A stretch of DNA of 64,000 bases from an uncultured Lachnospiraceae bacterium (GCA_910588885.1 CAJUSQ010000002.1:1350-65349), one strand, 5' to 3'; counted from the stretch's first letter, positions 1-64,000 are shown. The notes: a model not told the origin generated them from the letters alone. Numbers and translations: made by a program.

Positions 1-1015
1 TACTATGGATTTCATTGAAATCCACATGGGCATACTGCTTCACGGCGTCAATCATTGTGATACGGGCAAAGGGCTTGGACAAATCCATCTGGTTCTCTCC
101 GTAGGTGATAACTTCTGAACCGGTTACTTCCTTTGCAACATGGCGGTACAGATTTTCAGTCAAATCCATCATGCCATGATAATCCGTATATGCCTGATAC
201 AGTTCCATTAAGGTAAACTCCGGATTATGCCGGGTATCCAGGCCCTCGTTCCGGAAGACCCGCCCGATTTCATAGACACGCTCCAAACCGCCTACAATCA
301 GACGCTTCAAGTAAAGCTCCAGGGAAATCCGAAGCTTAAAATCCTCGTTCAGAGCGTTAAAATGTGTTTCAAAAGGCCGGGCAGCCGCGCCGCCTGCATT
401 GGAAACAAGCATCGGCGTCTCTACCTCCATAAACCCCTGGTCATCCAAATATCTCCGGATTGCGCTTAATACCTTGGAACGTTTGATAAAAGTATCTTTT
501 ACATCTTCATTCATGATTAAGTCCACATATCGCTGCCGGTAACGGATATCCGTATTGGTCAGGCCGTGGAACTTCTCCGGCAGAATCTGCAGGCTTTTCG
601 TCAGTAAAGTCACTTTGGCTGCATGGACTGAAATCTCGCCGGTTTTTGTTTTAAATACCTCGCCTTCAATCCCGACAATGTCGCCTACATCCAGACGCTT
701 GAATTCCTTATAGGGTTCTTCACCCACGCTGTCCTTCGCCACGTAGGACTGAATGTTGCCTTTTAAATCCTGAATATTGCAAAAAGAGGCTTTCCCCATG
801 ACACGCTTGGACATAATACGTCCCGCAACCGAAACCTGCTGTCCTTCCAGACGCTCAAACTGTTCCTTAATGTCCATGCTGTGATGGGTTACATCGTATT
901 TCGTAATCTGAAACGGATCTTTGCCGTTTTCCTGAAGCTCTTTCAGCTTATCCCGGCGCACTTTTAACAATTGGTTGATATCCTGTTCCTGTACATTTTG
1001 ATTCTTTTCCGCCAT
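1..1015 (-). CDS. lysS: lysine--tRNA ligase, class II (N-terminal ~338 codons; gene runs off the left edge)
   Basis: Own translation of the minus strand from ATG at 1015-1013: MAEKNQNVQEQDINQLLKVRRDKLKELQENGKDPF...GRIMSKRVMGKASF...FMEVETPML...YEIGRVFRNEGLDTRHNPEFT. This shows the OB anticodon-binding and class II core motifs. It is absent from the ORF track because there is no stop in the window. The greA-lysS order is typical of Firmicutes. Confidence 0.9.
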   Translation of the reverse strand, partial: MAEKNQNVQEQDINQLLKVRRDKLKELQENGKDPFQITKYDVTHHSMDIKEQFERLEGQQVSVAGRIMSKRVMGKASFCNIQDLKGNIQSYVAKDSVGEEPYKEFKRLDVGDIVGIEGEVFKTKTGEISVHAAKVTLLTKSLQILPEKFHGLTNTDIRYRQRYVDLIMNEDVKDTFIKRSKVLSAIRRYLDDQGFMEVETPMLVSNAGGAAARPFETHFNALNEDFKLRISLELYLKRLIVGGLERVYEIGRVFRNEGLDTRHNPEFTLMELYQAYTDYHGMMDLTENLYRHVAKEVTGSEVITYGENQMDLSKPFARITMIDAVKQYAHVDFNEIHS

Positions 1016-1052
1016 CTCTTATCTCCTCTTAATCTGGGTGCCAGGCTTCCTC

Positions 1053-1532
1053 TTAATTCGAGCGCTGGATCTCGAGTACCTTATACTCCAATACTCCTGC
1101 CTGTGTTTCTGCTTTTACCATATCTCCGACTTTCGCACCGATCAATGCCCGGCCAACCGGAGATTCATTGGAAATCTTACCCTGCAGGCTGTTGGCTTCC
1201 GTGGAGCCTACAATCTTATATTCCAGTTCTTCTTCAAATTCACAATCATAGATCTTCACCTTACAGCCAATGTTAATTTTATCCAAGTCAACCTCATCTT
1301 CTACGACTACTTCCGCATTTTTGAGGATTTTTTCAATTTCTTCAATTCTCGCTTCTATATCACGCTGCTCATCCTTTGCTGCATCATATTCGGCATTTTC
1401 AGAAAGATCCCCCTGTTCTCTGGCTTCCTTTATCTTCTGGGCAACTTCCTTTCTTTTTACCACCTTCAAATCATGCAACTCATTTTCCAGCTTCTGTAAG
1501 CCTTCATAGGTCAAGATATTTTTCTTTTCCAT
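1053..1532 (-). CDS. greA: transcription elongation factor GreA
   Basis: 159 aa. Coiled-coil N-terminus with the acidic tip (GDLSENAEYDAAKDEQ) and a C-terminal FKBP-like domain (SPVGRALIGAKVGD). Confidence 0.95.
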   Translation of the reverse strand: MEKKNILTYEGLQKLENELHDLKVVKRKEVAQKIKEAREQGDLSENAEYDAAKDEQRDIEARIEEIEKILKNAEVVVEDEVDLDKINIGCKVKIYDCEFEEELEYKIVGSTEANSLQGKISNESPVGRALIGAKVGDMVKAETQAGVLEYKVLEIQRSN

Positions 1533-1537
1533 ATCTG

Positions 1538-2116
1538 CTACAACATCCTTCCTCTTTTTTCTACTGCACGAATTCCTTTAACAGTCACAGTATTATACCC
1601 GATAGGCACGAAAATGTCAAGATTTTCAGCCGTTTCCCACTCCTTTTTATAAATCGGAAGATAGATGGACGGCTCCGGCAAATCCAGTTTCCATATTGTT
1701 CCCTGCCGCTCAAAATCCAGCACCGTATTAACCGAACTTCCGGGCGGATTGCATTTTTCCTCCAGGCAAACCAGTAATCCATGTTCCTCATACATTGTTT
1801 CAACATATTCCTGAAAATATGCAGCCCGGTTTGTAAGTATCGTCAAATAGTTTAAATCCGGAGACAAGTCTTCCAGGGCCGAACGCACGGCATCCTCCCA
1901 AAAAATTGCGCCTGTATCCACATCCGTATCAATGATCAGAAGCCGCATTCTTCCGTAATCCAGCCCTCGCTTTGGAAGCACCTGCTCCAAAATCTCCCGA
2001 ATATACGGCAAATACGGATTTTCCTTCCATTCCTCCGTTTCTTCCTCAGTCGCTTCCCGGCTCCCCGTCCTTCCCAGCCTTTTCAACCATCGGAAAATTC
2101 TGTACAAGCTGCTCAC
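1538..2116 (-). CDS. hypothetical protein
   Basis: 192-aa ORF packed 5 nt upstream of greA on the same strand. No recognisable motif. Confidence 0.5.
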   Translation of the reverse strand: MSSLYRIFRWLKRLGRTGSREATEEETEEWKENPYLPYIREILEQVLPKRGLDYGRMRLLIIDTDVDTGAIFWEDAVRSALEDLSPDLNYLTILTNRAAYFQEYVETMYEEHGLLVCLEEKCNPPGSSVNTVLDFERQGTIWKLDLPEPSIYLPIYKKEWETAENLDIFVPIGYNTVTVKGIRAVEKRGRML

Positions 2117-2230
2117 ACCTTTGTCCTTTTTCTTCCATTATATGCACGTGCAAAGGCGCTTATCACCTGCTTCGGCAAAACCGGTGATTTGTCTTTTTCT
2201 CTAAAAAGACATTATTTTTTGTCCTATTTA

Positions 2231-3193
2231 TTAAATGAGACTCCGAAACAAAGACACTAGCTGCTCATAATTTTCCACTTCGTTGATTTTGCCCCTAAGC
2301 TTTGCAGAATTCTTGTACCCACTGGTATACCAGGCCGCATGTTTCCGCATCTCCCGCATTCCGGTGTATTCGCCCTTTACCGCAAGCTGAATCCGGGCAT
2401 GGCGCAAAAGCATCTCGGTTACCTCGGAAAAGGAAGGCTTCTCCGGTTTCTTCCCGGTTTCAAAATATTCCAGAAGCTGCCGGAAGATCCAGGGATTTCC
2501 CTGGGCTCCCCTGCCAATCATAAAACCGTCGCATCCGGTTTCCTCTGCCATCCGTTCTACCTCTTCTGCACAAGTAAGATCCCCGTTTCCGATTACCGGA
2601 ATGGACAACGCTTCCTTGACCTGGCGGATGATATCCCAGTCTGCTTTTCCTGCGTAATATTGTTCCCTGGTTCTTCCGTGTACGGCTACGGCGGACACTC
2701 CGCAGGCTTCGGCAATCCTGGCAATTTCTACGGCATTGACGGAAGCATCGTCAAAGCCTTTGCGGATCTTTACGGTCACCGGTTTTTGAATGGCCTTTAC
2801 TGTTTTTTGTAAAATTGCTTCTACCAGCTTGGGCTGTTTCATCAGAGCGGAGCCCTCCCCGTTATTTACCACCTTCGGTACGGGACATCCCATATTAATG
2901 TCCAGGATATCAAAGGGACGTTCCTCTATTTTTTTTGCCATTTCACTGATAATTTCCGGATCGGATCCAAACAGCTGCAGGGAAACGGGACGTTCTTTGG
3001 GATCTATCTCCAGAAGGGCTTCCGTATTTTTATTTCCATAATAAATGGCCTTGGCACTGACCATTTCCATGCACAAAAGCCCCGCTCCCTGCTCCTTACA
3101 CAAAAGCCGGAACGGCAGATCCGTCACTCCGGCCATGGGTGCCAGTATGAAATTGTTTTCCAGGCTTACGGTTCCTATTTTCAAAGGCTTCAT
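2231..3193 (-). CDS. dusB: tRNA-dihydrouridine synthase
   Basis: 320 aa. [17 protein letters not shown]-binding TIM-barrel N-terminus, NMGCP and AVAVHGRT motifs. Confidence 0.9.
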
Positions 3194-3978
3194 GCTTTCC
3201 CACGCTTCTGCTTATGATAGATGATGCGGAGTCCCTGCAGTGTCAGGTTCGGGTCATAAATATCAATACTGTCCGTTTCCTTGGCAATAATTTTCCCCAG
3301 GCCGCCGGTAGCCACTACCTTTAAATCTTTCAGGCCCGTTTCTTCTTTTGTCCGGTTGATAATATATTCCGTCTGACCGATTTGTCCATAGACAAGGCCC
3401 GCCTGCATACAGCTTATGGTTTCCTTTGCCAAAATGCTGTCCGGTTTGCGGATTTCAATTTCCGGAAGCTTTGCCGCATCCTGCCATAAGGCCCGGGCCG
3501 AAGTACGGATCCCGGGAGCAATCACGCTGGAAACAAGGGCTCCGCTGCCGTCCACCAGATCATACGTAGTCGCCGTACCGAAATCAATAATAAAAATCGG
3601 CCCGCCGTACAACTCAAAGGCCGCCGCCGCGTCTACAATCTTATCGGCCCCTACCTGCTTCGGGTTTTCCGCTAAAATACGGATTCCGGTCTTCACGCCC
3701 GGCTCTACAATAATTGCCTTCCGATTCAGATATTTAATTATCGCGCTTAGCAGGGAATGCATCACATTTGGAACCACGGAAGCTACAATAACATCTTCAA
3801 TGCCTTCCGGACGAATATTGTTGTGCAGCAGCATACTTTTTAAATGAATTCCGTATTCGTCTGAAGTTCTGGGCTGTTTGGTCGTCATGCGGAAGGTTGA
3901 AATCAACCGCTCTCCTTCAAATACGCCAAAGGTCAGATTGGTATTCCCCACATCAATTACTAACAGCATTTTATTCAC
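3190..3978 (-). CDS. coaX: type III pantothenate kinase
   Basis: 262 aa. [10 protein letters not shown] phosphate-1 motif and DFGTATT (ASKHA fold). 4-nt overlap with dusB. Confidence 0.9.
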
Positions 3979-4325
3979 CCGTTTTCATCCTCTCCGTCAA
4001 AATCTTCTCCAAGAAACACTACTTTATAAAAAATCTCCAATGATTCCAGCAGTTCTGTCCGTTCTCTTTGGATCTGCTTTATCTTCAGCACGCTTCCAAT
4101 CTCATCGTAAAGCAGGTCTTCGTCGTCACAGCCCGCTTCCAAGTGCAGATTTCCATCCTCGTCAAACACCAGGGTCAAAAAGCCGCCCACGTCCTCGGTA
4201 TATAGGACACACAGGATCTGAAGCTCCTGCCGGACCCCTTCCGGCAGCTCTGAAAACTGGGGATTCAAATAATATTTTTTGGTATAAGCACTGGCTCCGC
4301 AGAGAACCACATTGTCTCTTTCCAT
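3975..4325 (-). CDS. small acidic hypothetical protein
   Basis: 116-aa ORF, 4-nt overlap with coaX, between birA and coaX. Confidence 0.5.
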
Positions 4326-4336
4326 ACTTTTCTCCT

Positions 4337-5347
4337 TTATGGGGCATAGCCATAAATGCCCCGCACCGATACTTCCCCGGAATTGACGGAAACCATCGTA
4401 TGCTCCCGTTCCACCAGCAATTCCCCGTTCCCGTTAATACCCCTTGCAATGCCCTCATACGCTCCGTCCGGATCCAAAACCTTCACCTGCTTGTCCTTAT
4501 TCGCAAGATATTTGTGGTACTCGTCCAAAAACAACGTCACGTCCTTCGTCTGCATATACAGTTCATAATACCGTTCGAATTCTTCCAGTACGGTTTCCAA
4601 CAGGAGCGACCGGGCAGGAAGGGGTTCTTCGTCTTCCCTTTTCTGATTCCCATTACTCCAGGCTGTTTCCAGAGTCGTAGCCACCAGAGCCACTTCCTTT
4701 GGAAATACCTGGCTTTTTACATTAATCCCGATACCTGTCACAATATAGTTTACATAATCTACCTGTGCGCTCATTTCCGTTAAAATTCCGCAGACTTTCC
4801 GGCCATTTAAAATCACGTCGTTGGGCCATTTGATCAGCGGCTCTATGCCGGGCAGCCGTCCAAGCGCTTTCACTACGGCCATTGCCGCAACCAAAGTCAG
4901 CATGGGGGCCTGTGCCGGCATCAGCTCCGGCTTCAGGATAAAGCTGAACCAGATTCCGGTTCCGCCCTGGGAACTCCACTGATGCCCCCTCCTGCCCCGG
5001 CCTGCATTCTGCACTTCGGCTACCACCACCGATCCATGCCCGGCCCCTTCTTCCGCCAGACGCTTTGCCTGGGTATTTGTGGAATCCACTTCGTCGTAAC
5101 AATAAAATTTCGTTCCAAGCCATTCGGTCCTGCGCCTGCTTACAAGCTCCGGCTCCGTCAGGACATCCGGCGCTGCCAGCAGACGGTATCCCTTATTCTG
5201 TACCGCTTCTATTTCATATCCTGCCTCCTGAAGCTGACGGATGGCCTTCCAGACCGCCGTCCTGGAAACACCCATGCATTGGCACAGCTCCTGTCCGGAC
5301 ACCGACCCGTTTTGCTGACGCAGGACTTTTAAAATCTGCCCTTTCAT
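4337..5347 (-). CDS. birA: bifunctional biotin--[acetyl-CoA-carboxylase] ligase / biotin operon repressor
   Basis: 336 aa. N-terminal wHTH ([21 protein letters not shown]) and GRGRRGHQW biotin-binding loop. Confidence 0.9.
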
Positions 5348-6333
5348 CCTTTTAACGTGGCATACATAACAGCCTTGATGGTATGCATCCTGTTTTCCGC
5401 TTCCTCAAATACGACAGAGCGGTCGCTTTCGAATACTTCGTCTGTTACTTCCAGCTCGGAGAGGCCGAATTTTTCATAAACCTGTTTTCCGATCGTAGTT
5501 TTTAAATCGTGGAACGCCGGAAGGCAATGCATAAAAATCCCGGTGTCCTTGGCATTCTCCATAACCCGGGCATTCACCTGATAGGGCATCAACGCATGAA
5601 TTCGTTCTTCCCATACTTCATCCGGTTCCCCCATGGACACCCATACATCCGTATATATCACGTCCGCGTCTTTCGTGCCCTCCGCTACATCCTCTGTTAA
5701 GGTAACGGAACCTCCGGTTTCCCCGGCAATGTCCTTACAATATGCCACAAGCTCCGAATCCGGGAAATACGCTTTCGTCGTACAGGCCACAAAATGCATC
5801 CCCAGCTTTGCGCAGGTCACCATCAGGGAATTTCCCATATTGTAACGGGCATCCCCCATATAAACCAGCTTGATGCCTTTCAGATGGCCGAACCGTTCTT
5901 TGATGGTAAGCATGTCCGCAATCATCTGAGTCGGATGGAATTCATTGGTCAGCCCGTTCCATACGGGGACTTTGGCATACTCCGCCAGCTCCTCCACAAT
6001 TTCCTGGCCGAATCCCCGATACTCAATACCGTCAAACATCCTTCCCAGCACCCGGGCCGTATCCGGAATACTTTCTTTTTTCCCGATCTGAGAGCCGCTG
6101 GGGTCCAAATATGTGACATGCATACCCAGGTCAAAAGCCGCAACTTCAAAGGAGCAGCGTGTTCTGGTACTGGTTTTTTCAAAAATAAGGGCGATGTTTT
6201 TCCCTTTTAGCTCCTCATGAGGAATCCCTTTTCGCTTCTTCTCCTTTAATTCCGCGGACAAATCAATCAAATATGTAATTTCTTCCGACGTAAAATCCTT
6301 CAGCTTTAAAAAGCTGCGTCCCTTCAAATTCAT
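5344..6333 (-). CDS. argF: ornithine carbamoyltransferase
   Basis: STRTR, HPTQ and HCLP motifs. Start moved to ATG 6333, which follows AAAGGAG, instead of the ORF-track start at 6360. Confidence 0.9.
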
Positions 6334-6361
6334 GATGTACTCCTTTCTGCCATAAGACAAT

Positions 6362-6388
6362 CGGGCTGTCCTATGGCAGACAGCCCGG
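6362..6388 (-). terminator. 9-bp perfect GC-rich hairpin downstream of the SPFH gene
   Basis: cgggctgtc-N8-gacagcccg. The U-tract on the minus strand is weak. Confidence 0.45.
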
Positions 6389-6438
6389 CATTTTCATTCA
6401 GTTTCTATATTGTCATTATATTTATCATTTCTTTGTAA

Positions 6439-7368
6439 TTATTTCTGTTCTGCAGCCACTTCCGTAATAGACTTCACAAGTCCGGCAACCCCCTGGATTT
6501 CCGAAGGGATAATAATCTTCGTTGCCTTTCCGTCCGCAGCCTTTGCAAATGCTTCCAGACTCTTCAGTTGAAGGACGGAGGCATTCGGTTCCGCTTCTTT
6601 CAGGAATCGAAGACCGTCTGCATTTGCCTGCTGAATCTTAAGAATCGCTTCCGCCTGACCTTCTGCTTCCCGGATCGTCGCTTCTTTCCGGGCTTCCGCA
6701 CGAAGAATCGCCGCCTGCTTCTCTGCTTCCGCATCCAGGATCGCAGATGCCTTTTTCCCTTCTGCCACCAGAACCGTAGACTTCTTCTCCCCTTCCGCAC
6801 GAAGGATCGCTTCCCGGCGTTCCCGCTCTGCCTTCATTTGCTTCTCCATGGCATCCTGAATTGCTGCAGGCGGAATAATATTTTTCAGCTCTACCCGGTT
6901 TACCTTAATGCCCCACGGGTCTGTGGCCACATCCAGAGAAGCCCGCATCTTCGTATTGATCGTCTCCCTGGAGGTCAGGGTTTCATCCAGTTCCATATCA
7001 CCGATTATATTCCGAAGGGTTGTGGCCGTCAGGTTCTCAATGGCCATAATCGGGTTCTCCACTCCATAGGCGAACAGCTTCGGATCCGTAATCTGAAAAA
7101 ATACCACCGTATCAATCCGCATCGTAACATTATCCTTGGTAATCACCGGCTGCGGTGCAAAATCCACTACCTGTTCCTTCAAAAGCACGCGTTTGGCAAT
7201 CCGGTCCAAAAAGGGCATTTTAAAATGGATTCCCACACCCCAAGTTCCCTGATACCCGCCTAACCGTTCAATAACCATCGCATGGGCCTGAGGAACGATT
7301 TTCACACAGGATGCCAGCACAATCAGGATCAAAATAATAAATATGACAGCCAATATCATCGCTTCCAT
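6439..7368 (-). CDS. SPFH/band-7 (stomatin/prohibitin-like) membrane protein
   Basis: 309 aa. N-terminal TM, an SPFH core and an Ala/Glu-rich coiled-coil tail. Paired with the upstream NfeD gene (TAATG overlap). Confidence 0.85.
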   Translation of the reverse strand: MEAMILAVIFIILILIVLASCVKIVPQAHAMVIERLGGYQGTWGVGIHFKMPFLDRIAKRVLLKEQVVDFAPQPVITKDNVTMRIDTVVFFQITDPKLFAYGVENPIMAIENLTATTLRNIIGDMELDETLTSRETINTKMRASLDVATDPWGIKVNRVELKNIIPPAAIQDAMEKQMKAERERREAILRAEGEKKSTVLVAEGKKASAILDAEAEKQAAILRAEARKEATIREAEGQAEAILKIQQANADGLRFLKEAEPNASVLQLKSLEAFAKAADGKATKIIIPSEIQGVAGLVKSITEVAAEQK

Positions 7369-7811
7369 TATAATACCTCCGTTTTCTCACTTGCTCTCAC
7401 CATCAATTTCACACCCCGGATCGCTTCAATCCGGACAATTTCCCCACATTTGATTTCCCGGCCGTCACTGGATCTGGCCGACCACTCCTGGCCGTTCACC
7501 TGCACACGGCCCGAAGCCTTCAGATTATGAATCTCCTCCAGCACCAACGCTTCGGCCCCGATCAGGCTTTCCAGGTTGGTCTTTTTCCGGTCTTTGTTAA
7601 AATATTTCACTGCGAAGGGCCTGGTACCCAGCAGCAGAACCAGGGATACCACGAAAAACAATACAATCTGCACCGGCAGTCCCATCCCAAGTAAGCTGGC
7701 TAAAAACGCTACCAGAGCGCCTCCGGCAAACCAAATGGTGGTAAGCCCCAATGTTATAATCTCAATCACAAGCATGACTACCAATATGGCCAGCCATATG
7801 ATTCCTTCCAT
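7368..7811 (-). CDS. NfeD-family membrane protein
   Basis: 147 aa. Three TM helices plus a C-terminal OB-like domain (GRVQVNGQEWSARS). Canonical NfeD-SPFH operon. Confidence 0.8.
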   Translation of the reverse strand: MEGIIWLAILVVMLVIEIITLGLTTIWFAGGALVAFLASLLGMGLPVQIVLFFVVSLVLLLGTRPFAVKYFNKDRKKTNLESLIGAEALVLEEIHNLKASGRVQVNGQEWSARSSDGREIKCGEIVRIEAIRGVKLMVRASEKTEVL

Positions 7812-7981
7812 CCGACCGCCTCCTCTGCTATTTAGCTTCTGTCAGCAGCTTTCGAAAGCACTGAAAGCTACGGTATCTTTTATCATATTACTATACTTCC
7901 TGCCGGATTACAAGAAAAAAATACGGCATTCCAGCAGTCTCCTGTCCTGAAATGCCATATCCTTAGTTTTCTACGGTTTTC

Positions 7982-9439
7982 TTAATAAAATACATGGTTT
8001 CCGATTACAATTCCGGCCTGCCCTGAGCTTGCACTCCGAAAATGGGTTGCGCCTGCCACATTGTCCGCGCCGCCGATTGCCGCCTGGGCTGCTGCAAGAC
8101 AGCTGCCGCTGACACCTCTGGCCAATACGTTTGCCAATGCGCCGCTGGAAGCCGGTGTAAACTGGCCGCTCTGATAGATTACTCCGGAAATGCTTCCGGC
8201 GTATCCGCTTCTTAAACGATTCATTACAACAGCGCCTACTGCAAGCTGGCCTTCATAGCTTTCGCCGCCTGCTTCGCACTGGATCAGCGCTCCCAAAAGG
8301 GTTACGTCATCATAAGATGCCGCAACGGCTTCCTTCTGGCTGGTTCCTCCGCTGGATTTCTGTTTCTTCTTTGCGGCCTCTTCCTGTGCTTTCTGAATGG
8401 CAGCACGTTCTTCTTCAATAGAAATGGCCTTGCCCAGCTTTAATTCAACGGAAACATATTCCGCACTGACATAGGCAGTGGTATCGGAGCACTGTACTGC
8501 TACCCATCCTTCCGGCGCTTCCGCTTCCATATCTACTTTCAGCTTATCGCCTTCACCCAAAACGTCTACAATCCCGGTTTCCTCGGCAGAATTTGCCTCG
8601 GCACGTACACGCAGTCCACCTGTCAGGGATGTAGCATATACGGTTCCCTGCTCATATGCCATTGCTTCTGCTGCATCGTCAAAAACGCAGTATTCATTCT
8701 TTACATATCCTTCTACGCTTCCGGAAGAAATTTTGCTCCATTCTTCTCCCCGCTCTATGATATCCGCTGCATCACCTTTGCGCAGCTTTCCAAGCAGCTC
8801 AGCTTCTTCGCTGGCCTCTGCACGGATATTTAGATACTCCTCTACATTCGGCATCAATCTGGTTGCCCACTCGGATACCACTTCTTCCACGGGCTGGCCT
8901 TCTGCAGGCTGCTGAACTTCCTGACCTTCTGCGGGCTGGCCTTCCTGACCCTCTACCGGCTGCTGAACTTCCGCAGGCTGGCCCTCTGCAGGCTGCTGGC
9001 CTTCGGGCTGAACCTCCTGGCCTTCCGCAAGCTGGTTCTCATTTGCCTGGCCTTCTGCGGGCTGATTTTCGGCAAGCTGGCCTTCCACTTCCTGGTTCAC
9101 TGCCGGTTCCTCTGTCTCGGACTGGTTTTCCATGGGCTGATTCTCCGAAGATTCCCCAACCGTTACCGGATTCTGTACTGCAGCTCCTGCTGCCGGCAGT
9201 TCTTCCACAGAACCCTCCGTCTCTTCTGCTGCAAATTCGGAAATATTAGCAGCACCTGCAGATGCGACAAGATTAAATACCGCTTGTTCCTTCATGGCCG
9301 TTGTATCTTCAAATAAATCCACTTTGGTAAATTGCTCTACTTTGGTATCCACTTTTCCGTCAGAAACAGTCGTAACTGTAATCGTCAATGCAAAAACTAC
9401 AACCGCAGCGCCTTCAATTACCTTTTTATTTACTCTCAT
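7982..9439 (-). CDS. secreted cell-wall hydrolase (2x SH3-like domains + C-terminal SleB-type hydrolase domain)
   Basis: 485 aa. Signal/TM N-terminus, a QPAEGQ low-complexity repeat region and two SH3_3-like segments. C-terminal LLGALIQCEAGGESYEGQLAVGAVVMNRL...YQSGQF is typical of the SleB/CwlJ hydrolase fold. Confidence 0.75.
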   Translation of the reverse strand: MRVNKKVIEGAAVVVFALTITVTTVSDGKVDTKVEQFTKVDLFEDTTAMKEQAVFNLVASAGAANISEFAAEETEGSVEELPAAGAAVQNPVTVGESSENQPMENQSETEEPAVNQEVEGQLAENQPAEGQANENQLAEGQEVQPEGQQPAEGQPAEVQQPVEGQEGQPAEGQEVQQPAEGQPVEEVVSEWATRLMPNVEEYLNIRAEASEEAELLGKLRKGDAADIIERGEEWSKISSGSVEGYVKNEYCVFDDAAEAMAYEQGTVYATSLTGGLRVRAEANSAEETGIVDVLGEGDKLKVDMEAEAPEGWVAVQCSDTTAYVSAEYVSVELKLGKAISIEEERAAIQKAQEEAAKKKQKSSGGTSQKEAVAASYDDVTLLGALIQCEAGGESYEGQLAVGAVVMNRLRSGYAGSISGVIYQSGQFTPASSGALANVLARGVSGSCLAAAQAAIGGADNVAGATHFRSASSGQAGIVIGNHVFY

Positions 9440-9610
9440 TTTAACCTCCTGGACAGCATCATAAACCTTCTCAATTATTATGTTTCTATTACATAATTTA
9501 TGCTGTTTAATACAAATTTGTTACAAATATTACAAACTTGTTACAGTGAGATTATAGCAAACACCCCTATTTTTGTCAAGATATTAATTACTTATTTCTT
9601 TCTTTTCATA

Positions 9611-9650
9611 GAAAAAGCCCGGAAATTCAAGGTTTTCCAGGCTTTTTTCT
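9611..9650 (-). terminator. intrinsic terminator after pgi
   Basis: Minus strand: AGCCTGGAAA-loop-TTTCCGGGCT followed by TTTTT. Confidence 0.6.
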
Positions 9651-9695
9651 TTTTCATTTCTTTCATTTTATTTTTACAATTCTGTAATATTTTCA

Positions 9696-11042
9696 TTACA
9701 GGCGTTTTAATAATTCTTCCCGTTCTTTTTCAAATCCGGGCTTTCCTAAAAGGGCAAACATATTTTTCTTGTAGCTCTCTACCCCCGGCTGGTTAAAGGG
9801 ATTCACACCCAGTACATATCCGCTGACGCCGCAGGCAAATTCAAAGAAATAGAAAAGCTGTCCTAAGTAAAATTCGTTCTGCTCCGGAATCTTCACCATC
9901 AGATTCGGTACATTTCCGTCCGTATGAGCCAAAATGGTTCCGTTCATGGCACTCTTGTTTACAAAATCCATATCTTTTCCGGCCAGATAGTTCAAGCCGT
10001 CCAAATCCGTCTCTTCTTCTTTCAGTAAAATCTCTTCCCGGGACGCTTCCACATTCAAAACCGTTTCAAACATGATTCTTGCTCCGTCCTGGATAAACTG
10101 CCCCATGGAATGAAGATCTGTCGTCAAATCAACGGATGCCGGGAAAATACCCTTCTGGTCTTTTCCTTCGCTTTCCCCGTACAGCTGCTTCCACCATTCG
10201 GAAACATAGTGCAGGCTGGGTTCGTAATTCGCTAATACCTCAACATTTTTTCCTTTTCTCAGCAAAATATTACGAATTGCCGCATATTTTAAAGCATCGT
10301 TCTCTTCAAATCCATTCTTCAATGCCAGTTCTCTTCCGGAAGCGGCCCCTTCCATCAGCTGGTCAATATCTGCACCGCTTACGGCAATCGGCAGAAGCCC
10401 AACCGCCGTCAGGACAGAAAATCTTCCGCCCACATCATCCGGTACTACAAAGCTCTCATAGCCTTCTTCCGTTGCCAGCCCCTTCAAAGCCCCCCGGGCC
10501 TTATCCGTAGTTGCATAGATTCTTCCGGCCGCTTCTTTCTTGCCGTATTTCTTCTCTAACAGTTCCTTAAAAATACGGAAGGCAATGGCAGGTTCCGTGG
10601 TAGTTCCGGATTTCGAAATAATATTCACCGAAAAATCCCTGTCACCGATTACTTCCTGCAGATGCTTTAAATAAGTAGCGCTGATGCTGTTCCCTGCATA
10701 ATAAATCTCAGGGGTCTTACGGATCTCCTTCGGCACATTATTATAAAAACTATGCCTTAAAAATTCAATCGCCGCCCGGGCGCCCAAATAGGAACCGCCG
10801 ATTCCGATTACAACCAGTACCTCGGAATCCTCCTGAATCTTCTTTGCAGCCTTTTTAATCCGTGCAAATTCTTCTTTATCATAGTCCACCGGTAAATCGA
10901 CCCATCCCAAAAAGTCATTGCCGGCCCCGGTTTTACTGGTCAGGAGTTCTTTGGCATCCTCTACGATTTTACTCATATAAGATACTTCCTCTGCACTGAT
11001 AAACGATGCTGCCTTTGCATAATCAAATGTAACTTTTTTCAT
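9696..11042 (-). CDS. pgi: glucose-6-phosphate isomerase
   Basis: 448 aa. GIGGSYLG and SKSGTTTEP motifs. Firmicute-type short PGI. Confidence 0.95.
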
Positions 11043-11119
11043 TTGCCTCTCTCCTTATTCTGAACCTGTTGAAACCAATGTCCCTCTTCCGTATATTGTA
11101 TCAAAGCGGCCACACTTAA

Positions 11120-11455
11120 TCAAGAAAAATATTCCTGCATCACTGCATTGAATACCTCTTCGTCTTCCGGGCTGTGCTCCTTTTTCCTGGATAGCAGAAA
11201 ATCCCTTTCTTCCTTTGTGACCTCCCAGTCCTCCCGGCGCGGTTCCCTTGCCATAGGACGGACCTCCCCTTGTTCTTCCTCTTCCATAATTACATCAAAA
11301 TATTCCTGGATTTTGCCTGTAATCATGGCCAGGTTCCGGTTCAGCCGTTTTAACTGCCGGTTCATCCTCCACAGCAAAAATGCTGCCAGAAAAACAACAA
11401 GGAAAATTCCCCAGACTGCATACTGGTTTACAAAATTAAATATGAGGTCTTTCAT
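11120..11455 (-). CDS. single-pass membrane protein, hypothetical
   Basis: 111 aa. One TM helix (VWGIFLVVFLAAFLLW) followed by an acidic tail. Confidence 0.5.
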   Translation of the reverse strand: MKDLIFNFVNQYAVWGIFLVVFLAAFLLWRMNRQLKRLNRNLAMITGKIQEYFDVIMEEEEQGEVRPMAREPRREDWEVTKEERDFLLSRKKEHSPEDEEVFNAVMQEYFS

Positions 11456-11572
11456 TGGATTCCATATCCCCTTTCTATGATTATGAATCTTATTATAAAA
11501 TAAGAACCGGCACTTTGAAAAGGGGGACGAAGCCTTTTTTCATCGCATCTTTTCCCATTTTGCGACGGCATT

Positions 11573-12790
11573 TTAGATCTCTGTGGATTCTTCGTCAAGA
11601 GGCACCAAATATCCCGAAAAACAGTAGCCATATTCCTTGCTGACGGTTACAAGCCGGTTTTGGGGACTGGCTACCACTACATCCGAAATCACGGAAGGCG
11701 AGGTTTTCCGGTCCAGGCCGCAAATCCAATATTTAAAACTCTCTCCCAGAATCATGGTAAGGCACTGCCTGTTCCAATATTCCCGGTTGCCGCAGCCCGG
11801 CAGCGTCATAGCCCGAACCTGTCTCCACAGGTCAAAAAAACGGTTTCGTACTTCCGGCAAAAACCTTCCCATATTAATATTCCCTATCGCAAGGGTGCCG
11901 AAGCAGCCTGCGTCGCATTCTTTCCTCTTATGCTTTCGGAAGTCGGCATGATCCTCCTCATAAAGACATTGATAAAAACAATTCTTAATTTCCGGATTGC
12001 CGAAATACGGATTGCAGCTTTTCTCCCCGGTAAATATTTTTCCGGTCATAATACTGTCCGTCTTACGGTTATCCGTATACAAAGGCCCCTGAAACATCGC
12101 AAGAGAAGACGATATGATCCCGCTTGACCGATCATAAAAATTACTTTCATGTCCAAAATGCCCAAAGTAAAAAAGCCAGTCGTTTTCCACTAAATAACCA
12201 GCTTTTACTACAGGAACATAATGTCTTTCCATCTCCTGAACCATCTGTTGTTCTTCCTTATCCAAAGGTTCAAAATGGGGACCCGGCAGCAGCTGATGCT
12301 CCGCCCCATGCCATACTTCGCCGTTTCCATACACCAAATAAATATTCTCTACTTCTGTTTCCTTCAAATAGCGGTACGGACATTCCAGAAACCTGGACAA
12401 CTCCACTGCCGCTATTCCTTCTCCCACGTACCAATGAAGCAGGGAAAGACGGCGTTGCGGAGGCAGATATGGAAGAACAACCGTTTTCACTTTATTTAAC
12501 CGTACCATTTTCAACAGTGATTCAATATAAATCGCCGTATAGGATGCCAATACAAAAATGTGGCAAACTTCCGCCGCCTGTTCATAACGCAGGGGCGTGT
12601 TTGATTCTTTTCCCTCCTTCTTGTTCCGCATCCCACACACATACGTAAAATTCGTACACTGATTCTTCTCCGTATTCCGGATTCCCCCGGACAACACAAT
12701 CCCATCATCTACATTTTCAAATAAATAGCGGAACATCCTAGCTTTCATATGCTTCTCCCAAGGCGTACCAGAATCTGAACTTCCTTGCAT
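11573..12790 (-). CDS. Cys/aromatic-rich hypothetical protein
   Basis: 405-aa ORF with no recognised motif. The true start may be the internal MKARMF. Confidence 0.5.
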   Translation of the reverse strand: MQGSSDSGTPWEKHMKARMFRYLFENVDDGIVLSGGIRNTEKNQCTNFTYVCGMRNKKEGKESNTPLRYEQAAEVCHIFVLASYTAIYIESLLKMVRLNKVKTVVLPYLPPQRRLSLLHWYVGEGIAAVELSRFLECPYRYLKETEVENIYLVYGNGEVWHGAEHQLLPGPHFEPLDKEEQQMVQEMERHYVPVVKAGYLVENDWLFYFGHFGHESNFYDRSSGIISSSLAMFQGPLYTDNRKTDSIMTGKIFTGEKSCNPYFGNPEIKNCFYQCLYEEDHADFRKHKRKECDAGCFGTLAIGNINMGRFLPEVRNRFFDLWRQVRAMTLPGCGNREYWNRQCLTMILGESFKYWICGLDRKTSPSVISDVVVASPQNRLVTVSKEYGYCFSGYLVPLDEESTEI

Positions 12791-12997
12791 TTTCCGGAAA
12801 CACGCAGTATGAATAATAGAGGTTTTCTTCTAAATCTTTATTTATCTTGTTCCTATTTTAATATAATATGATGGTATTTTACATGGTTTTCTTGACATAT
12901 TTTCCGAATCGTATATTATATGAATAGTATATCGTATATTAACAGATGATTTCCCGTGAGATTTTTTCATGTGAAATCCCAATCAGGAGGCATAGAA

Positions 12998-14065
12998 ATG
13001 AAAAAGATTATCCTCACCGGAGGCGGCACCGCAGGGCATGTCACCCCGAATCTTGCACTGGTTCCCAAATTAAAAGAATTGGGATATGAAATTGAATACA
13101 TAGGCTCTTATGAGGGCATCGAAAAAAAATTAATAGAAGATTATGGCATTCCTTACCACGGCATTGCTTCCGGAAAGCTTCGCCGTTATTTTGATATCAA
13201 AAATATATCCGATCCGTTTCGGGTACTAAAGGGCTATTGGCAGGCTGTCCGCCTGATGAAGCGTCTGAAACCGGACATTTTGTTCTCAAAAGGCGGATTT
13301 GTATCCGTTCCGGTTATTTTAGCCGCCAAGCACTGCCGTATCCCGGCCATTATCCACGAATCGGACCTGACGCCGGGCCTTGCCAACAAGCTTGCAATTC
13401 CGGCCGCCCAAAAGGTATGCTGTAATTTCCCGGAAACCTTAAAATACCTGCCCCAGGAGAAAGCGGTCCTTACCGGTTCCCCTATCCGTGCAGAGCTGCT
13501 TTCCGGAAACCGGATCCGGGCTTTGGATCTCTGCGGCTTCACCGCCAGTCAAAAGGTCATTCTGGTAGTCGGCGGAAGCACCGGATCGCAATTTATCAAT
13601 ACCATTGTACGGAAAGCACTGCCGGAGTTGACAAAGGAATACCAGATTATCCATCTTTGCGGTAAGGGGAATCTGGAACCGTCCCTAAACGGGCACAAGG
13701 GCTATGCCCAGTTTGAGTATGCCAAAAAAGAACTAAGCGACTTTTTCGCTCTGGCAGACCTGGTAATATCCCGGGCCGGAGCAAATGCCATTTGCGAAAT
13801 CTTAGCCCTGCGCATCCCGAATATCCTGATTCCCCTGTCTGCAAACGCCAGCCGCGGAGATCAGATACTAAATGCCCGTTCCTTTGAAAAGCAAGGGTTC
13901 AGCTATGTCATAGAGGAAGAAGATCTCTCTGTGAAAAATATACTCTCTGCCGTTACCCATATGTTCGAACAACGTCAGGCCTATCAGCAGGCCATGGAAA
14001 GCAGTCAGCAGCTTAATTCCGTAGATACGGTGATCCGACTGATCGAAGAAACAGTCAAGGTATAA
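12998..14065 (+). CDS. murG: undecaprenyldiphospho-muramoylpentapeptide beta-N-acetylglucosaminyltransferase
   Basis: GGGTAGHV N-terminal motif. AGGAGG RBS before ATG 12998 (the ORF-track start at 12956 was rejected). Confidence 0.9.
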   Translation: MKKIILTGGGTAGHVTPNLALVPKLKELGYEIEYIGSYEGIEKKLIEDYGIPYHGIASGKLRRYFDIKNISDPFRVLKGYWQAVRLMKRLKPDILFSKGGFVSVPVILAAKHCRIPAIIHESDLTPGLANKLAIPAAQKVCCNFPETLKYLPQEKAVLTGSPIRAELLSGNRIRALDLCGFTASQKVILVVGGSTGSQFINTIVRKALPELTKEYQIIHLCGKGNLEPSLNGHKGYAQFEYAKKELSDFFALADLVISRAGANAICEILALRIPNILIPLSANASRGDQILNARSFEKQGFSYVIEEEDLSVKNILSAVTHMFEQRQAYQQAMESSQQLNSVDTVIRLIEETVKV

Positions 14066-14078
14066 CTTTCCTTTATAT

Positions 14079-14104
14079 TTGTTATTGCTTTATTGCAATA
14101 ACAA
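14079..14104. terminator. bidirectional AT-rich hairpin between convergent murG and HIT genes
   Basis: ttgttattgc-tttatt-gcaataacaa flanked by T and A runs. Confidence 0.5.
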
Positions 14105-14140
14105 AATATAATATTACTTATTTCACAAAATAATATTTCA

Positions 14141-14560
14141 TCAATCTATCTTCAGCAGCTCTGCCAGCTTATCCGTTTCCCCTTCCTGGTACTGCAAAAC
14201 ATTCCAGGTCAGAAGATCTTTATTATTTCCGTCCTGATACCGCGGAATCAGATGCAGATGGAAGTGGAAAACGGTCTGTCCGGCAATTTCTCCATTATTC
14301 TGAATCAAATTAAATCCGTCACATTCTAATTTTTCCGTCATATGGGCTGCCAGCTTTTTCGCCAGTACCATGGCTTTTCCAGCTAATTCTTCCGGCAGCT
14401 CGTAAATATTTTCGTAATGCTCCTTCGGCAAAATAATCGCATGACCCTTCGCCGCAGGATTGATATCCAGGATCACTTTAAAATCCCCATCCTCGTAAAT
14501 CGTGGAAGAAGGGATTTCTCCCTCCATAATTTTACAGAAAATGCAGTTTTCTTTTCTCAT
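14141..14560 (-). CDS. HIT-family (histidine triad) nucleotide hydrolase
   Basis: HFHLHLIPR histidine triad and a CIFC zinc motif. Start set at MRKENCIFCKI. Confidence 0.85.
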   Translation of the reverse strand: MRKENCIFCKIMEGEIPSSTIYEDGDFKVILDINPAAKGHAIILPKEHYENIYELPEELAGKAMVLAKKLAAHMTEKLECDGFNLIQNNGEIAGQTVFHFHLHLIPRYQDGNNKDLLTWNVLQYQEGETDKLAELLKID

Positions 14561-14683
14561 ATCAAGCACACACCTTTCCTTTTTTGTCGATTTTTGTAAA
14601 ATCATTCTGATTGAATTTTAAACGCAAAAATGATACACTTATCTCGCATTCATCATAAATCTACACATTTAGGGGGAACTGCT

Positions 14684-15370
14684 ATGTTAAATACAGAAGA
14701 TTACATGAAAATTTTCCATGAAATCAAGAATTCCGTTACACTCATCAGCAGTTATCTACAGCTGCTGGAAAAAAAGCACCCGGAAATTTCCGAATTATGC
14801 TACTGGGACACCATAGGAAGTGAAATCACCCGCTTACGCGCCATCGTAACAGATTTATCACAAATCAAATTCGGCAGCAGCCTACACCCGGAGCCCATTG
14901 ACTTGAAAGATTTTCTGGCGGAATGCTGCAATCACTTTCATTCCTTCGACGGAAGAGACGGCATTACCTGCGCGCTTTCCCTTCCGGAACCTCCCTGTAT
15001 TGCAGACATCGACACCAATCAATTCCGCTACGCAATTCTGAATCTTTTAAAAAACGCCAGTGAGGCTATGGGGCATTTCGGGCAAATCCAAATTAAATTA
15101 TCACAAAGTCAAAACAATGCCGCCATCAGTATCGCAGATTCCGGCAATGGAATTTCACCTGATTATCTTCCACATATTTTTGAACCTTTTTTCACTACGA
15201 AGCCGGAGGGCAGCGGTCTTGGGTTAAGCATCACCAGCCAGATCATATCCGCTCACCAGGGAACTGTTTCTGCCGAATGCCCAAAGGAAGGCGGCACAAT
15301 TTTCCGGCTGCTCCTTCCCCTGGCGCCTTCCTGCCCTTCTAAAAATAGCGGGACTAAGATTCAAATATAA
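14684..15370 (+). CDS. minimal cytoplasmic histidine kinase (DHp + HATPase only)
   Basis: H-box FHEIKNS at residue ~12, N-box NLLKNASEA, G2 EGSGLGLSI. RBS AGGGGGA before ATG 14684. No TM or sensor domain. Confidence 0.75.
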   Translation: MLNTEDYMKIFHEIKNSVTLISSYLQLLEKKHPEISELCYWDTIGSEITRLRAIVTDLSQIKFGSSLHPEPIDLKDFLAECCNHFHSFDGRDGITCALSLPEPPCIADIDTNQFRYAILNLLKNASEAMGHFGQIQIKLSQSQNNAAISIADSGNGISPDYLPHIFEPFFTTKPEGSGLGLSITSQIISAHQGTVSAECPKEGGTIFRLLLPLAPSCPSKNSGTKIQI

Positions 15371-16349
15371 AGATCCGGTCCAGCATACGCAAGGTTTTAA
15401 AATTTCCTTTCGCCGTCATCTCTCCCGTCATGAAGGCCCGCTGAAATGTCATGCGCCCCTTCACGATACTGTTCATAACATCTACCGTAAGCTTTGCATA
15501 CACGTCAATCGTTCCATTCTGCCCATAAAAGCAATTTAATTCATCACCATTGACCTGTACCGTCAATGGTTTCTTTTTTCCGTCAATCATAAAAAGATAG
15601 GTAGCCTCAAACTCCTCCTGGGGCACAAAATGCGACTCCAGTTCCGCTATATAAGCCGCTTCATCATCCGCATTGGCTTGTCCTAACATATCCTTAAACA
15701 TAGTGGCAAGCTCTTCTATGTCTTCCTTCTGTTTCTTCACATACATATCGTCCGACACATACTTGGACAGCTGTTCGCTTTCCTGCGGCGTCAGCTCCAG
15801 CTGCTGGGTTCGAAGCACACTTCTGGTAATCGCCTGATTGCTGCTGGGCAGGCTTTTAATCTTCTGGGAAATAGTCCTGTAAAGGTTCTCCGCCTTCTTC
15901 TCAATAAACAGCGTATATTCCCGGTTCATTTCAAAGGATACAAGGTCGTCAACATAACCCCAGATCCCGCTGCAGGGCAGGCCGCCCAAAATCTCCCAGG
16001 CATTGGTGAGCGTCAGCGCTCCTTCCTGTTCTCCATATGTGGTCGACATCACAATCGGCTGCATATAGGTCTGGGCAATTTTTTCCTTGTCCCCATACAG
16101 CCAGCAAGCATCCAGAAACTGCTGCATATAGCCGCCGATGCCCAGCCATTCCACCGTTGTAGCCAATATAATGCCGTCTGCATCCTTAATGGATTGGGGA
16201 AGCGTGGAAATACTGTTTTTATGCTCATATATATTATAGCGTTCTACCTCCACACGCAGTTCCGTTAAAACCTCCTGCATTTTGTTAATCACATACAGGG
16301 TCGGATCATCCAAAAGCCCTCTGCCGCCATAATAAATATTTACCTTCAT
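15354..16349 (-). CDS. flavodoxin-like NAD(P)H-dependent oxidoreductase fused to a C-terminal SCP2-like domain
   Basis: N-terminus MKVNIYYGGRG...ADGIILATTVEW is flavodoxin_2-like. C-terminus FQRAFMTGEMTAKGNFKTLRMLD is SCP2 sterol-carrier-like. Confidence 0.6.
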   Translation of the reverse strand: MKVNIYYGGRGLLDDPTLYVINKMQEVLTELRVEVERYNIYEHKNSISTLPQSIKDADGIILATTVEWLGIGGYMQQFLDACWLYGDKEKIAQTYMQPIVMSTTYGEQEGALTLTNAWEILGGLPCSGIWGYVDDLVSFEMNREYTLFIEKKAENLYRTISQKIKSLPSSNQAITRSVLRTQQLELTPQESEQLSKYVSDDMYVKKQKEDIEELATMFKDMLGQANADDEAAYIAELESHFVPQEEFEATYLFMIDGKKKPLTVQVNGDELNCFYGQNGTIDVYAKLTVDVMNSIVKGRMTFQRAFMTGEMTAKGNFKTLRMLDRIFIFES

Positions 16350-16410
16350 ACATTACCTCCCGCTTATTCTTTCACTTTCTATCAGAAGTCTACCCGATTG
16401 AATCCATTTT

Positions 16411-16439
16411 AGTATATAAATTTTTCTCCCTAAAGTCAA
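16411..16439 (-). promoter_or_regulatory. sigma-A-type promoter for the flavodoxin-like gene
   Basis: Minus strand TTGACT-17 nt-TATACT, about 60 nt upstream of ATG 16349. Confidence 0.5.
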
Positions 16440-16491
16440 TCTTTGTAAGGGATTCTCCCTCTAATTTTTTCATGGAAAGATACGGTTTTCA

Positions 16492-17601
16492 TTATTGAAA
16501 GCGATAATCCTGCCTTCCGAAAACAACCTGGTCCCCGGGCTTCAGACAGGCCCTTTGCCGATATTCCAGACGTTCTCCATTTAAATATGTCCCATTTGTA
16601 GAATTCATATCCGTAATATAGTACTCTCCCTGCTCCAATTCTATTCTTGCATGTACACGGCTGATGCAGGCACTGTCTATTCGTCCGTCCACCTCCTTTT
16701 CGTTCTTTCCAATCAAAAACAACGGTTTTTCAATTCGTAAATCCCTTTGGTTTCCTGTTCCCTGATACACAAGCACCCCCTGTGCCTTATGCTCCACATG
16801 CAGCAATTCCGTAGGATGTATTGGTTCTTCCGGCTCGGACTGCACATCCTCCGGACGAACCAGAAAGTCTTCCCTTTCTTTTCGGCCAAATCCCGGCCGC
16901 CGTTTCAAAATACCCGCCGTTTTTGCCAGCATTCCGGAAATCTGTTTTCGCGGGGCTTCCCTTTCCTGCATATGCAATTCCTGCTGCCAGAAATCCGTCC
17001 GTTCCCCTTCCTTCGGAACAATCGTTTCTGCCGCCCACCCTGCCTGATTTTCATCCGGTTTTACGGCTTCTTCATATCTTAACATTTCTCCCAAAGACCG
17101 TTCCCCCTGCAGGGAATGCTGATACACCTCATAGGCAGCCGCTACGGCCTGTTTATCATCATGATCCAGTTTCTGCAGGATCTGTTCCATTATTTTCCGG
17201 AACAATCCTCTGATATCTTCTTTCAATCCCGGAAAATATGCGAATTCTATATTTTTTTGTTCAAAATCCATATAAAGATAATCTAAGTCCAGTAAAATAC
17301 CGTCCTCTTCCAGCAAATAATTATTCGTTGTTCGGCAGGCATCTTCCAGGGCCTGAAAGAACTTAGACAAAAGCTGCAGATCCATCTGACGGCGGCCCAA
17401 ATAATCCGAAAAAGTTTGTTTTCCGGTAATATCATACCAGAACCGCAAAACTCCGTCTGAAACTTCCGTCTCCATGGGCAAAAATCCCGTTATCCGGTTA
17501 TAGGACAGAATCTCCAATTCGTAGGAGGAATTTGTCTCCGTTTCCCCTTCCAAAATCATATAGCTCTGGCTTAACTGCCTTTTATAAGTTGCATTCACCA
17601 T
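16492..17601 (-). CDS. FHA-domain protein, last gene of the Tad locus
   Basis: C-terminal FHA signature: GR...ISRVHARIE...YYITDMNSTNGTYLNGERL. The N-terminal ~170 aa are an unknown domain. Confidence 0.8.
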   Translation of the reverse strand: MVNATYKRQLSQSYMILEGETETNSSYELEILSYNRITGFLPMETEVSDGVLRFWYDITGKQTFSDYLGRRQMDLQLLSKFFQALEDACRTTNNYLLEEDGILLDLDYLYMDFEQKNIEFAYFPGLKEDIRGLFRKIMEQILQKLDHDDKQAVAAAYEVYQHSLQGERSLGEMLRYEEAVKPDENQAGWAAETIVPKEGERTDFWQQELHMQEREAPRKQISGMLAKTAGILKRRPGFGRKEREDFLVRPEDVQSEPEEPIHPTELLHVEHKAQGVLVYQGTGNQRDLRIEKPLFLIGKNEKEVDGRIDSACISRVHARIELEQGEYYITDMNSTNGTYLNGERLEYRQRACLKPGDQVVFGRQDYRFQ

Positions 17602-17613
17602 ACCCTTCCCCTC

Positions 17614-17844
17614 CTAAGGAAGCCATTCCTGTCCCCAAAAAATCATCCGGAACCTGTCGGCTGCCTCACTTATTTCAATCCACTGCATCTCTGCTGTTTT
17701 AACGGTCTGCTGATGCATGGCAATGGTTCTTTGTAACATCCACATCAGTATTATCAACAGCATTGTCATTACAAAAACCGCTTCTACCGTCATACTTCCG
17801 CGATTCATCCGCTCCTTTACTGTTCCTTTGGCCTGTTTCCTCAT
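17614..17844 (-). CDS. TadE-like pseudopilin/assembly protein (small)
   Basis: Internal start MRKQAKG of ORF 17614..18150, with an ATGA overlap onto the upstream peptidase stop. GSMTVEAVFVMTMLLII TadE-type N-terminus. Confidence 0.55.
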   Translation of the reverse strand: MRKQAKGTVKERMNRGSMTVEAVFVMTMLLIILMWMLQRTIAMHQQTVKTAEMQWIEISEAADRFRMIFWGQEWLP

Positions 17845-18287
17845 AGCAATCCCTCCAGCAGGATCGTCCCGTAGCCCAGAAATACAAAGGGCAGAAACGG
17901 AATTTCCTTTTTTCGCTTCTTCACAGCTCCCCTTCCTTTTGCCAGCAGAAACAAGGAAAAAAGCGCGGCATACAACAAGCTGGTAAACAGCAGCTCCAAA
18001 TTCCGGGCTCCGCCAAGGTAAATACCGGTCACACAGAATACCAAACCGTCTCCCATCCCGATACTTCCTTTGGTAAGCAAGCTTAACAGCAGCATTCCTA
18101 TACCTACAGCCATGCCCAGGCCAACACTGAAAAATGTCATATCCCGGCAATACAGCTGCACCACAGCTCCCACCAACCCAAAGACCAACAGGCAGGGAAG
18201 CGCAATCCTTCTGCGTTTTAAATCCTCCGCAGCATGAACCCCCAACATTGTTAATATAATAACATTTTCCATGATCCTCCTTTGCAC
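17841..18287 (-). CDS. A24-family prepilin peptidase (CpaA/TadV-like), copy 2
   Basis: 148 aa, polytopic. Two Asp motifs (AAEDLKRRRI and GMGDGL). Confidence 0.75.
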   Translation of the reverse strand: MQRRIMENVIILTMLGVHAAEDLKRRRIALPCLLVFGLVGAVVQLYCRDMTFFSVGLGMAVGIGMLLLSLLTKGSIGMGDGLVFCVTGIYLGGARNLELLFTSLLYAALFSLFLLAKGRGAVKKRKKEIPFLPFVFLGYGTILLEGLL

Positions 18288-19162
18288 CGGCTGCAGGCCC
18301 TCAATCCATCCACATCAGACAACCTTACCATATAAAGAGTCCTTTTTAATCCGCTGCAGCCTAATTTGGTGTGATATTTTTCTCCCTCATCCGTTACATA
18401 ATAATATGGATACATTCCGGAGGAATCCCCGCAGATACCGCAGGGCTTATATCCGGACTGCCCTGCTTCATACTTTCCGATCCGGCGAATAGACAGGCGC
18501 AGATGCGTACACTCTCTGGACAGATGATACACGCTTTCGTTTGGCGTTACATACACCCAAATTCCATCCTCTCCTTCCGGGAAACCGTTCTCATACCCAA
18601 TCCATTTCTTCATTCTTACCCTCTGGGTAATCGGGATATTCCGAAGCCCGGGCAGACGTACCGGCATCCGGCACTCGTAGTGAATCCAAAGGTCTACGTA
18701 TTCCCCGGCCAACTCCGTCCCTGTCCAGCGAATTCCTGCCGCTCCCCCTTTCAGATATTCATAGGGAAAGTGTCCCTTTGCCAACGCTCCATAAAAATAC
18801 CCGGCCATTCTGGCAAAGGGCGCTTCTTCCTCTTTTATTTCCAATGAAAGCCTGCTGCCTGCCACTTCCAAGGCTCCGTAGGTCATATGGGAAACCTGCA
18901 GCACCCGGAAGAAAAACAACAAACCGATCAGCAAAAACAGGAACAGCGGAAATACCAAGGCCGCTTCTACAGTCAGGCTGGCAGCACGGAGGGTGCTTTG
19001 CGGCGCCCCTCGTTTATTGGTATCTCTTCGGACTTTATATACTATTTTTTTCTGGTTCCTGTTTACAATCCTTTTTCCCTCCCTTCTTTCTTCTCCTCTT
19101 TCCTTGTGATTGAAGGAGTTCGTTGTTTCATCAAGAGGCACCACAAAACACCCTCCTCTCAC
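18251..19162 (-). CDS. TadE-like N-terminus fused to two Cys-rich YH-x4-C ... C-x2-C zinc-ribbon-like modules
   Basis: LTVEAALVFPLFLFLLIG TadE motif. C-terminus has VYHLSRECTHL...GYKPCGICG and KYHTKLGCSGL...LRACSRCKG. GTGA overlap with the upstream gene; the exact start is uncertain. Confidence 0.6.
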   Translation of the reverse strand: MRGGCFVVPLDETTNSFNHKERGEERREGKRIVNRNQKKIVYKVRRDTNKRGAPQSTLRAASLTVEAALVFPLFLFLLIGLLFFFRVLQVSHMTYGALEVAGSRLSLEIKEEEAPFARMAGYFYGALAKGHFPYEYLKGGAAGIRWTGTELAGEYVDLWIHYECRMPVRLPGLRNIPITQRVRMKKWIGYENGFPEGEDGIWVYVTPNESVYHLSRECTHLRLSIRRIGKYEAGQSGYKPCGICGDSSGMYPYYYVTDEGEKYHTKLGCSGLKRTLYMVRLSDVDGLRACSRCKGGSWKMLLY

Positions 19163-20790
19163 CGTATTTTCCCATAGGCGATTTTCCCAGAGCCGGAAAA
19201 CACAAAATTATCCCATCCCCGCTTACTTAACCAATTCAGGTTCCAAAACAGCGGGCTGCCTTGATAGGAAGCCAGGCATTCCGCTGATTGAAGCATTGTA
19301 TCCATCTGCACCTGCTCATTTCGTTCGATCAGATCCATACATCGGTAATTCAAGGTTTTGGACGGAAGCAGCAACAGCAGAAGCTGCAAATACTGAGTAT
19401 AATCCAACCCGGATTCATCCTCCCCGGCCTTACTGTTATTCTCAATCGCTCCCCGGCTGTCCGTCAAATCACTGGCCCACTGATCGGTTCTTTTCAAAAA
19501 AGGAATTTTTCCGCCAGCCAGCAGACTTCTTACATCCAGAACACTTTCAATAAAGGCCCAGGCCAGCAATATTCCAATCTGTACTGCTTTTATCAAAGGC
19601 AGGATTCCGGTAAACCCGACTACTGCCGTTGCAAGCTCCAAAGCCAATGCCTTTTTCCCTCCGTCCCCCATAATGGTTGCAAAATTCATAGCTTCCCGCA
19701 ACACCAGAAGCTCCAGGGCAGCCTGCTCCAAATTCTCCCCATCCTTGGAGTTCCCTCCGATCAGATATTCCATCTCATAGTCCAGGGCTCTCGTAGGCGG
19801 CCCCAGCTCGCTTTGCCCGGTGTAATTCGAAAAGAATTTTTGTATATAATACTGCAGCCACAACCTATCCGTAACGGCAGCTTCCGATTCCGCCCCTGAG
19901 CGCTCCAAGCCCTGGTTTAACTTCCGCTTTTCCAAAAAATCCTTGGAGTCCAGCCCTTTCCCGGAAAGGCCGGAGGGATCTTCCAAAACCAGGGATAACA
20001 CCGCAGAGGAACGAAGCCCCTTTACATATTCCATCGGATTTTCTGTTCCGGCTTCTTCCTCTTCTATATCCTCTGGTTCTTCTTTTGTTCCGGAATTTTC
20101 AGAGGTGTTTTCCTCTTTTGTGCCTGCACTGCCTTCTGTTCCTTCCTGCTCCCCACGATTGATATCTCCCTGGCCGACCAGGGGGCCGTTTCCGGCCCCT
20201 CCGGTCCCTTCTGCCCCTCTTTCTGCCTCTTCTGCAGCCAGCTGCTCTTCTGCCGTATCCATCGCTTCCAGCGCAGCATCCCATTTTCCGTTCGCGGCAT
20301 CCTTCTTAGCTCCGGCCTCCTTTGCAAGCTCCTGAATCGGTATCAGCTCTTTTAGGGCATCCTTTGCCGCTTCCAGCTTCATCTGCCGGGCCGCTTGTTC
20401 TCGGAATACCGCTCCTTCCCGATCGGTTGCAAGCTCATAGGCAGCCGTTTCAAAGCCTATGGGTTCCAGGTCTACCAAATCCCAAAACCGTCCTCCGGCC
20501 TGTTCTGCTGAAAAAGAAAGGTTTTCCGTCAGTTCTTCCATAGCCCGGGCTGCAAATTTCTCCATGCTGAATTCCTCTCCCTGCCAGCTTCCGTCCAAAA
20601 ACAGCAAATGATAATCTTCCCAGATTCCTTTCTGGTAATTTCCGAACAGGGACTGCATACTGACATTTGTCACTTCCCATGCTTTCGCCTGCATACAGGA
20701 AACCCTGGCGCTTTCCAACAAGGAAAACAGAAATGAAAGTACTAATATTAATGTCAGAGCCAGAAAGACCGTAATACTTCCTCTTTTCAC
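19159..20790 (-). CDS. TadG-like pilus-associated protein with acidic low-complexity insert
   Basis: 543 aa. N-terminus MKRGSITVFLALTLILVLSF is Tad_N-like. The gene lies immediately downstream of the Flp pilin. Confidence 0.6.
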   Translation of the reverse strand: MKRGSITVFLALTLILVLSFLFSLLESARVSCMQAKAWEVTNVSMQSLFGNYQKGIWEDYHLLFLDGSWQGEEFSMEKFAARAMEELTENLSFSAEQAGGRFWDLVDLEPIGFETAAYELATDREGAVFREQAARQMKLEAAKDALKELIPIQELAKEAGAKKDAANGKWDAALEAMDTAEEQLAAEEAERGAEGTGGAGNGPLVGQGDINRGEQEGTEGSAGTKEENTSENSGTKEEPEDIEEEEAGTENPMEYVKGLRSSAVLSLVLEDPSGLSGKGLDSKDFLEKRKLNQGLERSGAESEAAVTDRLWLQYYIQKFFSNYTGQSELGPPTRALDYEMEYLIGGNSKDGENLEQAALELLVLREAMNFATIMGDGGKKALALELATAVVGFTGILPLIKAVQIGILLAWAFIESVLDVRSLLAGGKIPFLKRTDQWASDLTDSRGAIENNSKAGEDESGLDYTQYLQLLLLLLPSKTLNYRCMDLIERNEQVQMDTMLQSAECLASYQGSPLFWNLNWLSKRGWDNFVFSGSGKIAYGKIR

Positions 20791-20958
20791 TTAAATTTTC
20801 CCGGCACTGCTTTCAATTGTCTGAAAAACCTTATTGACCAATGCCGTAATCCTTGTCTTAAAAATTGCTACCAGAGCTATCAATACCACTAAAATTAAGA
20901 TTACCTCGACTACGCCAACTCCATCCTCTTCTTTTAAAAATAATTTTATTTGTTCCAT
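20791..20958 (-). CDS. flp: Flp-family type IVb prepilin (55 aa; not in ORF track)
   Basis: Own translation: MEQIKLFLKEEDGVGVVEVILILVVLIALVAIFKTRITALVNKVFQTIESSAGKI. Gly-x-x-x-Glu processing motif followed by a hydrophobic helix. AGGAGG sits 7 nt upstream of the ATG. Positioned between tadC-like and tadG-like genes. Confidence 0.75.
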   Translation of the reverse strand: MEQIKLFLKEEDGVGVVEVILILVVLIALVAIFKTRITALVNKVFQTIESSAGKI

Positions 20959-20984
20959 TCTTTTTCCTCCTGATTTTTATAATG

Positions 20985-22283
20985 CTACAGCTGTAAATTC
21001 ATCATTGCCGGAAGCATTAATATGGCAAATACCACCAAAAGCATGATCCCCATGGGCATCAGCATTTTCGTTCCGGCTTCCTCTCCCAGCTGCTTGGCAT
21101 ACAGCTTCCTTTGCAAAAAAGCCTCTTTTGCTTCCGCGTCCAAAAGCTGCTGCATTCCCTTTGTTCCTTTTCTTACGTTCTGCATTAAAACGGATGCCAG
21201 TTTCCGGTATTGGGGCTGCCCGCAGCGACTGCCGAAATTTCCATATGCCTGTATTTCCCCAATCCCGTCCTGCATTTCATGCCAGGTTTTCCGCATTTCT
21301 TCATAGCCCGGCCGGGGCGGGACTACCCCCTTCTCCCTTTGCTTTTCGTATTCCGCCGCAATCCTGCCCCAGGCAGCCGAAACGGTCATACCCGCCCCAG
21401 TCAGCAGCGAAAGCCGGCTGACAATTTCCGGATAATCCAAAATAATCCGTTGATTCCATACGTTCCTTCCCCTCTCCGCTTTTTCTTTGGAGAAGATATA
21501 AAAAGCAATCAGTATTATCGTTCCCAAAAGAAATATTTTTCCTGCATACATTTCCCTGTCCTTCTGCCAGTTCAGGGCCACTCCCTCATATTCCAACGGC
21601 AGCTTTACATATGCTTCTCCTTCTTTTTGGTTCTCCCGGGCCAGTATTTCTTCTACCCCTTTCACCAGGGCCTCCGCCCCCTCCGGTTCCCGGGGCAGAA
21701 GCTGTATATAAAAGGAATGGACCGCCTGGTATTCCTGACATTTCATCTCTGCCGTCACTTCGACCAGATTCTGATCCTCTTTCCGGTTTTCCCATAAAAT
21801 GGCACCGTCCGAAGCTACCAGCTCATAGGGGTCAAAATAGTAAGAAACCTCTACCGCTCCTTCCTGCAGCGTTCGGGGCAGAGACAAATCGCCGGAAACC
21901 GCTTCCAGGGACTCGTTCTCCCCCAATATCCGTTTCTCCAATTCCTGCCCGGCCAAAAAGAATATTTGTTCTGTTTCTTCCCCGGTTATCCGCTGTTCCT
22001 CTACCACTACCGGATATTGGTATTGTTTCAGAACCCCTTTGGCATCCAGGGATAAAAGCACCTCCTCCGTTCCTGTTCCTGCCTGACCACGCTTCAGCGC
22101 CTGTACCGGTTCCGGCTTTAAAGCCGTCTGTTCCCATGCCGAAACCCCAAGACAAACCACCCCTATCACAACAGACGCCCGTAAATATTTTCGATACTGC
22201 AAACCGCATCCTTTCCTTTTGGTATACCAGCAGCCAGCCAAGCTGCCCAACAGCAGCAGGCTATAACCGAAGCATTCCGCCAT
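20985..22283 (-). CDS. TadC-like T2SS-F-domain inner-membrane platform protein with ~250-aa N-terminal extension
   Basis: The C-terminal ~170 aa are T2SSF-like (LSLLTGAGMTVSAAW...LMPMGIMLLVVFAILMLPAMM). Confidence 0.7.
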   Translation of the reverse strand: MAECFGYSLLLLGSLAGCWYTKRKGCGLQYRKYLRASVVIGVVCLGVSAWEQTALKPEPVQALKRGQAGTGTEEVLLSLDAKGVLKQYQYPVVVEEQRITGEETEQIFFLAGQELEKRILGENESLEAVSGDLSLPRTLQEGAVEVSYYFDPYELVASDGAILWENRKEDQNLVEVTAEMKCQEYQAVHSFYIQLLPREPEGAEALVKGVEEILARENQKEGEAYVKLPLEYEGVALNWQKDREMYAGKIFLLGTIILIAFYIFSKEKAERGRNVWNQRIILDYPEIVSRLSLLTGAGMTVSAAWGRIAAEYEKQREKGVVPPRPGYEEMRKTWHEMQDGIGEIQAYGNFGSRCGQPQYRKLASVLMQNVRKGTKGMQQLLDAEAKEAFLQRKLYAKQLGEEAGTKMLMPMGIMLLVVFAILMLPAMMNLQL

Positions 22284-22296
22284 TCTACTTCTCCTC

Positions 22297-23115
22297 CTAT
22301 ACTCTGATATCTACCAACCTCCGGGACAAAAAATATGCCCCAACATAAGCCGCCAAACAGCCTGTCATACAGATTCGGCCGAAAGCCCCCACATACATCA
22401 TTTCCAGAAATTCCGGAGAGGTCAGGTCTATCAAAAACAGGATTCCCAGGGGCACTGCATTCATAATCTTCTGCTCCAGCTGCCTTGCTGCGATCATCGT
22501 CCGGATCTCCTGTTCCAATTCGGCTTTTTCCGAAATTCGTTCCGCCGTATCCCGCAGGATCCGGACAAAATCACTTCCGTTTCGTTTTGCATACCCAAAT
22601 ACCTGTCCAAAGCTGAATATTTCTTCCACACCACTGCGGTTTGCAAGATTTTCCAACAACCCCTCTATCGGGACATTCAGCTTCAGCTGCCGGTTCATAA
22701 GCCGAAGCTCCCGGCACATGTCCGCCTGGCTTCCCAAAAGCTGTACCAGTTCCTTCTCTGCTTCCAGAAACGCATTTTCCGCCCCATAACCCACATGCAT
22801 GGATGCCGTTACGACCCGGATGCATTCTTTGAACTGGTCCCGCAGTATTTCTTGCCGAATCCTGGCCTTCTTTCTGCGCCGTTGGAAACAGGAGACGGGC
22901 CATACTGCGAAAAATACGATCATCCCGGCCGGACTCCGATAAAACAGCCAGGCCACGGCCAGGGAAACGGCAGCGGCCATTCCAGTACAGGCCGCCCAGT
23001 CTGCCCCTTTCATCCGATATTTCCGGTAATCCTCTTCCGCCAGCTCCTCCCTTAAAGAAGTCCGGCCGCCCGCAGCTTGTCCTGGTTTTCCAGTTCGCCC
23101 TTCTTTTCCCAGCAT
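22297..23115 (-). CDS. TadB-like T2SS-F-domain platform protein
   Basis: T2SSF-like core (VTASMHVGYGAENAF...PLGILFLIDL). The annotated start overlaps cpaF by 64 nt, so the true start is probably internal (MKGADW at 23013). Confidence 0.7.
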   Translation of the reverse strand: MLGKEGRTGKPGQAAGGRTSLREELAEEDYRKYRMKGADWAACTGMAAAVSLAVAWLFYRSPAGMIVFFAVWPVSCFQRRRKKARIRQEILRDQFKECIRVVTASMHVGYGAENAFLEAEKELVQLLGSQADMCRELRLMNRQLKLNVPIEGLLENLANRSGVEEIFSFGQVFGYAKRNGSDFVRILRDTAERISEKAELEQEIRTMIAARQLEQKIMNAVPLGILFLIDLTSPEFLEMMYVGAFGRICMTGCLAAYVGAYFLSRRLVDIRV

Positions 23116-24290
23116 CCTTTGATCCCTTCCCCCTCTCCCTCTAATTCCCGGAATTGGTACAGCGGCCGGATACGGATACGATGATTTTCAAATCCGGTAA
23201 CCTCCATAATATCCAAGACCTTACGGCTTCTGTCCCTTAATCTCCCCAAATGTACCAGGATATCGATTCCGGCCGCAATCTGGGCCTGTATGGCCTCCAA
23301 AGGCAGCTCCATCCCCATGAGTACCATGGTTTCAATTCGTTTCAGCATATCCCGGCAGCTGTTGGCATGGCCGGTGCTTAGAGAACCGTCATGGCCGGTA
23401 TTCATTGCCTGCAGCATATCCAACGCTTCCCCGCCCCGGATTTCTCCCAGGATGATCCGGTCCGGCCGCATCCTTAAGGACGTTTTAATCAAATCCCGGA
23501 TCGTAATCTCATTTCCGGAATCCAGTCCGGCGTTCCTGGTTTCCAAACGCACCAGATTCGGGATGTTCCGAATCTGCAGCTCGGCGGAATCCTCAATGGT
23601 CACAATCCGCTCTCCTGCCGGAATAAAATCAGACAGCGCGTTCAGAAAAGTGGTTTTCCCCGAACCGGTTCCGCCGGAAATGAAGATATTATAGCGGGCC
23701 TTTACCAGTTTGTCCAAAAAATCTGCCATTTCTTCACTTATGGACTGAAATCCAATCAAGTCCTTCATGGTAATCGGATGCTTCGGGAATTTCCGGATAG
23801 AAATACAGGACCCGTCTATGGCTATCGGCTCCAGCACAATATTTACCCGGGATCCGTCGCTTAATCTGGCATCCACAATAGGGGAATATTCGTTCACCAC
23901 CCGGTTATTACTGCCTGCAATCTGCTGAATCACATCCTCCAGCTTTTCCCTGGATGCAAAAGACTTCTGCCACCGCTGGATTCTTCCGTTTTTTTCAAAA
24001 AAGATACGACCGGATCCGTTTACCATTATCTCCGTAATCTCATCTTCTTCCAGCAGCTCCTGGAGAATATCCAGCCGCCGGAGGGAATAGAAGACCTCCG
24101 TGCGAAGCGCACGGCGTCTGTCCAGGGATAACGTGGTTTCCTTAGCCTTACGGCAGACAGCTTCGTCGATAAACCCGAGAATCTCTTCATCCGGCAATTC
24201 CCTGGAAATGTCCAGCCGCCCCATGACCTCCGCTTTCAGCTCCTCCATGCAGTCCGGCTGCTCCCGGGCCTCTCTCCTAACCGTTTCCAT
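23052..24290 (-). CDS. CpaF/TadA-family pilus assembly ATPase
   Basis: 412 aa. Walker A GGTGSGKTT, TIEDSAEL Asp box, Walker B RPDRIILGEIRG, His box GHDGSLSTGH. Confidence 0.9.
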   Translation of the reverse strand: METVRREAREQPDCMEELKAEVMGRLDISRELPDEEILGFIDEAVCRKAKETTLSLDRRRALRTEVFYSLRRLDILQELLEEDEITEIMVNGSGRIFFEKNGRIQRWQKSFASREKLEDVIQQIAGSNNRVVNEYSPIVDARLSDGSRVNIVLEPIAIDGSCISIRKFPKHPITMKDLIGFQSISEEMADFLDKLVKARYNIFISGGTGSGKTTFLNALSDFIPAGERIVTIEDSAELQIRNIPNLVRLETRNAGLDSGNEITIRDLIKTSLRMRPDRIILGEIRGGEALDMLQAMNTGHDGSLSTGHANSCRDMLKRIETMVLMGMELPLEAIQAQIAAGIDILVHLGRLRDRSRKVLDIMEVTGFENHRIRIRPLYQFRELEGEGEGIKGCWEKKGELENQDKLRAAGLL

Positions 24291-25287
24291 GTTGTCCGTA
24301 TCGGGCGGCCCGCACCCGATCCCCCAGTCTTCCGTACACCCATTGCTGCATTACCGGCTCCCGCTCTATAAGCTGTAAATCCGCTGCCGTAAAATGGATT
24401 ACCTCCATCCTTCCGGCCGTTTCAGACATCCCCTGCTTCAGCATGCTTTCCTCAAACTGGGTACACTGTCCCCGGGCCAGGGTTCCCGTGTCCAGCACCT
24501 GATAGATCCGGATACATTGTTCCAACAGGGAAAAGAAGCCGGGAATCATAATCCCGAAGTCCAAAAGGATCACCTCGTAATCCGTCTTCTCCGCTAAAAG
24601 CAGCAACAGCTTCTGATAGTCCTCTGCCGAAGTCTCACAGAGCAGCTGTGCGTCCGTCATAGGCGGAATATAGTCAATATGCTGGACGGAATGTACGACG
24701 CTTTCCAAAATCCCCTGGATTTTCACGCCATGGCAGGAAATAAAGTACATCAGATCCGCCAGATCCCTGGGATAGCTTTCTTCCATCCAGCTGCCAAAAC
24801 CTGCCCATTCTCCCAGATTTACATACAGCACCTTCTTATCCGGCGCCAGAAGCTGGGCCAATGTCAGGGCAAAGGGCGTCTGCAGCCTGCTGTGGGTCGG
24901 GGAATAAATACCGATAATCTCCTTCTCCTGTCTGGAAACATAACCGTTCTTCTTCCCGAGCTCCCGGTAATGCACAAACATCTCCCGCCAGATTTCCTCC
25001 GCCGATTGGTATTTGAATACGGCAGCCCCCTTCTCCTCCTCCGGTTCCGGCGTTTCGCTTAAGTACATACATAAGCTGTCTTCTCCCGCCTTAGCCGGGA
25101 TCTCTTCAAAGCCCGTTCCCCAAAGAACCATGTCAAACCGGGTCTCCTTCTGCTTTTCCCGGAACATCCTGCGGCCGGAAAAAGTAAACACCTGTGCCTG
25201 GCTGCCCTTTCTGCGAATAAAATACTCGGCCAGTCGTTCCCGGTACGCCTCCTGCGTATCGCAGATGGCGATTGTTACTTTTTTCAC
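24277..25287 (-). CDS. CpaE/TadZ-like protein (receiver-like N-domain + degenerate ParA/MinD-like domain)
   Basis: VTIAICD receiver-like start and IIGIYSPTHSRLQTPFALTLAQLLA in place of a deviant Walker A. GTG start 25287 after GGGGGTGA, overlapping the peptidase stop. Confidence 0.6.
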   Translation of the reverse strand: MKKVTIAICDTQEAYRERLAEYFIRRKGSQAQVFTFSGRRMFREKQKETRFDMVLWGTGFEEIPAKAGEDSLCMYLSETPEPEEEKGAAVFKYQSAEEIWREMFVHYRELGKKNGYVSRQEKEIIGIYSPTHSRLQTPFALTLAQLLAPDKKVLYVNLGEWAGFGSWMEESYPRDLADLMYFISCHGVKIQGILESVVHSVQHIDYIPPMTDAQLLCETSAEDYQKLLLLLAEKTDYEVILLDFGIMIPGFFSLLEQCIRIYQVLDTGTLARGQCTQFEESMLKQGMSETAGRMEVIHFTAADLQLIEREPVMQQWVYGRLGDRVRAARYGQHGNG

Positions 25288-25769
25288 ATAATCACCCCCA
25301 TTGCAATACAGAACCCCGTCAGTATTGCAGTTGTAAAACAAATGGTATTTTGTTTTCCATCAGACTGCCGGTCGTAAACCCCAAGCTTTTTATTTTCCAG
25401 GGAATTCTTTACATAACGGCAAAAATACATCAGACGTGCAATTAGATTTCTTTGATAGAGCAGCTTTCCCAAGGAAAAAACAGCTCCTGTCAGAAAAGAA
25501 AAAAACATACAATAACACAAAAATTTCAGATTCCAAATACACCCAATTACGGAAAACAGTTTGATATCGCCTGCGCCCAGCGCATGCATCAAGAATAAAA
25601 GAAATAATACGATAACCGGAAAGAGTATCTGCACCGCAGATAAGAAGAGGCCCCAAAGTCCAAACTCCCATATTTGAAACAAAGTGCCTGTAAACAGCCC
25701 CAGACAAATCAGCCGGTTCCTGACCTTGCCTGTGCCAAGATCCGTGGCAGTTGCAATCAGCAGCAGCAA
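25284..25769 (-). CDS. A24-family prepilin peptidase (CpaA/TadV-like), copy 1
   Basis: 161 aa, polytopic. ATDLGTGKVRN and ALGAGDIKLF Asp motifs. Non-ATG start, uncertain. Confidence 0.7.
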   Translation of the reverse strand: MLLLIATATDLGTGKVRNRLICLGLFTGTLFQIWEFGLWGLFLSAVQILFPVIVLFLLFLMHALGAGDIKLFSVIGCIWNLKFLCYCMFFSFLTGAVFSLGKLLYQRNLIARLMYFCRYVKNSLENKKLGVYDRQSDGKQNTICFTTAILTGFCIAMGVIM

Positions 25770-25824
25770 CAGTGTCCACGAAAATTTTAAAATCCCAATT
25801 CATCACCTCGCTTTTGTATTTTGG

Positions 25825-25853
25825 ATTATATAGCATGTCATTCCCTTTGTCTA
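25825..25853 (-). promoter_or_regulatory. candidate sigma-A promoter of the Tad operon
   Basis: Minus strand TAGACA-17 nt-TATAAT, about 55 nt upstream of the first Tad gene. Confidence 0.4.
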
Positions 25854-25889
25854 CCTCTAATTTTGTTTTTCCTGATTTTTGTAAAATAC

Positions 25890-26156
25890 TTACAAAAGCT
25901 GATAAAACATAATTCCGTAAAGAAGCGCAAACCCGCCAAAACCAAGGGCTCCGACTGTCAAAAAGCTTACGGGATTCAATCCCACCGACACGGAAATATG
26001 CTGCATTGCCAGAAATTCATTGCAGAAATAGATGCAGACCAACCCCACTGCCGCCCGGGCAAAAAATTGAAACACCAGCTTTGCCTTCTGTTTCAAAACG
26101 CCGATAACCAGTACCAGCACACAAATTGCCACAATTGCAATTACTCCATAATCCAT
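25890..26156 (-). CDS. bofA: BofA-like pro-sigma-K processing inhibitor
   Basis: 88 aa from MDYGVIAIVAICVLVL..., with two or three TM helices and GLNPVSFLTVGALGFGG. Adjacent to a yaaL-like gene, as in Bacillus. Confidence 0.65.
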   Translation of the reverse strand: MDYGVIAIVAICVLVLVIGVLKQKAKLVFQFFARAAVGLVCIYFCNEFLAMQHISVSVGLNPVSFLTVGALGFGGFALLYGIMFYQLL

Positions 26157-26301
26157 TGATTTTCCCCTTTTTACAGTCTGTCTTTTACTAAAAATATATA
26201 CAAAATTGATTTTTTTATTCCGTTTTTTGTATAGATTTGGAAATTCCTGATTATACTTAGTAAAAAGAGGTAATTTAGTTACCGTAAAGGAAGGGATAGC
26301 C

Positions 26302-26553
26302 TTGATTCGTATTTTTAAACAGACAATACCCAACGAGACAAATTATGCATTACTTCTGGATGACATCGAAAAAACCAAATGCGAGCTGCAGCTTGCCTAT
26401 TCCAATTTTGAAAACGTGGTAGACCCGGACTTAATCGACAGCTGTATCTACCAAGTCAACGCCGTGCAGCTGCGTTATAAGTTCCTGTTGTCCAGAGTAA
26501 AACAAATAGAGGATTCTTATGCAAAGAATCCTCTGGAACTGTCGGAATCCTGA
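26302..26553 (+). CDS. YaaL-like (DUF2508-type) small protein
   Basis: 83 aa, TTG start. LLDDIEKTKCELQLAYSNFENVVDPDLIDSCIYQVNAVQLRYKFLL matches the YaaL family pattern. Confidence 0.6.
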   Translation: MIRIFKQTIPNETNYALLLDDIEKTKCELQLAYSNFENVVDPDLIDSCIYQVNAVQLRYKFLLSRVKQIEDSYAKNPLELSES

Positions 26554-27005
26554 AAGGTTTCCGTCAAACTGCCCTTTTGATACGTCATTCCCGCCACAAC
26601 CTGCTGCGTATGCTTCATCAGAGGTTCTGAGGAATCCTGCTTTGCCGCTTCCACAAATCCGGCATACAGATTCCTCAGGACCTTTTGTGCAGCGTCCAGA
26701 CCGTCCAGACTGTTCCGGTAAAAGCAGGCTGCAATCTGCTCCTGGGCAAACCGGTACAGGGGATACAGCTCTTTCGCTATGGGATACCGAAAGTCCAGGC
26801 CGTCCCTAAGCTGTGCAACGGTCCGCTGGGCTTTGCGCAGGGCATCCTTAAAAGCCTCATACTCCTGTTTGTCCCAGTATTCCCTGGCCTCGTCTGCGTA
26901 TGTGAAAAAAATATCATAGATCACCACGATCATTCCGCCCCGGTTGCTGTTGCTGATCCGCCTGGTAAATTCCTGTTTTTTACTTGCGTCCATCTCTGCT
27001 CCCAT
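26517..27005 (-). CDS. fliS: flagellar export chaperone FliS-like
   Basis: 162 aa. Four-helix pattern (IVVIYDIFFTYADEA...ALRKAQRTVAQLRDGLD...ELYPLYRF). Directly downstream of flagellin. Confidence 0.6.
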   Translation of the reverse strand: MGAEMDASKKQEFTRRISNSNRGGMIVVIYDIFFTYADEAREYWDKQEYEAFKDALRKAQRTVAQLRDGLDFRYPIAKELYPLYRFAQEQIAACFYRNSLDGLDAAQKVLRNLYAGFVEAAKQDSSEPLMKHTQQVVAGMTYQKGSLTETFQDSDSSRGFFA

Positions 27006-27082
27006 CCTGCGGCTGTCCGGTGACTGCTTGTCTCGGGCAGCCGCATGTTCCCAATTTCACGTATTATGCCGCAATTTCAGTC

Positions 27083-28621
27083 TTATTGCAGAAGCTGCAG
27101 GGCCTGCTGCGGAATGTCGTTGGCCTGGGCCAGCACTGCCGTTGCTGCCTGCTGCAGAACCGTATACTGAGTGTAGGTGGACATTTCGGACGCCATGTCC
27201 ACGTCTTCAATCCGGGACAAGGCCGCCGTCATATTCTCTTCCGTTGCGTCCAGGCTGGCTACCGCATGTTCCAAGCGGTTCTGGAACGCCCCCAGACGGG
27301 AACGGGATTCGCTGACCTTGGCAATGGCCTTATCATAGCTGGTAATGGCCCGGTCCGCTCCGGTTATCGTGCAGACGTTAATCTGATCAATCCCCAGCAG
27401 TTCCGGAGAAATAGACGGAATCCGCACTTCCATTACCTGGTCTTCGTTGGCCCCGATCTGAAGTGTCATGGTACCGATATCGGTCACTTCAAAATTCAGG
27501 TCTTTCGTCGGTGTCCCGGTGGTCGTAGACGACTGTACATTGTTTTCGGAAGTTCCTTCTGCCGCCTGGGTATCCAGATCACGATAGGTAGTCCCGGCCG
27601 TTCCTACCCCGGCTTCAAAGGTAATCTTAAATCCGTTCCGGTCCGTAATGCTGACTTCCGTACCGTCACAGGTATAGCTGGCCTGTTTGGAGAATCCGTC
27701 TCCCAATTCCAGTTCCGCGTCAATGCCTTTTACAATTGCGGAATGGGGAAGCCCCAGATACGTGGTCAGATCGTCATTTGTGGTGGTAATCTTAATTTCC
27801 GCAGAACTGCCATACCGGTCGGAAACCATAACCAGACGGTTTCCGGGCTTGAAATCCGCCGGGGTATAGCCTGCATCCTCTGCCTTTCCGTCTAAATTGG
27901 AAACATTGGTATCGTTCACATCTACTGCAAACAAGTTTACCTCTGCCTTTTCCGCAGCCTCCCGCAGGCTCTGGAACACACTGTCCATATCCTGGCCTTC
28001 CGTGATCTCCACTTCCACACCGTTGATGCTGATCACACCGGCCGGAATGGGGGGATTCGTAGTCGTGGATACGGTGTCCCCAAAAATAACCGCCTGTCTG
28101 GCATCCTTTGTCATCGTAATCTCATAATTGGCAGATGCCACGGAATCGGAAATATCTATCTTACTGATCGAACGGCTGTTTGTATATACCCGCTGATCCA
28201 GGCTGCCGTCTAACAGCTTCTTGGTATTGAATTCGGTATCCCGGGAAATGCGCCCAATCTCTTCTGTCAAAGAGTCAATTTCTGCCTGAATTGCCTCCTG
28301 GTCTTCCTGAGAATAAACACCGCTGTTTGCTGCCTGTACCGACAACTCCCGCATTCTCTGGAGCATATTGGTCACTTCCTGAAGGGCGCCGTCCGTAGTC
28401 TCCACTACGGAAATCCCGTCCGAAGCATTCTGGGATGCCTGGTCTAAGCCCTTAATCTGCGCCCGCATTTTTGTAGCAATCGCAACGCCTGCCGCATCGT
28501 CAGACGCATGGTTTAGCTTTAAACCGGAGGACAGCCGTTCAATGGAAGTGGAAAGGCCGTTTTCATTGATCTGTAACTGGTTATTGGCAATCATTGCCGA
28601 CATATTGTGATTAATTTTCAT
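27083..28621 (-). CDS. fliC: flagellin
   Basis: 512 aa. Conserved N-terminus (MKINHNMSAMIANNQL...LSSGLKLNHASDDAAG) and C-terminus (RLGAFQNRLEH...VLQQAATAVLAQAN), with a variable central domain. Confidence 0.95.
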   Translation of the reverse strand: MKINHNMSAMIANNQLQINENGLSTSIERLSSGLKLNHASDDAAGVAIATKMRAQIKGLDQASQNASDGISVVETTDGALQEVTNMLQRMRELSVQAANSGVYSQEDQEAIQAEIDSLTEEIGRISRDTEFNTKKLLDGSLDQRVYTNSRSISKIDISDSVASANYEITMTKDARQAVIFGDTVSTTTNPPIPAGVISINGVEVEITEGQDMDSVFQSLREAAEKAEVNLFAVDVNDTNVSNLDGKAEDAGYTPADFKPGNRLVMVSDRYGSSAEIKITTTNDDLTTYLGLPHSAIVKGIDAELELGDGFSKQASYTCDGTEVSITDRNGFKITFEAGVGTAGTTYRDLDTQAAEGTSENNVQSSTTTGTPTKDLNFEVTDIGTMTLQIGANEDQVMEVRIPSISPELLGIDQINVCTITGADRAITSYDKAIAKVSESRSRLGAFQNRLEHAVASLDATEENMTAALSRIEDVDMASEMSTYTQYTVLQQAATAVLAQANDIPQQALQLLQ

Positions 28622-28634
28622 GAAATCTTCTCCT

Positions 28635-31600
28635 CTATCCTGCTTGTTTTACTGTTTCTATAAATGCTTTTGCCATTGCATATAAATCCCTGGTCTGAAC
28701 CTGGTAATCCTCTCCCGACTGTTTGGGATCGGGCTGGTTTTTCCTGCCCTTTGTAAAATCGGAAAGGGAAAGGTTCTGCTGCAAAGAATACTCCATCTGC
28801 GTATGTTTATCCGCATTTCCCGCACTTTCTCCGAAAAGCTGCTCTTCCCTTTGCTTCAGCATTTCCAGCGTATCCGCCCGGTCGGAAGAAACAAACCCTT
28901 CCAGCCGCTGTTCCGTTACCGTAAACCGCGCCGCAACTTTTCCCAGCTTTTCCGTTTCAAACAGCACATCCACCATACCCCGGGTCTTTTTCCCCCGGAC
29001 AATTTTCAGCTGTACATTCGTCATCTCGTCGGCAATCAATACCGGGACCGCATAATTTTCTTCCCGGCTCATGGCGCCTCCCAGCTGAATCTGGGTCCGC
29101 AGCACCCTAAGATCCCGCACGGACTGGCTTGTCGCATCCTTATCATTGATCATGGTTTCCATGACCCGCTCCGCCGTTTCCGCCAATGCCATCTGGGCCT
29201 TGGCCATATCCTCCGGAGTCTTCACCGCTTCCGCAAATTCCTCCAGCAGCGTTTCCTTGGCCTCCTGCAAATCCGGATTTTTCTCCATCCATTCCTTGTC
29301 AAACAGCTTGTTATACACGCTGTTCCGATTGCTTACCATCTGGCCTGCCGCCAGGATATGCCAAGTATCAAAGGGAAGCTGATAATCATCCAGAAGCTGC
29401 AGCACCGCATCCTCCGCTTTCTGTCCTTCCCCAAGCCAGACCGACTGCTGCTGATAGTAGCGTTCTTCCTGCCCCGGCGTCTCTTCGCTTCTTCGCTCCT
29501 TAATCAGCTGCTCTAAAAGCTGCTCCGGCGTCAATTCCTGCCATTCCCCACTGGCTACGCTTTCGGCAATTCCTTCCGGAGTAAGGCGGGAAAGAGCATC
29601 TTTCGCACAATCGGTCTGGTAAGCCGCTTCCACCTGCTGGTGAATGGCCGCTTCTTTGCGGTTTACTTCTTCTGCGGCGCCAAACCGGCCGTCTATCGTA
29701 ACATCCATGCCCTTTTTCTGCCTGCTGCGGACAGCTCCAAGCAGATTCTTCAGGGAAAGCTCCCCTCCCTGATTTAGAACCGCACCGATTGCGGCTCCGT
29801 CCGTTTTTTCAATCTGGCGCAGTAACCGGTAAATGCCGATATAGCTCTCTTTTTCCTCCGGTGTAATCTCTTTATTTTGTTCTAATGTCCATAAATATTT
29901 GCTGTATTTTTCTTCCTGTCCGGGATCCAGCCGCCCGGCAATCTCTTCCGCTTTCCGGCTTAAGGTCTCAATGTCCGTCTGCAGCGGATGAATCCCTTCC
30001 CGGATCATTTCCAAAACCACCGCCGGCTTCATGTCTTCAAACAAGTTCTGCACCTTTTCATCCGCAGCTTTGATCCGGCTGATGTTTTCCGCATTGATTT
30101 CCATCTCATTATAAGCCAGAATACGAACGGCCCGCTGGTTTGCCCGGGTGGGTTCCAGCTGAAGGTCACGCAGGATGTCATCCACGTTTCGGAACGCCTT
30201 TTTCATGGAATCCCCAAGATCGGACCGGGGCTTTGTCATCATCGTATCATAGGCTTCACTGGCCTGTTCCAGGGCCGCCTGCATACTTCTGCCGCTTTCA
30301 CAAAGTCCCTCTACGGTAGCCGAATCCAGGCTGTGCCGTCCCAGCAAATAAGCCGGATATTCCTTTAAGGCCGCGATCTGCTCTGTCGTATTCCGGAACA
30401 ATGCGGTATTCTCCGGCGTAGGCTCGATTCCACGTCCCGTCAACATCGTCTTATAGTAATCATTTTCCAAAGACTTTAACTCTTCTACCAGCTGTTCCAG
30501 CTCCAAGGTTTCGATGGAAATTCCCTTCTTCAGCAGCTGGTAATTTGCCTGGACCGTCATCATTAAGCGGATCTCTTCCAGCTGGCGTTTTGCCGTCAGA
30601 AGCTTGCCGTCCTGGCTCTCCCCGGCGGCCTGCTGTCCGGCCCTTTGGCCTTTCCCTGTCTGCCGGGAGGCTTCCTGCTCCGCCTCGGCAAGGGCTTCTA
30701 TCGTAATTTCTTTCCCGGCATCCGCCGCCGCTTCTACTGTCTTTTCATCGGCTTCTGCCACAACCTGCCAGGCTGCTTCCGCCCGTTCCTCATAGCTATA
30801 GCCTTCCAGCATATAGGCTTCCTTCGGCGCCTTCCCTTCCGAAACCGCCCTGGAAACCGCCTGGGTTACCGCCTCCCCGGACAGGGGAAGCTGCGCATTC
30901 TTTAACCGGTCTACATAGACGAGGTTCTCAGGGGTCAGGGGAAGCTGATTCTCAAAGAGCAGCTCCCCATAGCCGAACGTGGTCTCATTGACCGGAAGTC
31001 CGGCCTGCTCAATCATCTGTTCTATTTGTCTGCGGAGGTTCGCATCCTCCGGCAGAGGCTGGCCCTTACCGCTTTTGCTGCTTCCGCTGTGCTGGGCCCA
31101 ATATAAGTTCTCAATGGTAGGCTCCAGTTCATTTTCCACCAGATATGCAATATCCCCGTCCTGGCATTCCTTTAAATCCGCCGCCATCCGGCTGGCCTGA
31201 ACCGCATTCCCGGTCATGGCTTCCAGCTGCTCCATGGACAGGCTGTCCCCGAAAGCGCTGATATCCTTCCCGGCCTTTGCCAGCTCCATCTTGATCTTGT
31301 CCATGACGGTCACAATCGTCCCTGCATCCGTATCATTCAGGGAATAGCCTTCCTTGGACAAATTTCTGATATCTTCGCTGGAAAGGGAGCCTGCCAGCAC
31401 TGCCATCTGGGTCTTGATGAGTTCAAAATCAATATTCCCCGCATCCCTTTTTATCTTTTCCAGCTCTGATTCCAATGAAAAAAGAGCCTTCTCTACTGTG
31501 GTGGAGGCCACTCCATGTCCGCCGCAGGCGGACTGGTCTTCCCACCCTACAGAAATCCCTTTCTGTCCGGTGTTTCCCGCTTTTACAGTATCAGACCCTT

Positions 31601-31661
31601 TTGCTTCTATGGACGTATTCACGTTCCTGATTTCATTGATTCCGGTATTCTCTATCCGCAT
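28635..31661 (-). CDS. 1008-aa hypothetical protein, possible FliK-like C-terminal domain
   Basis: Long helical Glu/Ala/Leu-rich protein. The segment VDVLFETEKLGKVAARFTVTEQRLEGFVSSDRADTLEMLKQREEQL resembles the Flg_hook domain of hook-length control proteins. The stop is 13 nt before the flagellin ATG. Confidence 0.5.
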   Translation of the reverse strand: MRIENTGINEIRNVNTSIEAKGSDTVKAGNTGQKGISVGWEDQSACGGHGVASTTVEKALFSLESELEKIKRDAGNIDFELIKTQMAVLAGSLSSEDIRNLSKEGYSLNDTDAGTIVTVMDKIKMELAKAGKDISAFGDSLSMEQLEAMTGNAVQASRMAADLKECQDGDIAYLVENELEPTIENLYWAQHSGSSKSGKGQPLPEDANLRRQIEQMIEQAGLPVNETTFGYGELLFENQLPLTPENLVYVDRLKNAQLPLSGEAVTQAVSRAVSEGKAPKEAYMLEGYSYEERAEAAWQVVAEADEKTVEAAADAGKEITIEALAEAEQEASRQTGKGQRAGQQAAGESQDGKLLTAKRQLEEIRLMMTVQANYQLLKKGISIETLELEQLVEELKSLENDYYKTMLTGRGIEPTPENTALFRNTTEQIAALKEYPAYLLGRHSLDSATVEGLCESGRSMQAALEQASEAYDTMMTKPRSDLGDSMKKAFRNVDDILRDLQLEPTRANQRAVRILAYNEMEINAENISRIKAADEKVQNLFEDMKPAVVLEMIREGIHPLQTDIETLSRKAEEIAGRLDPGQEEKYSKYLWTLEQNKEITPEEKESYIGIYRLLRQIEKTDGAAIGAVLNQGGELSLKNLLGAVRSRQKKGMDVTIDGRFGAAEEVNRKEAAIHQQVEAAYQTDCAKDALSRLTPEGIAESVASGEWQELTPEQLLEQLIKERRSEETPGQEERYYQQQSVWLGEGQKAEDAVLQLLDDYQLPFDTWHILAAGQMVSNRNSVYNKLFDKEWMEKNPDLQEAKETLLEEFAEAVKTPEDMAKAQMALAETAERVMETMINDKDATSQSVRDLRVLRTQIQLGGAMSREENYAVPVLIADEMTNVQLKIVRGKKTRGMVDVLFETEKLGKVAARFTVTEQRLEGFVSSDRADTLEMLKQREEQLFGESAGNADKHTQMEYSLQQNLSLSDFTKGRKNQPDPKQSGEDYQVQTRDLYAMAKAFIETVKQAG

Positions 31662-31750
31662 ATCAGTACCCCGTTTTCATTCTTCCGAAACAATTATTAT
31701 TCCGGGCAGCCGCAAACCATCCTCATTTGCGGCCGGCCCTTTGGCAAGTC

Positions 31751-31758
31751 TTATCGGC
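31751..31758 (-). promoter_or_regulatory. sigma-28 (FliA/SigD)-like -10 element GCCGATAA
   Basis: Minus-strand GCCGATAA about 90 nt upstream of ATG 31661. The upstream TAAG lies at non-canonical spacing (12 instead of 15 nt). Confidence 0.3.
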
Positions 31759-31852
31759 TGTCCTGCAATCCTTATCTGCGGCAGCTCTTTCGGCAAGTTT
31801 GTTTGACTGCCATATATCTGCATTTACTATTTCGGAAGAATAACGTCAAAAC

Positions 31853-34387
31853 TTAAGGGGCACTGGGATATTCATCCTTCAGATAGGTGATAAATACATT
31901 CCCCCCTGCGGAAAATGCCTCTTCGCCGTCCGTAAGGCCCTTCCGGTAGGTAGTATTCGTAATGGGGTCATATAGGATTACGTTATGCTCGTCATAGCCG
32001 GCCACCAACAGGGGCTCCCGGTTCTCTCCCAGGGCAAATACCAGGTTTCCCTGCCCCACATAATACAGTACCTGAGATAAGGTACATCCGGTCAAATCCA
32101 GAATTTGAGCATAGGGCATAGCCTCCTGCAGAATCCGTCCCGGCGCTTCCCCGGCATTCATCAACCCTCCCACATCAAAAAGGCTGATATTTTCCGCTTT
32201 CAAAAGCCCCAACAGGCAACGTGTTGTCATATCCATGGTACTGTCCACTTCCTCCTGGCTCAACACTACTTTATTAGCCATGGTAATACTGCTCGGCCTG
32301 CCTCTCCTCCAAAGATACCGGTAATCCTCCTGAATCACCACCCCGGCACATTCATCGGCCGCACGTACGGCTTCCGCCGCATCCCAGGTACAGGAAACCA
32401 CTCTTCCCGCCCCATAAATTACAAGGCGCCCCGGAGTCGGATTGCTCTTTAAGGCCACCAGCTTCTCCTGCTCCGGCACGATCTCCTGGGGAGTCAGAAT
32501 CTGGGGAGACTTTGCGACAAACTCCTGTTCGGTCACAAGCTTTACCTGCGTCTGCTTCTGTTCCGTCACAATGGTCCCTACCTGAATATTCCGGGAAGCT
32601 TCCAGTTCATGGCTCATAATGGCGTCCCCTTCCACCGCCACATATGCATCATTGCTCTGTATCGCCCGTTCCAAAAGCACCGTAGAAGCCTCCACCCAGG
32701 CATCGGTAATAAAGTAGCCGGCTTTTTCATACTCCTTCACCACCTGCTGCTCCTTATCCACAATTATTACCCGATACATCGGATGGTTCCTTCCGGCCCC
32801 TCCTTCCGCTTGTCTGGAAATCCCGTAGACAAAATCGCTTTCCACAAATCCGATGGGCCAAAGCCATTCCGTTTCCGCCCCTTCCATCTGCCATTGGCGT
32901 TCATTGTCCAGATCCGTCACGGTAAGGCAGTTTTTTTCCGTTTCATCCTGCCAGGCTACGTATCGGCCGTCCGAAGATGCCACAAAATTCCCTTCTGCAA
33001 GGCCCTCGCAAAGCACCTGGCTCTTTCCGTCCTCCAACCGGATTTTATAGAGCTTATCTTCTGTCAGCATGTAAAAAAATCCCTCGTCGCTGACATAAAA
33101 AAGCTTCCCCCAGGTTTCCTTCATCAGCTGATAGGGCTGGTCGGACTGTACGAACAGCTCCTCCTGAATGGTGTTGGCAATGCTGTCATAATGGTACACC
33201 CCGATACCGGTATAACCTTCATGGGTTCCCCGGTTCATATAACCGTAAACGGCAAAATCAATGCTTCCGGTTTCACTGACCCGCATGATGCGGATCGCAT
33301 GGTTTGGGTTGTTTTCCCGATCATTGATGCCTTCAATCCCCCGGAAGCTGAACACTAGGGAAAGCTGGTTGGTTACGCTGTTATAGCTCCAAAGATCTCC
33401 TTCCTGTACGAAGCTTATGATCGTCCCGCTCTCGTTGACCGCATAATCTACAGTCTGGTCCCGGATTCCCAGCAAAATAGCATTTTCCGACATATGGGGG
33501 CCGCTTCCCCGGAAAATCTCATTCATGGTCCTTTCATAATCCAGCAAATACATGCGGTCATTGACTGCGCTGTAGCGTACCCGGTAATATTCCTCCACAT
33601 TATAGAACTCCTGTTCTCCGTTTTCCCCGTTGGAAGCCATGACATAGTTCAGCTTTACGGTATTATAGGAGCTGCTGATTTCCCACAGGGAAGGAACCGG
33701 GTCTTTTAAAACAGTTCCTTCAAAAGAACCCCAGGCAATCTGATTCAGGCTGGAATGGATCGTTACCTTCTGCAGAGTGCTGTTATCCCCTTCCGCATTG
33801 GGCTCCAAATATAGGGCAAGCTGGGCCGCTTCCGCCAGGTCAAAAGTTTTTTCATGAAAATTCAATGCAAACTGGATCGTATCGTCCACCCTGCAGTTTT
33901 CAGCCCGTATGATCCTGGTATAATAACGAATTTCCTCATCCTCGCATTTTAACGTAATCATCAGCCGGTATTCCTGTTCTTCCTCCAACAGGTTCTGAAT
34001 CCGAAGCTGAGCCGTAATTACCCCTTCCGTCTGGTTGAATTCCTCCACCTTGGTGTTCTCCAACAGCCGGGTGGTATCCATCGTCCGCACCTCATAGGAA
34101 ATTTCCTCCACCGTGGACTGGAAGGTCTGGATCGTTACCGGAAGCACCATATCTGCAGACAGGGGCGTGATCGTATCACGGATGCTCAAAGGATCCATTT
34201 CCCCCTTACATCCGAAAAGCTCGTTTATATAGGTATTGCCCTTCTGAAGGTAAATGACCGGAAGGGTTGCCTCCGGCATTTCCGAGGTCAAGTCCACATT
34301 GTCCGTATCCGTCAGCAGGCTCAGTCCCGTTAAAGAGCCGCAGAAAATCAACAGCAGCACTACGAATTTTATAATTTTTTTATGCAT
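31853..34387 (-). CDS. 844-aa secreted/membrane-anchored hypothetical protein
   Basis: N-terminal signal anchor (FVVLLLIFCGSLTGL). The central region has beta-propeller-like repeats. No catalytic motif recognised. Confidence 0.55.
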   Translation of the reverse strand: MHKKIIKFVVLLLIFCGSLTGLSLLTDTDNVDLTSEMPEATLPVIYLQKGNTYINELFGCKGEMDPLSIRDTITPLSADMVLPVTIQTFQSTVEEISYEVRTMDTTRLLENTKVEEFNQTEGVITAQLRIQNLLEEEQEYRLMITLKCEDEEIRYYTRIIRAENCRVDDTIQFALNFHEKTFDLAEAAQLALYLEPNAEGDNSTLQKVTIHSSLNQIAWGSFEGTVLKDPVPSLWEISSSYNTVKLNYVMASNGENGEQEFYNVEEYYRVRYSAVNDRMYLLDYERTMNEIFRGSGPHMSENAILLGIRDQTVDYAVNESGTIISFVQEGDLWSYNSVTNQLSLVFSFRGIEGINDRENNPNHAIRIMRVSETGSIDFAVYGYMNRGTHEGYTGIGVYHYDSIANTIQEELFVQSDQPYQLMKETWGKLFYVSDEGFFYMLTEDKLYKIRLEDGKSQVLCEGLAEGNFVASSDGRYVAWQDETEKNCLTVTDLDNERQWQMEGAETEWLWPIGFVESDFVYGISRQAEGGAGRNHPMYRVIIVDKEQQVVKEYEKAGYFITDAWVEASTVLLERAIQSNDAYVAVEGDAIMSHELEASRNIQVGTIVTEQKQTQVKLVTEQEFVAKSPQILTPQEIVPEQEKLVALKSNPTPGRLVIYGAGRVVSCTWDAAEAVRAADECAGVVIQEDYRYLWRRGRPSSITMANKVVLSQEEVDSTMDMTTRCLLGLLKAENISLFDVGGLMNAGEAPGRILQEAMPYAQILDLTGCTLSQVLYYVGQGNLVFALGENREPLLVAGYDEHNVILYDPITNTTYRKGLTDGEEAFSAGGNVFITYLKDEYPSAP

Positions 34388-35534
34388 TCACGTCTGTCCT
34401 TTCCTCCTGCAGTCTTGCCAGTGTCGGGTTTACATGAAGAAATTCCGCCAGCCGGCGATAATGTTCCGGTTTTTGCTCTCTTTTCCCTTTTACGGCACGG
34501 ATCAGGATATTCTTTGGGGTATGCTCCATATCAATAAACTCCAATACCTGAACGTCGTAGCCTCTGCTTTCCAGTATTTCCGCCCGCAGCCCGTCGGTAA
34601 TCAGGGCCGCCATCCGTTCCTTTAAAAGCCCGTACTTCAGAACCGGAGCCAGCAGCTCATTTTGAATCTGGCCATTTAGCTCATGCTGGCAGCAGGGCAC
34701 CGATAAAATCACCTTTGCTCCCCAGCAAACGGCCTGATTCAGCGCATAATCCGTAGCGGTATCACAGGCATGAAGGGTAACAACCATATCCACCGGCCCT
34801 TCGGCAGAATATCCGGCAATGTCCCCCACTGCAAAATGAAGCCCCTCGAACCCATATTTTTCCGCCAAACCACTGCACTTCTCAATGACGTCCTCCTTTA
34901 AGTCCAACCCGGTAATCCGAACCTGGTAACCCTTCTGTACCTTTAAATAATGGTACATGGCAAAGGTCAGATAGGACTTCCCGCAGCCGAAATCCAGGAT
35001 ATTCACCTCCCGTTCCCTGGGAAGCTTCGGAAGGATATCCTCGATAAATTCCAGAAAACGGTTGATCTGACGGAATTTATCATATCGGGCGTTTACGATC
35101 TTCCCTTCCGGGGTCTGTACGCCCAGATCCACCAAAAATCCAATGGGCCGCTCCGTATCCAAAAGATACCGTTTCTTTCTATTATGGGACAAATCCCTCT
35201 GTTTTACACAGCCCGTCCCCTTCTTTTCCTTGATGGTGACCTGCCCCTTCTTGCTGACCAATACATGAGCCTGTCCGCATACAGCGGACACTTCCAGCTG
35301 CCGGTACTCCTGCATCCATGCTGCGGTTTGGGATATGGCCATGGTACGTTCCAAATTCTGATGATATACCTTATTATCCTTATAAATACTGGCCTGAAAC
35401 AAAATCCCGCCCCTTTGCTCCACCGGGCGGATCTGGATTTTCCGGGCCGCTTCCTTGCTGCGGGGGTTGCTTAAGATGGCCTGTAAAAGGTCTTTCGTGA
35501 AATATTTATCAAAAAGCGCTGTTATCTCATCCAT
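34380..35534 (-). CDS. class I SAM-dependent methyltransferase
   Basis: Motif I ILDFGCGKSYL. 8-nt overlap with the downstream 844-aa gene. Confidence 0.8.
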   Translation of the reverse strand: MDEITALFDKYFTKDLLQAILSNPRSKEAARKIQIRPVEQRGGILFQASIYKDNKVYHQNLERTMAISQTAAWMQEYRQLEVSAVCGQAHVLVSKKGQVTIKEKKGTGCVKQRDLSHNRKKRYLLDTERPIGFLVDLGVQTPEGKIVNARYDKFRQINRFLEFIEDILPKLPREREVNILDFGCGKSYLTFAMYHYLKVQKGYQVRITGLDLKEDVIEKCSGLAEKYGFEGLHFAVGDIAGYSAEGPVDMVVTLHACDTATDYALNQAVCWGAKVILSVPCCQHELNGQIQNELLAPVLKYGLLKERMAALITDGLRAEILESRGYDVQVLEFIDMEHTPKNILIRAVKGKREQKPEHYRRLAEFLHVNPTLARLQEERTDVNA

Positions 35535-35617
35535 TCATTTCTCCTTGAAGAACTGCTTCCATTCGTTACCCTTACGATTATACCCATTTTTCCTGCCCCT
35601 GTCCACATAAAAAATCC

Positions 35618-35646
35618 TTGACATCGCCCGGGAAATCGGCTATGAT
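35618..35646 (+). promoter_or_regulatory. sigma-A promoter of degV
   Basis: TTGACA-17 nt-TATGAT, 70 nt upstream of ATG 35717. Confidence 0.55.
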
Positions 35647-35716
35647 ACATGTAATTTGTATTTATTTTGATTTTCAAACTATTTGGCCTTAAAACCTCAA
35701 AGAAAGGGAATGAATT

Positions 35717-36553
35717 ATGATAAAAATAGCCGTGGACTCTTCTTCCGATTATACACAGGAAGACATTCGGGAAAAAAACCTGTGCCTGATCCCGATTACC
35801 ATTACCCTGGGAAATGAAAATTATATTGAGGGCGTGAATCTGGACCGAAACGATTTTTACCGCCTTCTGGAGAAAAGCAGTAAGTTCCCCCATACCTCCC
35901 AGCCTTCTCCCCAAGCCTTTTTGGAGCTTTTCCAAAGCGCCAAGGACGACGGGGATTCCGTCATCTGCATTCTTTTGTCCTCGAATCTAAGCGGCACCTG
36001 CCAAAGCGCCCATTTAGCCAAAAGCATGGTGGATTATGAAAATATCTATATCATTGATTCCCTTTCCGCTACCTTTACCATTAAAATTATGGCCGATTAT
36101 GCCTGCCGGCTGGTATCGGAGGGGCTTTCGGCTCAGGAAATCACCGCCAAAATCGGAGAGCTAAAATCCCGGGTCAAGGTAATCGCCGCACTGGATACTC
36201 TGGAATACCTCTATAAGGGCGGGCGGCTTAGCCGGGCATCGGCAGCCATCGGGACCATGGCCAATGTAAAACCCATTATCACCCTGACCAAGGAGGGTGG
36301 GATTGGCGTTCTGGGAAAGGCTCTTGGCAAAGGCAAAGCCATGGCCGGAATCTTAAACCGTTTCAAAGAGATGGGAAGGGACGAGAACTTCCCCCTTTAC
36401 GCCATCTACAGCTACGGTGTTGAAAACTGTGAAAAGCTGGAACATAAGCTGTCGGAAAACGGTTTTTCCCCGGACAGCCGACTGCAGATCGGCCCCACCA
36501 TCGGAACCCATATCGGCCCCGGAGCATACGGAATCGTATTTGTGGCAGGCTAA
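35717..36553 (+). CDS. DegV-family fatty-acid-binding protein
   Basis: 278 aa. IKIAVDSSSD start and TSQPSP motif. Confidence 0.9.
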   Translation: MIKIAVDSSSDYTQEDIREKNLCLIPITITLGNENYIEGVNLDRNDFYRLLEKSSKFPHTSQPSPQAFLELFQSAKDDGDSVICILLSSNLSGTCQSAHLAKSMVDYENIYIIDSLSATFTIKIMADYACRLVSEGLSAQEITAKIGELKSRVKVIAALDTLEYLYKGGRLSRASAAIGTMANVKPIITLTKEGGIGVLGKALGKGKAMAGILNRFKEMGRDENFPLYAIYSYGVENCEKLEHKLSENGFSPDSRLQIGPTIGTHIGPGAYGIVFVAG

Positions 36554-36589
36554 AAGGTACATCCGCATATCACCAGGTGTTTCCTATAT

Positions 36590-36630
36590 AAAAGACGGGC
36601 AGAAGACACATCCTTCTGTCCGTCTTTTTG
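36590..36630. terminator. bidirectional intrinsic terminator
   Basis: gacgggcagaag-N7-cttctgtccgtc (12 bp) flanked by AAAA and TTTTT. Confidence 0.65.
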
Positions 36631-36696
36631 TGATTGCAGCCATCCGCATCCACTTATTTTCGGTATCCCCTTTCCATCATCCACTCCGGCCCGAAA

Positions 36697-37317
36697 TTAC
36701 CACCAGCGCTTACATCTTCTATGGCGGCATCTGCGGTTATACATCTCGTTATAGAGCATGACTTCAATCAGGTTTCGAAGTCCCGAATCGTGTCTTGGGG
36801 GTCTGGGCGGCCCGGGCGGTGGCCCAAAGGGCGGCCTTGGAGGACCTGGAGGGCCGGGCGGCGGGCCAAAGGGCGGCCTTCCCGAACCTACCAGCCGCAG
36901 TTCCTCAGATTCAACCGTTTCATACTGCTCCGCTTCGAAATCTATAGGCTGGGCCGTCTTCTGATAAATACGATCTACAATATTTTTCAGCATCAGCCGA
37001 TCCGGATACTCATCAAACATCATGCTTCCTTCGTATTCCATCTTATCGCATTCCTCGTCCACGAAATCCTGAATGCCCCGGACTTCCTGAGGATATAACC
37101 CCTTCAGCCGGTCCATATCACGCTCATACTCCGCTTCCTCCAGGAAGATATTTTGCATGGGGTAGGTCATATAAAAAGGCATTTTCTGGGAAGCGCCGCT
37201 TGTCATTCTGTAAAATTCATCCTGTTTATAGTCCAATGATATTCTCCCAATCCTGACTTCACTATAGTATATGCCTATTTTCTTTTTCTGGTGCTTCCGA
37301 TTCTGTTTTTCACTCAT
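36697..37317 (-). CDS. proline-rich hypothetical protein
   Basis: 206 aa. Duplicated RPPFGPPPGPP block and a basic Cys-containing C-terminus (NRRCRHRRCKRWW). 8-nt overlap with the patatin gene stop. Confidence 0.55.
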   Translation of the reverse strand: MSEKQNRKHQKKKIGIYYSEVRIGRISLDYKQDEFYRMTSGASQKMPFYMTYPMQNIFLEEAEYERDMDRLKGLYPQEVRGIQDFVDEECDKMEYEGSMMFDEYPDRLMLKNIVDRIYQKTAQPIDFEAEQYETVESEELRLVGSGRPPFGPPPGPPGPPRPPFGPPPGPPRPPRHDSGLRNLIEVMLYNEMYNRRCRHRRCKRWW

Positions 37318-38604
37318 CCACCGTCAGTAAAAACAGCGCGGCTGCCAGTTCATAGGGTACAAATGTCAAAAGCCCAAGCTGTTCCGTCAAATCAATCTTT
37401 CCCTTCCGGTAGGCATGGTAAATACAGCCCGTAATATATCTGCTGTCCTTTTTCCGCTTCAGTTCCGCAAGTCCGGCTGCCAGCTCCATGGACCCTTTCC
37501 CGCTAAAAAGACCAAGTCCGGCCTGCTCCTCCGGCAACATCCTGTGAAACAGATGCTCTGTAAATTCCGACAAATACCAGGGCTCTTCCTTTGGAATTTC
37601 AAATATTTCCCCGCAGATTTCCGCTGCGCCTACAAAATAATCCTGCTTTGTATAAGTATGTTTTCCGATGTGCTCCTCAATATTTCCACACAGCTTCCGG
37701 CTGTCCCCGGGCTTTACAAGCTTGCTGAAGGTTCCCTCCGTCAAATAGGACTCCGTACGGGCCACCCGGCTGACAAAGGCGCAGATCTCCTCCTGATACT
37801 GATCCAGGTCTTCCTGATAAAAGCAGTACTCATAACCATCCATCCGTCCAAAAGCCTTCAGCGTATCGTAATAGCCCAACCTACGGTTAAACTCCAGCAC
37901 TTCCCGATCGAAGTTCAGCATGGTTCCCAAGGACTTGCTGGGGGTAATATATTTTACATAGGGCTTATTCACATAGCCCGGATGCTGGGGTGTCGTGTGC
38001 AGATCCACTGCGATCACCTCATCCGCCCCCATTTTTAACGCTAAATCAATGGGCAGATTATCATAATAGCACCCGTCCAGATATAGGTCGTTCCCAATCT
38101 TATGCATGGGAAATACCGGAAAAATAGAAGAGGATGCCATGATAAAATCTTTTAGCATTCCATAGGGAATTTCCTCTTTGGACAGCTCCATCGCCTTCAG
38201 AGAGAAAAACTGTACCGTCACAAGCACGTAATCCACATCGGAGGCCCATACCTTGTCCTCATCGATCAATCGGTCAATAAAGGACAGAAAGGGCGAGATA
38301 TCGGCCCCCTTGTTTTTGACATATTTTTTAAAAACGGTCCAATGGCATCCCTCTGATTATACATTCCCTCAATAGTCGTACTCAGGTTCAGCCCGTCCGA
38401 CATGATATCGCCTATCTCTATGGTATCCCAAATTTCACAGGCCCTTTCATACTCCCTGGTTGCCATCAGCGCCCCGTTCACTGCTCCAATGGAGGTTCCG
38501 GTTACGATCTGATAGTCGATCCCCAGCTCCAGCAGCGCTTTCCAGACTCCCGCCTCATAAGCGCCCTTCGTTCCTCCGCCGCCTAATGCAATTGCCCTCT
38601 GCAA
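37310..38604 (-). pseudogene. patatin-like phospholipase, full length but split by a 1-nt homopolymer frameshift (copy 1)
   Basis: GGGGTKG oxyanion motif, GTSIGA nucleophile elbow and LDGCYYDN Asp dyad. The two ORFs (38266..38703 and 37310..38269) join if one T or A is added in T5A6 at 38324-38334. TTG start at 38604 after GGGGGGAG. Confidence 0.8.
37701..38604. repeat. direct repeat copy A (partner at 38967..39870, offset 1266 bp)
   Basis: By-eye alignment: 37737-38468 is identical (732 bp). There are 4 mismatches in 37701-37736 and 11 mismatches in 38469-38604. Confidence 0.9.
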
Positions 38605-38630
38605 TCCCGCTCCCCCCTGTTCCTTCCGGC

Positions 38631-38960
38631 TCACCGGTTTCCCGCAGCCATCCTGTCTATTTCTTTCAAAAAAGCTTCCATTGTGTCCGCCCTGGACGCA
38701 CACTTCAGCAGTTTTTGCAGGATTCCTGTGTCAGAAATCCCCTGGATTTGCTCTTTTATTCCTCCCGTTACCGGTCCAAGCTCTGCGGCCAAATTCAATA
38801 TCGACTGCTGTATTCCTTGTTCTATTCCTTGTTCTATTCCCTGTTCTATTCCCTGGCGAACACCTTCTTGATATTCCAATTCCCGAATCAGTTTTAATTC
38901 TTTTTCTTCATCATATTCGAATATGCTCACTGAAATCGCCTCCGCCTTGTACTTTTCCAA
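38631..38960 (-). pseudogene. fragment resembling the C-terminal region of an Rpn/YhgA-like recombination-promoting nuclease (putative transposase)
   Basis: 109-aa ORF: FEYDEEKELKLIRELEYQEGVRQGIEQGIEQGIEQGIQQSILNLAAELG...ILQKLL...AFLKEI. The (E/Q)G(I/V)xQG repeats followed by a helical tail are typical of the C-terminus of that family. The nuclease N-domain is absent. Confidence 0.45.
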
Positions 38961-38966
38961 TTCCAG

Positions 38967-39870
38967 CTGTCCCTGGGCTTTACAAACTTGCTGAAAGTTC
39001 CTTCCGTCAAATAGGACTCCGTACGGGCCACCCGGCTGACAAAGGCGCAGATCTCCTCCTGATACTGATCCAGGTCTTCCTGATAAAAGCAGTACTCATA
39101 ACCATCCATCCGTCCAAAAGCCTTCAGCGTATCGTAATAGCCCAACCTACGGTTAAACTCCAGCACTTCCCGATCGAAGTTCAGCATGGTTCCCAAGGAC
39201 TTGCTGGGGGTAATATATTTTACATAGGGCTTATTCACATAGCCCGGATGCTGGGGTGTCGTGTGCAGATCCACTGCGATCACCTCATCCGCCCCCATTT
39301 TTAACGCTAAATCAATGGGCAGATTATCATAATAGCACCCGTCCAGATATAGGTCGTTCCCAATCTTATGCATGGGAAATACCGGAAAAATAGAAGAGGA
39401 TGCCATGATAAAATCTTTTAGCATTCCATAGGGAATTTCCTCTTTGGACAGCTCCATCGCCTTCAGAGAGAAAAACTGTACCGTCACAAGCACGTAATCC
39501 ACATCGGAGGCCCATACCTTGTCCTCATCGATCAATCGGTCAATAAAGGACAGAAAGGGCGAGATATCGGCCCCCTTGTTTTTGACATATTTTTTAAAAA
39601 CGGTCCAATGGCATCCCTCTGATTATACATTCCCTCAATAGTCGTACTCAGGTTCAGCCCGTCCGACATGATATCGCCTATCTCTATGGTATCCCAAATT
39701 TCACAGGCCCTTTCATACTCCCTGGTTGCCATCATCGCCCCGTTCACGGCTCCAATGGAGGTTCCGGTTGTGATCTGGTAGTCGATCCCCAGCTCCAGCA
39801 GCGCTTTTCAGACTCCTGCCTCATAAACACCCTTTGTTCCTCCGCCGCCTAATGCAATTGCCCTCTGCAA
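38967..39870. repeat. direct repeat copy B
   Basis: See copy A. Confidence 0.9.
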
Positions 39871-39876
39871 TCTCAA
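38967..39876 (-). pseudogene. patatin-like phospholipase, 5' ~900 bp only (copy 2): in-frame TGA, same frameshift, 3' truncation
   Basis: TTG 39876 / 39870 start region preceded by AGGAAG. Codon 21 is TGA (39808-39810) where copy 1 has TGG. The identical T5A6 frameshift is at 39590-39600. Homology ends at 38967. Confidence 0.8.
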
Positions 39877-40057
39877 TTCTTCCTATTCCGTTATTCCTAA
39901 TCGGCAGCTTTTCCAATACTTTGTACATATTTTAGCATATGCCTGTTTTTTTCACAATCATTTTTGCAGTTGTTGTAATTGAATTTGCTATATCAGGTGG
40001 AATATTTATTAGTTTTTTTATAATTCCTGTTTTATAATATAATTTTTTAAAATATTA

Positions 40058-40086
40058 TTGACAAATTATATAATATAATTTAATAT
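40058..40086 (+). promoter_or_regulatory. consensus-like sigma-A promoter in a ~20% GC tract
   Basis: TTGACA-17 nt-TAATAT, flanked by a 13-bp direct repeat tataatataattt (40033-40045 and 40069-40081). It would give a ~280-nt leader before ATG 40373. Confidence 0.45.
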
Positions 40087-40372
40087 ATAATTATTAAAAT
40101 TGTGTATATGATATATTAAATTTTTATATATTGTATTACAAATATTTTTTTTAAGGAGGGATGATAGTTTCTCCCGCGTAGCTATGAAAAAACAGCCATT
40201 AAATTTATCCGCCTTTCGCTGATAGCAGATCCTACATGGCTTAACTTGCAGAAGGCACATTTTTATATTTTTTGTACATATGCTACGCTGAAAACACAAA
40301 CCAAAGAAGAAACACCCTGCTCTTACCTCTGTATCTTCAGAACGCAGGGCAGAAAGGAGGATATGAAAATTC

Positions 40373-41374
40373 ATGAAAAAAAATTTTTTACCTATGTTGC
40401 TGCTCATTAGCTGTATGTTTGTACCGCTGTCTGCATCTGCATCCTTATTGTCTACAGAAGAGGAGAAAGATTTCAAAGATGTTGGAAAAGCTCTATCTGA
40501 AATACCTTTCATAGACAAATCGCAAACAGATACTTCAATACAAAAAAAAGAGTTGATTCCGGAAGATACCTCTACTGAAAAATTTATTTCGGAACACTCC
40601 ACAAATAATTCCGACATCGCTACGCTGGCCAATGGTGGGCAATGGATACAAGCTGCCGATGGCCGATGGTGGTATCAACATGCAGATGGATCTTATACCA
40701 CAAACGGTTGGGAATTAATAAATGGGAAATGGTATTATTTTGATGCGCAGGGATGGATGTTGACCGGATGGGTAAAGGTAAGCAATATTTGGTATTATCT
40801 GGAACCAACCGGAGAAATGCGTACTTCCCCTCTATATCATAATGGCAGTCATTACACCTTTTACAGTTCAGGAGCATTGCAATCTACCAAGTTAGGCGTT
40901 GTCAGGCAAAAGCAACAAATGGGCAACTGGTGCTGGGTCGCTTGCGCTGTAATGGTTGGAAGATATGACCTTCCGGCATCACAACAGACAATTACTCAAT
41001 CTGATGCTGTAAGAAAAGTAAAGGGTGGTGTCATTGATGAAGTGGGCAGTCCTACTGATAAAATAAAAGCTCTGGAGTATGTTTCTCATTATACAAAAAT
41101 CGGCATGTCTATTGGAAGCCCCGTAAACTTTGACGGAGCTGTTAATGGTATAGATCTTAGAAAACCATTTATTCTTTCTATGGGTTGGAATAGTGGAGGC
41201 GGACATGCGATTGTCTGTGCTGGATATTCTAAATCTACTCGTGAATTATGGATTATAGATCCAGCAAATAGCATACCAAACCAATATTATAATCTTGATA
41301 GCTTGATTAAAGGAACTAAAATCGCCTCTGGAACAGGAAAATATCGGAGTACCGTACTTTTCAGATATCCATAA
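40373..41374 (+). CDS. secreted protein: signal peptide + cell-wall-binding (CW_binding_1-type) repeats + C-terminal C39-like papain-fold cysteine peptidase domain
   Basis: MKKNFLPMLLLISCMFVPLSASA signal peptide. GWELINGKWYYFDAQGWMLTGWVKV repeats. Catalytic-like Q-x5-NWCWVACAVMVGRY, GGGHAIVCAGY and WIIDP. Confidence 0.7.
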   Translation: MKKNFLPMLLLISCMFVPLSASASLLSTEEEKDFKDVGKALSEIPFIDKSQTDTSIQKKELIPEDTSTEKFISEHSTNNSDIATLANGGQWIQAADGRWWYQHADGSYTTNGWELINGKWYYFDAQGWMLTGWVKVSNIWYYLEPTGEMRTSPLYHNGSHYTFYSSGALQSTKLGVVRQKQQMGNWCWVACAVMVGRYDLPASQQTITQSDAVRKVKGGVIDEVGSPTDKIKALEYVSHYTKIGMSIGSPVNFDGAVNGIDLRKPFILSMGWNSGGGHAIVCAGYSKSTRELWIIDPANSIPNQYYNLDSLIKGTKIASGTGKYRSTVLFRYP

Positions 41375-41395
41375 ACATTTAGGAGGACTAAATAT

Positions 41396-42382
41396 ATGAA
41401 AAAAAAATTGCATATTGTTGTATTATTAGTAATAATTTTCGGCCTAAGCACAAAATCTACCGTATTAGCTTTCAACATTGAAACTCTCCCCGAAAGCGAA
41501 GATTTTCAGGAGTTACAAAAACTGGAGAATCGTTTTCTGCAATGCGGCATGAATTTTGCATCTGGAGATACTATTCCTGAAGATTTAAGAATCGCTTATG
41601 AACTTGCAGTAAAAATAAGAATTGATACAAATATTTTCCTTTCTGATACGCTGTCCTCCGCCGAGTTGGAAAAAACTTTATCAGCAGCAGATTATATCTG
41701 GCAGGTTCCAGTCGAACTTCCTACCGGAGGGTATGTAATCTGTACCGTCAGTCGTGCACTTCCAATTGATGAAACAACGCAGCAAGAATTATTAGACCAG
41801 GGAATTTATACGCAAGAAGAATTAAGTGAGCAATTAGCAAAAACAGGCCAATGGGAAATTCCTGCTTACGGATATGATGAAACCGGAAAAGAATATATCG
41901 GCCATTTAGAGGATGCATCCAAAGAACAATACCACCCCGAAGATTCTGACATGGTTTATCTTCTGGGCGGAACTCCGAATTTCCGGCAGCCCTTTGGGCT
42001 ATGGTGCCGTGAGAACTCTTATCAGATTATATCTATCAGCGATAGTTCCGACCTGACATTGCAGCCAATTCCTGAAAACTCAGTATTGCTGGAAGAAACC
42101 ACAGAACAGCCCCAATCTGTTTCCTCCGATACAGATACCGGCAGCCCCAATCTATATTCCTTTGAAGAAGTACAAAAAGTTCTCTCAAACCTTCCTCCCG
42201 AACAAAACGGTTTAGACAGCGGTCTTGGTATTCACATGGGAGATCATACAGATGGCAATTCTTTTAAAGACTCATCCGGAAACATGCCGGTTATGATTTT
42301 TGTCGGAATTTCCGTATTATTCCTTCTTACAGTCGGCGCAGCATATATTGTCGTCCAAAAGAAACGAACAAGTAATCCGTAA
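41396..42382 (+). CDS. hypothetical surface protein (signal peptide + C-terminal TM anchor)
   Basis: 328 aa. N-terminal signal peptide, C-terminal MPVMIFVGISVLFLLTVGAAYIVV followed by QKKRTSNP. 21 nt after the peptidase gene, with GGAGG RBS. Confidence 0.6.
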   Translation: MKKKLHIVVLLVIIFGLSTKSTVLAFNIETLPESEDFQELQKLENRFLQCGMNFASGDTIPEDLRIAYELAVKIRIDTNIFLSDTLSSAELEKTLSAADYIWQVPVELPTGGYVICTVSRALPIDETTQQELLDQGIYTQEELSEQLAKTGQWEIPAYGYDETGKEYIGHLEDASKEQYHPEDSDMVYLLGGTPNFRQPFGLWCRENSYQIISISDSSDLTLQPIPENSVLLEETTEQPQSVSSDTDTGSPNLYSFEEVQKVLSNLPPEQNGLDSGLGIHMGDHTDGNSFKDSSGNMPVMIFVGISVLFLLTVGAAYIVVQKKRTSNP

Positions 42383-42390
42383 CTGAAAAG

Positions 42391-42437
42391 TGGCTACAAC
42401 CCCAGTAATTATGCGGGCTGTAGCCATCTTCTTTTTG
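42391..42437 (+). terminator. intrinsic terminator after the two-gene secreted-protein unit
   Basis: ggctacaaccc-N12-gggctgtagcc (10/11 bp) followed by atcttcttttt. Confidence 0.6.
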
Positions 42438-42550
42438 AAAATGACTTGTGCGTTTTTTTACTTCTTTTGTTTTGGTAGTTTTATAGTTTCGTATATAACA
42501 TAGTCGTAAATAAATATTTGGGAGAAAAAATCTCAATAAGGAGATAAACA

Positions 42551-43060
42551 ATGGAAAAATTTTATTTTGAAAGTATCAATCACAATTCAGCCATCTATGA
42601 GCCGATGATTGAACATATTACATTAAGAAAATATACTAATAATGATTATAACTTTGTTTATCAAGTGAAAAAGAATGCATATAAAAAATATGTAGAAGAA
42701 TGTTGGGGAGCATGGATAGAAGAAGACCAGCAAAAACATTTTGAAAATTTTATAAATCAGGTAAGAGAACATGCTTATGTCATACATTATGATAATAAAG
42801 ATATTGGTTTTTATAATGGAGAAGTATTAGAAAATGGTAATTACGAAATAGGAAATATATGCATTATTTCCGAATATCAAGGTAAAGGAATTGGAACTAA
42901 GATATTAAAAGAAATATTAGAAAAATATAACGATACTGATATAGAAATACAATATTTTAAACAAAATCCAGTTGGAGCTTTCTACGAAAAACTGGGATTT
43001 GAGAAATCCGGAGAAACTAATTTTCATTATCAAATGACTAAATCTAAAAATGTTACTTAA
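42551..43060 (+). CDS. GNAT-family N-acetyltransferase (~30% GC)
   Basis: 169 aa. Acetyl-CoA motif A: IISEYQGKGIGTKILKEIL. C-terminal NPVGAFYEKLGF. Confidence 0.85.
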   Translation: MEKFYFESINHNSAIYEPMIEHITLRKYTNNDYNFVYQVKKNAYKKYVEECWGAWIEEDQQKHFENFINQVREHAYVIHYDNKDIGFYNGEVLENGNYEIGNICIISEYQGKGIGTKILKEILEKYNDTDIEIQYFKQNPVGAFYEKLGFEKSGETNFHYQMTKSKNVT

Positions 43061-43160
43061 AAAAATAGTTCAATTTTTTCTGATTCCCAAATCATCGCTT
43101 TAGGTGCTGTTACCAAAAAAAACTGCTTCCTCTGCCATCACTCGCCGCCGCCCCGCAAAC

Positions 43161-43189
43161 TTGTATTTCCAAAAGATATATGGTAAAAT
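43161..43189 (+). promoter_or_regulatory. extended -10 sigma-A promoter of the ibrA-like operon
   Basis: TTGTAT-17 nt (ending TGg)-TAAAAT, 48 nt upstream of GTG 43237. Confidence 0.5.
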
Positions 43190-43236
43190 ATGGAAATATT
43201 GCTTACAAACATCGACAGCGAGAATAGAATTGCGAG

Positions 43237-44565
43237 GTGATCAGCACGAAAAGAGAATACATTAGTCAAAACGTCTATGAGGCTTTACAGGAACGGCTGC
43301 ATTACATTTTTCAGGAATTTGAAAATATCTATGTTTCTTTTTCCGGTGGAAAGGACAGCGGCCTTTTACTGAACCTGACTTTGGATTTTCAAAAAAAATA
43401 TTACCCCCATAGGAAAATCGGTGTCTTCCATCAGGACTTCGAAGCACAATACACCGTTACGACAGAATATGTAGAACGTACGTTCGAAAAAATTCAAGAT
43501 CAAGTAGAGCCTTACTGGGTATGTCTTCCTATGGCAACCCGTACCGCTTTAAGCAGCTATGAAATGTTCTGGTTTCCTTGGGATGATACAAAGGAGTCTT
43601 CCTGGGTACGCCCTATGCCGAATCATCCCTATGTCATCCATCTCAAAAACAACCCCATCACTACCTATCACTACCGCATGCATCAGGAGGATTTGGCCAA
43701 GCAGTTCGGCCGCTGGTACCGTATGTCCCATGATAACAAAAAAACCGTATGCCTGCTGGGTATACGGACAGACGAATCCCTGCAGCGTTACAGCGGCATC
43801 CTGAATCGCCGGTACGGCTATAAGGGAACCTGCTGGATCAGCAAGCAGTTTAAGGACGTCTGGTGTGCCTCTCCCATATATGACTGGTCTTTAAGTGATG
43901 TCTGGCATGCCAATTACACCTTTCATTATGATTATAACCGTTTATACGACCTCTACTACATGGCCGGATTAAAGCCGGATCAGATGCGGGTGGCTTCTCC
44001 CTTTAACGATTATGCCAAGGAAAGCCTGAACCTGTACCGGGTGATTGACCCGGCCATCTGGACCAAGCTGGTTGGCCGGGTACGGGGTGTAAACTTCGCT
44101 TCCATCTACGGCAGAACGAAGGCCATGGGATATCGGAACCTGACTTTGCCGGAGGGCCATACCTGGAAATCCTATACCAAATTCCTGCTGGATACGCTTC
44201 CTACCAAGCTTCGCAACAATTACATCAAAAAGTTCAATACTTCCATCGAATTCTGGCACAAAACCGGAGGGGGATTGGAAGAAAATACTATTTCAGAGCT
44301 TTTGGAACACGGATACAATATCCAGCGGAACGGTGTTTCCAATTATACCTTGTTAAAAAAATCCAGGATCATCTTTGTGGGCAATATCCCGGACCATACC
44401 GACGATATAAAATCCACCAAAGATATCCCAAGCTGGAAGCGCATGTGCTATTGTATTCTGAAAAATGACCACCTCTGCCGTTTTATGGGCTTTGGCCTGA
44501 CCCGGCAGCAGCAGCTTCGCATTAATATGCTGAAACAAAAATACCGCAGTATTGGAGATACCTAA
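43237..44565 (+). CDS. IbrA-like protein: PAPS-reductase/PP-loop ATP-pyrophosphatase domain + long C-terminal (DUF3440-type) extension
   Basis: 442 aa. PP-loop YVSFSGGKDSGLLLNL; LGIRTDES. The ~200-aa C-terminal region has no catalytic motif I recognise. Confidence 0.8.
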   Translation: MISTKREYISQNVYEALQERLHYIFQEFENIYVSFSGGKDSGLLLNLTLDFQKKYYPHRKIGVFHQDFEAQYTVTTEYVERTFEKIQDQVEPYWVCLPMATRTALSSYEMFWFPWDDTKESSWVRPMPNHPYVIHLKNNPITTYHYRMHQEDLAKQFGRWYRMSHDNKKTVCLLGIRTDESLQRYSGILNRRYGYKGTCWISKQFKDVWCASPIYDWSLSDVWHANYTFHYDYNRLYDLYYMAGLKPDQMRVASPFNDYAKESLNLYRVIDPAIWTKLVGRVRGVNFASIYGRTKAMGYRNLTLPEGHTWKSYTKFLLDTLPTKLRNNYIKKFNTSIEFWHKTGGGLEENTISELLEHGYNIQRNGVSNYTLLKKSRIIFVGNIPDHTDDIKSTKDIPSWKRMCYCILKNDHLCRFMGFGLTRQQQLRINMLKQKYRSIGDT

Positions 44566-44566
44566 G

Positions 44567-45094
44567 ATGAATAAAAGTCCCGTTTACAACGTTGTTTCCG
44601 TCCCTATCGAAAAAATCGAACCAAATACCTATAACCCTAATTCAGTAGCGCCTCCGGAATTCCAGCTGTTATACGACAGCATCAAAGAAGATGGTTACAC
44701 CATGCCGATTGTATGCTATTATAAAAGTGATACGGATACCTATATCATCGTAGACGGATTTCACCGCTATCGCATTATGTTGGATTATCCGGATATCTAC
44801 GCACGGGAAAACGGCCAGCTTCCGGTAGCCGTCATTGACAAACCCCTGGACCAGCGTATGGCCAGCACCATTCGCCACAACCGGGCCAGAGGCTCCCACA
44901 ATGTGGACTTGATGAGTAATATTGTAAAAGAGCTTCACGAATTGGGCCGTTCCGATGCCTGGATCTCCAAGCATCTGGGAATGGATAAAGATGAAATCCT
45001 CCGCCTGAAACAGATAACCGGTTTAACCTCCCTGTTCAAGGATGCACAATTCAGTTCTTCCTGGCTTCCCGCAGAGGAGGAAGAATCATTCTAA
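44567..45094 (+). CDS. IbrB-like ParB/sulfiredoxin N-terminal-domain protein
   Basis: 175 aa from ATG 44567 (GGAG 9 nt upstream; the ibrA-like TAA ends at 44565). IVDGFHRYRI and TIRHNRARGSH motifs of the ParB-like nuclease/NTPase fold. Confidence 0.8.
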   Translation: MNKSPVYNVVSVPIEKIEPNTYNPNSVAPPEFQLLYDSIKEDGYTMPIVCYYKSDTDTYIIVDGFHRYRIMLDYPDIYARENGQLPVAVIDKPLDQRMASTIRHNRARGSHNVDLMSNIVKELHELGRSDAWISKHLGMDKDEILRLKQITGLTSLFKDAQFSSSWLPAEEEESF

Positions 45095-45172
45095 ACATAT
45101 GTTCTTTTTATTTTACGATTTATGCGCTGTTCACAAAGCAGTAAAATATTGCCCCAAGAAAGGAGATTTTCT

Positions 45173-45709
45173 ATGTCAATCCAAGAATTTATTGCTTCCC
45201 ACAAAGACTCCCTGGGTATTCACGAGTATGCCTTCCTCTCCACCTCAGATTTGGTATTCTCACAGGATGTACGCCATTTATGCGAAATGAATTCCTGCGG
45301 ACAATACGGAACTACCTGGGCCTGCCCGCCGGGAGTCGGAACTTTGGAAGAATGTAAAAGCCGCATTTTAAAATACCAACATTTATTCGTATTCACAACG
45401 GTTCATGAGCTGGAAGATTCTTACGATTTTGAAGGTATGATGGAGGGAAAAGAACGGCACAATGCACTCTGCCCCAACATTGCCGAATCCTTTCGAAATG
45501 AGTATCCGGATCTTTTGATTCTTTCGGCAGAAGGCTGCAATCGCTGCAAAACCTGCACCTATCCGGATGCTCCCTGCCGTTTTCCGGACACTCTGTACCC
45601 TTCCATTGAAAGCTACTGTGTGGAGGTAAACCGCTTAGCGTCTACTGCAGGCATCCATTATATCAACGGGGAAAATACCGTTACTTATTTTGGATGTATT
45701 ATGTACTAA
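45173..45709 (+). CDS. Cys-rich predicted metal-binding protein (DUF2284-like)
   Basis: 178 aa from MSIQEF (AAAGGAG RBS). CEMNSCGQYGTTWACPP and CNRCKTCTYPDAPC motifs. Confidence 0.7.
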   Translation: MSIQEFIASHKDSLGIHEYAFLSTSDLVFSQDVRHLCEMNSCGQYGTTWACPPGVGTLEECKSRILKYQHLFVFTTVHELEDSYDFEGMMEGKERHNALCPNIAESFRNEYPDLLILSAEGCNRCKTCTYPDAPCRFPDTLYPSIESYCVEVNRLASTAGIHYINGENTVTYFGCIMY

Positions 45710-45730
45710 TTCTTTTCATGTATTTTCATA

Positions 45731-45772
45731 AAAAAAGCTTCCTGAACAGCAAGTGTTCAAGAAGCTTTTTTC
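45731..45772. terminator. bidirectional intrinsic terminator (convergent with glgB)
   Basis: aaaaaaagcttcctgaaca-gcaag-tgttcaagaagctttttt. Confidence 0.7.
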
Positions 45773-45855
45773 AAAAGACGGCCCCAGGAAAACAGATTTT
45801 GATTCCTGCCGGAACATTCCCGGCTCAAAAACCCGGCCCGAAAGCCCTTCCATTT

Positions 45856-47748
45856 TTAATAAGTAAAAATCGCAATTCCATAAGGCGGCAGCTCATACCC
45901 GATAGAATAAGGTCTTCCGTCCCATTCCCGTTTCTCCGCCTTATATACCTGGGGACGTTCCTTCCCGCTGCCGCCGAAGCATTCGCTGTCGCTGTTGAAA
46001 ATCAGCTTGTACTGACGTTTCAACGGGACTCCTACCCGGTATTCCTTCCGTTCCATAGGCGTAAAGTTGCAGACAAACAACAGATTCTTCCGTCCGGTGC
46101 GGCTCTTTCTGATAAAGCTGTAAATACTCTGCTCTCCGTCATTGGCATTGATCCATTCAAATCCCCGGAAACTGTTATCATCCTGGTACATGGCCGGATA
46201 TTTATGGTAAATCTCCAGCAGCGCCCGTACTACATTGTGTACATCTTCGTGATTTTTTTCTGACAAGAGATACCAGTCCAGCTCCCGTTCCTCGCTCCAT
46301 TCCCTTAGCTGGGCAAAATCCTGCCCCATAAACAGCAGCTTTTTCCCGGGATGGCCCATCATAAACGCATAACCCACCTTCAGGTTGTCGTACTTGTCTT
46401 TTCCAAGTCCCGGCATTTTATTAAGCATGGAACACTTCAAATGCACCACTTCGTCGTGGGAAAGCACCAGAATATAATTTTCGGCTTCATTGTAGCTCAT
46501 AGCAAAGGTCAGACGGTTATGATTGTCTTTCCGGAAATAGGGATCCAGCTTCATATAATCCAGGAAATCGTGCATCCAGCCCATATTCCACTTGAAATTA
46601 AAGTTCAGCCCGCCCTTATCGGCATCTCCGGTTACCATGGGCCATGCCGTAGACTCCTCGGCAATCATGGCAACGCCCGGATTCCTGCCGCGTACCAGGG
46701 TATTCAGGTGACGGAAAAATTCGATGGCTTCCAGATTCTTGTTTTCCCCGTATTCATTGGCAACCCACTGGCCGTCCTGCTTGCCGTAATCCAGATAAAG
46801 CATGGATGCCACCGCGTCTACCCGCAGCCCGTCAATATGATAATGCTCCACCCAGATTAGTGCACTTCCCAAAAGGAAATTTTTCACTTCATTCTTGGCA
46901 TAATCAAAAATTTTGGTGCCCCAGTCCGGATGCTCCCCTTTTCTGGTATCTGCATACTCGTACAGGGGTTCTCCGTCAAAATCCGCCAATCCATGGGCAT
47001 CCCTTGGAAAATGAGCCGGAACCCAGTCCAAAATAATTCCGATATTGTTTTTATGGAGATAATTCACAAAATACATGAAATCCTCAGGTGTCCCGTACCG
47101 GGAGGTAGGTGCATAATATCCGGTCACCTGGTATCCCCAGGAGCCGTCAAAGGGATATTCGGCAATCCCCATCAGCTCTACATGGGTATAACCCATCATT
47201 TTCACATATTCCGTCAGGCTGTGAGCCAGCTCCCGATACGTATAAAAGCCCTCGTCTTCCTTTCCGGGATGGCGCTTCCAGGAGCCCGGATGTACCTCGT
47301 AGATGGCCATGGGCTGTTCCTGGATATCCTTCATTTCCCTGCGCTTCTTCATCCAGCGGGTATCCGCCCACTTAAAGTTGTCGATATCCGCCACTTTGGA
47401 AGCCGTTCCCGGCCGAAGCTCGCAGCTGAACGCATAGGGATCTGCCTTATACAGCTTCCGCCCGTCCTTTGTTTCAATGTAAAATTTATACAGATCATCT
47501 TCCCTGGCCCCGCGCACGAATACCTCGTAGATGCCCATCGGCTCCAGCCGTTTCATTTCATTGGCTGTCTCGTCCCAGTCATTAAAGGTCCCGATCACGC
47601 TGACCTTCGCAGCATGAGGCGCCCACACCGCAAAATAGACTCCCGGCTTTCCCCTGCGCACTTCCAGATGTGCGCCCAGCTTTTTATAGATATCATAATG
47701 GGTTCCATCTCCAAATAAATACATATCTAATTCCGAAAATTTTATCAT
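45856..47748 (-). CDS. glgB: 1,4-alpha-glucan branching enzyme
   Basis: 630 aa. GH13 motifs GIILDWVPAHF, DGLRVDAVASM, IAEEST, LSHDEV. Confidence 0.95.
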   Translation of the reverse strand: MIKFSELDMYLFGDGTHYDIYKKLGAHLEVRRGKPGVYFAVWAPHAAKVSVIGTFNDWDETANEMKRLEPMGIYEVFVRGAREDDLYKFYIETKDGRKLYKADPYAFSCELRPGTASKVADIDNFKWADTRWMKKRREMKDIQEQPMAIYEVHPGSWKRHPGKEDEGFYTYRELAHSLTEYVKMMGYTHVELMGIAEYPFDGSWGYQVTGYYAPTSRYGTPEDFMYFVNYLHKNNIGIILDWVPAHFPRDAHGLADFDGEPLYEYADTRKGEHPDWGTKIFDYAKNEVKNFLLGSALIWVEHYHIDGLRVDAVASMLYLDYGKQDGQWVANEYGENKNLEAIEFFRHLNTLVRGRNPGVAMIAEESTAWPMVTGDADKGGLNFNFKWNMGWMHDFLDYMKLDPYFRKDNHNRLTFAMSYNEAENYILVLSHDEVVHLKCSMLNKMPGLGKDKYDNLKVGYAFMMGHPGKKLLFMGQDFAQLREWSEERELDWYLLSEKNHEDVHNVVRALLEIYHKYPAMYQDDNSFRGFEWINANDGEQSIYSFIRKSRTGRKNLLFVCNFTPMERKEYRVGVPLKRQYKLIFNSDSECFGGSGKERPQVYKAEKREWDGRPYSIGYELPPYGIAIFTY

Positions 47749-47767
47749 AGTCCTTTACCGCCCTTTT

Positions 47768-50407
47768 CTATTCTTGAAAATCTTTTTCCTTAATGAGCAC
47801 ATGCCCGTTCTCTGTGCTCCGTTTACCGCCAAACAGCTTTTTCAGCCCGCCGCGGCCGGCCCGGGAAATGGCCCCATCCATAATGTCCTTTACTTCCGTC
47901 AGTGTGGTAGCCTCATCCAGCTTCTGGATATTGCTGATGCTGTTATAAAGCGCCAGAATGCCCATATCATCAATGACACAATTCTGTTCTCTGGCATAGG
48001 CTTTTGCAAACTCCACCAACTCGTCGCTGGTAAAAATAGGGACTTCGATTTTTTCCGTAAATTTCTCGGCAAAGGATGCACTTTTTCTCATGGCCCGCTC
48101 CATTCCGGTACGGTCATCCTCTAAAAGAACCATAACCCCTTTGGTATCCAGCTCCATCAGCTCCGAAAGCTTTTCCACCGACTCCTTCGATAAATCACCT
48201 GCCTTTTCTATAATCAGATATCCGCCTTCCACCGCCTTAAGCAATGCTTTCGCATCCTTTTGATTTAAGGTGACCGCAGATATTTTACCCACTTTTCCAC
48301 CGGTATGTCCCACAAGCTTCTGATAGGCTTTGACAAAATTCGTTGCCAGCATGGTCTTTCCGCTGCCCTTTCCGCCTAAAATCATCAGGTTTCCTGCCTG
48401 GGAAGTCCTGCTGCCCTTTTTCTTCTGCCTTACTCCCTCTAATGCCCGGCACAGCTGCTCTTCCATCCCGCTGATACAGGTAAAATATGTAAATATCTTT
48501 TTCTGCTCTTCATTTAATTCCAATACAGGCTTTTGGGATGTCTGCCCCTCCATACGTGCCTGCCCTAAGGCTTCCGCTGACGGAAGCCTTCCGGTTCTTC
48601 TTCTATTCACTGCAGAATCCGTCGCCGGACGCTCCAATACCTGCTGGGCCAGCTGCTGGCGCCTTAGAATCTTCTGCTCCAGTTCCTTCTGCTTTCGTTC
48701 CAATTCTTTCTGTTTCTGTTTTAATTCCGCCCCCGGCCGTAATACCGGAGACGTTTCAGCCGAAGCTTCCTGGCCCGCCGAACCATCGGTTCCTTCCGGC
48801 ACAGTTCCGGTCTCCTGATCCGGATAGCCCATTCCGTCCGAAACGCTTCCCGATTCCTGGCCCAGGGCATCGGCTCCGTCCGGCAGATTCGGCGCCTGGC
48901 CGGGAAAACCGCCGGTTTCCGGATTGTTTTCGAACATTTGTTCTTGTTCTAATTCCGACACCTCTCCGTATTCCGGCTCCGGATTTCTGCCCATTGGGGA
49001 ATCCGGAAACCCGGAAGCTTCCTGGCCCGGAAAGATCGAATCCCTACCGGGGCCGCGCTTTTGCGCATCGCTGTTGCCCCCGATCTCGGCCCTGCGGCCG
49101 GCAGATTGTTCCAACAGCTCCGGATTTAGCCGGATTTCTGCGGTCAACCGTTCCATAATACTTTGGGCTTCCCGCAGAGCTTTGGCTTTGGCATCATCCA
49201 GCTGCCGCTGCTCGGCTTCCGCAATCGCCGCACGGGCCGCTTCCTTCGCCCGCTCCCACTCTGCCAGAATATCTTCAATACTCATCTGGCCCGTAATCTG
49301 AAGATTCGGGCTTGGCGTATCCGGTATCCGAAGCCGGAACTGCCCGTCATATTCCTCTGCCAGTATGCCTTGATAAGCAGAATCTGATTCCGGTTCCTGA
49401 GGAAAATCCGACCTCATATCCTGAAAATCAATCTGAAGGGTCGGGTCCGGAATCTCCCCTGTAAAATCTTCTTCCGGTTCATCCAAATAATCCTCCGGTT
49501 CCTTCAGCTCTTCCATCTCTTCCGGTTCCAAATAGGGAATCCCGCCTACCATTTTTTTGATATTTTCCATGGTATCGCTGACCGTTTCCTGCTTGGTGGC
49601 ATTCATAATCTGCTCCATGCTTTTTGCCAGCTCTTCCTGAAGGTTTACGGTGTTGAATTTCCCGGTATCAGACAGAATACTGGGAATCTGTACCGTTTCA
49701 CTGACAATCTCCCCGGAGGACAGTTCATCATAGGGAGAAACCTCCACGATTCCTTCTTTCTTCTGCTTGAACCTGCGGTACTTGTCTTCCTGAAGCTTAT
49801 TCAGGGGCTGATACATCATTTTCAGCTCCAATGCCTTCTCTACGTATTGGCCCTCCCCAAACCACAGGATCAGCTCATCGCAAATATCCACGCATTTCTC
49901 TTCCTTACCGGCCTTATGATATAAATAAGCCAGTTCAAAGGCCCATTCCTCCGTATATTCCCGTTCTTTAAATTCCTCCAGAATGGAGATCTGTTCTTCC
50001 AGCTCCGTCCCCTTGGCCTTGGCTATTTCGTATTTTAATACATACTTCATATTATCATGCGGAGCAATTTCTAAAAATTCCTCATAATAATCCTGGGCTT
50101 CCTGCAGATTTCCCAATTTTAATGCGACCAGGGTCAAACGGTAAATGATATTCCGCCCTACCGGGGAACGGTCATACGCCATCAGCAGAATTTCCCTGCT
50201 TTCCTCCAGCTGACGGTTTTTTTCATAAATCTCCCCAATCATACACAGGGTTGCCACGCTTTTTACTTTCTTCCAATTTACGCTGTCTGCAATCTGGGCG
50301 GAGCCTTTATAGTCCTTTACTTCTGCCAGCTTTTTAATCTGCTCCAGCTTCAGCTTGTATTCGTACTTATCCAATGATTTCACCTCAAATATTATAAAAG
50401 GGTACAA
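47768..50407 (-). CDS. TPR-repeat protein with long disordered middle and C-terminal SpoVK/CbbX-like AAA+ domain
   Basis: N-terminal TPR-like helices. Walker A LGGKGSGKT and Walker-B-like GYLIIEKAG near the C-terminus. Confidence 0.6.
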   Translation of the reverse strand: MYPFIIFEVKSLDKYEYKLKLEQIKKLAEVKDYKGSAQIADSVNWKKVKSVATLCMIGEIYEKNRQLEESREILLMAYDRSPVGRNIIYRLTLVALKLGNLQEAQDYYEEFLEIAPHDNMKYVLKYEIAKAKGTELEEQISILEEFKEREYTEEWAFELAYLYHKAGKEEKCVDICDELILWFGEGQYVEKALELKMMYQPLNKLQEDKYRRFKQKKEGIVEVSPYDELSSGEIVSETVQIPSILSDTGKFNTVNLQEELAKSMEQIMNATKQETVSDTMENIKKMVGGIPYLEPEEMEELKEPEDYLDEPEEDFTGEIPDPTLQIDFQDMRSDFPQEPESDSAYQGILAEEYDGQFRLRIPDTPSPNLQITGQMSIEDILAEWERAKEAARAAIAEAEQRQLDDAKAKALREAQSIMERLTAEIRLNPELLEQSAGRRAEIGGNSDAQKRGPGRDSIFPGQEASGFPDSPMGRNPEPEYGEVSELEQEQMFENNPETGGFPGQAPNLPDGADALGQESGSVSDGMGYPDQETGTVPEGTDGSAGQEASAETSPVLRPGAELKQKQKELERKQKELEQKILRRQQLAQQVLERPATDSAVNRRRTGRLPSAEALGQARMEGQTSQKPVLELNEEQKKIFTYFTCISGMEEQLCRALEGVRQKKKGSRTSQAGNLMILGGKGSGKTMLATNFVKAYQKLVGHTGGKVGKISAVTLNQKDAKALLKAVEGGYLIIEKAGDLSKESVEKLSELMELDTKGVMVLLEDDRTGMERAMRKSASFAEKFTEKIEVPIFTSDELVEFAKAYAREQNCVIDDMGILALYNSISNIQKLDEATTLTEVKDIMDGAISRAGRGGLKKLFGGKRSTENGHVLIKEKDFQE

Positions 50408-50569
50408 TACCCCTGATTATCACATTATTTGTATTTTAGTGTATCACATGAATACCATATATGTCAAAAATATTCGAAAAAAATAATACCATGTAAACTT
50501 AAATCGTAACTTTTCACAAGGCCGGCAGCCTTATGAAACTTTAACGTCTTTGTCTACATGGTATTTTTC

Positions 50570-51847
50570 TTATTTCTTCGGTTCGTAATCCAGCCGTTTG
50601 GAGGCCGGGTCAATACGGATTACCTCCGTATAATGTTTCGTTTCTTCCGGAAGCCCTTTCCGTCTTAAAATGAATGCCGTTAATTTCTGCATAATATAGT
50701 AAAAAGTAGCGAACGTAGGAACCCCCATAACCATACCCAAAAAGCCGAACATCCCGCCGCCTACCAGAATGGCAAATACCACCCAAAAAGCGCTTAAGCC
50801 TGTGGATTCCCCTAAAATCCGGGGACCGATGATATTTCCGTCCAGCTGCTGCAGCACCAGGATAAAAATCACAAAATACAGGCCCTGGATCGGGTTAGCC
50901 AGCATAATCAGGATGGTACTCGGTACGGCGCCGATATATGGCCCGAAAAACGGCACCACATTCGTCACCCCAACAATCACGCTTACCAGCATTACATAGG
51001 GCATTTTCAAAAAATAAAGCCCGATAAAGCATAGTACGCCGATAATGGCGGAATCCAGAATTTTCCCGGAAATAAAACCGCCGAATATTTCATTCCCTTT
51101 GCGGACCGTTTCAATAATCACGTTTCCTTTATCCGCCGGAAAAATGGCATATACAATTTTTTTGGCCTGCCCTACAAACAGCTCCTTACTGATCAGAATA
51201 TAGACCGAGATCACAATCCCGATAATAATGTTCAAAAGCAGCCGGACAACCGAGATCACACCGCTGGTTACCGAGGTCAGCATATCCCTTGTTTGGGGCA
51301 GGAAATCCGTTTTGGCCCAATTTTCAAAAAATTCCAGCCCTTTGTTCAATCCCTGCTCCAGATAATTGGAAATCTCACTGTCGGAGCTGACATAATTCTC
51401 CACCCAGGCCAGGAACGATTCCACCTGTCGGGGCAGCTGGGTCACCATCCGTTCAATGCTGGAATAAAGCTCCGGAATGACCATATTCAGCAAGATGGCC
51501 ACAATTACCAGTACGAAAGCAATCGCACCGATGACGGACAGGGTCCGGGCTGCCTTCTTGGCTTTTATTTCCTTCTTCATATGCTTTTTCAGCACCGGGA
51601 ATAAATATTTTTCTTCAAATTTCACGACCGGATTAATCAGATAAGCGATTACCATCCCAATCAGCACCGGCTGCAAAATGCCCAGAAAATGGCGAAGATT
51701 GGCGCTTAGGCCATGATAGCGGTAGATCAGAAAAAATACGGAAATACTCGCAATGATTACAATAAAAGCGGTCAACCCGATTGCCAGATAAGGCCGGATA
51801 TTCCAATTCGCCTTCTGTCTCTGCTTTTCTTTGCCTTCCATATTCAA
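50570..51847 (-). CDS. AI-2E family (PerM/YtvI-like) transporter
   Basis: 425 aa, about 8 TM helices. Conserved VPFFGPYIGAVP segment. Confidence 0.85.
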   Translation of the reverse strand: MNMEGKEKQRQKANWNIRPYLAIGLTAFIVIIASISVFFLIYRYHGLSANLRHFLGILQPVLIGMVIAYLINPVVKFEEKYLFPVLKKHMKKEIKAKKAARTLSVIGAIAFVLVIVAILLNMVIPELYSSIERMVTQLPRQVESFLAWVENYVSSDSEISNYLEQGLNKGLEFFENWAKTDFLPQTRDMLTSVTSGVISVVRLLLNIIIGIVISVYILISKELFVGQAKKIVYAIFPADKGNVIIETVRKGNEIFGGFISGKILDSAIIGVLCFIGLYFLKMPYVMLVSVIVGVTNVVPFFGPYIGAVPSTILIMLANPIQGLYFVIFILVLQQLDGNIIGPRILGESTGLSAFWVVFAILVGGGMFGFLGMVMGVPTFATFYYIMQKLTAFILRRKGLPEETKHYTEVIRIDPASKRLDYEPKK

Positions 51848-51929
51848 ACACCTCTTCCTTTTCCAGACTGCCGGGGCTTTTGCCCCTTATGGCAGCTGTA
51901 TCGTCCCTGTCGGTCCTAACGTCTTCCTT

Positions 51930-54239
51930 CTATTCCGCCTGCTCATTGGAATCACGGTAATAATTAATCAGGCAGCCCTTTAAAATAATCGTCCTTTCAT
52001 CTTCCGTCAGGTCCCCCAGCTTTAAGGTAAATTCGGAAATCCCTCCGTCTTTTACCAAATAGGCTAAAATGTCAGACTGTTTCTCCTGTACGGCTTTTTG
52101 AATCCCCGGAATAAAAAGGTAGTCTCCGTTTTCAAAGGGCAGCTGTCCTTCCGGAATCAGGAAGGGAAGCATTCCCCAGTTAATCAGATTGGAGCGGTAA
52201 CGCTTGGTAGCATATTCATGGGCAATATTGGCCCAGCCGCCCAATACTTTCTGGCAGGATGCAGCCTGCTCCCGGGCGGAACCGTCGCCCGGCTTTACCG
52301 CAAAAATCGTACTTCCGATCCCCAGATTGCCTTCTCCCACCTCCGGGAAACGGGTATGGACTGCGGCCATTACTTCTTTCAGCTCCTCTAACACTTCCAG
52401 AGGACATTTGCCTTCTTCTATGGCCTTTTGAGCCTTCTGCACTTCTTTGGCCTTCCCCACATAAGCCGGGTCCTTTCTGGATAAGGTAAATTCTGCCAGT
52501 CCCAAAGGATTGGAGCGGTAGGAGGAGGTTTCTCCGGAAGGGATCAGTTCGTCGGTAGTCGTTACGGGATCGTGGATTTCGGATACCACTTTCAATACCA
52601 GATTCTCCGGCAGCGGACTCATTTTGGGCCAATCTTTAATATTGGGGCCGAATTTGATCTCCTGATCAGGATCTGCCTTGCCCTTGCTGTCAAATACGCG
52701 GTTCGCGTATATTTTCCCATCGAAAAAGTACTTCGGATTGCCGAAGTGCACGTCCAGATCCGTCGCTGCAGTCAGATAGCCCTGGTTCGCCGCCGTTGCC
52801 GCAATGGAACGGGCATCCATCAGTGCAACGGATGCAATCTGCCCGCTTTGGAGCTTGGAGCCTTCCCGGTTGGGGAAATTCCGGGTAGAATGACGGATAC
52901 TGAAGCCGTTATTGCCAGGCGTATCTCCTGCCCCGAAGCAGGGGCCGCAGAAAGCGGTCTTTAGAATCGCACCGGTTTCCATCAGGGCAGCGGCCGCGCC
53001 GTTTTTCAAAAGCTCCATATAGATGGGGGTGCTGGCCGGATATACGCTTAAGGTAAATTCATCCGGGCCGATGCTGGCCCCTTTTAAAATATCCGCTGCC
53101 GCACAGATATTTTCAAATCCACCTCCTGCACAGCCTGCAATGATCCCCTGGTCAACATATAATTTTCCGTTTCGCACCTTATCCTTCAGGGTGAAGTCCA
53201 CTGCACCGTCCAGGCTTACCAGCGCTTTCTTTTCACAATCTTCCAAAATATCCGTCAGGTTTGCGTTCAGCTCTTCAATGGTATAAGTATTGCTGGGATG
53301 GAAGGGCATTGCAATCATGGGCTTTATGGTGCTTAAATCAATTTCAATCATTCCGTCATAGTATGCAACCGCTCCCGGGTTCAATTCTTTATAATCCTCC
53401 GGGCGTCCGTGGATCTCATAGAATTCCCGGATGATCTCATCCGTACGCCAAATAGAAGACAAACAGGTGGTTTCCGTGGTCATAACATCAATACCGATCC
53501 GGAAATCCGCACTTAAGTTGGAAATACCCGGGCCTACAAATTCCATTACCTTGTTGTTCACATAACCGTTTGCAAATACTTCCCCGATAATGGCCAGAGC
53601 CACATCCTGAGGGCCTACGCCGATTTCCGGCTTTCCGGTAAGATAGACGCCGATTACTCCCGGCATATTGATATCATAGGTCTTTCCCAAAAGCTGCTTT
53701 ACCAGCTCCGGCCCGCCTTCTCCCATGGCCATGGTACCCAATGCCCCGTATCTTGTATGGGAATCGGAACCTAAAACCATGGCGCCTCCTGCGGCCAGCA
53801 TTTCCCTGGCATACTGGTGGATTACTGCCTGGTGGGGCGGCACGTAGACACCGCCGTACTTCTTGGCACAGGATAAACCGAACATATGATCGTCTTCATT
53901 GATGGTACCGCCTACGGCACAAAGGCTGTTGTGGCAGTTTGTCAGGACATAAGGTACCGGGAATTTTTCCAATCCGGATGCCCGGGCCGTCTGGATAATT
54001 CCCACGAAGGTAATATCGTGAGAGGTCAGTTTGTCAAATTTTATTTTCAGCTGATCCATGCTGCCGGAGGTATTGTGGGCAGACAGGATGCTATATGCAA
54101 TTGTGTTCTTTGCTGCTTCCTTTGGTGTAACGGGGGTGGAGACGGAAGTTTTGCTCCGAATGGCTTCTTCTGCCCCGGGAGCGGCTTCGACCCGTTCTGT
54201 TCCGTTAATAAGGTATACGCCGTTTTCATATAGTTTCAT
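51930..54239 (-). CDS. aconitase-family hydratase (aconitate hydratase-like, ~769 aa)
   Basis: GSDSHT, CGPCFG and [10 protein letters not shown] (swivel domain) motifs. Start set at MKLYENG (54239). The 39-codon extension in the ORF track reads through intergenic repeats. Confidence 0.85.
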
Positions 54240-54265
54240 GGTGTTCTCGCTTTCTTTGAATGTTG

Positions 54266-54355
54266 TGTGGGGGGTTCGTATAGGGGCCATGCTTGGCTGC
54301 GCTCGCATAGCTTTTGCGGGGGTGGTTATAGGAGCCATGCTTGGCTGCGCTCGCA
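54266..54355. repeat. GC-rich 48-bp tandem repeat (2 full copies plus a degenerate third up to ~54400)
   Basis: tg(t/c)gggg(g)(t)t(c/g)gt(t)atagg(g/a)gccatgcttggctgcgctcgca at 54266-54307 and 54314-54355. A related gctgtgcgcgctcg / gctgcgctcc follows. Confidence 0.7.
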
Positions 54356-54432
54356 CGGTTTTTGTGGGGCGGGGGCCGCTGTGCGCGCTCGTATCCGCTG
54401 CGCTCCTACTCGCTCACGGGCGTTCGCCCTAT

Positions 54433-54497
54433 GAAAAGAAGCAAAAAGAAATTTTCTTACGTGCAAGCACGACGCAAATTTCTTTTCGCTTCTTTTC
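54433..54497. terminator. 22-bp-arm inverted repeat (1 mismatch) with nested cgtgc-aa-gcacg hairpin; probable terminator of the two-component operon
   Basis: gaaaagaagcaaaaagaaattt (54433-54454) pairs with aaatttcttttcgcttcttttc (54476-54497). It lies 94 nt downstream of the kinase stop. Confidence 0.45.
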
Positions 54498-54590
54498 GCA
54501 CTGCTCATTGCTTTCGTGTACATTATACCACAGGGAGGTAAAAAAGCAAGAGATTATGGGTGGGTGGGTTTTGGGGATGGAACAGAAGGG

Positions 54591-57551
54591 TTATCCTGGT
54601 TTTTCTTCGATTTCCAGGGTTTTGGGCGCAATGGGGAAGCTGACGGTTACTTTGAACAGATCCCCGTCCAGGTAGATATCGAAGGTCCCTCCCATGAGGT
54701 TTGTCAGGTTTTTCGCAATGGAAAGGCCCAGGCCGCTGCCTTCAGTGCTTCGGGATACGTCCCCGCGGATGAAACGCTCGGTCAGCTCGCTGGCATCAAT
54801 ATTCAGGGCTTGTTCGGATATATTTTTAATGGAGAAAAACGCCGTATTTTCCAGCACTTCCATTCCCACATAGACCCGGGTGTGTTCCATGGCATATTTG
54901 GCAACATTGTTGTACAAATTCTCAATCACACGCCAGATTCTGCGGCCGTCGGCAAGGATGATCACGGGTTCTTTGGGAAGCTTTGTAACAGCCGTCAGGC
55001 CCCTGGCTTCAAACCGTTCATTGAACTCCCCGGCTGTCTGGTAAACCAGCTCCACAAAATTCAGCCGTTCCATCTGAAGCGTGATGTTTCCGGAGCTGAC
55101 TTTCGATGCTTCCACCAGATCCTCGGTCAGCTGCTTCAGGCGCTGGGACTTGGCATCTAAGACCGCAATATAATTCCTGGCCTTTTCATTCTCCAGCTTC
55201 TCCCGTTTCAATAAATCCACATAATTGATAATAGAGGTCAGGGGTGTTTTAATATCATGGGAAACATTCGTAATTAAATCAGCCTTTAATCTTTCGTTCT
55301 TCATACTGGCATCTACGGCATGATACAGTCCCTCCCCGATTTTGTTAATCGCATCTCCCATGGCCCGGTTATCGCCTTTTAGGATCTGCGTATCAATCTC
55401 ATATTCCAGATCCCCTCCTGCAATCCGCTTAATCCCGCTGATCATCATATTCCGCTGTACCCCTTCCCGCAGAAATGCAATAACCTCCGCCGCACACAGG
55501 AACAGATACAAAACAAGGATCAGCAGCACAACCTGGCGTTTATAAGCCCATGTCAAAGCAGTTACCGCAAGCAGCAGCGTCAGGATCACATGACCGGTAA
55601 ATAACGCCAGGATCTTAACGGAGGGCTTCCAGTTCCGTACCGCCTTTCCAATCCCTCTCCCAATCCAATACAGCAGGCTTCCGCTCCACAGCACTGATTT
55701 TTTAATACGCCGGACAAAGCTCAGGTAAAACGCCATAAAAAGCCCAACCAGCAAAAATGTCATACAGCCTGCCATAATCATATAGCCCACCAGATCATGT
55801 ACAGGCTTTAAGGACAGCATTCTTTCAATTACAAAAATGGTTCCGATAAAAATCCCCACAAATCCGGTCATCAGGATTTCAGTCTTCATCCGGTCAAATC
55901 CGTTTAAATGGATCTCATCGTCTTCACGGCTGCGGCCCGCGGCCAGGCTTAAATAAATAAAACTCAAAAAACAACCGAATACGCAGATAATTGCCGCTGC
56001 AAGGGCCACCGCCGCCCAGGGCTGCAGCTGCCCGTATTCTTCTTTTGCCTGGGCATAGTCATCTTCGTAGGGGAACGTCGTATCCATCCCTACAAAAATT
56101 ACGCTGCTGCGGCCGCCGTTGCTGTTCTCCAGGGAATTATAGAACGTATCTTCCATCCCTTTTACATTGGTAGCCAGACGTATATCATTTTTATTATAAT
56201 AAAAATAACTTCCCAGGGCTTCTCCCTTTTCCGGAAAAAACTCCTTACTTCCCGGTTCCTCCAGGTGAATGTCCAGATTGGTAAAATAGCGGTTCGTGCT
56301 TTCCTCGTAAACCCAAAACTGCAAATTAGATTTATTTTTCTCGAATTTATTTACCAAACGTTTATATGCTGTAATCTCGCCCCCGATGGTATTCAGCGTA
56401 TATGCCAGGCTTTGATAGATATCCGACATTTCCTGCAGCGTAATGGAACCCCTTAAGAACGCTTCCATAATCGTGGATCCATCCACTGTCATATACTTCT
56501 CTTCCAATACCGGAATATCAACCCTGCTGGACGCTTCCATAAGCCCCAGTTCATTTAAAATCTGTCTTAGTGCCTGATCTTCCAGTTCAAAGAGCTTTCC
56601 GTCTATAATCATCTGGATGGAATGCTCCAACATTTGTTCTTCTTCTATCTCAGACCTTGGGGCATTCAAAGCCTGTTCTTCCGGGGCGCCTTCCTTAGCG
56701 CTTTCCTTTCCCAAAGAAGCTACATCGGCCACTTCCGCTGCCGTCGATGCCTGGTCCTGGCCCAAACCGGCTTCTTCCGATGATTGATCCTGGCCCAAAC
56801 CGGCTTCTGCCGATGTCTGATCCTGGCCTAAGCCGACTTCTGCCGATGTCTGATCCTGGCCTAAGCCGACTTCTGCCGTATCCTCGTTCTTCCCTCCCTG
56901 CACTTCCGAAAAGGTCATATCCTCGACTGTGGTTAATTCTTCCAATCCATAGGCACTTAAATCGTAATAACCTCCGTAATAATACTGAGCCTTCGTTACA
57001 ATATACCGTTGAAGGGAGGGGTCCATTTCCTGCAATCTCTGTATGATAATATCCGATTCCAGAACAATTTCATCGTTCACATATACTTCCTGAATCTGAT
57101 GCATAACCCCTTCCTGGGTTTCATACAAACGGCTCTCTACCCGACAGATCTGTTTTACATATTCCCTGGACCAATCCTCCAAATCCACCAGATAATAGCG
57201 GAATTGTTCCTCAGATTCCGGCAATTTTCGAACATTTGTTTGTTCCAGTCCATTGTTCCGGTACATCATGACATTGACAGCCTTTTCCGGATTGTATATA
57301 CCGTCTGTCTCAAACTGCTCCTTGTAGCCGATATAGGTCAGAACTTCTCCTACCGCATCCCGAAACAGCCCTTCATAATATCCGGAATCGACAAAGGCTG
57401 TATTGCGGACATCCCCCACGTTTATCATACTTCGTTCAAATAACGTGGAAACCAGTATCGTGCATATCACAAGCACCACGGTAAATATTTCCTGCATCAG
57501 CATCACAACGGCTTTCATTCCGGCAGAATACCCTATTTTTCTCATGCGCAA
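54591..57551 (-). CDS. sensor histidine kinase with ~560-aa N-terminal extracytoplasmic region and multi-TM block
   Basis: 986 aa. H-box NVSHDIKTPLTSI, N-box NLYNNVAKY, G2 GSGLGLSIAKNL. Confidence 0.85.
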   Translation of the reverse strand: MRMRKIGYSAGMKAVVMLMQEIFTVVLVICTILVSTLFERSMINVGDVRNTAFVDSGYYEGLFRDAVGEVLTYIGYKEQFETDGIYNPEKAVNVMMYRNNGLEQTNVRKLPESEEQFRYYLVDLEDWSREYVKQICRVESRLYETQEGVMHQIQEVYVNDEIVLESDIIIQRLQEMDPSLQRYIVTKAQYYYGGYYDLSAYGLEELTTVEDMTFSEVQGGKNEDTAEVGLGQDQTSAEVGLGQDQTSAEAGLGQDQSSEEAGLGQDQASTAAEVADVASLGKESAKEGAPEEQALNAPRSEIEEEQMLEHSIQMIIDGKLFELEDQALRQILNELGLMEASSRVDIPVLEEKYMTVDGSTIMEAFLRGSITLQEMSDIYQSLAYTLNTIGGEITAYKRLVNKFEKNKSNLQFWVYEESTNRYFTNLDIHLEEPGSKEFFPEKGEALGSYFYYNKNDIRLATNVKGMEDTFYNSLENSNGGRSSVIFVGMDTTFPYEDDYAQAKEEYGQLQPWAAVALAAAIICVFGCFLSFIYLSLAAGRSREDDEIHLNGFDRMKTEILMTGFVGIFIGTIFVIERMLSLKPVHDLVGYMIMAGCMTFLLVGLFMAFYLSFVRRIKKSVLWSGSLLYWIGRGIGKAVRNWKPSVKILALFTGHVILTLLLAVTALTWAYKRQVVLLILVLYLFLCAAEVIAFLREGVQRNMMISGIKRIAGGDLEYEIDTQILKGDNRAMGDAINKIGEGLYHAVDASMKNERLKADLITNVSHDIKTPLTSIINYVDLLKREKLENEKARNYIAVLDAKSQRLKQLTEDLVEASKVSSGNITLQMERLNFVELVYQTAGEFNERFEARGLTAVTKLPKEPVIILADGRRIWRVIENLYNNVAKYAMEHTRVYVGMEVLENTAFFSIKNISEQALNIDASELTERFIRGDVSRSTEGSGLGLSIAKNLTNLMGGTFDIYLDGDLFKVTVSFPIAPKTLEIEEKPG
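56751..56882. repeat. 4 x 33-bp in-frame tandem repeat inside the kinase gene (encodes AEVGLGQDQTS x4)
   Basis: Units at 56751, 56784, 56817 and 56850. The last two differ only at their 3' end. Confidence 0.85.
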
Positions 57552-57587
57552 TGCCTCCTTCCGCTGATTCCAGGAACCCGGTTACGA

Positions 57588-58280
57588 TCAGCTTTTTTCG
57601 ATTTTATAGCCGACGCCCCAGACTACCTTCAAATACCGGGGTTCCTTGGGATTGATCTCGATCTTCTCCCGAATGTGCCGGATATGTACGGCCACGGTAT
57701 TATCTGCCCCAATAGCGTCTTCATTCCAGATATTTTCATAGATTTGGTTAATGGAAAAAACCTTGCCCTGATTTTTTACCAGCAGCAGCAGGATATTATA
57801 CTCAATGGGTGTTAATTTCACCGGTTCATCATCCACGGTAACTTCCTTCAAATCGTCATTGATGGTAAGCCCGCCCACCTGATATACCCTTTGGCTGGAC
57901 TCTGCCGCATTCCCCAGCTGAGTATACCGGCGAATCTGCGACTTCACCCGGGCTACCAGTTCCAGAGGGTTAAAGGGCTTTGTCACATAGTCGTCCGCCC
58001 CCACATTCAGTCCCAAAATCTTATCGGCATCTTCCGATTTGGCGGAAAGAATAATAATCGGGATGCTGCTGCTCTCCCGAATCTTCAGGGTCGCACGTAT
58101 CCCGTCCAGCTTCGGCATCATAATGTCAATAATCAAAAGATGCACTTCATGGTTCCGCAGAATCTCAAGGGCCTGTTCCCCATCATAGGCTTTCAAAATA
58201 TGATACCCTTCCTGCTGCAGGTAGATTTCAATTGCATCTACAATTTCTTTATCATCATCACACACCAATATATTTTTCAT
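57588..58280 (-). CDS. OmpR-family response regulator
   Basis: MKNILVCDDD receiver domain plus winged-helix C-terminus (YLKVVWGVGYK). Start at 58280 after TGGAGTGA. Confidence 0.9.
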   Translation of the reverse strand: MKNILVCDDDKEIVDAIEIYLQQEGYHILKAYDGEQALEILRNHEVHLLIIDIMMPKLDGIRATLKIRESSSIPIIILSAKSEDADKILGLNVGADDYVTKPFNPLELVARVKSQIRRYTQLGNAAESSQRVYQVGGLTINDDLKEVTVDDEPVKLTPIEYNILLLLVKNQGKVFSINQIYENIWNEDAIGADNTVAVHIRHIREKIEINPKEPRYLKVVWGVGYKIEKS

Positions 58281-58661
58281 GCCTGTCACTCCAATCTCTG
58301 TTTTTGTCCCTATTATACATGAAAAATACCCCATCTGCAAAAGAATCTTTTTTCATTATAAAAGGGGATTTTTAATTTCGGGAACAGTTTTTTCTTAAGA
58401 ATTCTTAAAATTAGAGAAACGCCGGCTGCTTCGCACCGGTCCTACAAAAAAGTCTTTCCGGGCTTCTGCAACAGCCCGCTGCTTTTTCCGACGAAAAACG
58501 GGATAATTTGATAATTTTTTCACATACTATTTCTGCAAAAGCCGCCTGTAACCGGACAATAACTGAATATACCGGTAAAGGGCGGTTACGGCAGATTCCA
58601 ATGCCGCTTTTGATAATAACGGAAAAGATGGAAAAGATTTCAGAAAAGTGAGGAATTTCGT

Positions 58662-59648
58662 ATGAAGATTGCTTTTTATGGGACAAAGCCTTATGACCGC
58701 ATCTGGTTTGAACCACTGGCGGAACACTATGGTGTAACTCTGACTTTTTTAGAAGCGCCCTGTACCATGAATACGGTGGAACTGGCCAGAGGCTATGAGG
58801 CCGTTTGTATTTTTATCAATGACAATTTAAACGCTGCCCTGATCGGCCGGCTTTGTGAAATGGGCGTCCAGGCCATCCTGCTTCGTTCTGCCGGATTCAA
58901 TCATGTGGACTTAAAGGCATGCAGGGGCCGCATCCGCGTTTTACGGGTTCCCAGCTATTCCCCGGAAGCCGTAGCGGAATATGCCGCCGCCCTGCTGCTT
59001 ACGGTCAACCGTTATACCCATCGGGCCTACACCAGAAGCCGGGATTTTAATCTGAGTATCAACGGATTGATGGGCACAGACCTCCACGACAAAACTGCCG
59101 GTATCATCGGCACCGGCAAAATCGGCCAGGCCATGATTGACATTTTACGGGGCTTTCATATGAAAATCCTGGCTTACGACTTGTATCCGAATCCCGATCT
59201 TTCCGTGGAATATACGGACCTGGATACACTGCTGGAACAATCCCATGTAATTTCCCTCCACTGCCCGCTGACAAAGGAGAGCCACCATATCATCAATGGG
59301 GATGCCATCCAAAAAATGCGGGACGGGGCATATATCGTCAACACCTCCCGGGGCGGGCTGATTGATACCTCTGCCTTAATTGACGGGCTTTTAAGCCGCA
59401 AAATCGCCGGAGTGGGCCTGGACGTGTACGAAGAGGAAGACGGCTTGTTCTATGAAGACTTGTCTCAGGAAATCATTCAGGACAATACCTTTGCACGGCT
59501 GATGACCTTCCCCAATGTACTGATTACGTCTCACATGGGCTTTTTTACCCGGGAAGCCATGCAGGCCATCGCCGTGGAAACCCTGGAAAACGCTTATGCC
59601 CTGGAACACGGCCTGGAGTTGAAAAACGAAATCCGCGCTTCGGATTAA
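58662..59648 (+). CDS. ldhA: D-lactate dehydrogenase / D-isomer-specific 2-hydroxyacid dehydrogenase
   Basis: 328 aa. GIIGTGKIGQA NAD motif and the NTSRG...D, E, H catalytic pattern. Confidence 0.85.
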   Translation: MKIAFYGTKPYDRIWFEPLAEHYGVTLTFLEAPCTMNTVELARGYEAVCIFINDNLNAALIGRLCEMGVQAILLRSAGFNHVDLKACRGRIRVLRVPSYSPEAVAEYAAALLLTVNRYTHRAYTRSRDFNLSINGLMGTDLHDKTAGIIGTGKIGQAMIDILRGFHMKILAYDLYPNPDLSVEYTDLDTLLEQSHVISLHCPLTKESHHIINGDAIQKMRDGAYIVNTSRGGLIDTSALIDGLLSRKIAGVGLDVYEEEDGLFYEDLSQEIIQDNTFARLMTFPNVLITSHMGFFTREAMQAIAVETLENAYALEHGLELKNEIRASD

Positions 59649-59652
59649 CCGT

Positions 59653-60903
59653 CTATTTTGTACCGGATTTCCCTCCGAAAAAGAACTTTTTCCTGGGAGG
59701 GCTCTGCTCCGGCGTTTCCCCTTCTTCTCCCGTGTTCCCTTTCCGCCATTTGAAATACTCTGCATTCAGGTCTATCCTGATCTCCGGCATGGCAAAGGGC
59801 TTCTCCTCCTCTAAGGCCACAGCCCGGGACAGCTCCTCGGGCTCTGCGGCATTTTCCGGCATCGGCGGAAGATCCCAGTCCTTCTGATCCTCGATGGGAT
59901 CTTCTTCCTCTTCCAGATGGATCGGCGGAAGATCCTGGTTCTCCTGTGCACCGTTTGGATCTTCTTCCTCTTCCAGATGAATCGGCGGAAAATCCTCCGG
60001 CAGAAGGATTGGAGCAATATCCTCTCCTTCTTCCTCCGGCTCATTCCCTTTCGCGTTCTGCAGGCTGCCGGATGTTTTTCCCAATACGGCCCCTAAAATA
60101 TCAGCTGCCGTTTCTTTCAGGGCGGATTTTCCAGCTAAAACGGTGGATGCTGCCGGAGCTGTTGCCGGAGCCGATTCCTGCTCTGTTTTCAAAGAGGGGG
60201 CCTCTTTCCTTTCGTCCCGGAAGGTTGCGGCCTCTGGCGATTCTGTTTCCTCCGTCCACATGGTCACTTCTTTCCCAAACAACTGTTTGTGGCGTTCAAA
60301 ATAAGCCGGATTTACTTTGATTTCCGGCTTGATGTTCAGCGGGATATGTTTGGCTTCATTTTTAATTTTCTTTTCAGCGACAGCGGCCAGCTCTTTTTCC
60401 CGTCTTTCCCGCTCCCGGTTGTGCTCCTCGATAATCACCTGATATTTTCTGGAATCTTTGAAGTCCCGAAGCTGGTCTGACAGCTCCATCTGGTCTTCTT
60501 TTACCCGCCTCTTCTCCTGCTCCATATCCTCTAAAAACTGTTCCCAAATACCGCGGCTTTGAGCCAGTGCATCTTCCATCAGCTTCTGCACCTGATTCAG
60601 GGCATCATCGGTATAGATCAGGGAAGCCGCATAAATATCTTCCGTCTGCTGGGAGATCCGCTCCACCAATTCCTTGCCTTCCTTCTCGGATTTGCGCTGT
60701 GCCAGCTCCCGGGACCGGACCGTAGCTTCATATTGATCCATCAGTTCATAAATGGCCAGATTCAATTGTTCCAAAATCGGAAATATATCCGTTTTATCTA
60801 CAATTACTTTATTTTCTTCTCCGGGAATCACCGTCCCTTCCGAGAAAAGCACATGAATCTGCTTTATAATCCGTTCGATTTTGTCCTGTATACTCATTGT
60901 CAC
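59653..60903 (-). CDS. coiled-coil hypothetical protein with acidic repeated C-terminal half
   Basis: 416 aa. 60-bp tandem repeat at 59861-60000 encoding PPIHLEEEEDP units. Confidence 0.55.
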   Translation of the reverse strand: MTMSIQDKIERIIKQIHVLFSEGTVIPGEENKVIVDKTDIFPILEQLNLAIYELMDQYEATVRSRELAQRKSEKEGKELVERISQQTEDIYAASLIYTDDALNQVQKLMEDALAQSRGIWEQFLEDMEQEKRRVKEDQMELSDQLRDFKDSRKYQVIIEEHNRERERREKELAAVAEKKIKNEAKHIPLNIKPEIKVNPAYFERHKQLFGKEVTMWTEETESPEAATFRDERKEAPSLKTEQESAPATAPAASTVLAGKSALKETAADILGAVLGKTSGSLQNAKGNEPEEEGEDIAPILLPEDFPPIHLEEEEDPNGAQENQDLPPIHLEEEEDPIEDQKDWDLPPMPENAAEPEELSRAVALEEEKPFAMPEIRIDLNAEYFKWRKGNTGEEGETPEQSPPRKKFFFGGKSGTK

Positions 60904-61022
60904 TCCTCTGACTTACACTTATTCGGAAATCCGTTTGTAAAAATTTCCCCTTATTCAAGGATAAAACACTTTATGGGGAATTATACCAGTAACCGAAAAA
61001 GTTGTAAACAATATTGGACAAA

Positions 61023-62441
61023 TTAAAACCGGAAATCCCGTTTTCCCTCCCGGATATGGGTTAAATAATCCACCACCTTTTCTTTCACAACCGGATTGGT
61101 GATCACCTCTAATTCTTTTTGAATCAGCGCATCCCCTACCGCTTTTGTTTCTCCGGAGGCATAATCCTCCAGGTATTCCTTCAGCGTCATCAGGGCATTG
61201 GGGTGGCAGCAATTGACAATCTGGCCGCTTTTCAGCAAAGTCATAAAACGGTCCCCGGTTCTGCCTTCCCGATAGCAGGCAGTACAGAAGGAGGGCACAT
61301 AGCCCAAATCCATCAGCCATTTCACAACCTCATCCAGGCTCCGGTTATCGCTGACATCAAACTGGGCGGAATTTTCTTCTTCCGGCTCCGGCTCTGCATA
61401 GCCGCCGACGCTGGTTCTGGAACCGCCGCTGATCTGGGAGATTCCAAGATGGAGCACCCGTTCCCGGCAAGCCTGGCTTTCCCTGGTGGACACGATCATT
61501 CCGGTATAGGGAACGGCAATCCGGATGCAGGCCACAATTTTCGCAAAGGTATCGTCGTCTATGCCGTCGTCAAACGCATCCGGTTCAATATCATCGGCTC
61601 TTCTTAACCGGGGGACGCTGATCGTATGGGGACCGACGCCTTTATAGGCTTCCAGATGCTCCGCATGCATCAGAATACCGGTAAAATCATAACGGTAGTT
61701 GTTCAGGCCGAACAATACTCCAAGTCCCACATCGTCAATACCGCCGTCCATCGCCCGGTCATGGGCCTCGGTGTGATACGCGTAATCATGCTTTGGCCCG
61801 GTGGGATGCAGTTTTTCATAATTTTCTTTATGGTAAGTCTCCTGGAATAAAATGTAAGTCCCGATTCCGGCTTCCTTCAGCATCCGGTATTCTTCTACCG
61901 TCGTTGCCGCAATATTTACATTCACCCGGCGGATGGCTCCGTTCTTATGCTGGATTCCGTAAATCGTATGAATGCATTCCAAAATATATTCAATGGGATT
62001 ATGCACCGGGTCTTCCCCCGCCTCCAAAGCCAGACGCTTGTGGCCCATATCCTGGAGGGCCGTTACTTCTTTCACAATCTCCTCCTGGGTCAGCTTTTTC
62101 CGGGCAATATGCTTGTTTTTTGCATGATAAGGGCAATACTCGCAGCCATTGATACAGTAATTGGACAGATACAGGGGCGCAAACATAACAATGCGGTTCC
62201 CGTAAAAATCCTTCTTAATCTGCTCTGCCAACGCGTAAATCTCCTGGTTTTTATCCTCCAGCTCACAATCCAGAAGCACCATGGCTTCCTTATGAGAGAG
62301 GCCCTTGCGCTCCCTGGCTTTTTCTAAAATACGGTCAATCAATTCCCGGTTGGTCTTATTCTGCCGGGCATACTCCAGGCAGTCCAGTATTTCTTCGTGA
62401 TTGATAAATTCCTCCGCTTTGGGTGACATGACATTATACAT
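61023..62441 (-). CDS. hydG: [FeFe]-hydrogenase H-cluster radical SAM maturase HydG
   Basis: 472 aa. CINGCEYC radical SAM motif and C-terminal CTACYREGRTGDRFM...CCHPNAL cluster motif. Confidence 0.9.
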   Translation of the reverse strand: MYNVMSPKAEEFINHEEILDCLEYARQNKTNRELIDRILEKARERKGLSHKEAMVLLDCELEDKNQEIYALAEQIKKDFYGNRIVMFAPLYLSNYCINGCEYCPYHAKNKHIARKKLTQEEIVKEVTALQDMGHKRLALEAGEDPVHNPIEYILECIHTIYGIQHKNGAIRRVNVNIAATTVEEYRMLKEAGIGTYILFQETYHKENYEKLHPTGPKHDYAYHTEAHDRAMDGGIDDVGLGVLFGLNNYRYDFTGILMHAEHLEAYKGVGPHTISVPRLRRADDIEPDAFDDGIDDDTFAKIVACIRIAVPYTGMIVSTRESQACRERVLHLGISQISGGSRTSVGGYAEPEPEEENSAQFDVSDNRSLDEVVKWLMDLGYVPSFCTACYREGRTGDRFMTLLKSGQIVNCCHPNALMTLKEYLEDYASGETKAVGDALIQKELEVITNPVVKEKVVDYLTHIREGKRDFRF

Positions 62442-63495
62442 TTTTCTTTTCCTCCTTATAATCTCCCCGGTCTACAGCCAGCTCATAACCAATGGCTTCC
62501 ATCCGGCCCGACAGGCATTGACGGCACTCGGCGGCTTCTTCTCCGGTGCAGATTTTGTTATCGTACAATTCGTATTGTTTTCGTACCCGAACCGGCGACA
62601 GATTGGGCATGACCACATTGGCTCCGGCTAAAATCCCTTTTTCCCGGCCCTTCTTGTCAATAGTTCCCAAAGCCGTCGTGGCGGGAAGCAAAACGGAGGG
62701 CAGCATCACCCGAAGCAGCCCCAGCAGATAAAGGGTTTGCTCCAGAGTCCCTGCTTTTTCCCGGGCAAAAGGTGTTTCATGATGGGGCACGAAGGGGCCG
62801 ATTCCCACCATCTGGGGATTCAGTTGACGGATAAACTGCAAATCCTCCGCCAGGCATTCCGGCGTCTGGCCGGGGGCCCCTACCATAAATCCGGTTCCGG
62901 TCTGGTATCCGATTTCTTTCAGATCAAATAAGCATTTCTTCCGGTTTTCTGCGGACAATTCGGGCGGGTGCAGCATCCCATAGTGGGATGCGTCCGCGGT
63001 TTCATGACGCAGCAGATAACGGTCGGCGCCTGCTTCATAGAGCCTGCGGTAGCTTTCATAGGAACGCTCTCCCAGGGATAATGTAATGGCACAGTCCGGG
63101 AACCCTTTCCGGATCACTCCGACGATTTCTTCCATTTTTTCATCGGTAAAAAACGGATCCTCTCCACCTTGCAGAACAAATGTTCGAAATCCCAGTTGGT
63201 AGCCTGCCTGGCAGCATTCCAAAATCTCCTCTTTTGTCAGCCGGTAACGACAGACCGTACGGTTATCCCGGCGGATTCCGCAGTAAAAGCAGTTGTTCCT
63301 GCAGTAATTGGTAAATTCAATCAGCCCCCTGGTGTAAATCCGGTTCCCAAACTGCTGTTTTGCTATTTTTCTGGCCAGGGAAAAAAGAAACTCTGCATCC
63401 TCCGAATCGGAGTTCTTAAGCAGGAAGATCCATTCTTCCTGTTCCAGCTGCTTTTCCCGGTTCAGTTTTTCAATCAGTGCCCTAGTCTTTGTCAT
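62434..63495 (-). CDS. hydE: [FeFe]-hydrogenase H-cluster radical SAM maturase HydE
   Basis: 353 aa. CRNNCFYCGIRRDN motif, BioB-like fold. 8-nt overlap with hydG. Confidence 0.85.
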   Translation of the reverse strand: MTKTRALIEKLNREKQLEQEEWIFLLKNSDSEDAEFLFSLARKIAKQQFGNRIYTRGLIEFTNYCRNNCFYCGIRRDNRTVCRYRLTKEEILECCQAGYQLGFRTFVLQGGEDPFFTDEKMEEIVGVIRKGFPDCAITLSLGERSYESYRRLYEAGADRYLLRHETADASHYGMLHPPELSAENRKKCLFDLKEIGYQTGTGFMVGAPGQTPECLAEDLQFIRQLNPQMVGIGPFVPHHETPFAREKAGTLEQTLYLLGLLRVMLPSVLLPATTALGTIDKKGREKGILAGANVVMPNLSPVRVRKQYELYDNKICTGEEAAECRQCLSGRMEAIGYELAVDRGDYKEEKKNV

Positions 63496-63517
63496 TGCAG
63501 CTCCTTATTTTCCACGC

Positions 63518-63549
63518 AAAAAACCCCTGCACCCAAAAGGATGCAAGGG
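63518..63549 (-). terminator. intrinsic terminator/attenuator hairpin 22 nt upstream of the hydE start codon
   Basis: Minus strand CCCTTGCATCC-TTTT-GGGTGCAGGGG followed by TTTTTT, then AAGGAG RBS and ATG 63495. Confidence 0.6.
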
Positions 63550-63681
63550 CAGTATCCACTTGCTTTCTTCGCTTGCCTTTCCCTTCAGGTATCCCTTATG
63601 GTTAGTTGCTGATATTTGATTTCGGTTTGCGGTAAGAGCGTTCAAGCCTAATAAAACCGTCTCTATCCACGTACCTCTTTT

Positions 63682-63710
63682 ATTGTAGCATCGGGATTTT
63701 TGAAATGCAA
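63682..63710 (-). promoter_or_regulatory. sigma-A promoter driving the hydE leader
   Basis: Minus strand TTGCAT-17 nt-TACAAT. Predicted leader of about 180 nt. Confidence 0.55.
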
Positions 63711-63721
63711 GGGTTATTTTC

Positions 63722-64000
63722 TTATTTTCTCCGTTTCCTTCTTTTCACCAGCTTTACTATGACAACCACCAGCAAAACCAGAATCAAAATGACCGCCAGA
63801 ACAATTCCCACCAGGGCAAAGGCAATCTTATTGGGACTTTTCACCAACGCCCCGATACTGGAATCGTCTTCGATGACTTTCCGGTTATGGGTTTGGCTGT
63901 AGTATTCCGAAATCTCTCCGTTCTCCTCCCCCATCCGTTCCACATAACGGGCAATAGCTTCCCAAGCTTTTATTTCACGTCCGTTTTCATAGACAATATG
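63722..64000 (-). CDS. C-terminal end of a larger protein with a C-terminal TM anchor (gene runs off the right edge)
   Basis: The frame is open from the window edge: HIVYENGREIKAWEAIARYVERMGEENG...FALVGIVLAVILILVLLVVVIVKLVKRRKRRK. The GTG start at 63943 in the ORF track is probably internal. Confidence 0.5.
   Translation of the reverse strand, partial: HIVYENGREIKAWEAIARYVERMGEENGEISEYYSQTHNRKVIEDDSSIGALVKSPNKIAFALVGIVLAVILILVLLVVVIVKLVKRRKRRK

Follow-up and report, generated by a model that had tools for sequence, protein, structure and literature searches.

IbrA and IbrB were reportedly defined genetically, as co-activators of prophage eib genes for which both genes were needed, and homologs in phages are annotated as "co-activators of prophage gene expression." The published accounts that we found leave YbdM, IbrA, and IbrB uncharacterized or of unknown function. 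YbdN and YbdM of E. coli, the paralogous IbrA and IbrB, and lmo1310 and lmo1309 of Listeria share one architecture, in which a protein with PAPS_reduct and DUF3440 domains is followed by an IbrB-like ParB protein. Both YbdN/YbdM and lmo1310/lmo1309 are chromosomal and core-like: ybdNM is present in 5421 of 5426 E. coli genomes, and the Listeria counterparts are core (PMC7020466). Expression of ybdNM in E. coli is repressed and very low (PMC9068703). The same two proteins are found in phages as phrog_2302 and phrog_2159, for example, as gp27/gp28 of Streptococcus phage CHPC1148, in Lactobacillus phage CR28, and as gp103/gp104 of Mycobacterium phage Gaia. Finally, DndC and DndB also pair a PP-loop PAPS-reductase-fold enzyme with a ParB-superfamily protein of the DGxHR type, and DndB is an ATP-modulated autorepressor (cited in PMC10853773).

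Here, we find that positions 43237 to 45094 of the window (the whole 64,000-nucleotide stretch analyzed, from an uncultured Lachnospiraceae bacterium) almost certainly encode a pair of the IbrA/IbrB (E. coli YbdN/YbdM) family, a COG3969 protein followed by an IbrB-like ParB protein. The locus is an ordinary chromosomal copy of a widespread two-gene unit, and the idea of a three-gene defense island is rejected. Judged from their sequences, IbrA is a predicted ATP-using PP-loop enzyme and IbrB is a predicted small ParB-like DNA-binding protein. An earlier note on this DNA had read a 442-residue frame with SFSGGKDS, a 175-residue frame with VDGFHRY and IRHNRARGSH, and a 178-residue Cys-rich frame, all of which were found again where it had placed them, and the IbrA/IbrB-like two-gene architecture that it proposed is backed by Pfam, PHROG, and pairwise identity to YbdN and YbdM.

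The ibrA-like gene (YbdN family; positions 43237 to 44565, forward strand) encodes a 442-amino-acid protein with a PP-loop PAPS-reductase-fold domain at residues ~1 to 243 and a basic DUF3440 domain (pI 9.8) at residues 244 to 442. Pfam matched both PAPS_reduct (PF01507; E = 7e-10; 39.6 bits versus a cutoff of 22.5) and DUF3440 (PF11922; E = 9e-88; 293 bits versus a cutoff of 25), and phrog_2302 matched the full length (E = 8e-104). Homology to E. coli YbdN is also full length (30% identity; E = 8e-61; residues 12 to 425), but IbrA has a ~40-residue insert (residues ~344 to 384) that YbdN lacks. The canonical PP-loop is intact as SFSGGKDS at residues 34 to 41, and SGGKDS, D67xE69, and GIRxDESxxR are invariant in the IbrA alignment. 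When an AF2 model of IbrA (pLDDT 92.8) was searched with Foldseek, CysH, CysD, FMNAT, TtuA, and TilS matched the N-terminal half only, with CysH, CysD, and FAD synthase as the nearest solved folds, and no solved structural relative of DUF3440 was found. Alignment and model together show a predicted intact PP-loop ATP-pyrophosphatase fold to which a family-specific basic DUF3440 domain is attached. TilS and other PP-loop adenylylating enzymes have the canonical SGGxDS and are of the same fold class, and TilS provides a chemical model in which a group is adenylylated and then substituted. Their substrate-binding domains, however, are unrelated to that of IbrA, and the TilS model TIGR02432 scored 20.6 bits versus a cutoff of 93.6, such that there is no membership at the sequence level. 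Resemblance to DndC is likewise limited, as DndC has three Fe-S cysteine ligands and a cysteine dyad, whereas IbrA has a single cysteine, Cys96, that is at least 90% conserved among 69 family members, and IbrA carries DUF3440 where DndC has its own C terminus.

The ibrB-like gene (YbdM family; positions 44567 to 45094, forward strand) encodes a 175-amino-acid protein that is 51% identical to E. coli YbdM (E = 3e-56). It is matched by phrog_2159 (E = 9e-79) and by phrog_498, the ParB-N module of phage DNA methyltransferases, and Pfam ParB_N fell just below its cutoff (E = 4e-5; 24.1 bits versus 26.3). A ParB/Srx N-domain containing DGFHR and RHNRARG is followed by a helix-turn-helix domain, and the protein ends ~25 residues later with no C-terminal dimerization domain. 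The AF2 model was only moderately confident (pLDDT 76), but Foldseek aligned it to Noc, ParB-CTP, KorB, and Spo0J over ~150 columns (probability of 1.00 to Noc, ParB, and KorB), with SerK, Srx, and SbnI ranked lower. The predicted N-domain and helix-turn-helix superpose on C-terminally truncated versions of the Noc, ParB, and KorB clamps, and the model shows IbrB as a miniature ParB with a putative NTP-pocket N-domain and a helix-turn-helix. The clamps have a C-terminal dimerization domain and a ParA, whereas IbrB has neither. Moreover, VDGFHRYR of IbrB aligns with IAGERRWRA of Noc, such that GFHR stands in place of GERR, and, by reading, RHNRARG sits at the box III position, with HNRAR apparently replacing the ENLQR of ParB. 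Because the catalytic Glu of boxes II and III is replaced in IbrB, it is doubtful that the protein runs a ParB-type CTP clamp cycle. DGFHR fits the DGxHR pattern, which is DGQHR in DndB, and IbrB had no DndB match in PADLOC or NCBIfam. Membership of the pair in Dnd or BREX type 4, systems that the earlier note had brought into comparison, was not borne out: the DndC model TIGR03183 scored 23.8 bits on IbrA versus a cutoff of 290.4, PADLOC matched DndC only partially at 29 bits, all PADLOC matches were partial (23 to 29 bits), and companion genes of either system were absent from 80 orthologous loci.

The two genes are closely spaced in the window. The junction (44554 to 44569, forward strand) reads as described before, with GGAG (44554 to 44557) located 9 nt before the ibrB ATG (44567 to 44569), which in turn begins 1 nt after the ibrA TAA (44563 to 44565); the E. 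coli genes instead overlap by 28 nt. Across 80 orthologous loci, however, the gap between the ibrA and ibrB tblastn matches ranged from 5 to ~95 nt, and thus adjacency is conserved but 1-nt coupling is not. Tight translational coupling, as had been proposed, would rest on a spacing peculiar to this genome. Co-occurrence of the pair was almost universal. The two genes are adjacent and on the same strand in 80 of 80 related genomes. Furthermore, IbrB is encoded within ~500 nt of IbrA in 77 of 80 distant relatives on IMG/VR viral contigs (31 to 62% identity), and E. coli K-12 and three phages have the same gene order. The two genes are shown to be inseparable across bacteria and phages, in a family that comprises 1928 clusters at 50% identity and, in one scan, at least 549 species.

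The genomic surroundings do not resemble a defense island. A low-GC island does lie beside the pair (40000 to 43100; GC of 0.26 to 0.42), as had been noted, but it is an insertion of ~5.9 kb upstream of the pair rather than around it, and the pair is syntenic in two related loci (L001 and L071). The GC content of the pair is 0.46 to 0.49 and that of the backbone 0.45 to 0.50, and IbrA and IbrB evolve more slowly than their syntenic flanks (92 to 94% versus 79 to 86%). In other genomes, the flanks are variable and mostly of housekeeping type (glycosidase, MATE pump, MCP, and ABC genes); the largest neighbor clusters, of 15, 14, and 10 loci, correspond approximately, with translations read by eye, to a family-31 glycosidase, a methyl-accepting chemotaxis protein, and a MATE efflux pump. 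No neighbor beyond IbrB recurred in the 80 loci, and DndA/D/E, SspA/B/C, PglZ, BrxC, and BrxL were all absent there. We conclude from backbone GC, synteny, the position of the island, slow evolution, and the core E. coli counterpart that the pair is housekeeping-like and not accessory, and the defense-gene neighborhood suggested by the earlier note is replaced by mostly housekeeping flanks.

A third gene had also been proposed for the module. It encodes a 178-amino-acid Cys-rich DUF2284 protein (45173 to 45709, forward strand; Pfam E = 2e-48) with CX4CX8CPP and CX2CX2CX6C motifs and had no PHROG, PADLOC, or NCBIfam match. DUF2284 adjoins the pair in only 2 of the 80 loci and is on the opposite strand in one of them (L001), and we do not count it as part of the module. 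Downstream, a bidirectional intrinsic terminator (45731 to 45771) shared with the convergent glgB consists of an A-tract, a 17-pair stem, and a T-tract. Its folding energy is -19.5 kcal/mol (z = -5.1), a stability that none of 200 shuffled sequences reached. The spacer between ibrB and the DUF2284 gene had no significant structure (z = -0.2), in keeping with the earlier reading that no hairpin precedes the terminator. The DUF2284 gene is a neighbor that is possibly read through in this genome.

The promoter of the operon reads on the forward strand at 43161 to 43189, as reported before, with a -35-like TTGTAT (43161 to 43166), a 17-nt spacer, and an extended -10 TGgTAAAAT (43181 to 43189). It was absent from the consensus-scan list because the -35 matches at only 3 of 6 positions, but the same box, TATGGTAAA(A/T)T, recurs upstream of orthologs whose flanks are unrelated. 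New here is an operator-like TGGWAAW repeat over the ibrA promoter. Three half-sites (43165 to 43197, forward strand), namely, ATTTCCA (43165 to 43171, inverted), TGGTAAA (43181 to 43187), and TGGAAAT (43191 to 43197), the last two with 10-nt spacing, overlap the -35, -10, and +1 positions, and no other such pair occurs in the 64-kb window. Upstream of orthologs, TGGWAAW occurs 1.54 times per 220 nt versus a background of 0.31, and 77 of 123 sites fall at -60 to -21. Paired clusters were found within 130 nt upstream at 34 of 80 loci (3.27 per kb versus 0.016 per kb elsewhere in 0.93 Mb), an enrichment upstream of ibrA of ~200-fold across genomes, although the counts are not independent, given the phylogenetic relatedness of many loci. 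We note that the TGGAAAT half-site resembles GGGAAAT, half of the Noc-binding site. We infer that the repeat is bound by IbrB, and the operon is apparently self-regulated.

How ibrA is started appears unusual. The 442-residue frame described before stands, but its in-frame GTG (43237) sits within the Shine-Dalgarno sequence GAGGTG (43234 to 43239), and the codon homologous to the ATG start of orthologs is ACG (43246 to 43248), preceded by a 6-nt spacer within the translation start region (43234 to 43248, forward strand). At the homologous position, 51 loci have ATG, 25 have ACG, 2 have GTG, and 1 has AAG. Moreover, among 21 four-fold-degenerate codon columns in 27 ACG-type sequences, the third base is invariant in the ACG column alone. 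An invariant ACG in place of the ATG start in a third of orthologs is new here, and ACG 43246 is possibly the true ibrA start. With either ACG or a GTG lacking spacing, the operon would carry a weak start codon, which points to low expression. Whereas the E. coli operon is controlled by a divergent LysR repressor, CitR/YbdO (PMC9068703), the operon in the window has promoter-embedded TGGWAAW sites and an ACG or Shine-Dalgarno-embedded GTG.

Our best guess is that the pair has a nucleic acid modification or regulatory role, and we tentatively favor an autoregulated, DNA-directed adenylylating module, a reading drawn from sequence, models, and analogy. IbrB would bind DNA, including the TGGWAAW repeats over its own promoter, and would repress its own operon, as KorB does and as DndB does in the autorepressor role that we propose for IbrB as well. 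IbrB would also bring IbrA to nucleic acid or activate it there, and IbrA would spend ATP to adenylylate a group on the substrate that a nucleophile then replaces, in the manner of TilS, DndC, and PP-loop chemistry generally. ATP-dependent adenylylation is suggested by the invariant SGGKDS, DxE, and GIRxDESxxR motifs and by the CysD/FMNAT/TtuA/TilS fold, while the link to DNA is suggested by the fit of the IbrB model to Noc, ParB, and KorB, by phrog_498, by the helicase and nuclease neighbors in phages, and by the basic DUF3440. Autoregulation and low expression are suggested by the repeats at the promoter, the invariant ACG, the precedent of DndB, and the repression of ybdNM. The cellular role may be a low-level, tightly controlled chromosomal function, epigenetic or regulatory, with no restriction partner, and phages would deploy the same pair with an SNF2 helicase. 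Phage modules keep the gene order of the window operon, with proteins 41 to 45% identical to its own, but directly follow an SNF2-type helicase or PD-(D/E)XK nuclease gene and often have an EctC-like cupin or GNAT that either separates the two genes or is fused to them, none of which the window operon has. Several observations speak against the favored reading: paired sites occur at only 34 to 47 of 80 loci; IbrB is acidic, with a pI of 5.2 overall and of 4.95 in its helix-turn-helix half; the 80 cellular loci lack helicase, nuclease, sulfur-donor, and reader/restriction partner genes; and a cysteine synthase gene (CysK), a weak hint of sulfur or small-molecule metabolism, lies near the pair in 4 of 80.

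Perhaps the pair is only regulatory, with IbrB an NTP- or ligand-gated DNA binder of the KorB/DndB/SbnI type and IbrA making or consuming a nucleotide-derived ligand, such that nucleic acid is never covalently modified. KorB, Noc, and ParB are the closest structures, SbnI is an enzyme-regulator of the same fold, and the operator-like repeats lie at the operon's own promoter. Moreover, homologs are named "predicted transcriptional regulators," YbdM appears among predicted transcription factors (PMC9068703), the family was reportedly defined genetically as prophage gene co-activators, a description that phage annotations repeat, and eib activation in E. coli would follow from IbrB on DNA. We consider a purely regulatory pair unlikely, however, as it leaves unexplained both a 440-amino-acid PP-loop enzyme that is always present, with conservation above 90% in syntenic genomes, and the SNF2 helicase partner in phages, and as the clamp cycle is doubtful for IbrB. 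Alternatively, the pair might act on a small, possibly sulfur-related molecule, IbrB being a SerK/SbnI-like ParB/Srx-fold kinase and IbrA a CysD/FMNAT-like adenylyltransferase of a metabolite. The nearest folds of IbrA, the weaker IbrB matches to free serine kinase, sulfiredoxin, and SbnI, the cysteine synthase gene, and the EctC-like and GNAT genes intercalated in phage versions are consistent with such chemistry, as are the adjacent E. coli methionine transaminase gene ybdL, the joint rise of YbdM and MmuP, and the cys-regulon genes that covary with ybdNM in a citR mutant (PMC9068703). Metabolism seems rather unlikely, however, because the top structural matches of IbrB are ParB N-domain plus helix-turn-helix and not kinases, no metabolic neighborhood is conserved at the 80 loci, phage copies occupy replication modules beside helicases and nucleases, and the window yielded no riboswitch at Rfam gathering thresholds. 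The S. aureus "ybdM" named in a paper on CymR may be a different protein.

Modification of tRNA or rRNA, with IbrB as a ParB-like specificity or regulatory subunit, would suit the strong conservation and core status of the pair, and the tRNA-modifying enzymes TilS, TtuA, and NcsA are among the fold matches of IbrA. To our knowledge, however, no RNA-modifying enzyme has a ParB-fold partner. IbrA also has none of the Fe-S cysteines seen in TtuA and NcsA, phage neighbors are helicase and nuclease genes, and E. coli ybdNM is nonessential and silenced (silencing, PMC9068703), which together make an RNA substrate improbable. Quite improbable is an antiphage defense or restriction-modification-like system, alone or with DUF2284, which was the leading idea of the earlier note. 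Its two folds are common to DndC/DndB, SspD, and BrxP (PMC12839542, PMC10853773), in line with weak PADLOC matches, and a low-GC island adjoins the pair, but the PADLOC matches are partial, no effector or reader gene accompanies the pair in 80 genomes, DUF2284 is not conserved with it, phages themselves carry it, and a slowly evolving, vertically syntenic pair whose counterparts belong to the core genes of E. coli and Listeria (PMC7020466) does not behave as defense genes would. Finally, the Pfam match to PAPS_reduct and the annotation of phage homologs as cysH auxiliary metabolic genes raise an assimilatory CysH-type PAPS reductase, and the listing of the Listeria pair as a putative toxin-antitoxin system by guilt by association in TASmania (PMC7020466) raises a toxin-antitoxin module. 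Either is highly improbable. The ECGLH motif of CysH is missing, with no ECG in IbrA and no conserved C-terminal Cys among 69 family members, no NCBIfam CysH model matched, CysD scored 16.7 bits versus a cutoff of 195, and proteins of 442 and 175 amino acids with core status and strong conservation are unlike toxin-antitoxin modules. Moreover, IbrA keeps the canonical ATP-binding SGGKDS, and the equivalent PP-loop motif is degenerate in CysH.

The IbrA/IbrB family is large and unexplained; its members belong to the core genes of E. coli and Listeria and occur commonly in phages. In viromes, the phage genes are routinely labeled "cysH / PAPS reductase" and counted as auxiliary metabolic genes, and because the CysH catalytic motif is missing and the ParB-like partner is obligatory, we argue that the annotation is wrong. 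The locus reveals a functional unit of two genes rather than three, one that behaves unlike a defense system, and it offers experimental handles in a candidate operator, a conserved ACG start, one conserved Cys, and an intact PP-loop. We speculate, though the proposal is itself unlikely, that IbrA/IbrB may be an undescribed, restriction-independent covalent DNA modification system in which a base carbonyl or the backbone is adenylylated and substituted in TilS-like fashion, with IbrB directing the site, protein levels kept low by autoregulation, and phages building a hypermodified base. If so, hundreds of gut Firmicutes would have the system, as would Listeria and, with ybdNM, E. coli, and phages would pair it with SNF2 helicases and EctC/GNAT-type enzymes to produce that base. 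Ultimately, solving the chemistry would give a function to YbdN and YbdM, two of the E. coli K-12 proteins that are still uncharacterized.

What the pair is can be stated at the level of the family. The 442-amino-acid protein encoded from 43237 or 43246 to 44565, IbrA, matches PAPS_reduct (E = 7e-10) and DUF3440 (E = 9e-88) in Pfam and aligns over its full length with YbdN of E. coli K-12 (30% identity; E = 8e-61). The 175-amino-acid protein encoded at 44567-45094, IbrB, matches ParB_N slightly below the cutoff (E = 4e-5; 24.1 bits) and is 51% identical to E. coli K-12 YbdM (E = 3e-56), which PGAP annotates in RefSeq as an "IbrB-like domain-containing protein." Moreover, IbrA and IbrB match phrog_2302 and phrog_2159 end to end, and phage homologs at 41 to 45% identity bear the annotation IbrA/IbrB, "co-activator of prophage gene expression." Thus, the pair belongs to the IbrA/IbrB, or YbdN/YbdM, family, in agreement with the two-gene architecture proposed in the earlier note, and the three open reading frames and their motifs are exactly as described there. 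So is the gene junction, in which 1 base separates the TAA of ibrA (44563-44565) from the ATG of ibrB (44567), with GGAG 9 bases 5' of that ATG. The literature searched contained no biochemical study of any IbrA/IbrB (YbdN/YbdM, DUF3440) member, and papers that mention the proteins label them uncharacterized. We conclude that the pair is a real, typical member of a known, uncharacterized family.

A scan of species-representative genomes detected relatives in at least 549 species, and the best 80 were taken as loci, mostly Lachnospiraceae or Clostridia metagenome-assembled genomes (MAGs) at 79 to 85% identity; these closest relatives share ancestry, and thus counts among them are not independent events. 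An IbrB homolog lies directly 3' of ibrA on the same strand in all of these best 80. Among more distant relatives from IMG/VR (31 to 62% identity), whose contigs could be partly prophage or cellular in origin, an ibrB gene lies within about 500 nt in 77 of 80, the exceptions being two contigs too short downstream and one that starts inside ibrA. The pairing, on whose recurrence the earlier proposal depended, is obligatory. The tight 1-nt translational coupling is not conserved, as the tblastn matches of ibrA and ibrB are separated by 5 to about 95 nt in orthologs. Eight longer family members were tested for an IbrA-IbrB fusion as Rosetta-stone evidence; none has one, and two look like chimeras with ABC_tran or PGA_cap.

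The cysteine-rich gene between ibrB and glgB (45173-45709; DUF2284, Pfam E = 2e-48) had been offered as a possible third component. It adjoins the pair in only 2 of the best 80 loci, the two closest relatives (L001 and L071), and is inverted in one, and it was rejected as a component on that ground. In those relatives it occupies the same place between ibrB and glgB (L001, 8152-8685; L071, 7973-8506) but on the opposite strand in L001, so that close relatives differ here by a local inversion. Folding agreed with the earlier reading of a strong terminator after the gene (hairpin at 45731-45771; -19.5 kcal/mol; z = -5.1) and found no structure in the spacer before it. Neighbor clustering of the best 80 loci returned no recurrent partner besides IbrB; the commonest neighbors, as read from translations, are family-31 glycosidase-, methyl-accepting chemotaxis protein-, and MATE pump-like (15, 14, and 10 loci), and others look like ABC ATPase, nicotinamidase-like, and DtxR-like genes. 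Downstream of glgB, an 879-amino-acid protein (47768-50407, minus strand), near-identical copies of which are on record without a Pfam hit, diverges fast, with 58 to 66% identity in relatives where GlgB is 88 to 89% identical.

The GC content of the pair (0.46 to 0.49) resembles that of the backbone, and the low-GC stretch (0.26 to 0.42) lies at 40000-43100. In L001 and L071, the equivalent of 30450-37300 runs straight into the ibrA promoter region, and thus about 5.9 kb (37300-43220) is an upstream insertion. The insertion holds a patatin-like gene (translation read) with an internal 300-nt duplication, and its low-GC block holds a C39/C70-type peptidase with choline-binding (cell-wall-binding) repeats, a 328-amino-acid protein without a Pfam hit, and a GNAT acetyltransferase. 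In genome pairs with common flanking genes, IbrA/IbrB are 92 to 94% identical versus 79 to 86% for the flanks, which indicates vertical inheritance under strong constraint. Moreover, of 5426 complete E. coli genomes, 5421 carry ybdNM, and in Listeria the pair lmo1309/1310 appears in a list of core genes (PMC7020466).

The 300-nt direct duplication in the patatin-like region (37695-37994 and 38961-39260; 98% identical and 1266 nt apart) is probably what the earlier note called a recombination scar and could be an assembly artifact; it yields two near-identical ORF N termini (37310-38269 and 38927-39535, minus strand). The ORF at 36697-37317 (minus strand) encodes a 206-amino-acid protein about 80% conserved in L001 and L071 and contains a tandem 42-nt repeat (36794-36877) encoding a Pro/Gly-rich stretch, GPPPGPPGPPRPPFGPPPGPPRPP. 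At its left edge (40030-40150), the low-GC block carries very AT-rich direct and inverted repeats, namely, a 36-nt tandem and 43-nt arms that are 72% complementary. We note that three loci labeled as non-Clostridia, L004 ("uncultured Mollicutes bacterium"), L005 ("Staphylococcus sp. CAG:324"), and L039 (an "Alistipes sp." MAG), carry the whole cassette of promoter box, Shine-Dalgarno sequence (SD), ACG start, ibrA, and ibrB at 80 to 83% protein identity (82 to 83% in the Bacilli-type MAGs L004 and L005), which suggests cassette transfer or MAG contamination; a TTTTCCA/TGGTAAA half-site is kept in L004 and L005, and none is found in L039 by the strict pattern.

Phages also carry the family. A homolog is encoded by 224 of 50,697 phage records, 41 of which cover at least 80% of the query. 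The pair directly follows an SNF2-type helicase in Lactobacillus phage CR28 and S. thermophilus phage CHPC1148 and a PD-(D/E)XK nuclease in mycobacteriophage Gaia, and a helicase adjoins it in at least 17 of 80 IMG/VR loci. Often a small gene is intercalated between IbrA and IbrB or fused: an ectoine-synthase-like cupin (Pfam E = 2e-40; L104, 6299-6682; L112, 6335-6727; L120, 6302-6691), a GNAT acetyltransferase (L100, 6306-6719; L129, 6077-6589; L148, 6119-6712), or an unassigned 141-amino-acid domain (L130, 4559-4984; L164, 3823-4989, where it is fused to IbrB). Such company suggests that the phage modules act on DNA and possibly assemble a small adduct. The window has its own GNAT gene just upstream of ibrA; it sits inside the inserted low-GC block, and thus a link to the phage GNATs may be coincidence.

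An alignment of 69 IbrA sequences, down to about 28% identity, shows (nearly) invariant residues at S36-G-G-K-D-S41, D67-x-E69, and G175-x-R-x-x-E-S-x-x-R184 and at P213/D216/D221/W223, Y233-N234, Y237, R251, R281, G284, and D411; C96 is the only conserved cysteine. AF2 modeled IbrA with high confidence (pLDDT, 92.8). By Foldseek the model matches CysH, CysD, FAD synthase/FMNAT, APS reductase, TtuA/NcsA, and TilS, always within the N-terminal 230 to 250 residues that form the PP-loop half. The DUF3440 half is basic (pI 9.8) and gave no solved structural relative in Foldseek; no PDB sequence relative of IbrA was found, and BFVD returned solely another uncharacterized COG3969 protein. IbrB is acidic (pI 5.2), and its model is of moderate confidence (pLDDT, 76). 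In an alignment of about 150 columns, the N-domain and helix-turn-helix of this model superpose on C-terminally truncated Noc, CTP-bound ParB, KorB, and Spo0J, with the serine kinase SerK, sulfiredoxin, and SbnI lower in the list. IbrB VDGFHRYR aligns with Noc box II IAGERRWRA; thus, it is a DGxHR-type motif without the catalytic Glu that ParB CTPases have. A further match of IbrB is to the ParB-N module found in DNA methyltransferases of phages (phrog_498).

The extended -10 promoter proposed at 43161-43189 (TTGTAT, 17 nt, TGgTAAAAT) can be read in the sequence, but its weak -35 keeps it off the list from a consensus scan. Support thus rests on conservation, as the extended -10 box recurs upstream of orthologs. 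No riboswitch or leader RNA was found in the whole window (Rfam, gathering thresholds). TGGWAAW or its complement is 5-fold enriched upstream of ibrA at loci with unrelated flanks, concentrated at -60 to -21 and typically arranged as two copies with a 10-nt spacing or as an inverted pair. Clusters of paired sites lie in the 130 nt before ibrA at 34 of 80 loci, a density of 3.27 per kb; across the other 0.93 Mb the density is 0.016 per kb. The half-sites here (43165-43171, 43181-43187, and 43191-43197) coincide in part with the -35, the extended -10, and the region of the start site and form the sole such cluster within the 64 kb. The repeat looks like an operator, and by analogy with DndB and KorB, IbrB would be the obvious candidate to bind it. 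The motif may partially resemble the CodY, Rex, and Noc-site consensus sequences, with no identity claimed. One lineage (L003, L028, and L040; ibrA start region, ATGTATATG) is without the repeats and has an ORF ending about 110 nt upstream of ibrA, with an Xre-type HTH-like C terminus (VTTDSLLKIC..LHCDISDIMEI); its product may be an alternative regulator.

The start codon of ibrA is unusual. An ATG lies six bases past a strong SD in 51 of 79 ortholog loci. At the homologous position, ACG is found in the window (region 43234-43248) and in 25 other loci, a third of the orthologs (L002, L004-L009, L012, L013, L016, L018, L019, L022-L024, L029-L031, L033, L035-L037, L039, L041, and L042). In 27 ACG-type sequences, that ACG is alone among 21 four-fold-degenerate codon columns in having an invariant third base. 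The sole canonical in-frame start in the window, GTG at 43237, sits within the SD. Initiation should be inefficient with either codon, which suggests deliberately low expression, through near-cognate ACG initiation or other means of keeping translation low.

How the pair might act can be put only tentatively. The reading we prefer, possible but short of probable, is a module, autoregulated and directed to DNA, whose IbrB would supply DNA and nucleoside triphosphate binding, and IbrA would adenylylate a target group with ATP for subsequent substitution. The analysis establishes the family identity, the fold, the conserved catalytic motifs, the obligatory pairing, the genomic behavior, and the cis-elements, whereas the substrate, the contact of IbrB with the operator, and an IbrA-IbrB complex are what we infer here. 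That the two proteins are purely regulators is doubtful. A small-molecule or sulfur pathway, weakly hinted at by a cysteine synthase-like gene near the pair in 4 of the 80 clustered loci, is rather unlikely. RNA modification, with TtuA and TilS among the structural matches, is improbable.

Defense, a role suggested in the earlier note, is quite improbable. PADLOC matches to DndC and BrxP are weak and partial (23 to 29 bits), the NCBIfam model for DndC gives 23.8 bits where its cutoff is 290, and membership in these systems was rejected. IbrA is unlike DndC because it is without the cysteine set that DndC has for an Fe-S cluster (PMC10853773). With the backbone GC content of the pair, the insertion lying beside it, and DUF2284 not conserved, the three-gene defense-island reading finds no support. 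A CysH or toxin-antitoxin identity is very improbable indeed; ECGLH, named earlier as the mark of assimilatory CysH, is absent from IbrA, which is therefore not CysH. Ultimately, the interest of the pair lies in the wide spread of its family and in the experimental handles that this locus offers.
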